Source: Amphiscolops sp. MND2022 (Eukaryota). From it: 64,000 bases of DNA. The DNA lies in NCBI GenBank assembly GCA_964187785.1, contig OZ076409.1, positions 15,130,001 to 15,194,000 of the forward strand. Reading direction: 5' to 3'. A model generated the notes under the pieces. That model did not search any database. It was not told where the DNA came from and worked only from the letters and a program-made list of their open reading frames with translations. A program made the translations under genes and the position numbers. Of the stretch, positions 1 through 64,000 are shown piece by piece; the stretch's first letter is position 1, and every line of letters starts with the position of its first letter.

Positions 1-1286
1 CAGTCGCTGGCGGAAAATAGTACACAGTTCCCCCACTAGTCACAGGTATCGGTTGTACGTTGCTGACCGGTGTGAGAACACCCGGATTTGTAAACACGCT
101 CGTCGGCGGCGGCCGGGTTGAAACTGTTGTGACAATCGGTGTCGTTTTAAAAGTTGAGTTCGGGAACGTCCATGCGGATAAGTTAGGTAGGATATGGTTC
201 ACCGGAATTAAGAATGTTGGCACCCTTGGCGGTATCCACGGCTGCGGGACGTGTGACAAAGTACTGGTTGACGGAAGGGTAGGCAATTGTTGTGAAATGG
301 CCGATGTTGATGGTCTTGGGACCGACACGGTGTTGTCCTGAAGTATAAGTGATGTTACAGCCTTTGCTACAGTAGTTGTACCCGCGGTTGTTGACGGAAC
401 CAAAGTTGTGGGTACATCAACTGTTGTGAACGCTTGGTTCGTACCGTCTGGTCTCAGTGTTAACATGTCGACAATACCCCGTGGCTGTAGAGATGTCACT
501 GCTGTTGTGGTAGCAATGGGCGTCGCAATGGCCATGGAAACCACTGCTTCCGGTTGACTGTTTTCGATAGTTACAGCCGGCGAGTTGTTGATCCATTTGC
601 TTATCCTTTGATTCTCTTTGGCTGCGCTTGCACCACTCAGTCGTGACAAAACTTCGTTCAAATCCTCGTTGGAGTCGGAAAGGTCATCTTGGAGTTCTAA
701 CTCCACAAGGTGAGCTTTTGCCAGTCGTTTCCGGTATTCCTCATGTAGCTGCTCTAGTTCGAGCTCTTGCTTCTGCTTAGCAAGTCGTAAGGCGCTTCGC
801 TTTGCCGTTTTTATCTCCTCTCGCTTATGCTGAGCAATAAGCGATTCGCTTTGCCTTTGACTGGATGACGTAGACACTTTGCTACTAGAAGCTTTACTGG
901 ATATCACCGTTCTGGAAGTCTTAGCTGACGATTGTGATGACCTTTCAGTGGTAGGGCAAAGGTTCTATGTACTCCCTTGCACTGATGAGAATTTCGTTAT
1001 TTTGGGCAGTGATGACGTTCAGCGATTTTTCCAAATCAGCCTTCACAGATTCAGGGTCACTTGTTTTCTGAGCCAGTTCGAGGGGCTGTTCATTCTTGAA
1101 GAACGCTTTAGCCATTGCATCTTCGCAGTAAGTGACCAACCCTTCGACGCGGACACTGACTTCAGTGTTGTTCACTGACTTCTTGACATCTTTATGAAAC
1201 TTAATAAGGTCGGCTTCAGCTTTCGCACGACTTTCAAACAACTTCTGTATTTTTCTCGCAAAATAGAGCAGACATGATGTTATCAA
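1..1286 (-). mobile_element. BEL/Pao-like LTR retrotransposon, N-terminal gag region (frameshifted near 945, runs off the window start)
   Basis: Minus-strand ORF 945..1286 continues in another frame as a coiled-coil (KREEIKTAKRSALRLAKQKQELELEQLHEEYRKRLAKAHLVELEL), then 'ISKWINNS' and a long P/T/S-rich tract. This layout is typical of BEL/Pao gag N-termini. A possible 5' LTR lies at ~1458..1695 but cannot be confirmed without its partner. Confidence 0.55.
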
Positions 1287-2779
1287 TATTTGAAATAGGT
1301 AGGCGTTTTTATCTTTTCAGACATCAACCAAACGATTAAATTTGGACACAGTTCAAGAAAAGGTTCGGTTGTAGGAAATATGGTGGTAATCGATGACAGC
1401 GCAGTATCCGAACCTTTTTTTCAGAGTATCAACCAGTCTGTCAAGACTGGACCCAACTGTAAAGAAGGAGAAAGAGCCGAAGAGACTTCAACTCATCAGT
1501 GAAGTTCGGACACTGTCTCTTCATCTAGAAGAAACGGAGGGGGGTTACTTACTGAGACGAAGACAGCGAGGAAGCCTTCTTTATAGCGTTACGTGCACGC
1601 TTGCTAGGTCTTTTGGGGAGACTTTTATCAGTTATTGTAGTAAGTGAGTTTTCTTAACGAGCTCTTTTCCCCCAAGCTCTGGGCTCTAATGCAACGCCTT
1701 GATTCAACGCCGAACGAATCTCGCGATCCTTTTGTTTTTTTTCAGAGATATGAAATCTTTGACGATATTGAACACTTTGATACCATGATCAGTTTGCAAT
1801 ATTTTCAGTTCTTCGAAAATGTACGGAGTGCGGTTATGTTGGCAATACACCAGAGCACAAAGCTTGTCCTGAAGGTTTTTCATTTTTTCAATTAGATCCA
1901 ACACTGATAAAGCACGGAAGTTAATGCTATCATGTTTCGAAATACTATTGTTCAAAACATCGTGCCAGATTGCAATGTCTTTTTCATACTTTAGATCTTT
2001 AGAAAGTAAATTTTGAACAATCTTTTTGGGGTTTTTCATGTTTGGATTAAAACTTAGGCCCGGGTTGGTATAAATTCGTTTTGAAATTGTTCTTTTGCTT
2101 TGGGAGACAAAGTTTCTAATGCATGGTGTAAAAAACTAGCGGCCAAAATCAAAAGCCTGCGTGTTTTTGCTCAAAATGATTTTTTTCACAACTTTTATTG
2201 ATCCGAGAAACAGTTTCGGATGAATTTGTTTTTCAACTGAGCGAACCAGCAAAAAATTTTTACGTTTGAGCAAAATAAAAATAAATCGGAGACAAAAGTT
2301 TTTCTCAAGAATCTGCTATCTCGAAGAAATGAACTTCAAAAAATTTTACAAGTCTCATGTTTTTTTCTGTTGCTCATGACCAGGGGTTCATCTGCGGGAT
2401 GAAGTGCCGAAGAAAAAACCACATCATATCAATTGTCTCTTTTCAGTAATGAAAGTAGAACCAGTTCCTGGAAAAAAGTTATATTTTGAAGGAATAACTC
2501 GGGGAACAAATCCTGGTCTCGTCACCATGAAGAAACTGTAAATTCGGCTAATACAGTACGTATATTTGAAAGAGATCAGTCAATAATGTAACAGTTGTAT
2601 TGCATCAACGTCGGTAAACAAGAGTTGGAGATGGCAATGCCCCTTTTTTGTAATGTTAGAAAAAACCATACATCATTTTTCAGTTTGCGGGAACAATTTT
2701 GCAAACCAAGTTTTGTTTGTTTCACAATATCAAAAATTTGACTCATGCTTTGCATTCAGGCATTTTTTGTTACGCAACA

Positions 2780-2908
2780 GTCATCGAGCTTTGATGCATT
2801 GGAAAACATCTGGAACGAATTGAGCCATCGTCACCATTCTTCTTTCATACTTGAGCATTCCATATTGATCGGGGGAATTGGCGCTGAATAGTTGAGTGCT
2901 GTTGCCAT
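2780..2908 (-). pseudogene. Degenerate Gypsy-like gag N-terminal fragment
   Basis: Reads MATALNYSAPIPPINMECSSMKEEW*RWLNSFQMFSNASKLDD. The PP...W-x-x-W-x-x-x-F-x-x-F/Y-x-x-A pattern resembles Gypsy (Mag-like) gag starts; there is an internal stop. Confidence 0.35.
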
Positions 2909-2998
2909 CTTGGGAATACTTGGGTAACTAGTGGTACTTGGGTAACTAATCAGACTCGCCCAGAACAAAATGTCTTATCGGCTGCTGACTGCGCCAAT

Positions 2999-3160
2999 GT
3001 AGTGTCTTGACTTGATGTGGCGTAGAAGTAAAACAACTGATTCACGAACACATTTACTCAGTAGTCCAAACATAAAACCTGCATTATGTTTGAACTACTA
3101 AATAAATGTGTTCGTCAATTAGTTGTTTCACTGCTACGCCACGTGAGGTCAAGATACCAC
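2999..3160. mobile_element. Foldback/palindromic MITE
   Basis: Imperfect ~160-bp palindrome: gtagtgtcttgacttgatgtggcgtag...ctacgccacgtgaggtcaagataccac, with inner arms gtagtccaaacataa / ttatgtttgaactac. Confidence 0.6.
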
Positions 3161-3162
3161 AC

Positions 3163-3394
3163 ATACGATTCGTACAAAATTTTCTACAGTTGTTCTACAC
3201 CTAATTAGAGTCCTATATGGGCAATGGCATCAAAATCGTATAGCTGGGATGTTAGAAACAGCCAAAATACGCCCAAAAATGGCCAAAAAACAGTCATTTT
3301 TTGAATTTTTTTGATTTTCTCAAAAACTGTCCATACGATTCGAACGAAATTTTCTACAGTCATTCTACACCATATTATGTTACTTTATGTGCAA
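3163..3394 (+). repeat. Dispersed/tandem ~165-bp repeat family (other copies 12308..12730, 47395..47550)
   Basis: Shared motifs aaaactgtccatacgattcgaacgaaattt and catagccaaaattaacccaaaaatggcc recur in all copies. Confidence 0.7.
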
Positions 3395-4020
3395 CAAGCC
3401 TGATTGTTGTGATATGCTTGTTGAATAGCTTCAGCGATGGCAATGATTTGAACTTGAGACAACTGGACAACATCTTTGACGCCGTTTTGTTGGTTTGTCG
3501 CACTCGGGCTAAAAAAACCATCACAACTCGGTGAGATAACTCCATTTTTATTTCATTTTATCAATCCAAGGTTTTGTTCCATATACAGATTGCTTCACTG
3601 TTGTGATTGTTTTTTGGGGAGATTGGTACACACCCAAATGTGGTATTCCTGCATTTGCTTAGGTTTCGAGGTTGATTTGTGATGAAAAACAACGAAACCT
3701 GCAACGCTCCGAAGTGTCTGAATTCCTCAGGGTTGATAGACTGGATAAATTGTAGGCTTTGCAACGGTTGGGTTCACATAAAACTAGCCAATTTATCAAG
3801 AACGGAGGCCCGGCGTTTTGCCGAATTTCAATGTAGTAAGTGCTCTTTAGTGAACACAATCCCTCAGTGTCAGGATGATAACTTTAGACGAGACACCTTT
3901 TTTAATTGAGCCGTTGTTCACTTGAAAAGAGTTCCTAAAAATTCACGGATCCCCCTTAGCTGAGAACTTGATACCCAAAATTACCGATATTTGTAAAACC
4001 CCGTCAAATATTGCCTTGTG

Positions 4021-5378
4021 GTGTTTACTGTTCTCCTCTCTTAGCTATTTTCTGGAAAAACCACTTCGAGAAGGTAAACGTCAGCGGCCATCACTCAGTG
4101 CAAATATCAACAAGCGTATTGGGGATAGTGTCTTTGACAAAATACCGAAACGCGACAGAAAACCGCAGCAGAAAAGCGAGTTAGATGGACGGCTGCGTTC
4201 CATTTGCTTTAAATTAGACGAAGGTAATGTTAAGCCGGGAATCAGAATGACAGTAGGCGACGACAAAATTGCAGATTTCACGGTCGACAACTACGCTGCC
4301 CTTAAGCTGAAACATCCTCAGAGGGAAACTTGCTCTGTTCCGGACCCCACAGATATCGATGGTTCTCCAACCTCGAAGTTTTTTGTCCACAAGGCTCTCA
4401 TGTCCTTCCCCAATGGCTCTAGTGCAGGGTTCGATGGCATTTCGCCCCATGTTTTGAAAGATTTGACTGCCAAGTCGAACGGGCAAACTGGACTGAATTT
4501 TCTCAGAGCCTTAACAAATCTTGTGAATGTGATTCTCGAGAGAAAAGTACCTTTCGAACTTCGGCCGTACTTCTTTGGTGCGAAACTAATTGCGCTAAAA
4601 AAGCCCGATGGAGGATTTCGTCCTATCGCTGTAGGCAATACTTTCCGCCGGCTGTCCGCAAAATGTGCCGGATACCATGTCTTCGAATCACGTCAAACAG
4701 TGTTTACTGTTCTCCTCTCTTAGCTATTTTCTGGAAAAACCACTTCGAGAAGGTAAACGTCAGCGGCCATCACTCAGTGCAAATATCAACAAGCGTATTG
4801 GGGATAGTGTCTTTGACAAAATACCGAAACGCGACAGAAAACCGCAGCAGAAAAGCGAGTTAGATGGACGGCTGCGTTCCATTTGCTTCAAATTAGACGA
4901 AGGTAATGTTAAGCCGGGAATCAGAATGACAGTAGGCGACGACAAAATTGCAGATTTCACGGTCGACAACTACGCTGCCCTTAAGCTGAAACATCCTCAG
5001 AGGGAAACTTGCTCTGTTCCGGACCCCACAGATATCGATGGTTCTCCAACCTCGAAGTTTTTTGTCCACAAGGCTCTCATGTCCTTCCCCAATGGCTCTA
5101 GTGCAGGGTTCGATGGCATTTCGCCCCATGTTTTGAAAGATTTGACTGCCAAGTCGAACGGGCAAACTGGACTGAATTTTCTCAGAGCCTTAACAAATCT
5201 TGTGAATGTGATTCTCGAGAGAAAAGTACCTTTCGAACTTCGGCCGTACTTCTTTGGTGCGAAACTAATTGCGCTAAAAAAGCCCGATGGAGGATTTCGT
5301 CCTATCGCTGTAGGCAATACTTTCCGCCGGCTGTCCGCAAAATGTGCCGGATACCATGTCTTCGAATCACGTCAAACA
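4021..5378 (+). repeat. Direct tandem duplication, 2 x 679 bp, inside the CRE-like RT
   Basis: 4021..4699 equals 4700..5378. The ORF track shows identical peptides 679 bp apart. One substitution was noticed (ttt vs ttc at 4210/4889). Confidence 0.95.
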
Positions 5379-5516
5379 AGATGTGGAAATCGACAAGTAG
5401 GTGAAGGCACCAAAAGGGGCCCTGAATTGGCCTTACCAGTTTTCCGTTGTTTGATAGAAAGCCCAAAGAAAACGTAATTTTAAAAAAATGACTTTGAAAA
5501 CGCTGTCAATTTGATA

Positions 5517-6362
5517 GGGTGGGCGGAAATAGGTCGAAGGAACGGGATCGAAAATCAGAGTTAGTCCTCAAGTCGACATACCAAGTTTTTGAATGGGATC
5601 GAAACAACTCGGATCGAAATTTTTATAACGTAGTCAGATGTTCACATACCCCTAGTGCCCTGAATGGGAGTGTACGCCTTTGATCTAACTGCTTGGGTCT
5701 AATGGAATTAGATCTAATTGTTAGGTCTAACATTCAGATCTAATTTTATCTAAAAATACTTAGGTCTAACCCCTTTATGATCTAATATGTGTTCTGAATA
5801 TAATATGGGGCATATGCGATGTATGCACGCTCGCCCTCGCCGTTGCAAAGACCAGCTCCCGCTACGATCGCTTCGCGATCTCCGTTCCCGCTATGTCTTT
5901 GCTCCTGTTCGACCTCGCTTTGCAAGATGGGAATATAAGCGAGGCACTAGAGGAAATGGGGACATATCCGAGGCACTTTATATCCGATATACTTTATATC
6001 ACTTTTTAGTTTCAGATCCCAATTGACTTATTTTTTTTCTCAATTTAAATCAAACTAAAAGAGATTTTTAGACCTGAATATTTAGATCATATTATTTAGA
6101 ACTCAGTTTTGCCCCCTCTCTTAGATCTATTTCATTAGACCTGATTCCACGTAGCCACCTCAATGCAGGAGCGAAGCGAAGCGGAGCGACGTGCCATATG
6201 GCCATGCCTCAATGTTGCTACCTGGCGAAAGGAGCGACGCGACCGAGCCATACAACAAATACGACAAATTCCGACCGCATTCCATTCGATCCCTGCAATT
6301 TGATCAAATGGTTCGACCTCTGTCCTTTCGACCAGAAAAATTGGACCTATTTACAGCCACCC
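5517..6362 (+). mobile_element. Mutator-like MITE (family E, copy 1) containing a nested insert at ~5667..6156
   Basis: Imperfect TIRs gggtgggcggaaataggtcgaa / (rc) gggtggctgtaaataggtccaa. Perfect 9-bp TSD aatttgata at 5508..5516 and 6363..6371. Removing it restores the CRE RT frame. Confidence 0.8.
5667..6156. mobile_element. MITE with (a)gatctaa/ggtctaa subterminal repeats nested in family E copy 1
   Basis: Absent from family E copy 2. Flanked by degenerate 9-bp direct repeats ccctgaatg / acctcaatg. Subterminal repeats are inverted between the two ends. Confidence 0.6.
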
Positions 6363-6463
6363 AATTTGATAAACCGGCAATTCATGCTAGTGAAAGTTTT
6401 TGAAAAACACTTTGAAGTTTATAAGTACTCACACTCGGCGTACAGTCAGCCAAGTTTCCTTTT

Positions 6464-7740
6464 GGGGCGGGAATAACGTCTAAGGAATAACGTCTAAAGG
6501 AATAACGTCTAAAAGTTACTCATTTTTCAGGAATAACGTCTAAAGATTTAGACGTTATTCCCATTTTTTTAGATGTTCTTCCCGATTTTGAAATATTGTT
6601 TCTTGTGCTGAAAAGTTCTTCTCTTGCTCTATTTGGGTGGCTGTATATAAGTCGAATATTTCTGGTCAAAAGGACTGAGGTCGAACCTTTTGATCGAATT
6701 ACAGGGATCGAATGGAATGCCGTCGAATTTTATCGTATTTGTTGTATGGCTCGGTCGCTTCGCTCCTTTCGCCAAGTAGCAACATTGAGGCATGGCCATA
6801 TGGCACGTCGCTCCGCTTCGCTCCTGCATCCAGGGCACTAGGGGTATGTGAACATATCTGACTACGTTATAAAAATTTCGATCCGAGTTGTTTCGATCCC
6901 ATTCAAAAATTTGGTATTGTCGACCTGAGGACTAACTCTGATTTTCGATCCCGTTCCTTCGACCTATTTCCGCCCACCCGCTCTAGTTTTCAGGTAATAA
7001 CTTAAAAAAACCAGAAAAAACGCCAAAAAATATCCGAAAGTCATCGAAATACGACTGAGAAACGGGAAAAACAAGATAAATTGGAACCAAATAAATCGTT
7101 TAAGATCTAAAACTAAAAAGTGATATAAAATATAAAACGTGCTTCGGATATGTCCCCATTCCTTCTAGTGCCCCGCGGCCCCTTGGGGCCGCTTATGTTC
7201 CCATCTTGCTAAGCGAGGTCGAACAGGAGCAAAGACCTAGCGGGAACGGAGATCGCGAAGCGATCGTAGTGGGAGCTGGTCTTTGCGACGGTGAGGGCGA
7301 GCGTGCATAGACCGCATATGCCCCACATTTTGATATTTTCGCTTCCAGAAAGCCTTTTTCGAAACAGGAATAACGTCTAGAATTTTAGACGCTAGTTGAA
7401 AAAATGATTTATTTTATACGTTATTCCCGTTTTGTATTTAGATGTTATTCCTCAGACGTTCTTCCCGCTGCCACGTATTTTGATGATTTTTTGACATTTT
7501 AGACGTTTTTGCTAATCATAGACGTTATTCCCGTTTTTCAGACGTATTTTGATCGTTTTTTGACATTTTAAACGTATGTCATATTTAGACGTTCTCTTTT
7601 TAGACGTTATTCCTCTTTTTAGACGTTATTCCACTTTTTAGACGTTATTCCCGTTCATTTCAGATTTAGATGTTATTCCTTTAGAAGTGTTTCCCGGTGG
7701 ACTTTCAGACGTTATTCCTTAGACGTTATTCCTGTTCCCC
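6464..7740. mobile_element. Mutator-like MITE with gaataacgtctaa subterminal repeats
   Basis: Ends ggggcgggaataacgtctaaggaataacgtct ... agacgttattccttagacgttattcctgttcccc. 10-bp TSD gtttcctttt / gttttctttt (1 mismatch). Array of agacgttattcc units at 7420..7735. Confidence 0.75.
6635..6979 (-). mobile_element. Mutator-like MITE (family E, copy 2), inverted, nested in 6464..7740
   Basis: Reverse complement of 5517..5666 plus 6166..6362. 9-bp TSD gctctattt / gctctagtt. Confidence 0.8.
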
Positions 7741-7992
7741 GTTTTCTTTTTTATGGTGATTCAGTAATCAAATCTTGTGAAGGGACCCAGCAGCTTGTGA
7801 GACTCAGCCTAATTGTTGTGATAAACTTATTAAATAGTTTCAGACGCAATGCCGACTACTAGAACTGGCTCTCAATCAGACGAAGAGGGGTCCACCCACC
7901 TAATTGAATGTACTGGCAAGGGTCCCGACAAGGGAAAGGGATGCCAATCGTGGGTCCCCACATAGCTCCCGAAAAAGATCCACAAGGGTTTC

Positions 7993-8601
7993 ATGGACCG
8001 CCCCTTCCTATGTGGCTTCTGTGCAGCAGCTGAGGTGGCCGACTTGCAGTCCAAACTTGCCAAAATTACAAAAAAGCCTCAAATCAGCAGAGAGCTGTCC
8101 AGTCTTTTCAATGCCGATTCAAACCAGCAATATGGAAGGCGGGACAATGTCCGCATATTTGGGGTGGAGGAGGCACCAAATGAGGACGTGTATCAGGCTG
8201 TGATCGATGTGGCAGAAAAGGCGGGATGTCAGGTATCCAGAGCGGACATCAGCATCTGCCATAGGGTTCCCAGCAGAAATGTGAAGCCTGGCCAAGGGCG
8301 CCCTATCATTGCAAAATTTGTAAGGAGACAGACCAAAATCGGGCTGATGACCAACAAAAAGAAGCTCAAGGATAGTGAAAATAAATTTTATATCAACGAT
8401 GATCTCACGCTACTACGAGCAAGGCTGGCTAAGGCATTGAGGCAAAGACAAGATGTAACTTCTGTTAACATGATTAACGAAAAAATTGTGGTGTATCAAC
8501 AAAATGAAACAAAAACTGTCTTTGATAGCCTCTTCAAATTATATGAATGGGATCCTGATTTTGTCTACTCTGTATGCAAAAGTAGTCTACATTTTTGTTA
8601 G
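7993..8601 (+). CDS. LINE ORF1 (L1-type RRM/CTD-like; upstream Cys-rich part from ATG ~7849 broken by a TAG)
   Basis: QYGRRDNVRIFGVEE, ISICHRVP, RPIIAKFVRR and FYINDDLT are typical CR1/L2 ORF1 motifs. Confidence 0.8.
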   Translation: MDRPFLCGFCAAAEVADLQSKLAKITKKPQISRELSSLFNADSNQQYGRRDNVRIFGVEEAPNEDVYQAVIDVAEKAGCQVSRADISICHRVPSRNVKPGQGRPIIAKFVRRQTKIGLMTNKKKLKDSENKFYINDDLTLLRARLAKALRQRQDVTSVNMINEKIVVYQQNETKTVFDSLFKLYEWDPDFVYSVCKSSLHFC

Positions 8602-11540
8602 GGGGCCCTCTAGCTTACAAATTGAAACGTAAAAAATCAACGCCTAAACATAAAAACAACTTAAGAGAACAAAGTGTTGAGAATGAATGGATTTTTCATT
8701 TGAACATAAGGTCTATCGACTACAATTTTGAAGAACTAGAAACGCATATAGATACCTTTCGTGAAAACAAACCGTGTATTATTTGCTTGTCCGAAACATG
8801 GATGACTGAATCCTCAGACAAAAATGCCTACGCACTAGAATCTTATGCACCTATGGAATTTGATCCTGGTTCAACAAGAAATGAAGGTGTTGCAGTATAT
8901 GTCCATGAATCGCTGGCATTTGAACTTTTGGAGCTTAACATACAGAAAGATTCTATTCCTGATCTAAACTATATTGGAGTCAATTGTACCGCTAGGAATA
9001 AGGAAAAATTTACCGTTGTATGCTTAAACAATTCGCCTTCCGTAAATAAACATGATTTCTTGGATCAGTTTGAGTTACTTCTTGAGTCTCTTAGTCAAAT
9101 TAAGAACTACTATCTTATAGGCGATATTAATATTGACCTCTTGGAATGCAACCCTGTTGCAGATAGGTATCTTAAATTGTTGGAAATTCATGGTTGCGCC
9201 CAAGGAATTGAAGAACCAACCCGTGTAACGCTTGACTCAGAATCGTTAATTGATCATATAATCCATAATGACCACCAAAGACCTCTGGAATTTGGAGTTA
9301 TCAAGACGTATATTACAGACCATTTTGCAACCTACGTTGATTTGAATATAAGTAAATCTAAATCCATTCGTTCTCAACATTTTATTAAGGATAGATTGTT
9401 TCTCCGGGACGGTAATGCAACAAATCTCTATCTAAATTACTTAAAACATTGCCTGGAACTTGTAGACTTAGGACAGGACATCAATGCATCTACTGAATTG
9501 TTTGCCAATGCAATATCGGAAGCAGTTAATGCTTTCACAGTTGAAAAACAATCAGAACACCAAGATGCCGTAAGACCTTGGTTCACGAAGGAAGTAAAAA
9601 AGGCCTTAATTCGAAGAAATTGTAGTTTCCACAGATACAAGCGCTCTCAAACCTATCAGAACAAGCTACGCTTCACAAGAGCTAGAAATAATGTGCACCA
9701 GCAGCTTCGTAAAAGCAAGCGCGAATACTACGATTCACGGCTGAATGGGCTTATCAATAATCCTAATCGTTTCTACAAAGAACTAAACAAAATCACTGGT
9801 AAAACAACAAAAAATTCCAACTTTGTTATCAAGAATGATAAAAATGAATTGATTACGGATGATATTGATGTGGCCGAATCGTTCAATGAAAAAATTGTTT
9901 CCATCAGTAAAACCTTAGCTGCTTCAATTGATAATGTCCCATTCACGACTCATGGTATAAAAACTAATGAAAAATCACTATTTTTTTATCCAGCTGATGG
10001 CACTGAGATTTCGAGGATTATAAAAAATCTTAAGAACCATAAATCACCTGGTCTAGATGGATTGACTGCAGAAATACTAAAAGTGAGTCACGATGTAATA
10101 GTTGAAAAATTAACTCATCTCGTGAATGAATCGCTAAAAAGTGGAACATTTCCTCAGGTTTTGAAAGCTGCGAGAGTGGTACCAATATAAAAATCCGGCA
10201 AAAAATCTATACGTGAAAATTACAGACCCATATCTGTTTTATCAGTATTGAGCAAAATATTTGAACGTGTTGTGCTTGAACGATTATATAATTTCAAGGA
10301 TAAAAATAAGCTATTATACCCAAGTCAATTTGGATTCAGGTAAAAACTGAGCCCCATCCACGCTCTTTCCGATATTACAGAAATGATTAGGGATAATTCT
10401 AACCTCGATATTTCTTGTATTTTGCTTGATTTACAAAAAGCCTTCGATACAATAAACCATGAATTTCTCTTGTATAAACTCGAAGCATACGGTGTTAGAG
10501 GGGTTTGCTTGGATTAGTTCACATCATATCTAAGTAAACGAAGTCAATGTGTTTCAATTAACGGTAAAGTCTCAAAACCATTACTTATTGACTGCGGCGT
10601 TCCTCAAGGATCTATTCTTGGCCCACTGTTCTTTATAATTTATGTAAATGATTTCCCGAACTCGTGTAAAAACATTATTCCGTTTCTCTTTGCGGATGAT
10701 GCTAATTGCGTTTACGCGAGACCCAAAAATGAGACATCTACATTACAAGATGAAGTTGAACACATTCCTGGATGGATGGCTATGAATAAACTTAGTCAAA
10801 ATATTCCTAAAACTCAATTGGTCCAATTTTTAAACTGCAAAGATGAAAGCATAGTATTGAAAAATACTGAAATAACATGTACTGAATACGTTAAAGCCCT
10901 GTGTATCTTACTTGATAAAAATTTAACTTATGGTTTCCACGTCAAACGAGTACTGAATAAATTAGCTAAACATGTATCCATTATTAACCGTCTTAGGCAT
11001 TTCACCAGTAGTTCGGTAGTGATACGATATTATAAAACATACATGAAACCGATTATGCAATACGGACTCTTGATATATGGGTGCGCAAGGAAGAGTGTAC
11101 TGAATGATATATTTCTTGTTCAGAAAAAAATCCTCCGTATTACATATTTTAAAAACAGACGATCTCCATCGGATGAATTGTTCAAAAGAAGCGAAATTAT
11201 GAATGTTTTTGATCTATACGTATTTGAACTATTAAAATTCGCCGTGCGTTCTAGTAGAGAAAGTCAACTGCATAATATCAAGAGCGTATTTATCCACAAA
11301 AATTCACTTGATTTTACTCGGAGTGTTTCTTCCAATATGTTTTATGTACCTGAAGCACGAACGCAAGTTAGCCGACAATCACTAAAATATCGTGGAACTG
11401 TCTTACTGAATCATCTACTAAAAACGAAGCTATTACATCGCAATTATGAATCTATCGGTGAAAATGAGACTAAAAGACTGATATTAAAAAGTAAAAACAA
11501 AATAAGTAGCGAATGTCTGGCAGACATAGTTTTTTGTTAA
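8595..11540 (+). pseudogene. LINE ORF2 (APE endonuclease + reverse transcriptase) with in-frame stops
   Basis: APE motifs HLNIRS, CLSETW, GDINID, SLIDHI, ITDHF. RT motifs [40 protein letters not shown]. Stops at ~10188 (PI*), ~10341 (GFR*) and ~10516 (LD*F). Confidence 0.9.
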
Positions 11541-12810
11541 TGCCCTTGTGTTTGGAGGGTCCTCCCCCGTTTAGGAATAATAACCTTTGGAGGGTCCCCT
11601 CTGGTGCTATATTTTTAATTGAACTGACTGCATTGTACTTAACTTCTGTACTGGTACTATTGTTCAATTTTTTAAACATAGCATCAGAGAAAATTTAATT
11701 CTTTCTTTCTTTCTTTCTTGTAATCAAATCTTGTGAGACTCCAGCTTTCATTTCGAGTTCCATACAGGATCTGATTGACAGTTTGGAGTCGAAAATAAAC
11801 TTATGGTACCTTGACGATGAAATTTAAGTGATGATTACAGAACTGTTTTGAAAGATCTCAAAAAGAAGTGATGAAGCAGAAAAAAAACTGGGACTCAAAA
11901 TTATACCCAGGAAATGTGAATTTTTTCCCTGGTGACATCACTGAAAAACGACTTATTGGAAAAAATTAATGAACTGGAAACAGTTAATGGAATTGTTGGG
12001 AAACTATATGCGCACTATGGTTTTTTTATGTTGAAAAATTGCTTCAGTTTGCCAAAGTTTTTGTACTTCATGAGAACCAGTACAACAAAATTTTTTCTAA
12101 CGGTCGATTGGGGTAGTGGCTGGTATGAGTAGTTTGTTGGTTTTTTTTGTTACTGGTCTACTGGAATAGTGGCTGGTATGGGGTTCCCTACTTCCGTTGC
12201 AGACCACGGGTGTGTCTTCTCTCGTTAACTTGATGATACACATGGCACTTGGTTGATGACGAATCTCCATATCTGATGGAGGAAAGAAAGAGGAGAAAGA
12301 AAAAAAATTCAATAAATTCATATGGCTAGGATGTGAGAAACATAGCCAAAATTAACCCAAAAATGGCCGAAAAACAGCCGTTTTTCGACTTTTTTGATTT
12401 TCGCAAAAACTGTCCATACGATTCGAACGAAATTTTGTACAGTCCTACACCATATTATGGTCCTTTGTGTGTAATTTCATCAAATTTGTATTGCTGGGAT
12501 GTGAGAAACATAGCCAAAATTAACCCAAAAATGGCCAAAAAACAGCTATTTTTCGACTTTTTTGATTTTTGCAGGAAACTGTCCATATGATTCGAACGAA
12601 AATTTCGTCAATCATTTTCTACACCATAGTATGGTCTATGTGTGCAATTTCAATAAATTCGTATAACTGGGATTGGAGCGAGTCAGAAGAAAAAAGACCT
12701 AAGCAGACTCTTTTTGCCGTATATGCGGCTCTGCTGTGGTACATTAACCTGATATTCGTTTTAGAATTGGGTCGTTTTCAGCGCTCTGATTATGATGTTC
12801 TTCAGATAGA

Positions 12811-13379
12811 ATGCGTTGTATAATTTGTTACGCAAAATCACACCTGACCATAGTTTCTTTGCGCCGACTTTGTCTCAATGCTCAATCAACTGACCCTATT
12901 CTGAATTATGGATTCTATTTGAGAAAGGAGCGGCTAGAGAACGAACAAAAGTATAAGTTACAAAAAAGCCCTCCGTACGACCAGCGGAAGGAACCTTTGA
13001 ACAGATTCCCTCCTCAGCCAATTACTAGATGGTGTTATGATCCCACCACCAAAATATCAATTGGCTACGAACAGTTAGAATGGATCACTAAGAGTAGAAT
13101 TGAAGTCAACAGGTTTACCCCAAGGGTATATGAGTCATTTAAAAAACTCAACGGAATCGAAATCAAAAGGTCGATGGAAAGAGTTTTGAGAGAGTGCTAC
13201 GTGTTCGACGTGAAGGAGTATGAAAGATCTATTAAAGTTCCAGTTGATCCTTCCGACAGGTGGAATCCCCTGAAAAAAGACCAATACTTGGATTATCCTG
13301 AAGAACAGCGAATGACAAAAAATATTTTCACAAATGTTATATCTACAGTAAAGAGAGAGTTGCTTGTTCCTCAATCGAG
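12811..13379 (+). CDS. MRPL37: Mitochondrial ribosomal protein L37 (mL37), coding exon 1 of 2
   Basis: Basic, acid-poor N-terminus resembles a mitochondrial targeting peptide. Donor AG|GTATGT at 13379/13380 is phase 2 and matches the acceptor at 22184; the joined CDS is 1200 nt (399 aa). Confidence 0.75.
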
Positions 13380-13806
13380 GTATGTATCCACTTTTATAGA
13401 ATATTAGATGTAAAAAGCCAAGAATAGCTCAGATTCGGTTAAATCTCGAAAAGCGAGAAGTCTTTTTTAATATGATCATTGTCTTACTGGAAAACCCCTA
13501 CTTTGCCCTGAACTACGTTAATTTTTTTCGCAACCAGGGTTGTGTTTTTTACACGTTACAAACTTTTTTGACGTTAAAAAGTGTTTAAAACGTTGAATAA
13601 CGTTAAAAAACAGTTAAAAATTAAAATGGTTAACAACGCTGATAAAATCAAACATCACTACGCAAGGCGGTGTCAGGACATTTCGTCCCATGCAATTTCA
13701 ACCTATGCAATTTCAACCGTTGCCATTTCAACCGCTCACAATTTCAACCTGTTGCATTTTCAACCTTCCGCAATTTCGACCTATATTAATTTTGGCTAAT
13801 GGATCA

Positions 13807-15446
13807 CAGGGGTCCGCAATTATTAATTGCAATTAAATTGGCATTTAAAATTTTAAAAACCAATTAATTGAAAATTGGACACTTCATGAAACAATTATTG
13901 CAATAATTGGCAAATCAAAACAACAGTTGTCAATGCATAAATTCAGACAAAATTGATGAAAATTTGCCCAAAAATAATGAACTCAAAGAGTCATTCAGTA
14001 GCGTTGACGACTTCGTTGACGAGACTCAGGTCCCACAGTCTCTTGTTCGACATCAGAAACAGCTGCTGCTCCAGATAAATAGGTTGTATCTTCCGTCGCA
14101 AGTCATCATAAGCATATCCAGCCCGGCTGAAAAGTCTCTCCATCAAGTTCGACGTGGGAACCAGAAATCTGCAGTCCAAATATTTATCTGACCGCCGCTC
14201 GCATCTTCTCTTCCTCAGAATTTCCATGGCAAAATCCAAGGGCACTTCATTCTCCTTCCCCATCTCTTCAACTTCTTGGACATGAAGCCGCAATTTTTTC
14301 ACGGCCAAGTTCTCTTGCAAAGTCAGATTCTCATCAGAGTTCAATATTTTTACGACGCCATTCTCGAAGTCTTTGTTTTTCACAATGCTACTATTGACAT
14401 GAATATACTTCTTGCGACCATCGATTGACACCTTTTGATGATTTCATCTAGCAGAAGGCGTGCACTTGCCATATCCATGTCTGAGCGCTGAAGGGCAAGA
14501 GTAACCGATTTCAATTTCACCATCAAAGCATGAACCTTGCTCAAGACAGCTTCGTCCTGTTTGAGGAACTCTTTCACTGCCAATGCAAGTCGGTGGGAAT
14601 GACAACCGATGAGTGGAACCTCGCATTGATCACTCAAGCATTTGTTGGCTTCACAGTTGTCGGCGATAATTGCTACAACGTTGTTCATGGTCTTGCCATA
14701 TTGCGATAAAACGAATGAGATGTATTCGTACATGTCGCTAGCACTCTGACCGGTTTGGTCGCCAATGGGAGAAAACCCCAACAATGCAGTTTCATATCCT
14801 TCATGTTTTCCAGGGTATGATGCCATCACGCCCACAAAATGCGAACTGGCCTCCGTCCATCCGTCAACAATGAGTGCAAATATATCAGGCAGTTCTTTGG
14901 CGATCTCTTTCTCAACCCGATCAGAAACAAGGTGCATGTACTTCTCAAGGGTGTGAACAGAGATTTTATCCAACGACGAATATTTGCGTGTTAGGCTACT
15001 CTCCACAAATGAAAATGGCTTTAGTTCCATACACACCCATTCCAACCATCCGTATACAGTTTCACTCTTTCGACAATGCATAAATCGAAGCGTCTGCTGA
15101 TCCGAAATAGATGTATTGTCGTTTCCATGTTGAGAACGGATATGTTGCATTAGGTTAGACCAGCCTGTACCATCTTTCCTTTTTAGAAGTTTTCCACAGT
15201 GGCACTTGTAAACATCATTCTCTAGTTTAGTGAAATACTTCTTCGTTAAAGCCTTGTAGTCTTTTGGCGCTTCAACTTTAGATGTCATTTCAAACCTGAA
15301 AAAGATAATGCATTGCGCTCAATCAATTATTGCAATAATTGGCTTGTTAATTTCCAATAATTGAAAAATGCAAGATGAGAAAATCAATTAATTGATCAAT
15401 TATAATTGCAATTATTGCTTCATCAATTTTTAATTGCGGACCCCTG
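13807..15446 (-). mobile_element. hAT transposon, internally deleted
   Basis: TIR caggggtccgcaatta / taattgcggacccctg. Perfect 8-bp TSD atggatca. Encodes a transposase. Confidence 0.92.
13991..15288 (-). pseudogene. hAT transposase (BED finger, DDE), frameshifted and internally deleted
   Basis: YKCHCGK...WSNLMQHIRSQH (BED-like), ALIVDGWT, IIADN, LIGCHSHRLALAV (CxxH) and PTSNLMERLFS (C-terminal E). Split into ORFs 14380..15288 and 13991..14431; the RW motif region is missing. Confidence 0.85.
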
Positions 15447-16149
15447 ATGGATCATAATTAGTTTTATGATCATTTTAGGTAGTTTTCATTTTCATACATT
15501 TCTAAATTGAAATGTGCTAATTTTTACGCCAGTTTTGATATATTTTGGCTTCTTCATGAATAAATACCAATAATTAAAGCTCTTTGATTTATTACTTTTA
15601 ACTATTGTACTGAAATAACAACTCAATCAAATTGGGAGTAATTAGCCAAAATTAGTATAGGTCGAAATTGCGGAAGGTTGAAAATGCAATGGGTTGAAAT
15701 TGTCAACGGTTGAAAGTGCATAGGTCGAAATGTCATGTAACCCGCAAGGCGTGAAGAACAAAAGCCAATTTTGCAGCTTTTTCTTGCCCAAATCTATTTC
15801 TTACATCGTTATTTGAGATTTTTTTAGCATTCTGATGCAAAATATCAAAAAATTGAAGGGAGGGCCCTTTGGGGACCTTAAAAATGTTTGAAAAAAGTCT
15901 CGCAAAGCCTCACCGTTGAAAATATGTTAAAAAATCGATGTTAAAAAACGTTAAATAACATGTTAAAAACATGCGTTAAAAAACACAACCCTGTTCGCAA
16001 CTGATTATTATTAAAAGGACCGTGCGTACTGAACCCATTTTTCATGTTGGGACAAAAATGAAAGGAGCCCGTTGTTGAAAAGAGCCAGAGTAGTGTCACC
16101 TCCTTACAGTGTCACTAACGGTCCCCTATAAATAAATATTGTAAACCTT

Positions 16150-19050
16150 GGTAATTGGAAAAAAAATTATAAATTACTGCATCAATATCACAATGTTAGA
16201 CATCGATCGTTGTAAAGTGGAATCTAGCAAATGAATGCACGTCAGGGATACCGTGTGGTAGTGCGGAGTCTTCCCTCTTCCACCATTGCATCGATTCTAG
16301 AATCAATGATTCCAGGTTTGAGTGGACGGCACCCGCGGAGGCACGGAAAGGAGCTTTGCAGTAGGGCAAAGCATACTTTCGATCTTTTGTAGCCCAATAC
16401 TTCTGCATAAATGTCTTCACTTTTTTCGCTCAGTGTCAATGCAAGACCTGCTCATTACCTTGGAGACAGTCCGTGCCGTTCCACCTGTTGTGGCTAACAC
16501 GAGCGGATTGAAGGAGCTGTTTTCAACTTCGACTATTCGTTGCTCGTACTTCAACCGTTTTTGAGCTTCGTGATGTTCATAGGCTTCCTTTATCGTTCTG
16601 GGGCAAGATTTTGCATGAGGATTAAAAATTTTCACATTGAAAAACGTACGATTAAATCTCGTTTCCCATAGACCGTTTGCTTTGATATCCAACCTGGCCT
16701 CGTCTTCAGTTGTCGGTTTTGTTATCGAAGGACTCGCCTTCTAACTGCTGAAGCTTTGGTTCATCTTCTACATCGAAACACATATCTTTCATGAGATTTG
16801 CAAAAGTGTCGCGGATTTCTCGTATCCACCTTTTGACACAATGCGTGGACTAGGTTGACATTTTCTCAGGGACATGATGCTGGGATATTCTGAGGTTCCT
16901 ACCCTCATCGAAATGCAAGACCGTAGCGGAACTCCGTCTTCGTTATTGAAAACCCGAAGACGAAAACCTGTCTTCGTTATCTTTGAAAGGTAAGGCGTTG
17001 AGCCAACTGGATACCTCTTCCTCGGACGTCAGATGCAGGGCGTAGATCTGATCTTCCGTAGCGTTTTTTCACTTTATCTGTTTTTTTCTGTAACATCTTT
17101 TTCTTTTCTTCGAGGGATTAGGACCATCTGATGTTATTTCTTTTGTCTCCGGGAAGCGTTATAATGAGACAATTTGGTGTGCGTGCTTTTGCTATACACT
17201 TGATAAACATTGAGGGACTGTTTTGACGTGCTGTCAGAGTTTCCAAATGTTCTTTGCGTGCTCTGACAAATATTTTGTTTTGAATTCGTAAGAGGCTGAT
17301 GCGTTGCCGATGACCGATCCGATTACACGATGGCCTTCCAAAATATCAACATCTTTTTGAAAGTTCCCTTGGCGTTTTTTATGTTATTCTTTTTCGCTAT
17401 AATGTGACACTTGGTATTGTGGTATCCAAACGATGGGTCGTGTTCGGCTAGAGCCTCGTGGAGTCGATGCAGATCTTCCAGTTTTCATACGTTTTTGTCG
17501 TCGGCGTACCACTTCTGGCTATTTCGGTGTTCTCCAATAACTTAAGTGGCAAAAGGGCAATTCCTTACATCGCCATTGCAAGAGGCTCACCTTGAGTTGT
17601 GTCTTCTTGTGGAAGAATCACTTTACCGTTGACCAAAGGGATTAAGGCTATGCATAAAATTTCTTCGGAGGGATGAGAAGGAATGGACATGCTACCCTTG
17701 TTTTCGAGTGCCAATTTTCTATTCAAACTTTGAATGCGTTTGGGGCGTCAAGTAGGAGCTGTCCTTCCGATCCAGGCTTGTCAAAGGCGTCCCTTACAGA
17801 GTGAATGGCGAATTCTGTTCCGCACTTTTGGCCTAGACAAAGCTTCAGGTTGCCTCCCAGTTGTTTGAAGTAGTTGGAGAGGCTTTTTAGAATACTTCTT
17901 CCAATTATTCGTCGAAGTACTTCACCTACGCCAAGGTGCCTGACAACGGGATTCTTATCTAATGGAATCAATCGGCAAGCGTTATAGGCTTCGAGGGTTT
18001 CGGAAGGTAGCTCGGTTTTAGCGAGAAGCTTTGCTCTGTCGGCTGAGTATATGCAGAAGTTCACCTAGGGTTGTCCGAAAAGTGTCAGAAAAGGTCGCTT
18101 TTAGTTTGCGTCTGAACCTAACGGTCTGTGACTACCATGAGTTTTTATGGCTCCTTTACGAATCGTTCGGGCGTTAGGTTGATGAAGGGGCAATGTTTGA
18201 TCAGATAAGTTCTAACCAGATAATTTTCTTTTAAGTCTAATGGCTCCGGATGTTTTTCGACCAAAATTTGGTTCACTGTTGTCGACTTTATCGCTTAGCG
18301 ACAGTACGCTTTTCTGATCTTCTAGACATCTGAGCGCATTCGAAGTTTTCTAGAGGTCACATAGTGATCGAAGTCTTTGAAAACGTCTTTTTTTGGTTGA
18401 GATCTCCTGAGACGTAGCCACTTTTCCAACTCCGTTCAGCCACTTTTTCAACTGTCGCGTTAGCGTTTGGTTCTGTGAGACATCGTTTTCGTTCGCGGCA
18501 GTACAAGATGGGGCATCACCAGAACGACCAACAACGCGTCTTGAGATCTGCCTAGGAGAATGGACATTTTTGATTGGGGAGAACCTCTAAAGGCGTCTCC
18601 TGTTCTTTTCCAGGGTGAAAAATTGCGGTCGCCAGTGAACTATCTCTTTGTTGATTATTTTTGACAATGTTCGGCAGTAACTATTGTCCAAAAGTTTCCA
18701 GGTGTCGGCGGAATGTCCGGTGTCGGGAAGATTTGCGTGTGAGGATTTGCGGTGGCGGGGACTTGCGGTGGGTGGGGGTCCGCTGTTTACACAAACGGAC
18801 TTCTTCCACTGTTATTCTTCGGGCCGCTGCATTTCACGTAGAGGTTGCCTCTTATGCCGCACCACACACCCTTTCGATGCAGTTTTTCAGCAGTGGCTAC
18901 AATCGTTCTGGTCAACCATAATGAGGGAAGAATGCCGATTGTTTATATCACACAATATACATTTATTGTGGTGTAAATGAATTCCTGTAGTAATACTGTC
19001 AAAGTCGAGGTTGACATAAGTGGCGAATATTGGCAGTCGCGGGGAGTTAA
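16150..19050 (-). mobile_element. Second CRE-like non-LTR retrotransposon, heavily decayed (RT + restriction-like endonuclease)
   Basis: ACRLIPLDKNPVVRHLGVGEVLRRII (17723..18064), TTQGEPLAMAM and WYADD (~17500..17605), RLDIKANGLW...FFNVKIFNP...VENSSFNPLVLATTGG (16417..16700). Many frameshifts; the 5' boundary is approximate. Confidence 0.75.
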
Positions 19051-19425
19051 ATCAATAGGAGAGGGCCTAATTCAAACAGTTTTTTCAATGAATATTATTG
19101 GAGGTGCTAATGGTTTCGGGAATAATGAGTGTTGAGGAGTTAAAGTTCCAGACAGAGCTGGATCAGATATCGCCAGTTCTCGTTCAAAGCTGTGGCATTG
19201 TCTCGGTGATCGTCTAATGCATGCTACAATCACCACCTTCTTCAGCTTCTGGAACGGGTACGACTCAACTAAATGGCTCAATTCAGGCGGTGTTGCTTAT
19301 CTACACGATTCAAATGCTGCATCTACTTCGTTACTTTCGATGTACTTCTTTCTAGAAGTGCCGATGACAAGGTTGGAAGTGTTCCTGTTCAAACGTCTGC
19401 TACTAAACCGGGAGATCTCGCTGCC

Positions 19426-20286
19426 CAGTGTTCGAAGCCATGGTACCCTTGCCAAGATCCATGGCAAGTTCCTTGGTAGCCTTGCCATGATCTTGGCAAG
19501 GATACCATGGCCATGCAAGATCGTGCAAAGGCTAACCATGATTACCCATGATCTTGGCAAGGGTCCCATGGTACCATTACCCAAATTTTTGGAAAATGCA
19601 GAGCCCTTATTTTCAAATTATAACTAGTATCTAAAAGTTTATTCGAACCGAAAAACAGACATGTATAGGGTTAAACAGAAGAAAAATTGATATTCAAGAC
19701 AATAAAGGAAAAATGTTTTTGCTCCAACCATTTTAAGTTTTTATTGCGTTCTCGAACTTCAGTAGTTAGAGCCCGTTACCTCTATAGATACGGCAATAGC
19801 ATGATTTGCATAGTTAAAAACATATCAAAGCTAGAAAAGTTGGTCTTCGCACCGATATCGCAAACCGGCAAGTTGCAGTAACTTGATTCGAAGTTTGCTT
19901 TGTATGATAATTTATGATAGTAGTAGCAATGCCGTGCTCTCAACTAACATAATTCGGTCAATAGGGGCAGCAAATTATGAGCAAGTTTTGGATATTTCTC
20001 AATTGAAAAACTATTTTCGATCAATAAATTTTATGTCCAAAGTTATTACAATGGCTAATTCAGAAATTGCAGACTGCAAGGAATTTTTGCGAAAAGAATA
20101 AATTATGCCTAATTAATATCAGCTTACATGTCTTTCCCATGGTTATCTTTTCAAGATCTTACCATGATCTTGACAAGCGTTCCATGTATCATGATTTGCC
20201 ATGATCTTGACAAGGGTACCATGGTTAATCATGATTTAGCAAGATTTACCATGATCATGGCAAGGGTTCCATGGCTTCGAACACTG
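19426..20286. mobile_element. hAT-like MITE with catgatcttg subterminal repeats
   Basis: TIR cagtgttcgaagccatgg / ccatggcttcgaacactg. No TSD visible, so one flank was probably rearranged. Confidence 0.7.
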
Positions 20287-22184
20287 AGTGAAAGTATACG
20301 CTGTCATGGGATTTTTGTTTTAAAAAGGCATGTCAGGAATCTATTTTAAAAATGGTTTCAAAAATATTGATTAGAGCAGATGTCAGAAATTTAAAAAAAT
20401 GATTGGTATTTCTTGGAAAGAAACAACCTGGAAGTGGTGCGTTTAATTCGGGTCACTGGTTGCTTTCCTTCCTGTGCCTCGCCGCACCTGGGGTTTGTGT
20501 CGAAGCTCAAGAGCTGTGTCACACTCCTCACCTACGGCTGGGAGGGTGAGTCTTGCGAGTTGATTTTATTACTTACCCAGCGTGCATTTTATATGAAACA
20601 CATTCAATTAGGGAAACAACAGCCTATTTTATAAGTTTCACAGCAATTAGGCTTGTCGTGTCGATGCTATATCGCAAACACTCATTAGAGCAGCAATAAT
20701 TCCGTCAAAAACAACGATTTTTAATAACTTGCAGTCCTGAGGTGTCCTAGAAAAGACCACGCCGAAAAAAGGGGATTTAGTTCGAATTTTTTAATGAACA
20801 GCACTGAAGCACCGCAATTAATGAATTGATGAACAGTCTATGCGAAAGAAAAAATAAAAGGCAAATAAATTTTAGGCCAAAACTTTGGCGCTTCCCAGAA
20901 TAAGATTTTAATATTATTTGTTGCCCGCATGCTTACAAAGTTCAAGAACTAAATATTGTTTCAGCCGAAGTGTGTAGAAGCATGTCATGGATAGCACATA
21001 AAACAAAAGTTTTTCGATAGCTTCATTTTATTGGTATTCATCAGCTGGTCATACTTGATAACATCCGTGAATGACTGATAGTCCTGGTAAAAGAATCTTA
21101 CGTCTATTTTCAAACTCTACCCATAAAAAGTAGATGGTACTTGTCTGGAGTTCCTGGCAGCTCACATAGAGTGCATTCTTCTGCCGGGTATATCATAATT
21201 ACTTTGGGGTGTGCTTCCCAAGAAGCCATGAGTTATCAGAAACTAGTTGAATGCTTGTTAACAAGAAAAATACTAAAGTTTTCAAATTGCGCTGAGGCTA
21301 TGATTTTCAGTTGTTTTGAGTCCTAAAATGAGTTTTTGCATCACTGAGGCCAAGTTTTGAGCTTTTCATTTTCGTCGTGATAACCTCAACTTAGCCAATG
21401 TGCCAAAAATTGGCACATTTATTTTCTGCAAATTCTAAACGCACCAGCTGATTGTATGGTGAAGCAAACTCTTGAATAAGATTTTCAGACAATATTGCAT
21501 AGCTTTCGGCGCCTTTTCACGGAATATTGACGTGTTGTCTCCGAAATCCAGAAAATGAGACAAAAAATTCAAAAAAAAATAACTGCAGATTTTCCATTTT
21601 CCCAGTTTTCGTTTCTGGCCCTTTTAACCCACTGGTGTCAACATTGGGTCAAAGCGGCCTCAGAATATTTTGAAACATGCTGAAAAGCAAGCAGAGACAC
21701 GACGCGTGCAAAGTTTTGGCGCAAAGTCCGGAACCCAGCCCAGCAGTTTAAAAATTGATTTGAAAGCCCTGATGCTCCTCTTTCGAACGCTGTATAAATC
21801 GTTTTTCGGACTTGAATAGTTCAGGAGATATTGCGGTTTAATTTTGAAGCACCCGATTTTCGGATGGAACAAGAATTTTCCTGGCCAACTTAAGGTTAAC
21901 ATCTAGAAAAGATGCAACGTTTTTCATTCGTCTCAATGCGCCAAAAAATTAATGGGATCTTTGAAATCGCGTGACGTGGATGTGAAGGCTTTCTAACGTT
22001 TTGAAAACATGAAAGACTCAATTTCCAAATTTCTTTCGACTAGGCTGAAAATTTTCACCTTGCGGCGTTTGTGACTATATATAAAACCTAGCACCGGTGT
22101 ATAATTGTGTATCCAATAGTTATCTTCAATGCTTCCGGTCCATCAAAATGTATATTTTTGTAATCGCATTGTTTATTATTTCAG

Positions 22185-22815
22185 GACGCTTACAACCTTT
22201 GACTGTGCCACTCAAGTTTTGTTTGAACGCCAAAATTATTCCGTTTTATTGTCTCAACCTGGAGCTGTCAATTATCTTTCGACTACCCCCATCCCAGCTG
22301 TCAGCAAGCAAAACTCAGTAGCTGAAACGCAGCATCACCGGTTCCGTGATTTTTTCCCTCTGAACCCCATGTTGGACTTCAAAAAATCGAATCTGTACGA
22401 TAATTTCGAATCATTTGGTATTGTGGAACCTGATTCCAAATTCCATCCACATACATGTTTCTTATCTACTGATACGATGAAACCACAGCGGTTGCAGTAT
22501 GCTGTTTGCTTGGTAGCTTTTGCAAATGCTCTCACAAAGGCCCATCAAATCCATGGTCACGAAGAAAAAGAACGGATAGAACCAATCGTGGCTCAAGCAG
22601 TTGCAAGTTCTGGGTTTGATCTTCATTTCGCCACATGTCAGCTGAACACTACATGTTTTTCTGACGATGAAGGTGTGAAGAATCAGATATGGGTTACACC
22701 CAACATGCCGTTTTTCAAATCAGTGAGAAGAGAATTGGATCTCGTTGTCGAAGATTACAATGAAGAAGCAGGAAAAGCTTTATATGCCCATTTGTTGAAT
22801 GAAGTTAATTTGTAA
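22185..22815 (+). CDS. MRPL37: Mitochondrial ribosomal protein L37 (mL37), coding exon 2 of 2
   Basis: HPHTCFL...AFANALTKAHQIHG...EPIVAQAVASSG..FATCQLNT....DEGVKNQIW matches the mL37/PDCD9 C-terminal pattern. Acceptor tttcag at 22184; stop TAA ends at 22815. Confidence 0.85.
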
Positions 22816-23675
22816 TCTTGATTTGTTCGGATAGTTTTTGTTTGAGGTTCTGCATTGATAAATTCGTGCAAATTCAGACTTAATTTCTTACCTTTTCCAT
22901 ATCAGCCTTTCATGCCGAATTTCTTTGATGTTACTGTCGTTTAGTGCACCAATCTTAATTTAAATGAATGGTATTCCAATTTAGTTGAACAACGAAGCGG
23001 CGTTGACAGCCAATCAAAAACGACTTAAAACAGAGGCAATACAATTCCAAAAGTCAACTCAATCTCAATTTGAAGTGAATAGAGAATTATTTTAAATGAA
23101 TATTGCTGAATCAAAAACGTAGCTGTTGTTGATCGCAAAAGGCTTGTTTGTCCAGAATGAAGTTCTTTCTCGCTGCTCACTTAGTGATATTATTTCACTC
23201 AATGTGGAAATTTAAAGCAACGCTATGGTTAGGATGCAACTCAATTTTATTAGTCGATTCACTTGATGTGTAAAGATGTTTCATTTAAAGTAAAATTGGT
23301 GTAATAAGCATTGAAGCGAACGAGAAAAACGGACTTTGTGTTTGACAGAATCATAATTGGTTCAGAAATAAGTCATTTGTGGTCACGGATTGAGAAACTC
23401 ACGTTTAGCATCGAAATGGTAAAGTCTAAAATTTTCTTGATTGATAAACTTCGAAAATATGTATTACTAATAGATCTAGAATGAATCCTTTCTAAATCTT
23501 GGCCAAATTTGAACTGAAGTGAGAAATTGGAGCTATGATTCAATGAGTTTTACCTTAGCTTCTACTGCAAAATCATTTTGGGATATTTGATTTATCACTT
23601 TTTCAGATTTTAAACGATTGTTAGAAACCAACTAGCTTGCTGAAAATCGAGTCCTGCAGAGAAACGTTTGGCAAA

Positions 23676-26036
23676 ATGTTGACGAACGGTGCAAGAATAA
23701 GAATCGAGCGAATGGTTCGCAATGATAATTTACAAAAGACGAATGTGCAACATGGGTGTGATACGATCCTGGTGGCTGCGGATGAATATTCTCTGATTGT
23801 CCACAGCGAACACCCTCCTAAACTCTGTCCCAAAGCTGCATCCGGGGCAACGTGTAGTGCAACGCAGAAACATGGGAGCTGTGTTGCGTCCGCTCCTAAA
23901 ACTGCCTCTAGGCTCTGTAAGTCAAAGAGTAATTGCTCGCTGGTACCTCCTAGTAGCATAAAGCAATCTGTACTCACAAGTCAAGAAGTAGAAGACCGCG
24001 TCAAGTTTTCTATTTTGTCCTCTGACCAGATTCAGAAGTGTTTAGTATTCAACAGCAAAGACGTTTTAACAGTAGGAGGCAATGATGTTACTTGCGTAGG
24101 GTGTAGAAAAGGGGTGGAGACTTTACTGGACAGCATGAAAAACTTTCCTTTAGCCTGTTTCAGCTGTTTCGAATGTCTCGGGGGAGGCAAGATCAGAATG
24201 AAACCCGGAAGTTTGAAATTCTCAGACAGCTTATATCACAACCTTGCAGTCAGTAAATATCGAATCAAAGAGATATACGACTCAATACCTCGAAGAAATA
24301 AAACGAGATGTGTCTACCATTCCGTTAATCATGACATGGGTGGTGCTAAAGAGGCAGCGGTTCAGTGGAAAGTTTTGTGGGACAATACTTCTCCAGAATG
24401 TCGAAAAGACATCTTGAAAATATCTTACGAAGAACTCAAAAACAGCCACGAAGTGTATGTAAAGAAACACCGGTTCTGCGAAGATTGTCAGGATCACCTT
24501 ATGCATGCATTCAGACTCCTGTTCTACCTTGAAGACTACTCTGAGTTTGAGGACTTTGATCCTGAAATTTACGATTGTCTGACGGTGGAGCAATGCGCAG
24601 CTACTGGCGAGAAGTTCATCTGTGTTCCGGCCGACCTTGACGTGCTCGCAGAAATGATGGATCGTCTGAAGAACCAATTAGATACCAACAATCCCAATGA
24701 AGAACGCCATGCAAGGTCCTTGGATGTTGCCCAGAAGGAGATGGTTCTATGTATTGCAATGTTTATATACAAACGAATCCAGTCAATTGTCATGCGATTT
24801 TCGGCCTTTATCACTTGTGTGGAGCTGCTTCCGCATCTCATTTATTTGACCTTTAGGAAGAAGTTAGAAGAAGCAGTTGAAGACATCGAAGGTCAAATAA
24901 GGATAGAGAAAACTCTTCACGAAATTGCTATGGTTGATGCGAGGTTAGAAGCGCAGAAAGAAAGGAAAAGAGAAAAGAAACGGAATAAGAAAAACCGAAA
25001 CAAGGGTGGCAATCAACTGAAGGAAACAGAAGACTCAGAGCCCCAAGAGAACTTTCAATTGGAAATGTTTCTCTCGGGAGGAACAAAGTCAAGTACAGTC
25101 GTGGGTAAATCAATTAGCGATAACGCATGTATAATTAATCCTAAAACTGACGACACATGTCGCTCTGCTCGCAGTCAGAACCCAGAGACTGCAAAGAGCA
25201 GAGGTTGCAGCACTTCTCCCTATGGCAACTGCTCAGATGGTGGGTACTCCACTGGGGAGAGTGCCAGTCCTCGCACTTGTGGAGCTGCCAATGGCAATCC
25301 TGCCAACTCGAGGAGAAAATCGAATAAAAGCAGTTCGAGTAGCAGTGAATTGTCTTCGAAAAGTGCCACGTCTCCCAGTAATCCGTCAATGTCACCCACC
25401 AGTAGCACATCCCCTGTGAGGACCTCTGTGAATAGTGATAGTAGTAGGAAAAAGGAGAGACTTCGTCCTGACAATAAGACTCAGACAAAAGGCCAAGTTA
25501 TTTCAAGCAAGAAATGCACAAAAACTAGCAATTCCATTCAGAACCAGCCTGGTATGCCCACCAGCAAAAAAGGTCAGAGAAAGGGTGAGGAGAAGAATCA
25601 AGCAAATGTTCGTAAAAGCAAAGAAGGATCCGAGCGAATAGCTTCGAAAGATGAAACGTTGAGTTTGGCTCTCAGCTCGAAGAAGGAAAAGGGTACCACC
25701 GTCTGTAGCAACAATCAGTCATCGAAGACGAAAGGTAACTGTAAACACCAACATGTGTGCTTGTTAGATTATGGATGTTTCGAAGATAGCTGTAACAGTC
25801 AGAAAGTTGCTGATTCAAAAAGACAGTCTGTTGCCAAAAGTTCAACTTCTGTCAAAGTGAGAGCCGCCAACCCTAACGTGGAGACATCGGGCAGTTCTTC
25901 AAATTTCCTAACCGCGGACGAGATAGCGGAGTTCAAGAAGCAACATGGTGACTATTTGAAAAATCGCGACATCATACGGGCGAAAGTAAAGACCCGGTTG
26001 GAGCATAAATTGGAAGTTGGTGCATTAGTGTGTTGA
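23676..26036 (+). CDS. GGNBP2: Gametogenetin-binding protein 2 homolog (single coding ORF, ~786 aa from first ATG)
   Basis: TCVGCRKGVE, RCVYHS, KKHRFCEDC, ERHARSLDVAQKEMVLCIAMFIYKRIQ, a lysine-rich KERKREKKRNKK tract and a C-terminal LTADEIAEFK...R motif. The start codon is uncertain; an acceptor-like tttttcag lies at ~23607. Confidence 0.88.
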   Translation: MLTNGARIRIERMVRNDNLQKTNVQHGCDTILVAADEYSLIVHSEHPPKLCPKAASGATCSATQKHGSCVASAPKTASRLCKSKSNCSLVPPSSIKQSVLTSQEVEDRVKFSILSSDQIQKCLVFNSKDVLTVGGNDVTCVGCRKGVETLLDSMKNFPLACFSCFECLGGGKIRMKPGSLKFSDSLYHNLAVSKYRIKEIYDSIPRRNKTRCVYHSVNHDMGGAKEAAVQWKVLWDNTSPECRKDILKISYEELKNSHEVYVKKHRFCEDCQDHLMHAFRLLFYLEDYSEFEDFDPEIYDCLTVEQCAATGEKFICVPADLDVLAEMMDRLKNQLDTNNPNEERHARSLDVAQKEMVLCIAMFIYKRIQSIVMRFSAFITCVELLPHLIYLTFRKKLEEAVEDIEGQIRIEKTLHEIAMVDARLEAQKERKREKKRNKKNRNKGGNQLKETEDSEPQENFQLEMFLSGGTKSSTVVGKSISDNACIINPKTDDTCRSARSQNPETAKSRGCSTSPYGNCSDGGYSTGESASPRTCGAANGNPANSRRKSNKSSSSSSELSSKSATSPSNPSMSPTSSTSPVRTSVNSDSSRKKERLRPDNKTQTKGQVISSKKCTKTSNSIQNQPGMPTSKKGQRKGEEKNQANVRKSKEGSERIASKDETLSLALSSKKEKGTTVCSNNQSSKTKGNCKHQHVCLLDYGCFEDSCNSQKVADSKRQSVAKSSTSVKVRAANPNVETSGSSSNFLTADEIAEFKKQHGDYLKNRDIIRAKVKTRLEHKLEVGALVC

Positions 26037-26759
26037 GGTGATCTCTGGACCAATCCAATATTTAATTATCTATTGACTGTACATGGAATCATTATTTAAA
26101 TTACTCCTTGTAGCTGCTGGTCAACAACAACCACCAGTTGAACTCGCTCCCTGCCTCGGTTGAGGCTGCTAACTCAACTCATGAATTTTTTGAAGTAGCA
26201 TAAGCTGCTGCTAGTAACTCCTGAAAGTGAGATCAGTTCTGAGTTGCTACGATTTTATAACACCATTTGAACTGGTAGAAGGCTGATTTTTTCCTTCTCC
26301 GCTGATGAAACACTTCTAATGGGTAGTGCAAATGAAGATGATGGTTCTTATATTTCTTGTAATTGCGACTGTGTTGTCAACTCGAATTAGCTATATGGTG
26401 CTAGTGGACCACACGGTTGAGCAGGCTCCTTTAATAAGTTGTATAGTTGATGAAAGATGTAGAAGTTAGTCAAATAAATTATGAAATGAACTAATTCACT
26501 TTATTTTTATCAACCTCGTTTTCATGACCTTCTTCCTCTGATATGCGTCTATAGATTTTTCAGCCCCACCTTCGAGTTTGGCGAAATTGATTTTATGTGG
26601 GGTGTGTTTATTGTCGATTTTTATCAAACAACTCAATTCGTCATAGTCGCGTGGACAACCAGATGTTCGACCAGGGTTGGCCATTCCATGTTTTGAATTG
26701 ATTTTAAACAAGACGCCCGCGGACCAGCGGGATATTTTCCGCACCAAATCTCTTCGAAA

Positions 26760-27435
26760 AAGACTACTGGACAACAAATTTGTTCCTTGTTGACTCTTTT
26801 CAACATTCCAATCTACGAAGTCTGTCGAAAATTTGACAAAAATTGCATAAAAACTTTGAAATTTGGAAAATTTTGGGTTTTTTGTCATTTTCGGTTTGAA
26901 TTTGATATATTTTTCATTTAGAAAACAGCCATTATCTCTTCGGAAAAGCATACTGGACAACGAATTCCTGCCATTCCTGTCACGTTGAGCGTTTTCAACA
27001 TTCTAATCCACGAAATCTATCGAAAATTTGATGAAAATTGCATAAAAACGTTAAAAATCGAAAAATTTTGGTATTTTTTTATCATTTTTGGGGTAATTTT
27101 TTCTTGAAAAAACGCATTTATCTCCTTAAAGAATACTATTGGACAACGAATTCGTGCCTTGTTGAACGTTTTCAACATTCTAATCCACGATGTTTATCGA
27201 AAAAATGACAAAAATTGCATTAAAACGTTAAAAGTCAAAAAAATTTGGAATTTTTGTCATTTTTTTGGTAATTTTTCTTTTTAAAAACCGCATGTATCTC
27301 TTCAGAATACTATTGGACAACGAATTCGTGCCTTGTTGAACGTTTTCAACATTCTAATCGACGATGTTTATCGAAAAAATGGCAAAAAAATGCACGAAAA
27401 CGGTGAAAATTGGGAAAGTTTTGAGTTTTTGTCAT
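26760..27435. repeat. Minisatellite, ~4 diverged copies of a ~175-187-bp unit
   Basis: tggacaac(g/a)aatt...ttttcaacattc..atc...cgaaaa recurs at ~26768, 26953, 27140 and 27314. Confidence 0.8.
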
Positions 27436-27783
27436 TTTCGTGGTCATTATGGGGTCATTTCCGTCATTCCCAAAAAAAGTCCAAAAATCTTTACAAATAC
27501 ATATCGCATGGAACTAAATTGATGTCAGTTGAATTCTGTGAATGTACTTCTTCATATTACGTAAACAATATTTCTTGGCAAATTTTGTAAAAAAAACCGT
27601 TTGATTTAAATATTTTCCTTTCCCATATGAAATATGGGCGGAAAATAACAAACGTTTTAAAACATGTTTAAAATTCCCCCCACAAAAACAAGCTTAGAAG
27701 AATGAATTTATTCGTCATTCAAATTAAAAATAGCTCATTTTGACATTACTCGCTGAATCGAGATTCGAAATGAGTTCATCGTA

Positions 27784-27956
27784 CAGTTGAATCTGCCTAA
27801 TTCGTATCGCTAGGGACCGAATGAAATAGTACCGATAAGAAGAAATACGAATTAACTGTATGATATTACATCGTTCATCGCGAAATGGGGTCTCAGTTAC
27901 ATACGAATTACACGGAGATCCGAATTATCTGGATACGAATTATCCGGAGTTGACTG
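27784..27956. mobile_element. Tc1/mariner-type MITE
   Basis: TA|cagttgaatc ... ggagttgactg|TA, with internal atacgaatta repeats. Confidence 0.55.
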
Positions 27957-30900
27957 TAATTGATTAAAGGCGCCTACTTGTCTGTTTACATCGATTACAT
28001 GATCATGAAATATAAAACCTTTGATCGGAATATATTTTATTCAAAATGAAAGTTTGAAACCCATGTTTTATATTGGCGCAACCCTCGTGTTCGACAGCTG
28101 TAAAGAAGAACAATGCGTAGTTTAATCAACAAGCCGAGATCAGAATGAGTCGGCGCCCCGCTCAAGACTCGAAATGAAGTAGTTTCGTAATTATGTCTGC
28201 GTGATTTCCAAGAAAATTCTTGAACATCTCAGTGCTGAAAAATATCCGTATGGGATTCTTTTGGCCCCTAGTGCTTTATCGATCAAATAAAATGAAGAAT
28301 TTTTTTAGAGAAGGGCACATCCCAGACTTCCGTTTTGGATGCTCTAGAGATCTTCAGCGAAAAATTTAGAAATTTTTTCGTCAGTTCTGGTGGATTGAAC
28401 AAAATATAAAACCGATGGAAAACTCCTATAATAGTCGGGCTATATTTCAATTAGCGCCAACTAAAAACGGAAAAAGTTGACAGTTCTGAATTATGGTTGA
28501 AGTTTAACTTCCGGTGGAGCATATTGTTATCTCGATGGCACTCAACTCGATGAAAACCAGGTCGCCTGTTAAAACCGGGATATTTTTAGTCCTCCCACAT
28601 ATTCTTCATTAACTTTTCAAATTTCGGTTCCATTGCTAGTCTGCCTAGCGTTTCGGCAATCTTAAGCTCGCTAGGCACCTTTGTTGAAACTTCTAATATT
28701 CATTGATGGCAGGAAGAAGTTTACTTTAAATTTACTTCAACTCTTGAATTTTTTTTCAAAAGAGCCATTGAATTTTCTTTCCCATCGAACAGTATAAACA
28801 CTTGTGCAAGCTCATTCTTCTGTAGAGGTGCCGGCGTTGCTAGTACTCCATATGCTTCAATTATTTGGCTGTCGGGAAAAGCCGCTTGTGTCAAAAAAAC
28901 ACACTTTCATGCTGTAGAAAAAACATCTTTTGCTTTATTAATTCAAAAATCTTTATCTAAGTTGTCAGTTTTGATGTTGGCTTTTCTGATGTTTTCTGTT
29001 GTATTTTGCAAAATTGCTAATTCAACATTGGTCGTCGTTTGGTAGATGTTTGAATTGGAATATTGAAACAGCTTCAATGCTGTTTTGATAATTCTTCATG
29101 CTACTTTTGGACAAGCTGCCAGTTGAGATAGTCAGACCCTATGTCAGATTGGTTTTATTGAAAGAGGCATTATCAATAATGAAGGACAGCGTCAGTAGAA
29201 AGAATTTTGATTCGAAGCACTGTTTAAATTCTGTATTTTCAAATTAGTTTGGACGGCTTGCAGCGCTGTTAGAAACGGCTACGAATTCATTGTTTGCTCA
29301 ATGGTAAAAAGTGTTACTCTACGGCAGCTGCTTCTAGCTGGCTTTGTATTTCGAACATTACCATAACAGGTTTTGTGTACCGGATCCATTCGACAACCTT
29401 CCAGGGTCGAAGCACGATTGGTTTGATCGCAAACTGCAACACTCTTGTCAGCGTTGACCTTTGTTCAGTCTTTTTGTACTTTTTATTCTAAGTGCTTCCT
29501 ATCTGTGCATGAGAAATCTCACCACTATTTCACAGTAAGTACTGCTAACTGTTTTGGAAAATAAGGTCCCATAAAACTTGCATCGTTTTGTTTGGCGAAA
29601 CTAGAAAAACTAGAGCCAGCTTCTTTTTTGTTCGGATAATGATTGAAATTACATTTTGACAGATTTTTAGCCCAAGACCTAGAAAGCATCAAAAAGAGCC
29701 CAGGCCTCCCCTTTGATTGATAAGTATTTTTCCGTGAAATACAAATTTTCGAATTTATCTTCATTTCACCAAAGAGTCCTCCACAGATTTGGATGTTTTT
29801 AGTTAACAAAAAGCATTTTCTTTGCCCAAAGAAGACTGTTTGGATATTTTTCGGCACTGAGTGAGTTTTCCGAATTTTCAAGAAACTACCTTGAGGCATA
29901 TTTAAAAAGACTTGCGTTTTGAGCCGTGAAAGGGGCGCCGACTCGGCGTTTCGTGGTTTGTTTTATCATTTGGTAACTAGTATATTCCCCTGGGGCATAT
30001 TTGTTTGACCTATTTAACTACTTTCGGCCATTTTTCGAAGGTTCCGAGATGATTTTTGACATGGTACCGAAAAATTTTTGTTCAAGTTTTGGATCCCGAT
30101 AGTTCCAAATTTTTTTAGTTCACTGTCCGCCAAGTCAAAGAAACTGTGGGCCCATTTTAGTTTCGAAATCGTTTGAAAAAATATGAAATTAAGGAGCATT
30201 TTTCGGTGTAGCAGTTAGTTTGAAAAAAGTCGCAGGTCCGAGCAACTCTATAACAATGTTGTCGATATGTCTTTACCTATAATAGAGAACTGAAAAATTT
30301 GTTACCCAAGTACGTAAACCGAATAAGTTGTTTAAAAATTGTCTACGTTATATTCGATTTACTTTTACTTCGTAATCATTATATAAGAAAATGCAATAGG
30401 AATGGTACATTTTGGGATGATTTTGGAAAAAAAATTGAAAGATAGCGGATTCGAACCCACGTAATTCTGAGTCTCTTATCCGTTCTAAAGAAATTCTTTA
30501 AGAAAAAAGTGGTTGTAATAGTCAGACCCTTTAGTTGACTAAAATGCGTTTCGCTACATTGTGAGCGATTGTGAAATTCGTTATTTAGCAGTTAAAGTTA
30601 ACTATGTCAAAACCCCGATCAACACGTCCTTTTTCTCGACACGTAACAGCTTTTTCTTCACCCTCAGCTCAATCATGTTTACCATACCGTTGTAAAGTAT
30701 ACTTTCCAGCGTTAGACAGTGACAATTTCATTAAGCTCACCTTTATTCGATATTCGATTTTGTTTCTACACGTGTTCCATGATCTAGTTTTTTCTCGTCT
30801 ATCTCTCAAGGTTTTTTGAAAAAAAAACGTACTGAATGTTGATTCAACGTATAATATCAAATAACAAGAGTCGTGGCGCCTTGATTGCTCCAAGAAGACT

Positions 30901-31258
30901 CTCTCACGTTTTTTCAATGAAGTTTGTCTGTTTTTGTCTGAATTCGTTGAAATTTGGGCTTATGTTTCTGTTATATATTTTCCCCTTGAGATACGCATCG
31001 TGTTTGACTCTTGATTACGCATCGTGATTGTAGAATCCTTCGATGTGAATCCTTTTTTTTTCAGTTTATTTAATGTAGATGTTAGCTTTGGCACTCTTAT
31101 ATACTTATAATCTCATATTGGAATGAAGGGTCAGCAGTGATCGATGTTGATGCTCTCTAGCCGGGAAGCAACACAGATCGACAAGATTACCCTGAGCAAC
31201 AGATTATGTGGTGTGGTCTGGCGTCGACCACAGAGTGAGGACAGAGAAACTCGATTGT

Positions 31259-31369
31259 ATGGAAGATTCGGTTGGTGCACATCGTCATGGTGTTTGTGGA
31301 CCATCGATGACTAACTCTGGCCTACCACCGGAACCTCCACGTGACAACACCAGGGCCCGCACCCAGAAG
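31259..31369 (+). CDS. DPP9: Dipeptidyl peptidase 8/9, putative first coding exon
   Basis: MEDSVGAHRH...RARTQK followed by AAG|GTAACT (phase 0), which fits the next exon. Start codon inferred. Confidence 0.55.
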
Positions 31370-32360
31370 GTAACTGGCGAAAAAAATATTGGAAAAAGTG
31401 ATGTTTATTTTCATCGGCCGATGCTTCATTGAAAAAGGAATCAAGAAAGTGGCCTTTTTGAAATAGAATTAGTATAAATCTCAAATTGTGACCATCGGTG
31501 TTTTTGGTTTTTCGAGTCCGCTCATTACATTTCGAACTACCGCAAGGTTCCTGAGTGGAATAAAATCAATAGTGATAGTGGTACTAAAACACATTTGAAG
31601 AAAATCGAAGCTGCATGAGTTTGAATTAGCGCTAGGAGCTCGTTCAATGTATAATTCCAAATATGAAACCGGTAATCCGTCGCTCAAAATCAATGCACTA
31701 TCTTTAAATTTCATCGGAGAAGTGATTTGGGTAATATTTTGAATTGATATTGCCTACTATCTCTGTCTATCCACAAGGACTACGAATTGGCTACCCTACG
31801 TGTAGTAACTTGAATCTGTATCCATGTTGTAGCAAGTTTTTGCGAAGTCTTGAGTTTACAAGCCAGTGTTAAATCTTGAAACTTCGGTTTTTTTTCAGAA
31901 TTTCCAGGTAGTATTTCGTGGCAGTGGTGTTTTTTTTCTGATGGTCCACTTCTCAACAGTTCGTTCACACCGCCAGTAGTTAGGATGGGCGGGTGCTTCC
32001 CAAGCAGGTGGTCGTCGGTTCGATGCCTGCCGAGGACTAAATATCTTTGCAAACCTTGACTTTTCAAAGGGTCCTTCCCTTTGGGTTTTTTCTGCACTAT
32101 TGACTTTTTCCAAAATATTTTTTCAAAGGTTTCACTTTTCGGTTTCTTCCGTGTCTCAACTTCCAGAAAGATGTTTTTCAAACCTAAATTTCCCATTTTT
32201 AATTTTTCGGAACTGTTCAACTTTTTTCAAAAATTCCCCTTCGAAAACTGGTTTTTTCCCAAACGATGTGTTTTTTGAGCCTTAAACGGGCACCTAATTG
32301 AGACGTTGCCGTCTTGTTTAATGATCATAGTCCGTTAATTCTCATTGATGTCCTTTTCAG

Positions 32361-32725
32361 TACACGTGGAGCCAGCTAAACCAATTTGTACGGGCCAACC
32401 ATCAAAACTACTCTAGCGTAAACTTCAGGGTTCCGTCCGCATTCACTTTTGCGGAAATAACGTCGAATCAGCCTACAACTACAACTGCCAATGGCTCATC
32501 CGAGGAACGCGGGCAAGGTGAATCGTCTGGAGACGGGGGACAACAACCCAGTAACGCCAGCAACAGCCATGAAAGACTTTACTATTTGGGACATAACGAG
32601 TTCTCGAGAGAACAGACTATTCAATACATAGATTTGCCTGATTTCAATATCAAAGATTGGTCTAAACTACCTGGGTTCCCGCAGCCGCGAAGTCTCCTAG
32701 GGTCCTGGATTGACGGGTCTGCGCC
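32361..32725 (+). CDS. DPP9: DPP8/9 exon 2
   Basis: YTWSQLNQFV...VPSAFTF...HERLYYLG..SREQTIQYIDLP matches the DPP8/9 N-terminal domain. Acceptor ttttcag, donor gtaag (phase 2). Not in the ORF track. Confidence 0.85.
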
Positions 32726-33317
32726 GTAAGTTTCATATCAGCCATGTTTTGCCGTGAACGCATTTTGAGATACAGGAATTGTGATTTGAAGGTAATTTTT
32801 TCTCGGCCAATTTCCTCAAATTTTTTCTCTGCATAACAATTTTCGATGATACAAAATATGTTTCCAGTCGCAGAGCGATACTTGAGTCTTTTGATTGAAG
32901 CTGTCGGTTTGGTTGAAAATTGAACAGCGTATGCTGAAGCCGAAAAGAAAAAGTACACAGAAAAATTTAAAATACTTTCCTTAGTATTCCGTCTGAATTT
33001 TGAAGAAAATTTCGATCATTTTAAGCCGTTTTCTGTTTTGCTTTCTTTTGAAGGATTTGTTTTAAATCAATCTTGTTGCATTATTGGGTAAGGATCTGTT
33101 GAGATTGACACGCTATGTGTCGTATCGGATCCCTTTCAATGTTGCTACTCCCTTCGTTATTTCATATTTATGATAATTTGCATTATTTTGAAGAAACCTT
33201 TAATAATGATAATAATATGTTCATTACCGTTTAACTTTTCAAGAATTTCATCTCAGTCTCATGCTAGGGTTTCTTGTACTCCGTAAGCCTTGTTTCTGAA
33301 TTATCTTCTTGTTTTAG

Positions 33318-33492
33318 GTTTTCGAGTTCCAGAGGTGCTAAGAATTGGAACTTTCCGGCATTTAGCACAAGATATTCTCAGCAGCCGAAAGAAGAACAGT
33401 TGATAAGAGAACGGAAACGATTACCATCGATTGGTATCACTCAATTCGAATCCGATCCGAAATGTGAAACAATAGTGTTCCTCAATTCAAAA
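33318..33492 (+). CDS. DPP9: DPP8/9 exon 3
   Basis: KEEQLIRERKRLPSIGITQFE (DPP8/9 EEELLRERKR..GITSY). Acceptor ttttag, donor gtaatc. Confidence 0.88.
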
Positions 33493-33802
33493 GTAATCTC
33501 ATTCTTATCAATTAGTTTGCTGACTCAGAAGCCAGGCAAAGTGTTTGGTATCCTCTTGGGTTGATGATGATTAAATGAACCACAGATTAAGATCAGTTTC
33601 ATGCAAACAAATTCTAGTACAGAGCAGACAACTATATTTTTGCATTGTGCCTAATTTTATGACGTCTGCCAATCTCTATTCTGTTTGCTAAATGCCTACA
33701 GTCTCTATGACCCGACGAACGTGTGTTAAGATTACATTGGCTTCTATGTCTGAGAAGCATGTCTCAAATTGCTCATCGATTTCATGAAAAATTGTTTAAC
33801 CT

Positions 33803-34258
33803 TTTTTAGTCGGCGCTTTTCCTGAAAAGAGCCGACTATAGTCATGGCTTTTCGTCAGTGTTTTTTAAATATTTTTTAAGACCACCTGAAATGACCAAAA
33901 TAGTTCTACCAAAAGTTCTACAAAATTTCAAATTTCACCTTTTGGTCCAGGGAACTGAACCAAAAAGGTTTCCCGCGTAACATACAATACCGGACGAGAC
34001 CAAAGGGTCCCCCTGTAGATTTTTTCGGCGCTGTGCGACTTTTTTTTCAAATTTTTTTCCTACCAAAGGGTCCCCCTTCAATTTTTTGGTTTTGCAACAG
34101 AATGTATGTTGGAAAATCCCAAAGGGTCCTACCTTTCAGTTTTTTCGGCATTGTGAGACTTTTTAATTTTTTTCATAAAAGGTTCCAAATTCACCAATAT
34201 TTTGACTCTTTGAAGTCCTTTTGCTATTTTTGAGCCTGAGATATGGCGCCGACTTGTT
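33803..34258 (+). mobile_element. Helentron/DINE-like dispersed non-autonomous element (representative copy)
   Basis: 5' T-run plus stem-loop tagtcggc...gccgacta, internal aaagggtccccc repeats, and 3' ttttgagcc.....gcgccgactt...ttgtt. About 15 related copies lie between 28 and 61 kb. Confidence 0.6.
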
Positions 34259-34807
34259 CTAACCAGCTACTTGTCTGTCAGGATGAAAATAACAGAAGTA
34301 TTCCAACAGCATAACAATAGAATATCCGCCACAAAATTTAAGTTTGAAGACTTTCCAAAGTTCAAAGTTCAAGCCTAGTAGTAGTCTACAGCTTTGTCAC
34401 GCCATTTGGACTAACCATCAAGGAGCGGCTTGAAAAGTTCGAGGGTTCGAATCCCGATCAGGGCAAAAAATTCAAATGCTGTTTTCTGATATAACAACGT
34501 GTAAAACAAAAAAGCACTATATGCGAATCATTGATGTATCCGATTTATATCATTTGCAAGGAAGAAAATAAGAATTCGAGTCTAGGCACTGTCGAACATT
34601 TGTATCTTTTCATATTGAACTATACTAATACATTTTTTTGGTGTTTCGACTCTTTTTTTTTTGTGGGTTTTTCATTTATAGTCTTGAGCATATCTTAAAA
34701 CTTGCGCTTTTTGAGCTTCAAGTGGGGCGCCGACTTGAACCGTTCCCGTTTTGTTTTTAAATTAACCAGTCGTTTAATAGCGGCCTCAGTTGTTGCATGT
34801 GTTACAG

Positions 34808-35227
34808 GCGTTATACCATTGCAGACCAAGAGCTAAGGACAGACTGAGTCCAACACTGAACTCTTTGACCCGACCTCACGGAGCACCTTCATACCCTAGT
34901 GTTTGTCCTTCGAACTCTGACCTTTTGGCTTTTATATCACATCGAGACATCTACGTTTACTACACAAAATTTAGTTACCCGGAAGTTAGGTTGACATTCA
35001 CATACAAACACCCAAAATCGCCTCACTGTTTCTCATTTTTTGACAGCGAGGATTCCAGTCCAGATGCTTTGTTTCCTGAATCACATTCACTGAGCGCAGG
35101 TGTTCCTAGTTTCGTGGCTCAGGAGGAGTTTGATAGGTACGTGGGCTACTGGTGGCAGCCTGAAGCAACGGTTTATATTGAAGAAGATGGGACTGAATGC
35201 GCACTGTACAAAATTGTATATGAAGAG
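34808..35227 (+). CDS. DPP9: DPP8/9 exon 4
   Basis: SAGVPSFVAQEEFDRYVGYWWQP contains the substrate-binding EE motif; ends ...YKIVYEE|gttagt. Confidence 0.92.
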
Positions 35228-36652
35228 GTTAGTTGATAATAAGTTTCTTCAATGTATTGCATGACTGTAAGTGTCTCCGAAGTTTCTTCAAATGTCTCAT
35301 TCGCAACTGTAACGAATGCCCCTTTTTGCGGCTAGCAATTGCTTTTTGAAACATGCTTCATAATCTTTCCTTTTGTATTTTATTAGATACGGGTTTTGAA
35401 AGATTGCCCACTCTACTATTTCCCGTTTTCAAGGGCAATTCGTTTCAAGGGCGTTTCATTTTTGGGCTTTGAGATCAACGAGTATAACTTCCCCCTTTGG
35501 AGTTCTTTTGTGCGCAAATACGATAACTGTTTCATTGCGTTTTTTGAATGGCCCATCTAACAAAACAATACGGAACCAGCAAGGGGTCGCTCTTACCCCC
35601 GTTCCGTTAGTATGGGACTTTGTCAATTTTCCCTTCCTTTTTTGACGCATTTCTGCATTAAACGTGAACCAATGCAATTTTGCGTGAGTTGTTTTTTTCT
35701 GCGTTTTTGCAGGATATTTTCCGAGCTCTTCTGGAGTTGCTTTTTTGCTACAATCATTTATTAATGAGCCTCGAACTCGAATAATGTACCCATTTTTTTT
35801 CATCCCATTTAGACAAAACTTCGACCAATTTAGACAACTTCGAGCAAATTGAACTGCAGCAATAACTTCATTTAAATTGATCATAACTTGAGTTCAACCA
35901 AATTCGACAAACTTCAAGCAAATTAACCATACTTTGAATAGATACATTTTAGTCATATTTGCTGTTATTTTGCGAGGCACTAGCGAGGGATGTAGCTCAA
36001 AGTCTTATTGTACCAAACTGCACATTTGTCGGGAGTTACCACGAAGGCAGAACTTTTGATAATTGCTTTCATTAGCTGAAACCTATACAGCCCTAAGTCA
36101 ATTTCAAACCCATTAGGAAATCCTCATTGCTGTTACTTGCCTGCAAAATTCTTCTTCGGTTGTCATTTGAAATGTTTTGTAACTTGCCATGCTTGAAAGC
36201 TGCTAATATAAAGCGGAAACTGCACGGAGAACCGACCAAACTGAGTCTGTTCAATTTGCTTGAAGATTGATCATATTGCTTGAAGTTTGTTCATTTGAAA
36301 TGAAGATTGTCTAACTTGAAATTGTGACGAATTGGGATGAAAAAGGTATACTAATTCATTTTACTCGAATAAATTTTCCTACCTACCACGTGTTTTTGTG
36401 TTTTTGGTGCTCGCTTGAATACTTCAACGTATACAAACATAATCATTTGGGAAAAAAGAAATTACCAGTATGAAAATAGAAAAATTAAAGTTGTTGGAAA
36501 CAATTTCAACGTCTTGGAAAATTTCCGCTATGCCTCTTGTGGAGCCATCTCTCTGCTGCTAATATAAATTTCGTTAACGATGAAAAAGTACTCATAAGTG
36601 ATAAGAAGTTTGTCAGCGTGATGTTAATGTTTCAGTTGTGATATCATTTCAG

Positions 36653-37052
36653 GTAGATGAATCGAAAGTAGACATTGTTAACATCCAGAACCCATTGACA
36701 TCCAAATGCGACGCTTACCGCTACCCGAAAGCTGGTTCGATAAACGCCAAGTCGTCGCTTCGGCTATTGACATTCGCAGTTAATCATAACAATGGTGCTA
36801 TAAGGTTGGTCAGTGACGTGGACGGCACACGCGAAATAGAGGCGTGTGTGCCCGATGCCGAATACTTGGTGCGTTGTGACTGGTGTCCTTCCGGTAAGTA
36901 CTTCTGGTCACAGTGGCTCTCTCGCAGCCAAACCAAACTCTTCATTGTGCTCTCTTCTCTTGGTGCTTTCTACGCGGAGGATGCACAATACGCCCCTGCT
37001 AACTGGGACGAGCTGGAAGCCGAAGAAAATGAGGAAAAGAATAAACTCAAAG
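36653..37052 (+). CDS. DPP9: DPP8/9 exon 5
   Basis: VDESKVDIV...DAYRYPKAGSINAKSSLRL...AEYLVRCDWCPSGKYFWSQWLSRSQ. Donor G|GTTACC (phase 1) fits the acceptor at 46933. Confidence 0.9.
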
Positions 37053-37577
37053 GTTACCGCATTTTTAGTCGTTCAAAATGTCCTACTCGAAACGTCAGGA
37101 ACTCATCCAAAGCAAAAAACGACCTCCAGAACCTCTAAAATATATTAAGGATCCCCCTTTGGCTATCTTGGTGTTTTTCATATTGAATTTTTTTCGGAAC
37201 TATGAGACTTTTTTTCAAAAATTTTTGGATTGCATCACGGTCCCCCCTTCAATTTTGCAACAGAATGGATGTTAAAAAAACCAAAGGGTCCCCCCTTTTA
37301 CATTTTTCGACACTGTGACACTGTTCAAAAATCTATTTTTTTGGGGGTTTTTTGTCTCCCAAGGCTCCCTTCATTTTTTTCATATTTTGCAACAAACTGG
37401 AGTTTCAAAAAGCTCAAAGGGTCCCCCTTCTACAATTTTGAATACTTTGCGCGTTTTGAGCCTTAGATATAGCGCCGACTTTGGCCGTTCCCGGCTTGTT
37501 AATCCGTTTCATGGGAATATTATTGTAAGCTAAAATGAACTGATCCCAATGATGTCAAATTTTCGATGCTTTAAGGT

Positions 37578-38064
37578 TTTTTAGTCGGCGTTTTCGAAGA
37601 AACTGCACGACTCTTACAGTGGCTAGTTTTTTTTCGTCAGTTCAACGCGATCGGTCCACTTTTTTGTTCATTTGTTCAACTTCTTGGCCGACTAATTTTC
37701 TGGTGTCTGAGAAGCAAGAGAGCGTGGAGTTCGATTCTCGCACTAAATCACAAATTTTTTATGCTTCAAAAGTATAGTGGAGACCAAAGGGTCCCCCCTT
37801 TGCGGTATTTTTTCGGCACTATGCGACATCTTCCCGAAAAGTTTTGAATTTATCAAAGCGTACCCTTTTGAATTTTTTGAAGTTTTCGGTTTGTAAAAAA
37901 CGTTTATTGGGCCTAAAGGGTCTCTTTTTGGGTTTTTCGGCAATATGCGACTCTTTTACCAAATACTTTTTTTTGGAAAAAAAATCCAAATGTTTTCAAT
38001 TGTTGTTCCTTGAATATTTTTGAGCCTTAGATATGAAGCCGACTTGGGCCGTTCCCGGCTTGTT
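37578..38064 (+). mobile_element. Helentron/DINE-like element copy with tRNA-like B-box
   Basis: ttttagtcggcg start, ggagttcgattctcgc at ~37726, gggtccccc repeats, and 3' end gccgacttgggccgttcccggcttgtt. A second copy ends at 37500. Confidence 0.6.
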
Positions 38065-38767
38065 CTGATTTCCTCGCCACTGAGATGTTTTGGGAAATTG
38101 GTGAAAATATCAGAACCAAAAGACTGAAAACCAAACCAGAAACCGTCAATTTTAAATTTAATTCAAGGTGACAATTTAGGATCCATGTCTGAACTGTGTT
38201 CACTCTATTTCTCCTCATGAAGTCACGCATTTTTTGTTGGCAAATCGACAGCTTCAATTTTTGAGTCATAGAAAAAATTAAATTTCAACATAATCACAGT
38301 CAAAATAGGTGAAAACTGCTATTCATTTTCAAAAAAAATATCGTGGGGAAACAGAGAGCCAAGACATACGATAAGTTTAATTTACTTTTGAGTTTTTGCT
38401 TGAGTCAACTTTGGGTGGTGATTGTTGAAAAACCAGTGATTGAGTCAGTCTTGTGAATGAAAAGTCGTAATGCAAAGTTGTAGTTGTAGTGAGTCATTTA
38501 CTTCTCCATTACAGCCAGCCCCATTTTCCCTTGGTAAAATAATTAGGTCTAAGTCCTATGTCCTAGTGGGGGGTCTGCTGCGTTCAAAACATTAGGATTA
38601 AGTTGAAAATGAAGTGTTGAAGTGTCCAGACAAAGGCTGTCTTTGCTATTCTGTTGTTTGTTGTAGTATACAGTTGCTGGGTTGTGTTCTTGTTCTATGT
38701 GTAATGATTTTTGCTTCCTCTTCTTCATCGGAGTCGTCCTGGTGGTGGAGAAGGCGTTCTTCGGGTT

Positions 38768-39699
38768 CTATCGGTGCCAGGCGAATAGCTGGAATTGTGA
38801 AAGTTTCCGTTTTGTCTTGACTTCGTACTGACGTGGCTGCTGTGTGTCATTGTCGTCGATAGCTGAAATTCTCCCAATTGGCCTAAGACCTCTCGGTGTG
38901 AAATCTTTGAGGATCCAAACTGTTTGGCCAACTTTCAGAGGTGCTGTGCGCTTGAGGCATTTTTGTCTGGGTAGAATTGTCGGCAGGTATTCCTTGATCA
39001 GGCACTTCCAAACATGATCTGCAATTTGTTGTGAGTACTCCCATCTTCTGCTGTAAGTGACTCGTTTTTCAAAATGTCCAGGTTGCACATTGATGTGTAC
39101 TCTCCCGAGCAAAAATGGTTCGACGTGAGGGCAGCTGTGTAGTTGATGCCAGTGGGGACGTCAGTTATTGGTCGGTTGTTCAGGAACGCTTCAATCTCAT
39201 TCAGGGCGGTGGCGAAGGTGTCATCACTTAGCGTCTGAGATCCAATGACCGAATAAAGTGCGTCTTTACAAGACCGTATGAAGCGCTTCCGTATTCCACT
39301 GAAGTGAGGTGCGTGTGGTGGAATAAATTTCCATTTGACTTCATTGTTTACCAGGAAGTTCTGAAGTGGTGAACTCTTGAAGATGAGTTGTAACTCATTG
39401 TCGGCGGCGACAAAATTGATTGCGTTGTCTGATACGAGAAGTACAGGGGTTCCACGGCGAGCGCAAAAACTGTGTAAAGTGTTCATGGTGGCAGCTGTTG
39501 ATACGTGTGGGCATCCAAATCGTCGCTTGAGTTCTTTCATTGCAGACTTGTACAGATTATGATTGCAAGTAAACCCGGCGATTGCTTCATTGGCTTTCCC
39601 TTTTAGCAGTGTTTGTAGGTGCGTCATTTTCTCGGCTTTTGAAAGTGGTTGTTTGTCAATCATCCTGGTGAAGAGTCCGTGCCATGTGTTCCTTTTCAT
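38768..39699 (-). pseudogene. BEL/Pao gag (DUF1759-like) fused to integrase core and C-terminal domain
   Basis: LSKAEKMTHLQTLLKGKANEAI...ELKRRFG is joined directly to FCARRGTP..LVSDNAINF...WKFIPPHAPHFSG...EIEAFLNNRPI, then WKCLIKEYLPTI after a frameshift. Confidence 0.8.
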
Positions 39700-40271
39700 G
39701 GAATCTCCAGTGGAAGTATCGATTTTTATCGTTGGTAATGTTGAAACTTGCGACAGATTCGAAATTGTAGGGTGAGTTCGTCTCTCAACGAATCGGGAAA
39801 ATGTGGCAATGCACTCGTTGAAGGTTGATTGTTGTGACTAGTTGGTTAATTATGACTAGAAGGTGGCTGTATCTGTGAAGGTTCTACTGGATCAATGTGT
39901 TGATTCGTTTCTTTCAGCATTTGTTTGAATTTCTTGACTGTCATCGATGATCAACGAGATACATTGTCATCTGTTCATCTCCGGCAAAATGATCTTTCGA
40001 ACTGCGTTGTGCCTATCGGAGGTCAAAACAATTGTCTTTTTCTTCGACTGCTGTAAAGATTGTTTTCTTTAGACGCCGAATTTTAGCGAAAACAAAGTTT
40101 TTGACTGTTGGAGGGCATGGATTGTTGGCTTGGCATAATTGAATAACGTAAACTCAGAAAAAAGCGCAGCAGAGAAAACAAGTGGGCAAATTATGTGAAT
40201 TGTAAACAACAAAGCAAACAAACATAACATGAAACAAATAACTATTTTTAAACCAGTATGAAGTGTAAAAA

Positions 40272-43200
40272 TGAAAAACTGTAATATATCCATTGGATAA
40301 TTATTACATCTAGAAACACATAAACATTATATATTGTCACAATCACACTCTAATTCATTTGTTTAGCTATAGATGAATCTATGGCGTCAGACAGCACATG
40401 TATAATGAACAAACAAATTGGCAGTAGATAGTTCACCTATATTGGCGCGAGTTGCAGAGGTAGTGATTGAGAGCAATTGAATTGCAGGCGTACATGTAAG
40501 GACATGTAGTACCTGTCACGTGATACGCCAATCATCTACGTGGTCGTAGGTGTGAAATATGAATGAATTACGTCATCCCACAATAATTCAAGCAAATGAT
40601 AGACACTTCTAATTGTTGAAATACTATACAGAGGCACCAAATACATCTCGCAGAATACCAGGAAAATGACTATTGAATGCGCAGGTCTGCAGGACGACTT
40701 CTAGGTAATTTGACACTTTTGTGGCCCGTTTTGTCAAACAATCCGCCAACTGGTAATCAGTTGGAACCCACCTCAGCGATAAAATACCAGACGTAATCAA
40801 GGACTTCAAATAACTTATTTCCACCCGCAGCGTTTTTTCACTGATTTTGCTGTTAGAGACAGCAGCGGCCACTAATGATTTCGAGTCAGATAAACAAATA
40901 ATGGATAATTTCCTCTGTAAAATAGATTCAGTCGTCTTCTGAATAGAAAGTGCGGCATCAATTGCTTCAGTTGCCGCAAGGGTTTCGGCACATAGAGTGC
41001 TTCTTGCGACACGCTTTAATTTGTGGGATCGCCAAGATATTAGTGTTGCCGGAAAAGAGTCTCTCGATGAAAAATCCACAAGAAACACTAAATATCCAGC
41101 CTGCGTTGTTCCATCCGCATTATTGCCCAGTGACGCATCCGCAAAGCATACAAGCTTCCAATTTGCAAAATCGCCAGTCAAATTCCCAGATCGTAGCCTA
41201 CATCCTGACTGACTTCTGAGCTGTCGTACCACTTTGTTCAGAATCAGAATCTCAGATACCGTAAGGGAGGATAGTTTTGACGATACTTCTGCCACACTGT
41301 AAGCAATGAGCGGACTTGTTTGAACAGCTACCCACAGTAGCTGTCCTATGAGAGCCCTAGCATAACCAATGTACTCAAACGGCACCAGTTCGTCTTTGGG
41401 GCGCGATAATAGGTCAGCGACGGGTATTTCTGATAAGCAGTCCAAGTAATCCGTCAATTCGAATCCCGCCCAGTTTTCCTTGAGGGTTCCCATCGTTACT
41501 CCAAGGTATTTGCAAGGAAGATTAGCGGTTTCCTTGACCAAAAACACATTATGTATGTGCTTTATAACAGATTCCTTGAATTTCTGACTACCAGCCCACC
41601 AAATATCGTCAACGTGAATAGTCAAAAAACCGCTTACAACTTGATCTTCATGATGTACAAAAACACATTCGTCGCCATCGGTTTGAGTACATCCTGACTT
41701 GATCAGTTCGGATTTGATTCTCTCAAACCATTTCCGTGGAGCATCTGATAGACCATATACGGCCTTCTTCAATTTCCATATACAGTCGGTTCCGGATTCT
41801 TTTGGAGGCTTCAGAAAGACATCGCGGTTGAGAAAATCTCCTTGTAAAAATGCAGTTTTGATATCCAAAACTCCAGTGAACCAGGTCTTGTTGGCATTGA
41901 GAATTGGCATCAGCGCTCGTACTGAGTCTCTAGAACATGTTGGTGAATCCTTTACCAGTGTTTCGATATCAGCATCCTGGTATCCTTTAGCCACCAGTCT
42001 GGCCTTTTTCAAGCCATCTTTTGATGTACATACCCAGCGCGTCGTTATAACCTTCTGGCCGGTATTTTCGACAACTTCATACACATCAAAACGCAGCCAA
42101 TTCTGCAACTCACTCAGCTTCTCAGCAATAAATTCATCCGATTCATTTGTGACAAAGGTGTTATCCGTGATCAACGCAATCTCTGATTCACTCACAATTT
42201 CAACGCCTTTCGATACATCAATCGATCCCCTCGTGCCCAATAAATCCCCCGGTTTCAAGTACTCAATATTGAACCAATGACAGTGTTTTCCATTTGCTTT
42301 TCCAGCACGACTCAAGACCCGAGCTTCAGCTGTCTCTTCAGCATCTTCGTGATAAAAACGAATCACCTTACCAGGTTTGATATCACTTGCATTTGGCGTA
42401 CTCACTGTAGTCACAACTTCTTCTAGTACAGTCTGTGTCGCAGATTTGTCTCGGGAATCAGACTCGGCGCCATCCTCAAGACACGCTTGATTGTTTTGGC
42501 AGACCAACGAATCCACGTTCGTACTCCCATTGGTAATCTCGCTAGAACTCTCATCTGGATTAGAGGTTTCGGGTGCATCAAGGAAATTTTCACCCGAATC
42601 AATTGGCACTCCGGGACGGTCTCTGGAAGGTTTTTCACTGCGATCGTCATGCTCCAATCGTAAGAAAGGATCTTCTGCTGGTGATCGGCGAACATGAATA
42701 GAATGTGCTCTGTAAACTTGCCCTCCATGTCTGACAATGATTATTTTCCCATCTTGACCAAGTACACGAGCTGGACCAAACCACTTGTCTTTATTTTGTC
42801 GCTTGTAATAAACTGTCTGCCCTGGATGAAAAGGACCCTCATCCGAGATAACCCGGGTTGACAACGCCTTTTTGATCCTTGTGGAAAATTCCAATTCGGC
42901 ATATCTCGATCTAGCCTTTGACAACATTGTCAAATGGTTTGCCACGTATTTCGAAACAGTGACATTCTCCAGGGCTGCCGGTGATGCATTCATGACTGAC
43001 GGCAAAGATGGACTTTTACCATACACGAGTTGGTAAGGCGAGAACCCTTCGTTATTGTGTAACACGTTCTTCGCGAATACTGCCTGTTGGAGGAGAATCT
43101 GGGAATCGATGTCAGAACTATCTTCTGACAACTTTTTGAACATTTCCGTTATAATGCCGTTATGTCTCTCGCAAATTCCATTGGAGAACGGTGACTCGGC

Positions 43201-45128
43201 GGCGGTTGTAATATGCAAAATCCCGAAAATATCACAACAAGATTGCATAGAGTTATTGACGAATTCACCTCCGTTGTCCGTCAGAAGCTGTTCGGGCACC
43301 CCAAAAACGAAGATCCAATACTCTAACAGAAATCTAATGATGGTTTCGGGTTTCTTGTCATATATTATACGACAGACACTAAAACGCGTGAATGAGTCAA
43401 TAATGTGGATATACCACGATGGTGCAGTCGCTTTGGACAATTGGTGTAAATCGATACATACTGTTTGATTGAAGTCACTGCTCATTGGGGCCGACACCTT
43501 GGGTTTACACTTCACACGCCCGTAACGAATACATACTTCACACGAATCTGTAACTTTCTCTACGCATTTTCGCAGACTTCTCTCATCATGACCTGCAGTT
43601 TTAAGAAGACCAATCATTTTTTCAGTCTTGCAATGCCCAAACTGCTTGTGTAACTTGGCTATATTTTCAGTAGTCAGACTGGACATTGCGTACTGGATTT
43701 GATTGTTTGGAACGGCATCAGGAATAATTTGACATGCCAGGTGACCAGTACTCAAAACAGTCAGTTCATGCCAATTTTCTCGTGTTCCCAAAACAAATGA
43801 TTTCTGGTCAAAATCCACACACATTTTTGCTCTTGCCATGCTTTTAACGCTCAATAAAAGAGGGAGACATCCGTCCACAATTTCGCACTCCAAATAGCAA
43901 TCTAGATCTCCTAATTGCACAGGCAGTGACACTGTAAACAGGCACTTGGTCACCTTTCCATCGCCAAAGATGATAGTTGCGCTACTAACTCTCTTCTGCA
44001 CGTTTTTCCGTCTCGCAACGGGCATCATTTTTAGATATTCATAAAACCACTGACTTCCAGCGACTGTACGTGTGCATGCGCAGTCGAATATGCACATTCC
44101 TCTGGATTCAGCAGACAATCCAGCACATGTACTTGCAAACGTCAGATAGATGCTGTCTGTTGCAGGTCCTGATGGATCTGTACATGAATACTCACAGAAC
44201 TCCGCAGTCTCGCTAGGTGCGCTTTTTTTTTGATATTTTCTTCCAGGTTCAGAATTCCCATCGGGGCAATCTCGAGCATAATGGAACCTGGAACCGCAAT
44301 TCCGACACGTTGACACTCTGCCATGTCTATCGGTTGGATTCGTTCCTCTAACATCACTTCCTCGTCGATTTCCGCGACCACTTCGAGGTACCCATGTTCC
44401 TCGATACCTGGATGCCAAAAAAGCAGCATCTGCACCTTCATGGTTCTGATCAAGAGCTGTGAATGCTGGCTCGCATTTCACTTCGCTTGTCCCAGCTTGC
44501 TCTGTGCGATCCTCTCCTTTTGCAGAATAGATTCGTCGTAGCGCTGTTTTCATTTCGGAATATGCCATCTTGGTTGACGTTGCAAGCACCAGCTGCTGTT
44601 CCTTTGTTTCCAAATCTGCACAGTAAAGAAGTTTGCAGGCCAAGATATTATCTGGCATTTTCAATCCACATTTCTCCAGGTTTGCTGCCCGTGTCTCGAA
44701 TTCGATTGTGTAATCGACCATACTTAAGGTTCCTCTTCGTATTTTCTCGAACCTCTCATATGCTTCGTACATCTGGTCACTTTTATCTCGGCCAAACACC
44801 GACTCGAGCTTCTGTAAAACTTTTGTAAAGCCGTCTGCACCTTTGACTTCAGCTTGGTCCAACTTCATAACAACAGAACGTCTATATCCAGATAAGGACA
44901 ATGCAACCGCAGGTCCAATCTGCTCAGGTTTCAAATCCGTCAAACTCGTCCACAGTTCCATTTCAGCCTTCCAGGACTCGAAACTTTGATCATCCTCCCA
45001 TCGCGGTGGGGCTTTATACGATGCTGTCATCCTGCTACCAATGAAAAACTGTAATACTTCAACAGACTATATTAAAAACCCCACCGGACATTACATCTAG
45101 AAACACATAAACATTATATATTGTCACA
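40272..45128 (-). mobile_element. Ty1/Copia LTR retrotransposon, GalEa-like, coding-intact
   Basis: TG...CA terminal repeats 40272..40341 and 45042..45128; 5-bp TSD aaaaa. PBS TGGTAGCAG (initiator tRNA-Met type) at 45032..45040. Domain order is gag-PR-IN-RT-RH. Confidence 0.9.
40624..45030 (-). CDS. Copia gag-pol polyprotein, 1468 aa, uninterrupted
   Basis: Zinc knuckle CRNCGSRFHYARDC; protease IFDCACTRTV; integrase HKQFGH...CEVC, CIDL, TDNGGEF, SNGICER; RT KARLVAKGY, DIKTAFLQG, VYGLSDAPRKW, IHVDD; RNase H FADAS, STLCAET, SDSKSL, QLADCLTK. Confidence 0.95.
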   Translation of the reverse strand: MTASYKAPPRWEDDQSFESWKAEMELWTSLTDLKPEQIGPAVALSLSGYRRSVVMKLDQAEVKGADGFTKVLQKLESVFGRDKSDQMYEAYERFEKIRRGTLSMVDYTIEFETRAANLEKCGLKMPDNILACKLLYCADLETKEQQLVLATSTKMAYSEMKTALRRIYSAKGEDRTEQAGTSEVKCEPAFTALDQNHEGADAAFLASRYRGTWVPRSGRGNRRGSDVRGTNPTDRHGRVSTCRNCGSRFHYARDCPDGNSEPGRKYQKKSAPSETAEFCEYSCTDPSGPATDSIYLTFASTCAGLSAESRGMCIFDCACTRTVAGSQWFYEYLKMMPVARRKNVQKRVSSATIIFGDGKVTKCLFTVSLPVQLGDLDCYLECEIVDGCLPLLLSVKSMARAKMCVDFDQKSFVLGTRENWHELTVLSTGHLACQIIPDAVPNNQIQYAMSSLTTENIAKLHKQFGHCKTEKMIGLLKTAGHDERSLRKCVEKVTDSCEVCIRYGRVKCKPKVSAPMSSDFNQTVCIDLHQLSKATAPSWYIHIIDSFTRFSVCRIIYDKKPETIIRFLLEYWIFVFGVPEQLLTDNGGEFVNNSMQSCCDIFGILHITTAAESPFSNGICERHNGIITEMFKKLSEDSSDIDSQILLQQAVFAKNVLHNNEGFSPYQLVYGKSPSLPSVMNASPAALENVTVSKYVANHLTMLSKARSRYAELEFSTRIKKALSTRVISDEGPFHPGQTVYYKRQNKDKWFGPARVLGQDGKIIIVRHGGQVYRAHSIHVRRSPAEDPFLRLEHDDRSEKPSRDRPGVPIDSGENFLDAPETSNPDESSSEITNGSTNVDSLVCQNNQACLEDGAESDSRDKSATQTVLEEVVTTVSTPNASDIKPGKVIRFYHEDAEETAEARVLSRAGKANGKHCHWFNIEYLKPGDLLGTRGSIDVSKGVEIVSESEIALITDNTFVTNESDEFIAEKLSELQNWLRFDVYEVVENTGQKVITTRWVCTSKDGLKKARLVAKGYQDADIETLVKDSPTCSRDSVRALMPILNANKTWFTGVLDIKTAFLQGDFLNRDVFLKPPKESGTDCIWKLKKAVYGLSDAPRKWFERIKSELIKSGCTQTDGDECVFVHHEDQVVSGFLTIHVDDIWWAGSQKFKESVIKHIHNVFLVKETANLPCKYLGVTMGTLKENWAGFELTDYLDCLSEIPVADLLSRPKDELVPFEYIGYARALIGQLLWVAVQTSPLIAYSVAEVSSKLSSLTVSEILILNKVVRQLRSQSGCRLRSGNLTGDFANWKLVCFADASLGNNADGTTQAGYLVFLVDFSSRDSFPATLISWRSHKLKRVARSTLCAETLAATEAIDAALSIQKTTESILQRKLSIICLSDSKSLVAAAVSNSKISEKTLRVEISYLKSLITSGILSLRWVPTDYQLADCLTKRATKVSNYLEVVLQTCAFNSHFPGILRDVFGASV

Positions 45129-45859
45129 AAAAACACACTAGAAAACCTGAGCTTAATGATCTAATAACCTAAACTTACACTAGAGTGAAGTTGAGTAACT
45201 AGACACGCTATAAAATCTAGGAACAGTTAGATTCAGTAATCTAAGTTCAGGCTAGGGTAATGTTCATAAACTAGGCAAGCTAGATAACTTAAGATCTTAT
45301 GTGGAAACTGTAAAATTGGGAATTCACAAGCAATGTGCTTTTAATTTTGTTTAGCATTGTAGAATTAGGGGCTTTTTGATCCTTTTGTTTGACAGGGTGT
45401 AGATTCGGTTGCTGTAGAAGTTGGGCGCCATGATAAATTCATTCTACTTTTGAGTCTTTGCTTGATTCAACTTTGGTCTGTGATTGTTGAAAAACCATGA
45501 TTGAGTCAGTCTTCTGAATGAAAAGTCGTAATGCAAAGTTGAAGTTGTAGTGAGTCATTGGCTTCTCCATTACAACATATCTACATTTTCTGTGTCTGAG
45601 TTTTACGGACTTTTTCTGTTGGTTGTTGCTTACCTGAGCTGAATGTTTTATAGTTTATCTTTCAGTTCTTTGATTACGGGGTCCATATTTTCCATGGCAA
45701 ATAGATCATTTCCAAACTTGTCTTTAATGTCTGTTGCCGTCCATTCGGGTAGAAGTAGAATAGTTAATTACACTTGTGATTAGCAAGTGTTATGGGAAAT
45801 TGCGGGTGCTCTTTTTCCGCGCGACAACTCTCGTTTCAGCCCGCAAGTCGCAAAATTCA

Positions 45860-45932
45860 GCCGTTCGTGGTCTAGTGGTAAGATGCTTGCTTTTCAACCC
45901 AGAGTGTTCGTGTTCGAACCCGTGCGTATGCG
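45860..45932 (+). other. tRNA-derived (Glu-like) Pol III head inside a Helentron/DINE-like repeat copy
   Basis: gccgttcgtggtctagtggtaagatgcttgcttttcaacccagagtgttcgtgttcgaacccg has an A-box (TGGTCTAGTGG) and a B-box (GTTCGAACCC). The acceptor stem does not pair properly, so it is not a functional tRNA. Confidence 0.6.
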
Positions 45933-46933
45933 CTTGTTTTTTTTACAACTGTTTCGAAGCAGAAGGTTTTCGCTTTTTTCGGAACTATGAGACTAACCCC
46001 CCCCCCCTTTCGGCTTTGTGAGACTTTTTTCGAAAATTTTTTAATGTCCCTAAAGGACAATTCCTCCCTTCAATTTTTTTTGATATTTTGCAGCAGAACG
46101 AATATTAAAAAATCCCAAAGGGTCCCTTCTTTCAGATTTTTCGGCACTGTGGGACTTAAAAATTCTCATTTTTTCGTAAATTTTTCAGAGTCGTTAAAGG
46201 GTCCCCCTTCAATTTTTTTTAAGTTTTGCAAAAGAATGGATGTTAAAAATCTCAAAAAGCCCCCTCTTTATAGTTTTCGGTATTGTAAGATTTTTCGAAA
46301 TAATAATTTTTGTCTTAAAATTAGGTTTTCTCAGGCCCAGCCCGCTATGTCCGATTTTTGTTTGTTTTCAAAGACCGGCGTTTTTTATGCGACTTTTTTT
46401 TGTTTTCATCGAAGCCCCCTCAATTTTTACTAGAAACGAAACGTTTTGCGAGCATGAAGGACTGCTCAAGGTTTTCGTGCACTATGCGACTTACCGGAGA
46501 CCTTCAAAAAATTTCAAAAAAAATTTCCTCAATTTTCTGTTTTTTTATAAAGGTTTTCGGTTGAGAAAGATGGGTTTTCTGCTGTTTCCAGTTGGGGAAG
46601 AATGGTTTTCGAGATTTATGCGTATCCCTTCGGGTATTTTTTGACGCTGTAAAATTGATGAAATTTTCAATGTCATTTTACCCTTGGTATGATATTGCTT
46701 ATTTGGTTTTCTTCAAAAGTTCGCAACTTTCTTCGCAAGTGTTTGCGAAGCACGGCTTCGCCTCTGTGTTAATTGTTGCCCATCTTACAGACATCCATCG
46801 ATACAGGATGTAGAATGTAGTCGCTTTTTAATTTTAAATTCAAGCTCTATGAAGAGTAAGGCATTCAATATTAATTTGTCTAGTTATCATTCTTTTTTGA
46901 ACAATGGAGTTTGAATATCATCTTTGCTTTCAG

Positions 46934-47287
46934 CCTCGAACTACCAACAAAGTGGACCTCATGACATTCCTATGGAAGAAACTATTTCAATTGCTCAAAA
47001 GAATCGAAGTAGGAAGCAGCAGCTATGGAGAGAGATGTTCAACAACAAGGAAAAGTTGACACAGAAGATCTACGAAGAAAGCTCGGATATTTGGATTAAC
47101 GTGCATGATATCATGCATGTCATATCTAATGAGAGCAACGATGACGTCATTTCTTTTATCTTCGCCAGTCAACAGACTAACTTTAGACATCTTTATCACG
47201 TTCAGACGAAACTGGGCGAAGCGCAGCGGGAAACACATGACCAGTGCTTGGCCATACCTTTAACCTCTGGTCCTTGGGAAGTCTTGG
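46934..47287 (+). CDS. DPP9: DPP8/9 exon 6
   Basis: IYEESSDIWINVHDI...FIFASQQTNFRHLYHV...PLTSGPWEVL. Phases 1/1 are consistent with neighbouring exons. Confidence 0.9.
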
Positions 47288-48063
47288 GTAGGTTTCCACA
47301 CCTTTCTGCGGATTATCTTTTTAGGAGTTTGAAATATTTTCGACTACTTATGCACTTGTACCTTTTTTCTCCCGACCGTCCAATGAATATTTCAGATTTC
47401 TCCGAAACTGTCTATACAATTTTTTATAAAATTTAGCACAGTCATTCTACACCGAAAGGTGCTCCTGCGTGTGCAGTGACATCAAAATCGTTTGAGAGAT
47501 CTGAGAGACATAAAAAAACATAGCCGAAATTAGTCCAAAAATGACCAAATGACAAAGTACGTAATATTTTAATCTGTTTCCGACTCCTTTACCACGCATG
47601 CGGCTCTTGTTAAGGATGATGATCTTTGACTATTCCCCTGGTTATGTTGAGCGTAAGAGCTCTTCGAATTCAAGTCTCCCATTTTGGTATAGGTATGAAG
47701 TGTCGACATAAATGTGATCGGATTTAACGTGAAACTTTCAACATTTCGCAAAGATGTTAACTAGCCAGTGGCCACGTGAGAGTGGGACAGTGTTTCAAAG
47801 AGAAAACGAAGCCTCCTATAAGGTGATGAGATGAGAAGTCATTGGAACTCGAAAAAGTGGAAAAGCTCTAAGTAGAGTGTTTTTGAAAGCGAGTTTTTCC
47901 TGAAGCAAAACATTCATGAAACATTTCCTGAAAGAAAACATTCATGAATACTCCAAATATCTGTTTTTAAAGTTATCTAATTAATCGTATGTGCGTCCTT
48001 TTCGAATTTCTTTGCTGGCATAATTGTACCAGCAAGCGTTTGATCAAATCAACTGAATGAAAT

Positions 48064-48523
48064 AAGTCGGTAACGGCCCAAATCGGCGCCGTATCTAAGG
48101 CTCAAAAATAGCAAAAGGACTTCAAAATGTCAAAGTATTGGTTAACAGGGGACCCTTTTATGAAATGAAAAAAGTTGAAAAAAATTTCACAATGACGAAA
48201 AAAACTGAAAGGGGGGACCCTTTGGGATTTTTCAACATCCATTCTGTTGGAAAATATCAAAAAATTGAAGGGGGACCCTTTGGTGAAATTTTTTTTCCGA
48301 AAAAAGTCTCACAGAACCGAAAATACTCTAAGGAGTACCCTTTGGCCCCGTTGAGTTTCTTAGATGATGTAAAAATACTAATTCGTAAGGTAAGTAAGAA
48401 TTGTAAAAATTTTAAGATTGTAAGAATTGTAAGAAAAGTTGACCATTCAGAGTGAGATTGTAAGCTGAAAAAAAATTGTAATAGTCGGGCTTTTTTCCTT
48501 AAGGGAAAATGCGCCGACTAAAA
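48064..48523 (-). mobile_element. Helentron/DINE-like element copy
   Basis: aataagtcggtaacggcccaaatcggcgcc...ggggaccctttg...atagtcgggc...gcgccgactaaaa is the reverse orientation of the family. Confidence 0.55.
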
Positions 48524-48592
48524 AGGACTTTGCTAAATGTTGGTTTTGCTGCCATCAATGTCAAACGACTTATAGGTTGTCGTTTATTTCAG

Positions 48593-48821
48593 GAAAATGT
48601 ATTTGGGTGGACGAAACTAGACATCTCGTTTATTTCCTGGGTCTGAAAGAATCGGAGTTGGAGGCGCATTTGTACGTGTGCAGTTATCGGCATCCTCAAT
48701 TGGGCATATTCCGTCTCACGCAACTTGGTTTCTACCATTCAGTCTTTTTCAACCGCTCATGCACAATGTTTGTCGACTCATTCAGCAGTCTCAACGTCCC
48801 ACCGGCACTCACCGTCTACAG
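48593..48821 (+). CDS. DPP9: DPP8/9 exon 7
   Basis: IWVDETRHLVYFLGLKESELEAHLYVCSY...RLTQLGFYHS. Acceptor tttcag, donor gtattg. Confidence 0.9.
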
Positions 48822-48928
48822 GTATTGATAGTCTTCGTCTTTAAAGAACATCGAAATTCTAAGAACTGCATGTTTAGTTTTTCTATTCATGTAAAGTGGT
48901 TATAATGTTAAAAGCAACATAGCACGCG

Positions 48929-49393
48929 CAGGGGTGTGAAATATTGTATTTAAATAGATTTTTTCAAAAAAATAAATATATTTTTTGAGTCAATTTCAGC
49001 AATTAATATATTGTATTTATTGTCCTGCAATATTTTGGAAAAACAATAGATTGTGAAATTTTATTGGGCAGAGAAACATTCATTTACACGGCAAACATCC
49101 CAATGTTGTTTATTTGTATAAAGAAAGACTATCTTCTCGAAATTAATAGGAAGCGAAAAGCTGAGTGAATTTCTCCCTTAATAGTCTTTCACTTGTATAG
49201 TCCGTTTAAAATGCATATTAAATGAAATTTTGTTTTTATTCTGCAATAATTTTTTTGCGCAATATATTGTAGAGCTCTGACAATATTTGCCTTATTTCAA
49301 TAAATATATTGTGTTTTTGCTCCAACTAAATAAATATATTAATTGTATTTAATTGCAATATATTGCAATACAATATAAATTTTTACAACTCTG
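48929..49393. mobile_element. hAT-type MITE
   Basis: caggggtgtgaaa ... ttttacaactctg with perfect 8-bp TSD agcacgcg; AT-rich aatatattg repeats. Confidence 0.8.
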
Positions 49394-49825
49394 AGCACGC
49401 GGAAAGAGAGCAAGTAAACATCTCATTGGCTGAATAAAGTCCCACGCGCTCATTTGATTGGTCGAGAGCTATTTCCAAATCATCATTTTTAGTTTTTTGA
49501 ACTTTTGACCCCCTTACACATTTTTGATTTTGTATATTTGAAACTGAGACGTCATTGCTCCATGCTTTTGCTACGCACGTTGGTACTTACGTGGAGCTGA
49601 AACTATTTTCAATTTGTAATTTTTTGAGTCCTTTTGAAAATGGCAGTCTACTTTATCAATTGGCAATGTTGTAGGTTGTAGCATTGTTACTGTTGCTATA
49701 CATTTGTCGGCCGCTTTACGTATGTCTACTGTTTTGATTACCAGAACTACTGAGAATATAACTTCGAATTCTAAAACGGAGAAAAGTCATGCCTCATTTT
49801 TTTTCTCGCCAAAAACGTGACAATA

Positions 49826-49989
49826 CAGTAGAGTTATCGGCTAATCCAATATTTCGGCTAAACGAATAGAAGTTTCAATCCCCGGCTGTAAAGAATATAC
49901 TAGCATGTTTCCGTTTAATCGAATATTTCGCTGAATCGAATATTTTTTGCCGGTCCCGCTAGTATTCGATTAGCCGAAGTCGTCGACTG
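49826..49989. mobile_element. Tc1/mariner-type MITE
   Basis: TA|cagtagagttatcggctaatc ... gattagccgaagtcgtcgactg|TA. Confidence 0.6.
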
Positions 49990-50019
49990 TAGTTGGAATT
50001 AGTGTGTTGAATATTTTAG

Positions 50020-50275
50020 AATGAGTCCTTCTTTATTGAACAAGGAGGCGGACAATGCAGAATGGTTTCAAGAACTCTCCGATGGGTTCCAGTTGTCGGC
50101 TAATCAGTACAAATTGTCTGTGCCTCAGTACCCTCAGGAATTGCATGTATCAGAGTTGTTCTCCTTCAAATCCTCTCAGTCTAAATACACTTTACACGGC
50201 CTTCTTTACAAGCCTGACAACTTCCAAATGGGCGTCAAATATCCTTGCTTGCTTTATGTTTACGCAGGGCCTCAA
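50020..50275 (+). CDS. DPP9: DPP8/9 exon 8
   Basis: ELFSFKS...LHGLLYKPDNFQMGVKYPCLLYVYAGPQ|gttagt. Confidence 0.92.
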
Positions 50276-50940
50276 GTTAGTTTATTTCCATCAGTTTCAT
50301 TTCACTTGATTGTTATTTTACCCCAGATTGAATCAACTGATAATGAAATTTCAATGGCAAATGCATTTTCATCAACTGGTTTGAAGTTTAATGGGAAGTT
50401 TACATCGGCAAGAAGGACAAGTTGTTGTTTCTATTTACGAAACCAGGTGTCTAACTATATTAAGAATTATTATTAAAAGAATAATTTTTAAAACAGTTAT
50501 ATAGCCGACCGATTGTGTGAATTTTTGTACCGTCACTAAATCAAGAGTGAACAAGATGAGAACGTTTCAAGTCGGCTCTATACCTATAAGCCTCAAAAAG
50601 CGTAAAGGAAATCTCAGGCGCAGGAAAACCCCTTCTCAGTTTTCATGTTTTTTTCAAACAAAAGTCTGTCGTGGATTCTATGGATTTCGCAGATTGTCTG
50701 TTAATGGAAAATTAATTACAGTCTTTGACCTCGAAAACTATCTTAATACATGTAAATTGCAATTTTACCTTTGGAGCCTGATATCTTGAAACCAGTTGGT
50801 CAATTTCGAAATCAAGTTATATCTGTTGCTTCAATAGATTTGGTGTTGTTCATTGAGTATACAACTTGCTTTAAACTGTAGTTAAAACGGTCTAAAAAAT
50901 GGTAAAAAATCAAATTCCATGTTTAGTATGCTTGGCCTGA

Positions 50941-51372
<432 letters not shown>

Positions 51373-51889
51373 TAGTTAGCTTCAACGGGGTTTACCTATG
51401 AACCCTTGGTTCTATTTTGTTCAGCTAGGTACATTCTCCGGGTTTAATATTTCCTTTTCGTTGTGCATCTGTTACTACTTTTATATAGCACACTATGGCT
51501 CTTACAATATGGACAATGAGTTGGTTACATCGTGATATGGTGCAGTATTTTGTAAATTTTCCACCAGATGCCAAGGATTTCAATAATAATTTTTTAAACA
51601 CTATGACTAAGATCGTTCGATTGGTGCTTATTTTCAAGAGATGACGGTCGGAAATGGATAATTTTTTACCGCTCAATTTAATTGCAGTCATTGCTCGAAA
51701 AGCTAGTTCATGTTTGTTGGGTTATGTGAATTTTGTATTCCCGAGAAAATGTGCACGAAATGTTACTGCTCAACAGTCATTATAGACAGAGCGGGTTAAA
51801 AGTTCCGGTATGTGGCCGCTTCAAGGTTTTTCAGTCATTGACATTTTGTAAATCAATCGAAAACTTGTATTTCAATGGAAGTGAGTTCT

Positions 51890-52410
51890 TTTTGGTCGGC
51901 GCCTTTTCCTTTTTTCGTCAGGCAACAGAATACATGCGTAGTGGACACTTTTTCTACGGAACTACTAAACTACTAGACCGGCAAGTGAAACGCATCTAAG
52001 GTAGTGCAAATGGTCCCCCTTTCGTGTACTCAATTTTTAACGTAAGATACAAAACCGGACGGGACTGTAGGGTCCCCCTTTGAATTTTTTTCGGCACTGT
52101 GCAACTTTTTTTCGAATATTTTATCTCCAAAGGGTCCCCCTTCAATTTTTTGATATTTTGCAGCAAACTGAAGTTTCAAAAAGTCTCCCCTTTTGAATTT
52201 TTCGGCGCTATGAGACTTTTTCAAAATTCTCATTTTTCGTTTTTCGAAATTTTTTTATAGTCTCCAAAGGGTCCCCCTTCATTTTTTCTGATATTTTGCA
52301 ACAAACTGGACTTTCAAAAAGCCCAAAGGGTCCCCCTTTTTACAGTTTTGAAAACTTTGCGCTTTTTGAGCCTTAGATATAGCGCCGACTTTAGACGTTC
52401 CCGTCTTGTT
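51890..52410 (+). mobile_element. Helentron/DINE-like element copy
   Basis: ttttggtcggcgcc start, tandem aaagggtcccccttc units, and end agcgccgactttagacgttcccgtcttgtt. Confidence 0.55.
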
Positions 52411-52650
52411 ATTTCGTAATCATGGCCTAGATACTCTACATATGCATTTACTAAAATCGACCCTTCTTAAATTGTCCTTCATCTTCATTCAACCCCTACT
52501 TCTTTTTTTTACGAAGAATGTTTCACTATTTTCACCGCCTAAAGGTGTTTTCGCCCGTATGCTAAAGTATTTTCGCCTCACCAGAAATTCATATTTTACT
52601 ATTAAATATTATGCACCATTTACCTCTGTTGTAATTTAAGACCTTTTTAA

Positions 52651-52842
<192 letters not shown>

Positions 52843-52890
52843 TAGCTGTGCCCTCTCTTCACTATACTTAATTGGATGACGGCACACTAC

Positions 52891-53080
52891 CAGTGGCGGT
52901 TTCAGAATATTTTCAAGGGAGATGCTGATTGGGTGAAAACGGCTTTTGCTTAGAATAGCGCCTATTTCTTACATATGAAAATTATAGTGACACCTAGAAG
53001 GGTCCCCTCTTTGAGCAATGGGACTATATTTTTTTTCAGAAAAAGAGGATGCTACCGCATGTCCCCTAAAACCGCCCCTG
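52891..53080. mobile_element. Small hAT-like MITE
   Basis: cagtggcggttt ... aaaccgcccctg; 8-bp TSD cacactac / tacactac. Confidence 0.7.
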
Positions 53081-53188
53081 TACACTACGCCAAAAAGGTA
53101 TTGATTAACACACAAGAACGTTTAAACTAGTATGTTGAATACCAGAAATGAAGAGTGTTTTGGACCTCCGAAACATTAGCAATTTTTG

Positions 53189-53665
53189 GATTACCAGAAA
53201 ACTCAACACAAGAAAACTCAACACAAGAAAACTCAACACAGAAAACTCAACACATTTTAAGCATTTATTAATCGTGATATATATTATACATCTATATTCC
53301 TTGTTCGTACTGCTCATAATTTATGCATTTGACACAATTTTTCTAAAATATTTGTGTTTGCGTTTAAACTTTTTCTATCATTTTGTTTCATGGTTTGGGC
53401 CAATGTAAACAACGTTTCAACGTGTAAAACAGTTTAAAATAGGAAAAAGTCGCAATCATGACTAGGTGTAAAGGAAATTATACGTCTTTATATGTCTTTG
53501 AAATGACTCGCAACTGTAACCAAGTGTAAACGGAAATTATCCGGATTTAACAATTAGATTTCGGAAAATTCAATTGAGGTGTTAACTAAAATTAATTAAA
53601 TGTGTTGAGTTTTTGTGTTGAGTTTTCTTGTGCTGAGTTTTCTTGTGTTGAGTTTTCCGTATACC
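53189..53665. mobile_element. Mutator-like MITE with aaaactcaacacaag repeats
   Basis: Inverted arrays aaaactcaacacaag / cttgtgttgagtttt; 9-bp TSD caatttttg (53180..53188, 53666..53674). Confidence 0.75.
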
Positions 53666-55552
53666 CAATTTTTGCACTCGGGGGTATTTGGTATGGCCAA
53701 AGTTTGAAAACATACCGTTTGAACATGCAATGAAAGTTATAGGCAATAAATTTAATGAGTTATTCCCGTTTTTCATAATTATCATATTTGTTTTCCATGT
53801 TTGTTTATAAAACTGTCCCCAGAACGTGAGATGTTTATTCCGTTATGTTCCTGGTAGTCTTGGAAATTGAGAGATTTTGTTGCCACAAACCATCGCGTTC
53901 CCTCAGTTCAATGTCTCAAATACATGAGAAATTGATTTGTCTAGTTTATATTTACTGTAGAAAATTTACGTTAGCCCTTAAATTTAAGTTTGCTTTTACA
54001 ACTGGAATTGTAATGACACCCCCGGAAATGTTTACAAGTGCAAGTGATAATCTTTGCATAAAATCAACAGTTTTGAAACATCTATGACTGTTGGACGATC
54101 AAAAACAGTAAACTTTAAAATATAGGTATGTGTTTAGATATTTTGCTCAATTATCCGTGATCCCTCATGTTTTCAAGCTGATGTGAACTGATTTTATCCA
54201 GGGTTTTTGAGGTCATTTTTGATGGTTTTGATTTCTAAAGTTGTTATCTTGAATGACAAATAGAAGCGTATAAATATCATTTGGATAGAAGCCGCATTGG
54301 TCTTCAGCAGCAAGCATGGTATTTTCATGAGAAATAATTTGTAGACTTAGTGAATTTAGTCAAGACTGGTCAGGTAGGTAAAATGACGTTTTTCTGAACG
54401 CTAATGTGCATATTTTAGTTCAAGTACTTATTTCCAAGTACACCCCCGGTGTATTTTCAAAAAATACTGAAAAAGGCTGATAGAGATGTATTTAGTCGGC
54501 TCTTTTTAGTGACAAGTTTTTCAGTCACCCTGACGCGTCCACTTATAATATTTCATAAATTTGATATCGAAGAGAGGGTGACTGGGCCCGAGAAGCAGGA
54601 GTAAATGGGTTCGAGTCCCGCACTAAACCAAGTTTTTATGCTGGCAAAGATAGATGAACGACCCTTGGTTTTTTGGCACTATGCGACTTTTATATCTGAT
54701 TTTTTTGTACCGAAGCCGCCTTCGATTTTCAACAAATTTTTTGTACTTTGGAACTGATAAGAGTTTTCTCAATAGTTGTGGTTTGCTACGGTTTTCACGC
54801 ACTGCACAACTTTTTCTCGAAAAATTTTTATTTGGTCAAAGGGTTTGATGTTTTCAGGGAGGATAAACCGTTTTTGAACCCAAAGCGCCCCTGTGAAATT
54901 TTTCGAAACTCATGAAAATAGTCTCTTAACGTGTTCGAACGACTTTCGCTTGTTCAGCCGTAAACGTGGGCCGACTTTTGATGATCATCTTGTTTTCTAA
55001 TTTTGTTACTTCAGTGAAGTATTTCAGTCATTACGAGGTCTATGTCTGTATGGGAGTATTTGTAATGAAACGTATTTTCTCTATCCGGGGTATTATTTCG
55101 GTCCATTCGTATGGTTGAAAGGTTTTACTTGGCAAGGTCTTCACGAAAAACTTATCCTGGAAGAAACTTCATTGGGGAGTTCGATTGTTGAAATTGGTTG
55201 TAGAGCTTGTAAAATGTATAATGGGCAATGTTCTCACGTTTTTCCAGTGCCTTTATCCACAAGAACGGAATTAATTGTTGAAGCGTCAAATTAATCGTGT
55301 CATTCGCAATTTGGTCGAGTCGAAAGTCATTTTGTACTCATTCATTTGTACTCTGTAAGTAACATTTGCCAAGTGTTAGGCGAACAATCCAGATTTCACT
55401 GTCGAAATTCGGCTTATATCGTCAAAGCTGTTTCTCCAGCTGGTGCTAATCATGCATTTCAACATTCTCGCAATTACATATGATAGACCTCCCTCACAAC
55501 CGCTTCTGTACTTGTTTTATAGCCACATCCAATCTTGGCTGACATGGTGTAT

Positions 55553-56799
55553 CGGGCGGTTTTAGGATTTTCTCAACGGGTCGGCGGATTTTCAAAACGG
55601 GGGAACGAGAGCACCAGTTGAATATTTGAAAGTAGAACAACCCGGGAACGGCCCAAGTCGGCGCCCCGCTCAAGGTTCAAAAAAGTAAAGTTTTTTTTTA
55701 CATATCCAGAAGTACACTTTTGTTAAAATTTGATCAATTTCACAGTGCGAAATTATACCTTAACTTGACAGTACACCGAGAAGTTGAAAAAGTGACAAAA
55801 AATAGCAAAAAAATTTTCAAAGCCTAATTTCTCCACGAATAATAGCTTCGCCGGGCCTTTCAAATGACACTCGAACTTTTCGCTGAAGCTTCATTGAAAA
55901 AAAAACTTCTGTATGCGGTTTCAATGGTGGCAAACTGTGTTACTAGAGTGTGACAGTAACTTAGCAAACAGTTGCTGTGTTATTGAGAAAAAATTAATTT
56001 TCTGAAAAGTATTTTTTTGCAAACTTTCACTTTTTTCTAGTTACCTTTTTGCCGGTGGTTCGGAAAACAAACTATATTGACACAAATAACAACTCGCTCC
56101 AGGTAGTCCAATAGATTGTTGATTAGAAAAACAAAATTTCGTTTTCCTATGAGCTTTTTGCGTTTCGTAATATTTTATTGATAGTGAAAAAAATCGCTGT
56201 CCTCATTTGGGGACAGAAGCACTGTCGAGGTTAAAGGATACGCACAAGACTCGAAAACCACTTTTTCCACAACTGGAGACAACTAAACTAAAAAATGAGA
56301 AGAAAAATTTTCCGAATTTTTTTCGAATATTTTTGAAGTCTCCGGTAAGTCGCAGTTTCGAAAAATGTAAAGGAGGGGACCCTTTGGGATTTTTTGAACA
56401 TCCATTCTGTTGTAAAATATCAAAAAATTGAAGGTATTTGGAGACATAAAAAAACTTGCGAAAAGTCTCACAAAGCCGAAATAACATGCACAAGAAAAAT
56501 TGGTCAAGGGCGAGACTCGAACTCATGTCCTTCTGCTCCGGAGACTTCGAAAAATCCTGATTAACCTTTATGCCAAGTGACAGTAGAAGTTACAAGTTTA
56601 GTGTGGCAGTTAGTGGAAGCAACAGCTTTAAAACTTATAAAATCTGTCACGTCGTTGTCTTTAAAAAAGCCAGTGCTACAGTCTGCGTTTTCTACGAAAG
56701 CGCCGACTAAAAACTTGGCTCATTTTACCGGCTGTGACATCATTTCATTCCATACATTTATCCAAATGGGCAGGCGGCCGTCCCCTTAAACCGCCCCTG
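55553..56799. mobile_element. hAT-like MITE (related to 52891..53080) with a nested Helentron/DINE-like copy at ~55636..56712
   Basis: cgggcggtttttagg ... ccttaaaccgcccctg; 8-bp TSD tggtgtat. The inner copy begins aacaacccgggaacggcccaagtcggcgcc and ends gcgccgactaaaa. Confidence 0.65.
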
Positions 56800-56845
56800 T
56801 GGTGTATGATGTCCTTGCGTCCTTGAATGCACACTTTCTGTTTAG

Positions 56846-56992
56846 AACCCTTGCAAGTTCATGTGTGCGGCCGCAGCTGCTCCCGTCGTCAACTGGAGGG
56901 AGTACGACACGGGGTACACGGAGAGGTACCTGGGAATTCCGGAGTTGAACATGTCCGCTTATGGCAGTAGTTCGGTCCTCAACTACATTCAG
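56846..56992 (+). CDS. DPP9: DPP8/9 exon 11
   Basis: NPCKFMCAAAAAPVVNWREYDTGYTERYLGIPELNMSAYGSSSVLNYIQ. The 3' boundary is inferred from homology; the donor reads GG, see findings. Confidence 0.85.
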
Positions 56993-57983
56993 GGATGCTC
57001 AAAAATATACTTCTGGAATTTTTTCAATTTTCGGGGAGCGAAATCAGTAACTGTTGATAACCTTTCCTAGGAAACGTTTGTGATTTTGTATATCTTCATA
57101 CGGAATCTATCGTCTTGGTAACTTTGAAAGCTGGCGAAAAAAAAGTTCTATATTGATGTCAGTAACGTTGTATGTTATTTGTTTCCGTCGTCCAAAACCG
57201 TGGTCATTCGAATAGTTCTAAATGCATCAAACGCAGGGTTGGTCTCAACTCAACAACTCAACTTGAATAAAATTAAATTAATCAAGATTGATTAAGATCA
57301 CCCAAAATGAGCTCTTTCTTTGACGTGAATGAGTTGATTCTACGAACTAACACTTTCTGACTTTCGTTCCGAGCTCTGGCAATGTGTTCTCACTAAGCCT
57401 GGTTCAGTGGAAGACTAAAAAGCATTTCAGAGTTTTTTAAAAACAAAAGTTCTTTTCTGGTCCACAACTTTGAGTTTATGTTTGAAAATATTTAGTTTTC
57501 TGCATTCTGATTTTTAATCAATTCAGTCTTGATTATAATCATTTTAATCGGAATGAAATTAATAAAATATTTTAATCCGGCAAAAAGCCAACGCTGACCA
57601 AACAGAGTCTAGATCAGAGTTTTGACTTCGGTAATTAGCGGTAGCTGAGGATTTTTCAGCGATTCAAATTAGCGGTAGCTGATAGAATGTCCAAATTGTG
57701 AAAATATTGAGTATACCCGGAGTTTCAAAATAAATTTCAAAAATTTCCTGCTCTTACCCTGGTAAATCCTACACGGTATAAAAAAATTTCGGTCTGTTTT
57801 TCTTAACAAAACTAATTTAAGTTGCAATTCAATTTTAAAAGATACTTGAAGTCAAGCATTTAATAGTTTTGAAAAACGAAAATTTTAAGCGAAATACCGA
57901 TTCTTACATTAGCGGGTTTAGCGCTTAGCGGAAAAAATTAGCGATGCCAAAGTCTTAATCTAGAGCATCTCTGAAATGTTCAG

Positions 57984-58202
57984 CATTTCCCGAACGAGGC
58001 CAACAGGCTGCTGATCATTCACGGGGCGATCGACGAGAATGTCCACTACAGACACACGGCCTTGTTGGTGAACGCGCTGGTCATGAACTGCAAACCCTTT
58101 TCCCAGATCACGTATCCTATGGAAAGACACGGGCTCAGACACACAGAAGCAAGCGAGCACTTTGAAACTTCTCTCTTACATTTTTTTAACACAAACGCCT
58201 GA
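57984..58202 (+). CDS. DPP9: DPP8/9 exon 12 (catalytic Asp and His, stop)
   Basis: HFPNEANRLLIIHGAIDENVHYRHT...ITYPMERHGLRHTEASEHFETSLLHFFNTNA*. Not in the ORF track. Confidence 0.93.
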   Translation, partial: HFPNEANRLLIIHGAIDENVHYRHTALLVNALVMNCKPFSQITYPMERHGLRHTEASEHFETSLLHFFNTNA

Positions 58203-60512
58203 TTTTCCAACTGAATCATGAAACACCGAGTGTGGGTATTCGATTGAATTATAAACTGCAAACAAAAATAACGACAAACCTATTGTCTATTGTTGTGTGA
58301 GTTAACTATTTCTTTTATTCTGATCTATTTAAAAAATTTATTTTTAATAATTTACCCTTCCGATATTTCTTGAGAAATGAATTATATTCAGTATGATACA
58401 AATAAGTTAGTGCAGATTTTTTTGGGTGTCTTCGACCGAAACGTCAGAAGCAATGTCAGCTTTTTAAAAACTTTCAAAATCCTCCGAAAGTTATCAATTT
58501 GATTTCTGTTTGAACTTCTTTACAGTATCTGGAAAATTTGTATCGACAAGTCACAGTTAGTTTGCTGCTAGTTTTTGAAGAATTTTTACGGCATAGTCGG
58601 AAAGTAAAATGGCCAGAGATGAAGATGTACAAGATTTGCAGCCAGTGATTTTGTAATGACCAGTGAGACTTCAGATATTGCACGAGAATGTTCAAAAAGT
58701 CTTATTCATAGTATAAAGTGATGATTTGCAGCTTTATTTTGTTCTCAAAACAAATGTTGTAATACTGGTCAAACATTGGAGACTTTTTGCTTCACGCTAG
58801 TTTGAAGATAGTCGTTTGAACATGACGTCACTAAAAAAGAGTGAAAAAGTTACCCTTTCGATATTTTTGGTACCTTGAAGCTAACATTTTAAAAAAGTAT
58901 TACTGTCGAGGAAAAATCCGAAAGACAATGCTGCAAAGGTTTGTTTTTTTCCGTCATTTTCTAAACCTCGAAGTGCCAAAAGTTCCTTTCTGCTAGAATG
59001 TCATTTTCTGGCCTCCACCCTAAATTTTTTGAGAAATAATTATGACTAGAATATTTTGACTGCAGCCCGTGTTTTATTTTGCTTTCATTGTCGAGAAACG
59101 TCCAGTAGTGGCAATGAATATAATTTTACAATTTCTAAAAGCATTGTCTAAATTTTTTTCCACACAATATTGCATCTGTCAAGAGTTATTTATATTGATT
59201 TGACTAGAGCGGATTTTCAAGATTTGGTTCATTTTCCGGGAAATATGAAATCATGTTTAGGATTAGCTTAGTTTTAAATCAGTTTTAAAAATTTTAGTTT
59301 TAGTCGCGACATCTTTTTTCCCTCCAAGTTTCTACCATAATTCGATAACTTCAATTATAACTTCATATCACACTTGACCTGGTGGTTAACGCGTATTTCC
59401 GCATGAGTTCGACGTTGATGAGAGTACGTGGGTTCAATTCCCACACTAAACCAAAAAATTTTGTTCGCAAAAGTAGAGGTAAGACTGAAGGGCCCTTCCC
59501 TTTGGGGTTTCTTTCGGCACTTTGCGACTAGCCCCTCTTGAATTTAGCAGGAATAAAGCTTCTTGCGACCCTGGTAGTATCCCTCGAGACTTCTCGACAC
59601 TGTGCGACTTATCGAAATTTTTCTTTACTATTTTTGGTTTTGATGTTTTCAGTTCTTAAAACACGTTTTTCGAGCCTAAATCGCCACACTTTTGGGTAGT
59701 TTGAGCCCTGTTCGAACCCAAGTTTTTCGGGGAAAGCAATATCGGGTTTTTGTGGTATTTTCAGTTATGAAAAAGTGTTTTTTAACCCTGAAAGGCCCAT
59801 TGGAAATTTTGTGTTGTAACGGTATACCAAAATTATTGCAGTGCCACTGGGCCTCTTGTTCGGTTTTGATCTTGGGCCGACTTTTGAGACTTTCATTTTT
59901 GAGAAATAATTATCGAGGAGTAATATTGACATTGTTCCTTTCAATTTGAACCAAATGAAACCTAATCAGAAAAAAATGTTATTCGTTCAAGTAGACCAGT
60001 TTTATACAATTCACCTTCATTTTTGGGTCTTGTCAGAAATTTTTTTACTTAACAAAAAATACAAGGGGTCGTGCGCATCGGGGCCACGTTTTAGGATGGA
60101 TGATTTTTAAATGTGTAGCCCGAAATTAAGTAGTGGGCAGTCTAGAAATGAAGGGTGGCACCGATACGCTCCAAGCCCGAAGCCTCCCCAGGTGTCAACG
60201 ACGACCCCCAATAATTTTAGTCTTGTCAGAAAGCTAAAGAAATAGCATGAGACTTATCTGAAGTTCATTTGAATCCCTTCTATAATTTTTCACCCAATTT
60301 TTTTCCGCATTGGTTTCATTTGACATCTAACTTACTTCAAACTGTTTCTAATTGAGCCGAATTTTTGAGATTTGTTTCAATTTTAGGAAAATCTTTTCGA
60401 AACTAGCAAAAAATCTTTTCTGAATAACTTGAAAATTGTTTTTGGCGATTCTTTGCTAAACGAATTTAGACAAATGGCAGTTTATGATCGCAATATTTAT
60501 CGCCTTCTGTAA

Positions 60513-60965
60513 TTTTTAGTCGGCGCTTTTTGAAGAAAAGAACTATAGCGAAAAACTAGCGAACTGACAGATTCTACAAGCAATCATATAACTTCTGGTA
60601 ACTTCTAACTGCCACTTGGCATAGAAGTTGACCCGGATTTCTTGATGTCTGGAAGCAGTAGTTTGTGCGTTCGAATCTCGTACTGAACCAAAATTTTTGT
60701 ATACTTGCAAAAGTAGACGGGAGACCAAAAGGTCCCTCAATTACGTTTTTTTTCTGCACTACTTTGATATTTTTGACACTATGCGACTTTTTTTGATGTT
60801 TCTCCAACCGAAGTGTCCCTCTTTATGTTTTAGCAGAAACAGCGTTTTGTGAGCATAGAAGGCCGCCTTTGGTTTTTCCGACACAATGCAACAAACCGAA
60901 GAATTGAAAAAAATTCTTTAAGGAAAACCTTTTTCAGAGTCCTAAGCGTGACCGTTTTCCCAGTT
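60513..60965 (+). mobile_element. Helentron/DINE-like element copy with tRNA-like B-box
   Basis: ttttagtcggcgcttt start, gcgttcgaatctcgtactgaacc at ~60667, and aaggtccc repeats. Confidence 0.5.
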
Positions 60966-61382
60966 TTAAAGGTGAGCTCTGACTATTTTTCGGTCCTGTA
61001 GAAATGATGAGAGTCTTCTCAATACTTGTAGAAAATACCTGCGGTTTTTTCGACACTGTGCGACTTTTCGAGAAATTATTTGGTCAAAGGGTAACCCCTT
61101 CACTTTCATGAATGTTTCTGGCTTGAAAGAAAAGCGTTTTGTGAGAAAAAAGCTCCCTTTTCGGCACTGAAACTTTTCTCCATACGAGACTATGAAAATT
61201 TGTCTTGATGTTTCCCGCTGGGAAAGAAGTTTTCGAGACTTAAGTATCCCTTCGAGTATTTTGTGGGCCTGAGAATATGATAACGTTTTTACAATAGTGT
61301 CCCTTTGCGTATTTAAAAAACTTGTATCGTTGCTGGCTTGTTTTGATTTCTTCTGTTTTAGTCTAATACGAACAACAACCCC

Positions 61383-61420
61383 TTTAAGGTGATTTGAATA
61401 TATATTCAAATCACCTTAAA
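61383..61420. repeat. Perfect 38-bp spacerless palindrome
   Basis: tttaaggtgatttgaatat|atattcaaatcaccttaaa, centre at 61401/61402. Confidence 0.95.
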
Positions 61421-61728
61421 TGATAGCTCAGTTCGCTTGATTGAGTTTACATTTTGAAAACATTCGGTTATGCCCTATAACACAGGAATTGAGCGGCACA
61501 ATTTCGAGAATTCTTGTCTATTTACAATCGAGATTTTGCGAATTTTTCTTTGAACTCAAAAAAAGTCGCGTATATACGCGACTTTTTTTGAGTTCAAAGA
61601 AAAATTCGCAAAATCTCGATTGTAAATAGACAAGAATTCTCGAAATTGTGCCGCTCAATTCCTGTGTTATAGGGCATAACCGAATGTTTTCAAAATGTAA
61701 ACTCAATCAAGCGAACTGAGCTATCATT
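61419..61728. repeat. Perfect ~310-bp spacerless palindrome
   Basis: Centre gtcgcgtat|atacgcgac at 61573/61574. The ORF track shows the same 62-aa peptide on both strands (61441..61629 +, 61518..61706 -). Confidence 0.95.
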
Positions 61729-62962
61729 GCGCATTTTAGGTTAAATATCAAATCCGGACAAAATTCTGTCTATAGAATAATTTTTGGCAAAGAAAAAATT
61801 CAAACAGCAAGCTTTTGGCTGGCTGGCAATTCCCTTGGCGAGCATTTTTCGTTATGATAACAGGTCAGTCGTTCGTGTGCCAAAGTATTTTGCCTCTGGT
61901 TTTTAGGCACTCTGATTTTTTTGCCTTGAAGTTTTGATTTCGTATTGACTACTATCGACTTTTTCAAAAACCAAAGTAGATTTGGTGGAATCGAGTGAGT
62001 TCAAAATTTGCCAAAAATTTGATGTTAAACGGTCAAACGTTAAAAAGGTTGTGGACAACTTCAGTCTGTGCTACTTCGAAAAAACTTTAATGTAAACGAG
62101 GTGAAATGTTTTCCAAAATTTCCAACTTCTGCTCCGAGATAGTACAGTCTAAAAATTGACCGGATGATTTCCTTACCACAGTACTGTAGCGCTCTCAAGT
62201 ATTGCTGATTCAGATGAAGCATTCAATTGAACGAGACCCAATTCGCAAATTTTGATTTTTGTTTTTTCTATTTGAGCGAAAATTGTATAATTGAAAATGG
62301 TTGCATCGTAAATGTCTTTTTCACTTCCTTTTTTATTCGAGCGTTTCAAGTTTCCGATGCTTTCAGTAAAATTACCTGGTTTTACATTTTTTTCTGTTAA
62401 ATTGAAATTGAAATGAGGTTGTTTCTATCCCGAGTCGAAATTTAATACTATTGCAAATTAATTAAAAGAAAATCTCTGCCCGACAACGCTGCATGAGCCA
62501 TACTTTTTGAAGAAAATTGTTTAGGAAGATATCTTGAACCACAGAAATATTGTTGAGCCTTGAGGCGTCGATATTCGTGACTAGGATGGTTGCGAGTTGA
62601 AACGAAAACATTTCAGATTTGAATTTCCGTGAGAAATTATTTGGTCAAAGGGTAACCCCTTCACTTTCATGAATGTTTCTGGCTTGAAAGAAAAGCGTTT
62701 TGTGAGAATAAAGCTCCCTTTTCGGCACTGAAACTTTTCTCCATACGAGACTATGAAAATTTGTCTAGATGTTTCCCGCTGGGAATGAAGTTTTCGAGAC
62801 TTAAGTATCCCTTCGGGTATTTTGTGGGCCTGAGAATATGATAACGTTTTCACAATAGTGTCCCTTTGCGTATTTAAAAAACTTGTATCGTTGCTGGCTT
62901 GTTTTGATTTCTTCTGTTTTAGTCTAATACGAACAACAACCCCTTTAAGGTGATTTGAATAT

Positions 62963-63663
62963 CCCATGTTGAGCACTCCCTGCGAATCTCTACAGATCTG
63001 CACAGATCCTGACAGATATTTCAGGATTGTTCGAAAATTGAATAGTCATAAATTCAGTTTTCGGAAAAGAAATTAGTCGGTTGGAAAGTGCTCTACGAAA
63101 AAAAAACACGCCTCTTATTTGAAGTTTTAAAAAAGTTTCTGTGCGAATCTGTACAGATCTGTACAAATCCTTGCAGATATTCCAGGATTTGGTGAAAATT
63201 ACCCATACCAATAAATTACTATAACGTTGTTTGTAGTATGCTGTGGCGAGACAGGTCTGCTAAATTGTTAAATTGTGCTATAGCTAGATAGCTCAAAGCT
63301 TGGGTGGAAGTCGAACTTCAACTAGAACGTGTTTCAAAGATTAATTCAGACCAAATTGTGAACAAACATTAAAACGGCGGCAGAATAGTTCAGAACAAAT
63401 TATTTGAGACTTAGCAACTTTGAGATGCATGAACAAGTTTTTTTTTAGATTCAATTTAGTTCAAATGACATTCAACATACCGCACCCCTTGATCAGTATG
63501 ATTAAGAAAATTGTAAGTGAGGGCGCGTTAAAGTCAACAAGAGATTGGGAGTATTCGAAGTTGGACGAGGTGTCCTTACGTAGCAGTGGCACGATCTTTA
63601 CAGATACTCAAGGAAAATTGGCTCACAGATCTTTACAGATTCTGAAGGAAAGCTCAACATGGG
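62963..63663. mobile_element. Non-autonomous DNA transposon, probably CMC/EnSpm-like (CCC...GGG, 2-bp TSD AT)
   Basis: TIR cccatgttgagc / gctcaacatggg, flanked by AT on both sides, with subterminal acagatct repeats. Absent from the paralogous site at 61401/61574. Confidence 0.7.
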
Positions 63664-63710
63664 ATACGCGACTTTTTTTGAGTTCAAAGAAAAATTCGCA
63701 AAATCTCGAT

Positions 63711-64000
63711 CAGTGTTGGCTGAAAAAAAACACCCATGTTTTAAATCACTGTTTTAAACTGTTTTAAATCACTGTTTTAAACTAGATTGATTTTAACAAA
63801 TGTTTTAAATGTTTTTTTTTCTTTCAGGTAGTCATGCCTCAGCGACAAAATTCAGGTCGTAAACGTGATCAGGTATGGAACTATTTCGAAACCTTAGCGA
63901 ATGGCCGAGCCAAATGCAAGGATTGTGCGTTTGACATCGTTCCATTAGTGGAAAGGATGAAACAACATCGACTGATCCATGACGGAAATGAAGATCAAAA
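63711..64000 (+). mobile_element. 5' end of a hAT transposon with a BED-finger transposase start (ATG 63834)
   Basis: Begins cagtgttggc exactly where the duplication match stops; tgttttaaa subterminal repeats; acceptor ctttcag. MPQRQNSGRKRDQVWNYFE...RAKCKDC...RMKQHRLIH is a BED zinc finger and runs off the window. Confidence 0.8.

Follow-up and report, generated by a model that had tools for sequence, protein, structure and literature searches.

Paired palindromes at an emptied CMC transposon site in Amphiscolops sp. are probably the scar of excision through flush flank hairpins

Flank-hairpin chemistry serves antibody gene assembly, and the joints made by RAG carry even palindromes that begin at the border. 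RAG and Transib have CAC ends and a 5-bp target duplication. The footprints of the plant elements Spm and Tam1 have been interpreted with the hairpin model. According to the accessible text of one source, hAT, Transib, RAG and Muta1 all leave hairpins on flanking DNA, which are opened by the host (PMC5499845). Ac scars, as the available part of another source describes them, have their centre on the complement of the base adjoining the element, reach arm lengths of 20 nt in budding yeast and mostly result from microhomology joins (PMC5873905). P additions normally measure 1–2 nt, and 1–7 nt without Artemis, in the accessible portion of PMC2193825. For CMC elements, no publication showing flank hairpins or cleavage chemistry was found in a literature search that covered few of the older plant papers; the available portion of a CMC preprint (10.1101/2025.05.19.654958) contains neither the word "hairpin" nor the word "footprint".

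The locus described here lies in a window of 64,000 nt, the whole stretch of DNA analysed (G000:C1:15130001-15194000, from a 1.07-Gb genome), in which a tandem duplication presents an element-less and an element-filled copy of the same site. Its features, in window coordinates, are as follows.

61070..62630, + strand: unit 1, the element-less, scarred copy of the tandem duplication
61400..61401, + strand: left copy of the AT target duplication, retained, with the centre of the 19-arm palindrome directly after it
61402..61420, + strand: left addition (putative P nucleotides), the reverse complement of the final 19 nt of the left flank
61419..61420, + strand: AA, 2-nt microhomology common to both additions
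61419..61573, + strand: right addition, a backward copy of the opening 155 nt of the right flank of unit 1 itself
61419..61728, no strand: 310-bp perfect spacerless palindrome, at this locus only
61574..61575, + strand: right copy of the AT target duplication, retained, with the centre of the 155-arm palindrome directly before it
62631..64000, + strand: unit 2, the filled copy, extending beyond the window to ~66,177
62963..63663, + strand: non-autonomous CMC element, 701 bp, with ends CCCATGTTGAGC...GCTCAACATGGG and the AT duplication at 62961-62962 and 63664-63665
63228..63562, − strand: piece of an LTR retroelement (one LTR and the adjoining inner end) that replaces the element's middle
63711..64000, + strand: start of a hAT-like insert (whole 63711-65157, 1,447 bp) with ends CAGTGTTGG...CCAACACTG, in unit 2 only

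Units 1 and 2 meet at a 4-nt GAGA microhomology. The first-pass annotation described them as filled and excised alleles that differ at one site. Filled and emptied copies do lie next to each other, but they are tandem paralogues rather than demonstrated alleles, and their differences are not confined to one site: the unit comparison gave 12 substitutions and 3 small indels over ~1,390 bp, to which are added the hAT-like insert of unit 2 and the scar/element site itself. False tandem placement of two haplotypes would still leave the scar real. The hAT-like insert, 47 bp from the CMC element, is internally deleted, with an 8-bp duplication (ATCTCGAT at 63703-63710), a weak BED finger match (E 0.01) and a broken frame. 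Local tandem duplications of 1.3–33 kb with transposon copies are frequent in the assembly (L065/L066, L067/L068, L071/L072, L084/L085 and L134).

The scar lies ~3.2 kb downstream of the last coding exon (57975-58199) of a multi-exon gene on the + strand (32349-58199), which we take from motifs such as GWSYGG to be DPP8/9-like. Further long host-gene frames occur at 22120-22815 (−) and 23625-26036 (+). Among named sequences, one host protein comes closest to a protein of the acoel Convolutriloba macropyga, with 64% identity, so that the host is probably an acoel as well. Judging by motifs, the window presumably also holds a LINE-like element (7966-11540), an LTR retroelement with a 1,480-aa open frame (40624-45066), a hAT-like transposase in pieces (13991-15318) and a tandemly duplicated reverse-transcriptase fragment (3926-5477).

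The scar in unit 1 consists of two perfect, spacerless palindromes, one centred at 61401|61402 (arm 19, span 61383-61420) and the other at 61573|61574 (arm 155, span 61419-61728); the third-longest spacerless palindrome in the 64-kb window has an arm of 9. Both centres coincide exactly with the two element borders seen in unit 2, and unit 1 contains zero element bases between 61401 and 61574. The two additions together amount to 172 nt, with their overlap at the AA. On recheck, everything that the first-pass annotation had recorded of this anatomy was upheld: the coordinates, the arms of 19 and 155, the border-exact centres, the AA overlap and the AT kept on both sides. The 155-nt arm carries unit 1's own state at 61680, 61682 and 61685, where unit 2 differs, and all three of these differences occur in both arms, which are 100% identical. 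Because the three unit differences are common to both arms, a scar younger than the duplication fits, with the limit that the direction of the changes cannot be polarised.

A search with the 155-nt arm, which skips common words, gave 4 matches, all within the two units (all 3 of 3 candidates scored). Since the arm is found at a single locus, the reading of the 310-bp palindrome as a multi-copy palindromic MITE, raised earlier as an alternative, fails. The predicted RNA fold of 61383-61728 has an energy of −287 kcal/mol, which is trivial for a perfect repeat; if transcribed, the site would form a 155-bp stem. An Rfam search of the site gave zero matches, and the scar is most likely neutral.

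The element that fills unit 2 belongs to a family whose copies mostly measure ~810 bp, and a 3,862-bp sibling of the window element retains more of the LTR retroelement. The family has terminal inverted repeats of 12 bp, CCC...GGG, and its exact ends occur at least 632 times on the left and at least 790 times on the right, with 0 in the controls. The target duplication is 2 bp of free sequence in 41 of 46 whole copies (a 3-bp match occurs in two copies, a 4-bp match in none); these 2-bp duplications fall into 9 dinucleotide classes, with TA in 4 of the 41. A Tc1/mariner reading, TA|TCCC...GGGA|TA, fits one of the 46 copies, the duplication being variable rather than a fixed TA. The footprint argues in the same direction: mariner scars keep element bases, according to the available part of PMC4561436, whereas the scar is free of element-end bases from 61401 to 61574. 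The mariner alternative that the first-pass annotation had set beside its own reading is thus answered by the CCC ends, the variable 2-bp duplication and a CMC-type partner transposase. By motifs, duplication and the Pfam matches of this partner, the family is placed as a non-autonomous CMC family, putatively of Mirage/EnSpm type.

The partner was located by intersecting DUF1258 matches with family end positions. It spans 15,347 bp (G000:C2:18564711-18580057), has the same 12-bp ends as the small copies and an AA duplication, and matches the ends of the small copies over ~165 nt at 93% and over 240 nt at 81–84%. Its open frame of 1,099 aa contains SET, DUF1258 (E 3.6e-10, over the cut-off) and Transposase_21 (E 4e-4, under the cut-off) matches; DUF1258 we take to denote the Mirage family. 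The motifs NTDG, CDMAA, GCPYC, DPLH, HAIRH and FESAN, aligned with homologues, give the pattern D, D, CxxC, DxxH, H(3)H, E, and the accessible text of PMC12730594 lists EnSpm, Mirage, Chapaev, Transib and RAG1 as sharing C(2)C and H(3-4)H motifs. The search yielded a single copy with an open frame; among the 86 of 367 candidates scored, the next best are 85% and 60% alike over parts and contain stops. Six long end pairs and one sibling gave no match to the CMC frames compared, their long frames looking retroelement-like, and none of 30 Transposase_21 loci has the family's ends. For the autonomous partner that the first-pass annotation had wished to see found and classified by its transposase, there is now a likely candidate, a same-ended, CMC-type element with an open DDE frame. 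The 15.3-kb element likely mobilises the small copies of the family, the tie between them being the shared ends only. A sister family with the same transposase type (30% identical) has ends CCCAGGTT(A/G)ACC and 2-bp duplications in both of the two copies with both ends read.

The structural model of the partner core (pLDDT 90.5) has RAG1 as its best structural match (Z 20.0, rmsd 4.8, 450 aligned; Foldseek E 2.6e-10), with lower Z for amphioxus RAG-like (18.9), P element (14.3), Transib (12.1) and Hermes (7.6); a model of the sister family's transposase ranks the structural matches identically. Taken alone, the fold points to kinship and not to chemistry: P-element transposase, which is not known to make a hairpin, outscores Transib. 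The partner additionally carries a repeated 410-aa frame without a Pfam match, a GDSL-like frame and a RING and zf-UBP fragment, probably captured host sequence. SET is fused to transposase in at least two CMC families here and in 5 of 49 database relatives, and the genome is rich in CMC families that have long open frames and nearly identical copies (77 DUF1258 matches).

Turning to palindromes in the genome at large, 899,663 non-redundant bases hold 9 spacerless examples with arms of at least 14, and five block shuffles each gave 0. This sample was mostly picked around repeats; the 200 kb taken at round positions hold one such palindrome, L182. Long palindromes here have more than one origin: of the 6 other sites with arms of at least 14, most are not scars of the window type. 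Those of L069 and L082 are built into repeats, and at L182 a native palindrome of arm 13, at the end of a repeat, has been lengthened by templated extension. L017 falls within a repeat that has lost its other side: its perfect arm-54 palindrome (L017:2911-3018, G000:C1:92821757) is centred on TA in a high-copy repeat with the upstream part missing. L019 fits the scar pattern, with AG on both sides, and no homologue of it was found. Palindromes with spacers were also seen, namely an arm of 36 around a single base, which is hAT-type geometry (L044:393-466, G000:C4:29176461), and an arm of 26 around 4 bases (L187:7289-7345).

A scar survey, conducted as a reduced comparison of palindromes with arms of at least 6 against spanning homologues (the window scar is too long for it), narrowed 583 palindromes to 410 with a spanning homologue, 39 insertions and finally 7 insertions explained by flank copies. 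One of these 7 is a clean two-sided scar, and at least three are changes in the 10-bp repeats that belong to the element itself; the mirror control yielded 3 of 16, every one of them within a single simple repeat. The clean scar (G000:C1:14465921) lies inside another small-element copy and has TA on both flanks with backward copies of 14 and 4 nt. This 20-nt insertion in a repeat (18 nt of additions plus TA) has the same build as the window scar, and 13 homologous hits show the site as plain CTTACG-TA-GCAGTG. We read it as a second, homologue-checked scar of the same build, with TA being also mariner's target. The search for further palindromes that the first-pass annotation had suggested yields, in the sequence covered, one more back-to-back scar with TA, most other long palindromes (arm at least 14) being of other origin.

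A further copy, G000:C1:11989234-11990040, is the sole copy of 46 with flanks mismatched at both bases: AA is present on one side and absent on the other, and an arm-50 palindrome, centred before AA, lies 60 bp away. Here one end was likely cut, hairpinned and rejoined to the element, an account that leaves 10 nt of filler unexplained. The feature typical of RAG and Transib—even palindromes flush with the border and without element bases—is thus found on both sides at the window site and at C1:14465921, and on one side at C1:11990100. Among 22 listed homologous sites without the element, 3 represent the window scar, 7 have a native ATATGGT|ACCATA word in common (arms 1–6) and 12 have arms of 0–2.

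We propose that the scar was probably produced by excision of the CMC transposon from unit 1 through RAG-type flush flank hairpins that were resolved far from the tip. In this scheme, the element would have inserted, creating the AT duplication, before the tandem duplication took place. The partner transposase would then have cut the element out of unit 1, nicking each end and joining the top to the bottom strand of the flank with no base lost. The host would have resolved the resulting hairpins 19 and 155 nt from their tips, either through a distant nick and subsequent unrolling or through a polymerase that copied its way round the tip, two routes between which the sequence cannot discriminate. 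The unrolled ends would finally have been joined at AA and the product inherited. Hairpin-type excision by a CMC-like transposase, as the first-pass annotation had suggested, is supported by the assignment of the family to CMC, the flush centres and the missing element bases; the hairpin step itself we infer. The unrolling of 155 bp would be far beyond the measured range, because P additions are 1–2 nt long, or 1–7 nt without Artemis.

The best-surviving alternative, which we nevertheless hold to be improbable, is that excision left open blunt ends and that the palindromes come from repair, either by head-to-head ligation of like sister-chromatid ends (left to left, right to right), rebreakage and AA joining, or by a polymerase strand switch at each end. 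Fusion of flush sister ends would likewise yield even centres, inverted duplications arising by fold-back at breaks are documented in the available text of PMC10622511, and the templated extension of a native palindrome at L182 comes from the same genome. Snap-back priming from natural inverted repeats, however, reproduces neither junction: when short inverted repeats close to the cut served as primers, with as many as 6 nt trimmed and as many as 4 element bases tolerated, 0 of 42 products listed matched the left junction and 0 of 4 the right. Flush-hairpin excision is favoured because the centres are even and flush and because snap-back gives neither junction. Sister fusion, for its part, requires cuts in both chromatids, two flush fusions and two subsequent breaks with rejoining, and the whole series would have to happen again at C1:14465921, there giving arms of 14 and 4; moreover, the nearest solved relatives of the transposase are hairpin formers.

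Far less credible is a sequence of events in which a small tandem duplication generated a flank-element-segment-element-flank arrangement, both elements were excised and the 172-bp segment was reinserted inverted. By construction the product is identical to the letter, and tandem duplications with family copies are common here (L065/66, L067/68, L071/72, L084/85). This course nevertheless calls for one more duplication, two excisions, an inversion and two joins that neither lose nor add sequence, and it accounts for neither the one-ended case nor the 18-nt insert at C1:14465921. An equally slim chance attaches to the palindromes being a fold-back read or assembly artefact, which would give arms that are 100% identical, as observed; nothing about an artefact, however, would make it turn precisely where an absent element has its two borders and keep both ATs, and the same build recurs as a 20-nt insertion in a repeat at C1:14465921. 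Least plausible of all is that unit 1 never held the element—it contains no element bases, and excision is deduced from its paralogue—and that a failed insertion or unrelated break at the same AT made the inverted copies, a second independent hit that is improbable because both ATs demand the family's 2-bp stagger at the very dinucleotide used in unit 2.

For flush flank hairpins, our preferred reading, the repair genes of the host are of interest. Ku and DNA-PKcs are present in the genome, and a DRMBL profile search found one gene, which is SNM1A-like. A paralogue search with a full-length relative of this gene found none, and Lactamase_B_2 misses even SNM1A; the searches are thus too insensitive for an absence of Artemis to be called. 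A broader hypothesis, which we offer as speculative and rather unlikely, is that CMC transposases cut like RAG1 in an animal that lacks the opening of hairpins at the tip (Artemis), and that CMC excision would accordingly make long germline palindromes routinely. If true, this would be a continuing supply of hairpin DNA and double-stranded RNA, and the animal would serve as a natural model for how V(D)J-type breaks are mended when Artemis is missing. CMC cutting also bears on the origin of RAG, since RAG is a structural neighbour. At the locus itself, having the filled and the emptied copy next to each other locates the cut to the single base and speaks for flush flank hairpins; one open-frame partner for in vitro study is available from this genome as well. 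An animal germline may acquire a 310-bp perfect palindrome from a single excision, which is possibly a route to hairpin RNAs and fragile sites.

Compared with the CMC supergroup to which we assign it, the family is alike in the DDE frame of its partner, with CxxC and H(3)H and with DUF1258 and Transposase_21 matches, and unlike in that the partner has a SET domain fused to the transposase. Its 2-bp duplication falls inside the 2–5 bp range of the group, whereas its ends are CCC...GGG and most of the clade has CA...TG, as far as the accessible text of PMC12730594 goes. Fold-back inverted duplications at double-strand breaks share with the scar an inverted flank copy that starts near the break, but they are primed at natural inverted repeats of 3–15 bp and have a dicentric outcome, according to the available part of PMC10622511. 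No such repeat explains either centre here, and both flanks were rejoined locally. The MULE Muta1 resembles the proposed course in forming a flank hairpin in vitro that the transposase does not open (PMC5499845, accessible text). It differs in its long duplications and mostly precise excision, and it belongs to a different superfamily.

With the hAT elements Ac/Ds, Tam3 and Hermes, the scar shares palindromic additions copied from the flanks and microhomology joining, and the Ac arms of up to 20 nt in yeast mean that long inverted duplications made by excision have precedent (both from the available part of PMC5873905). A hAT-type footprint does not describe the window site, which combines even, flush centres with a duplication of 2 bp instead of 8 bp. 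For length, the precedent is Antirrhinum niv-525, in which Tam3 excision reportedly left a ~200-bp inverted duplication. A further close comparison is with the V(D)J coding joints of RAG1/2 and with Transib excision, where flank hairpin chemistry is described in the accessible portion of PMC5499845; here that chemistry is putative. C(2)C and H(3-4)H motifs are shared between the partner and RAG1/Transib, as the available text of PMC12730594 has it, and the modelled fold of the partner is nearest RAG1. Unlike RAG and Transib, the family has CCC ends and a 2-bp duplication, the event is germline, the additions measure 19 and 155 nt, and identity to RAG1 is 11–13%. Flank-hairpin scars are already known for hAT, Transib, MULE and RAG; what this case newly adds is its link with an identified CMC family, together with the length of its arms.
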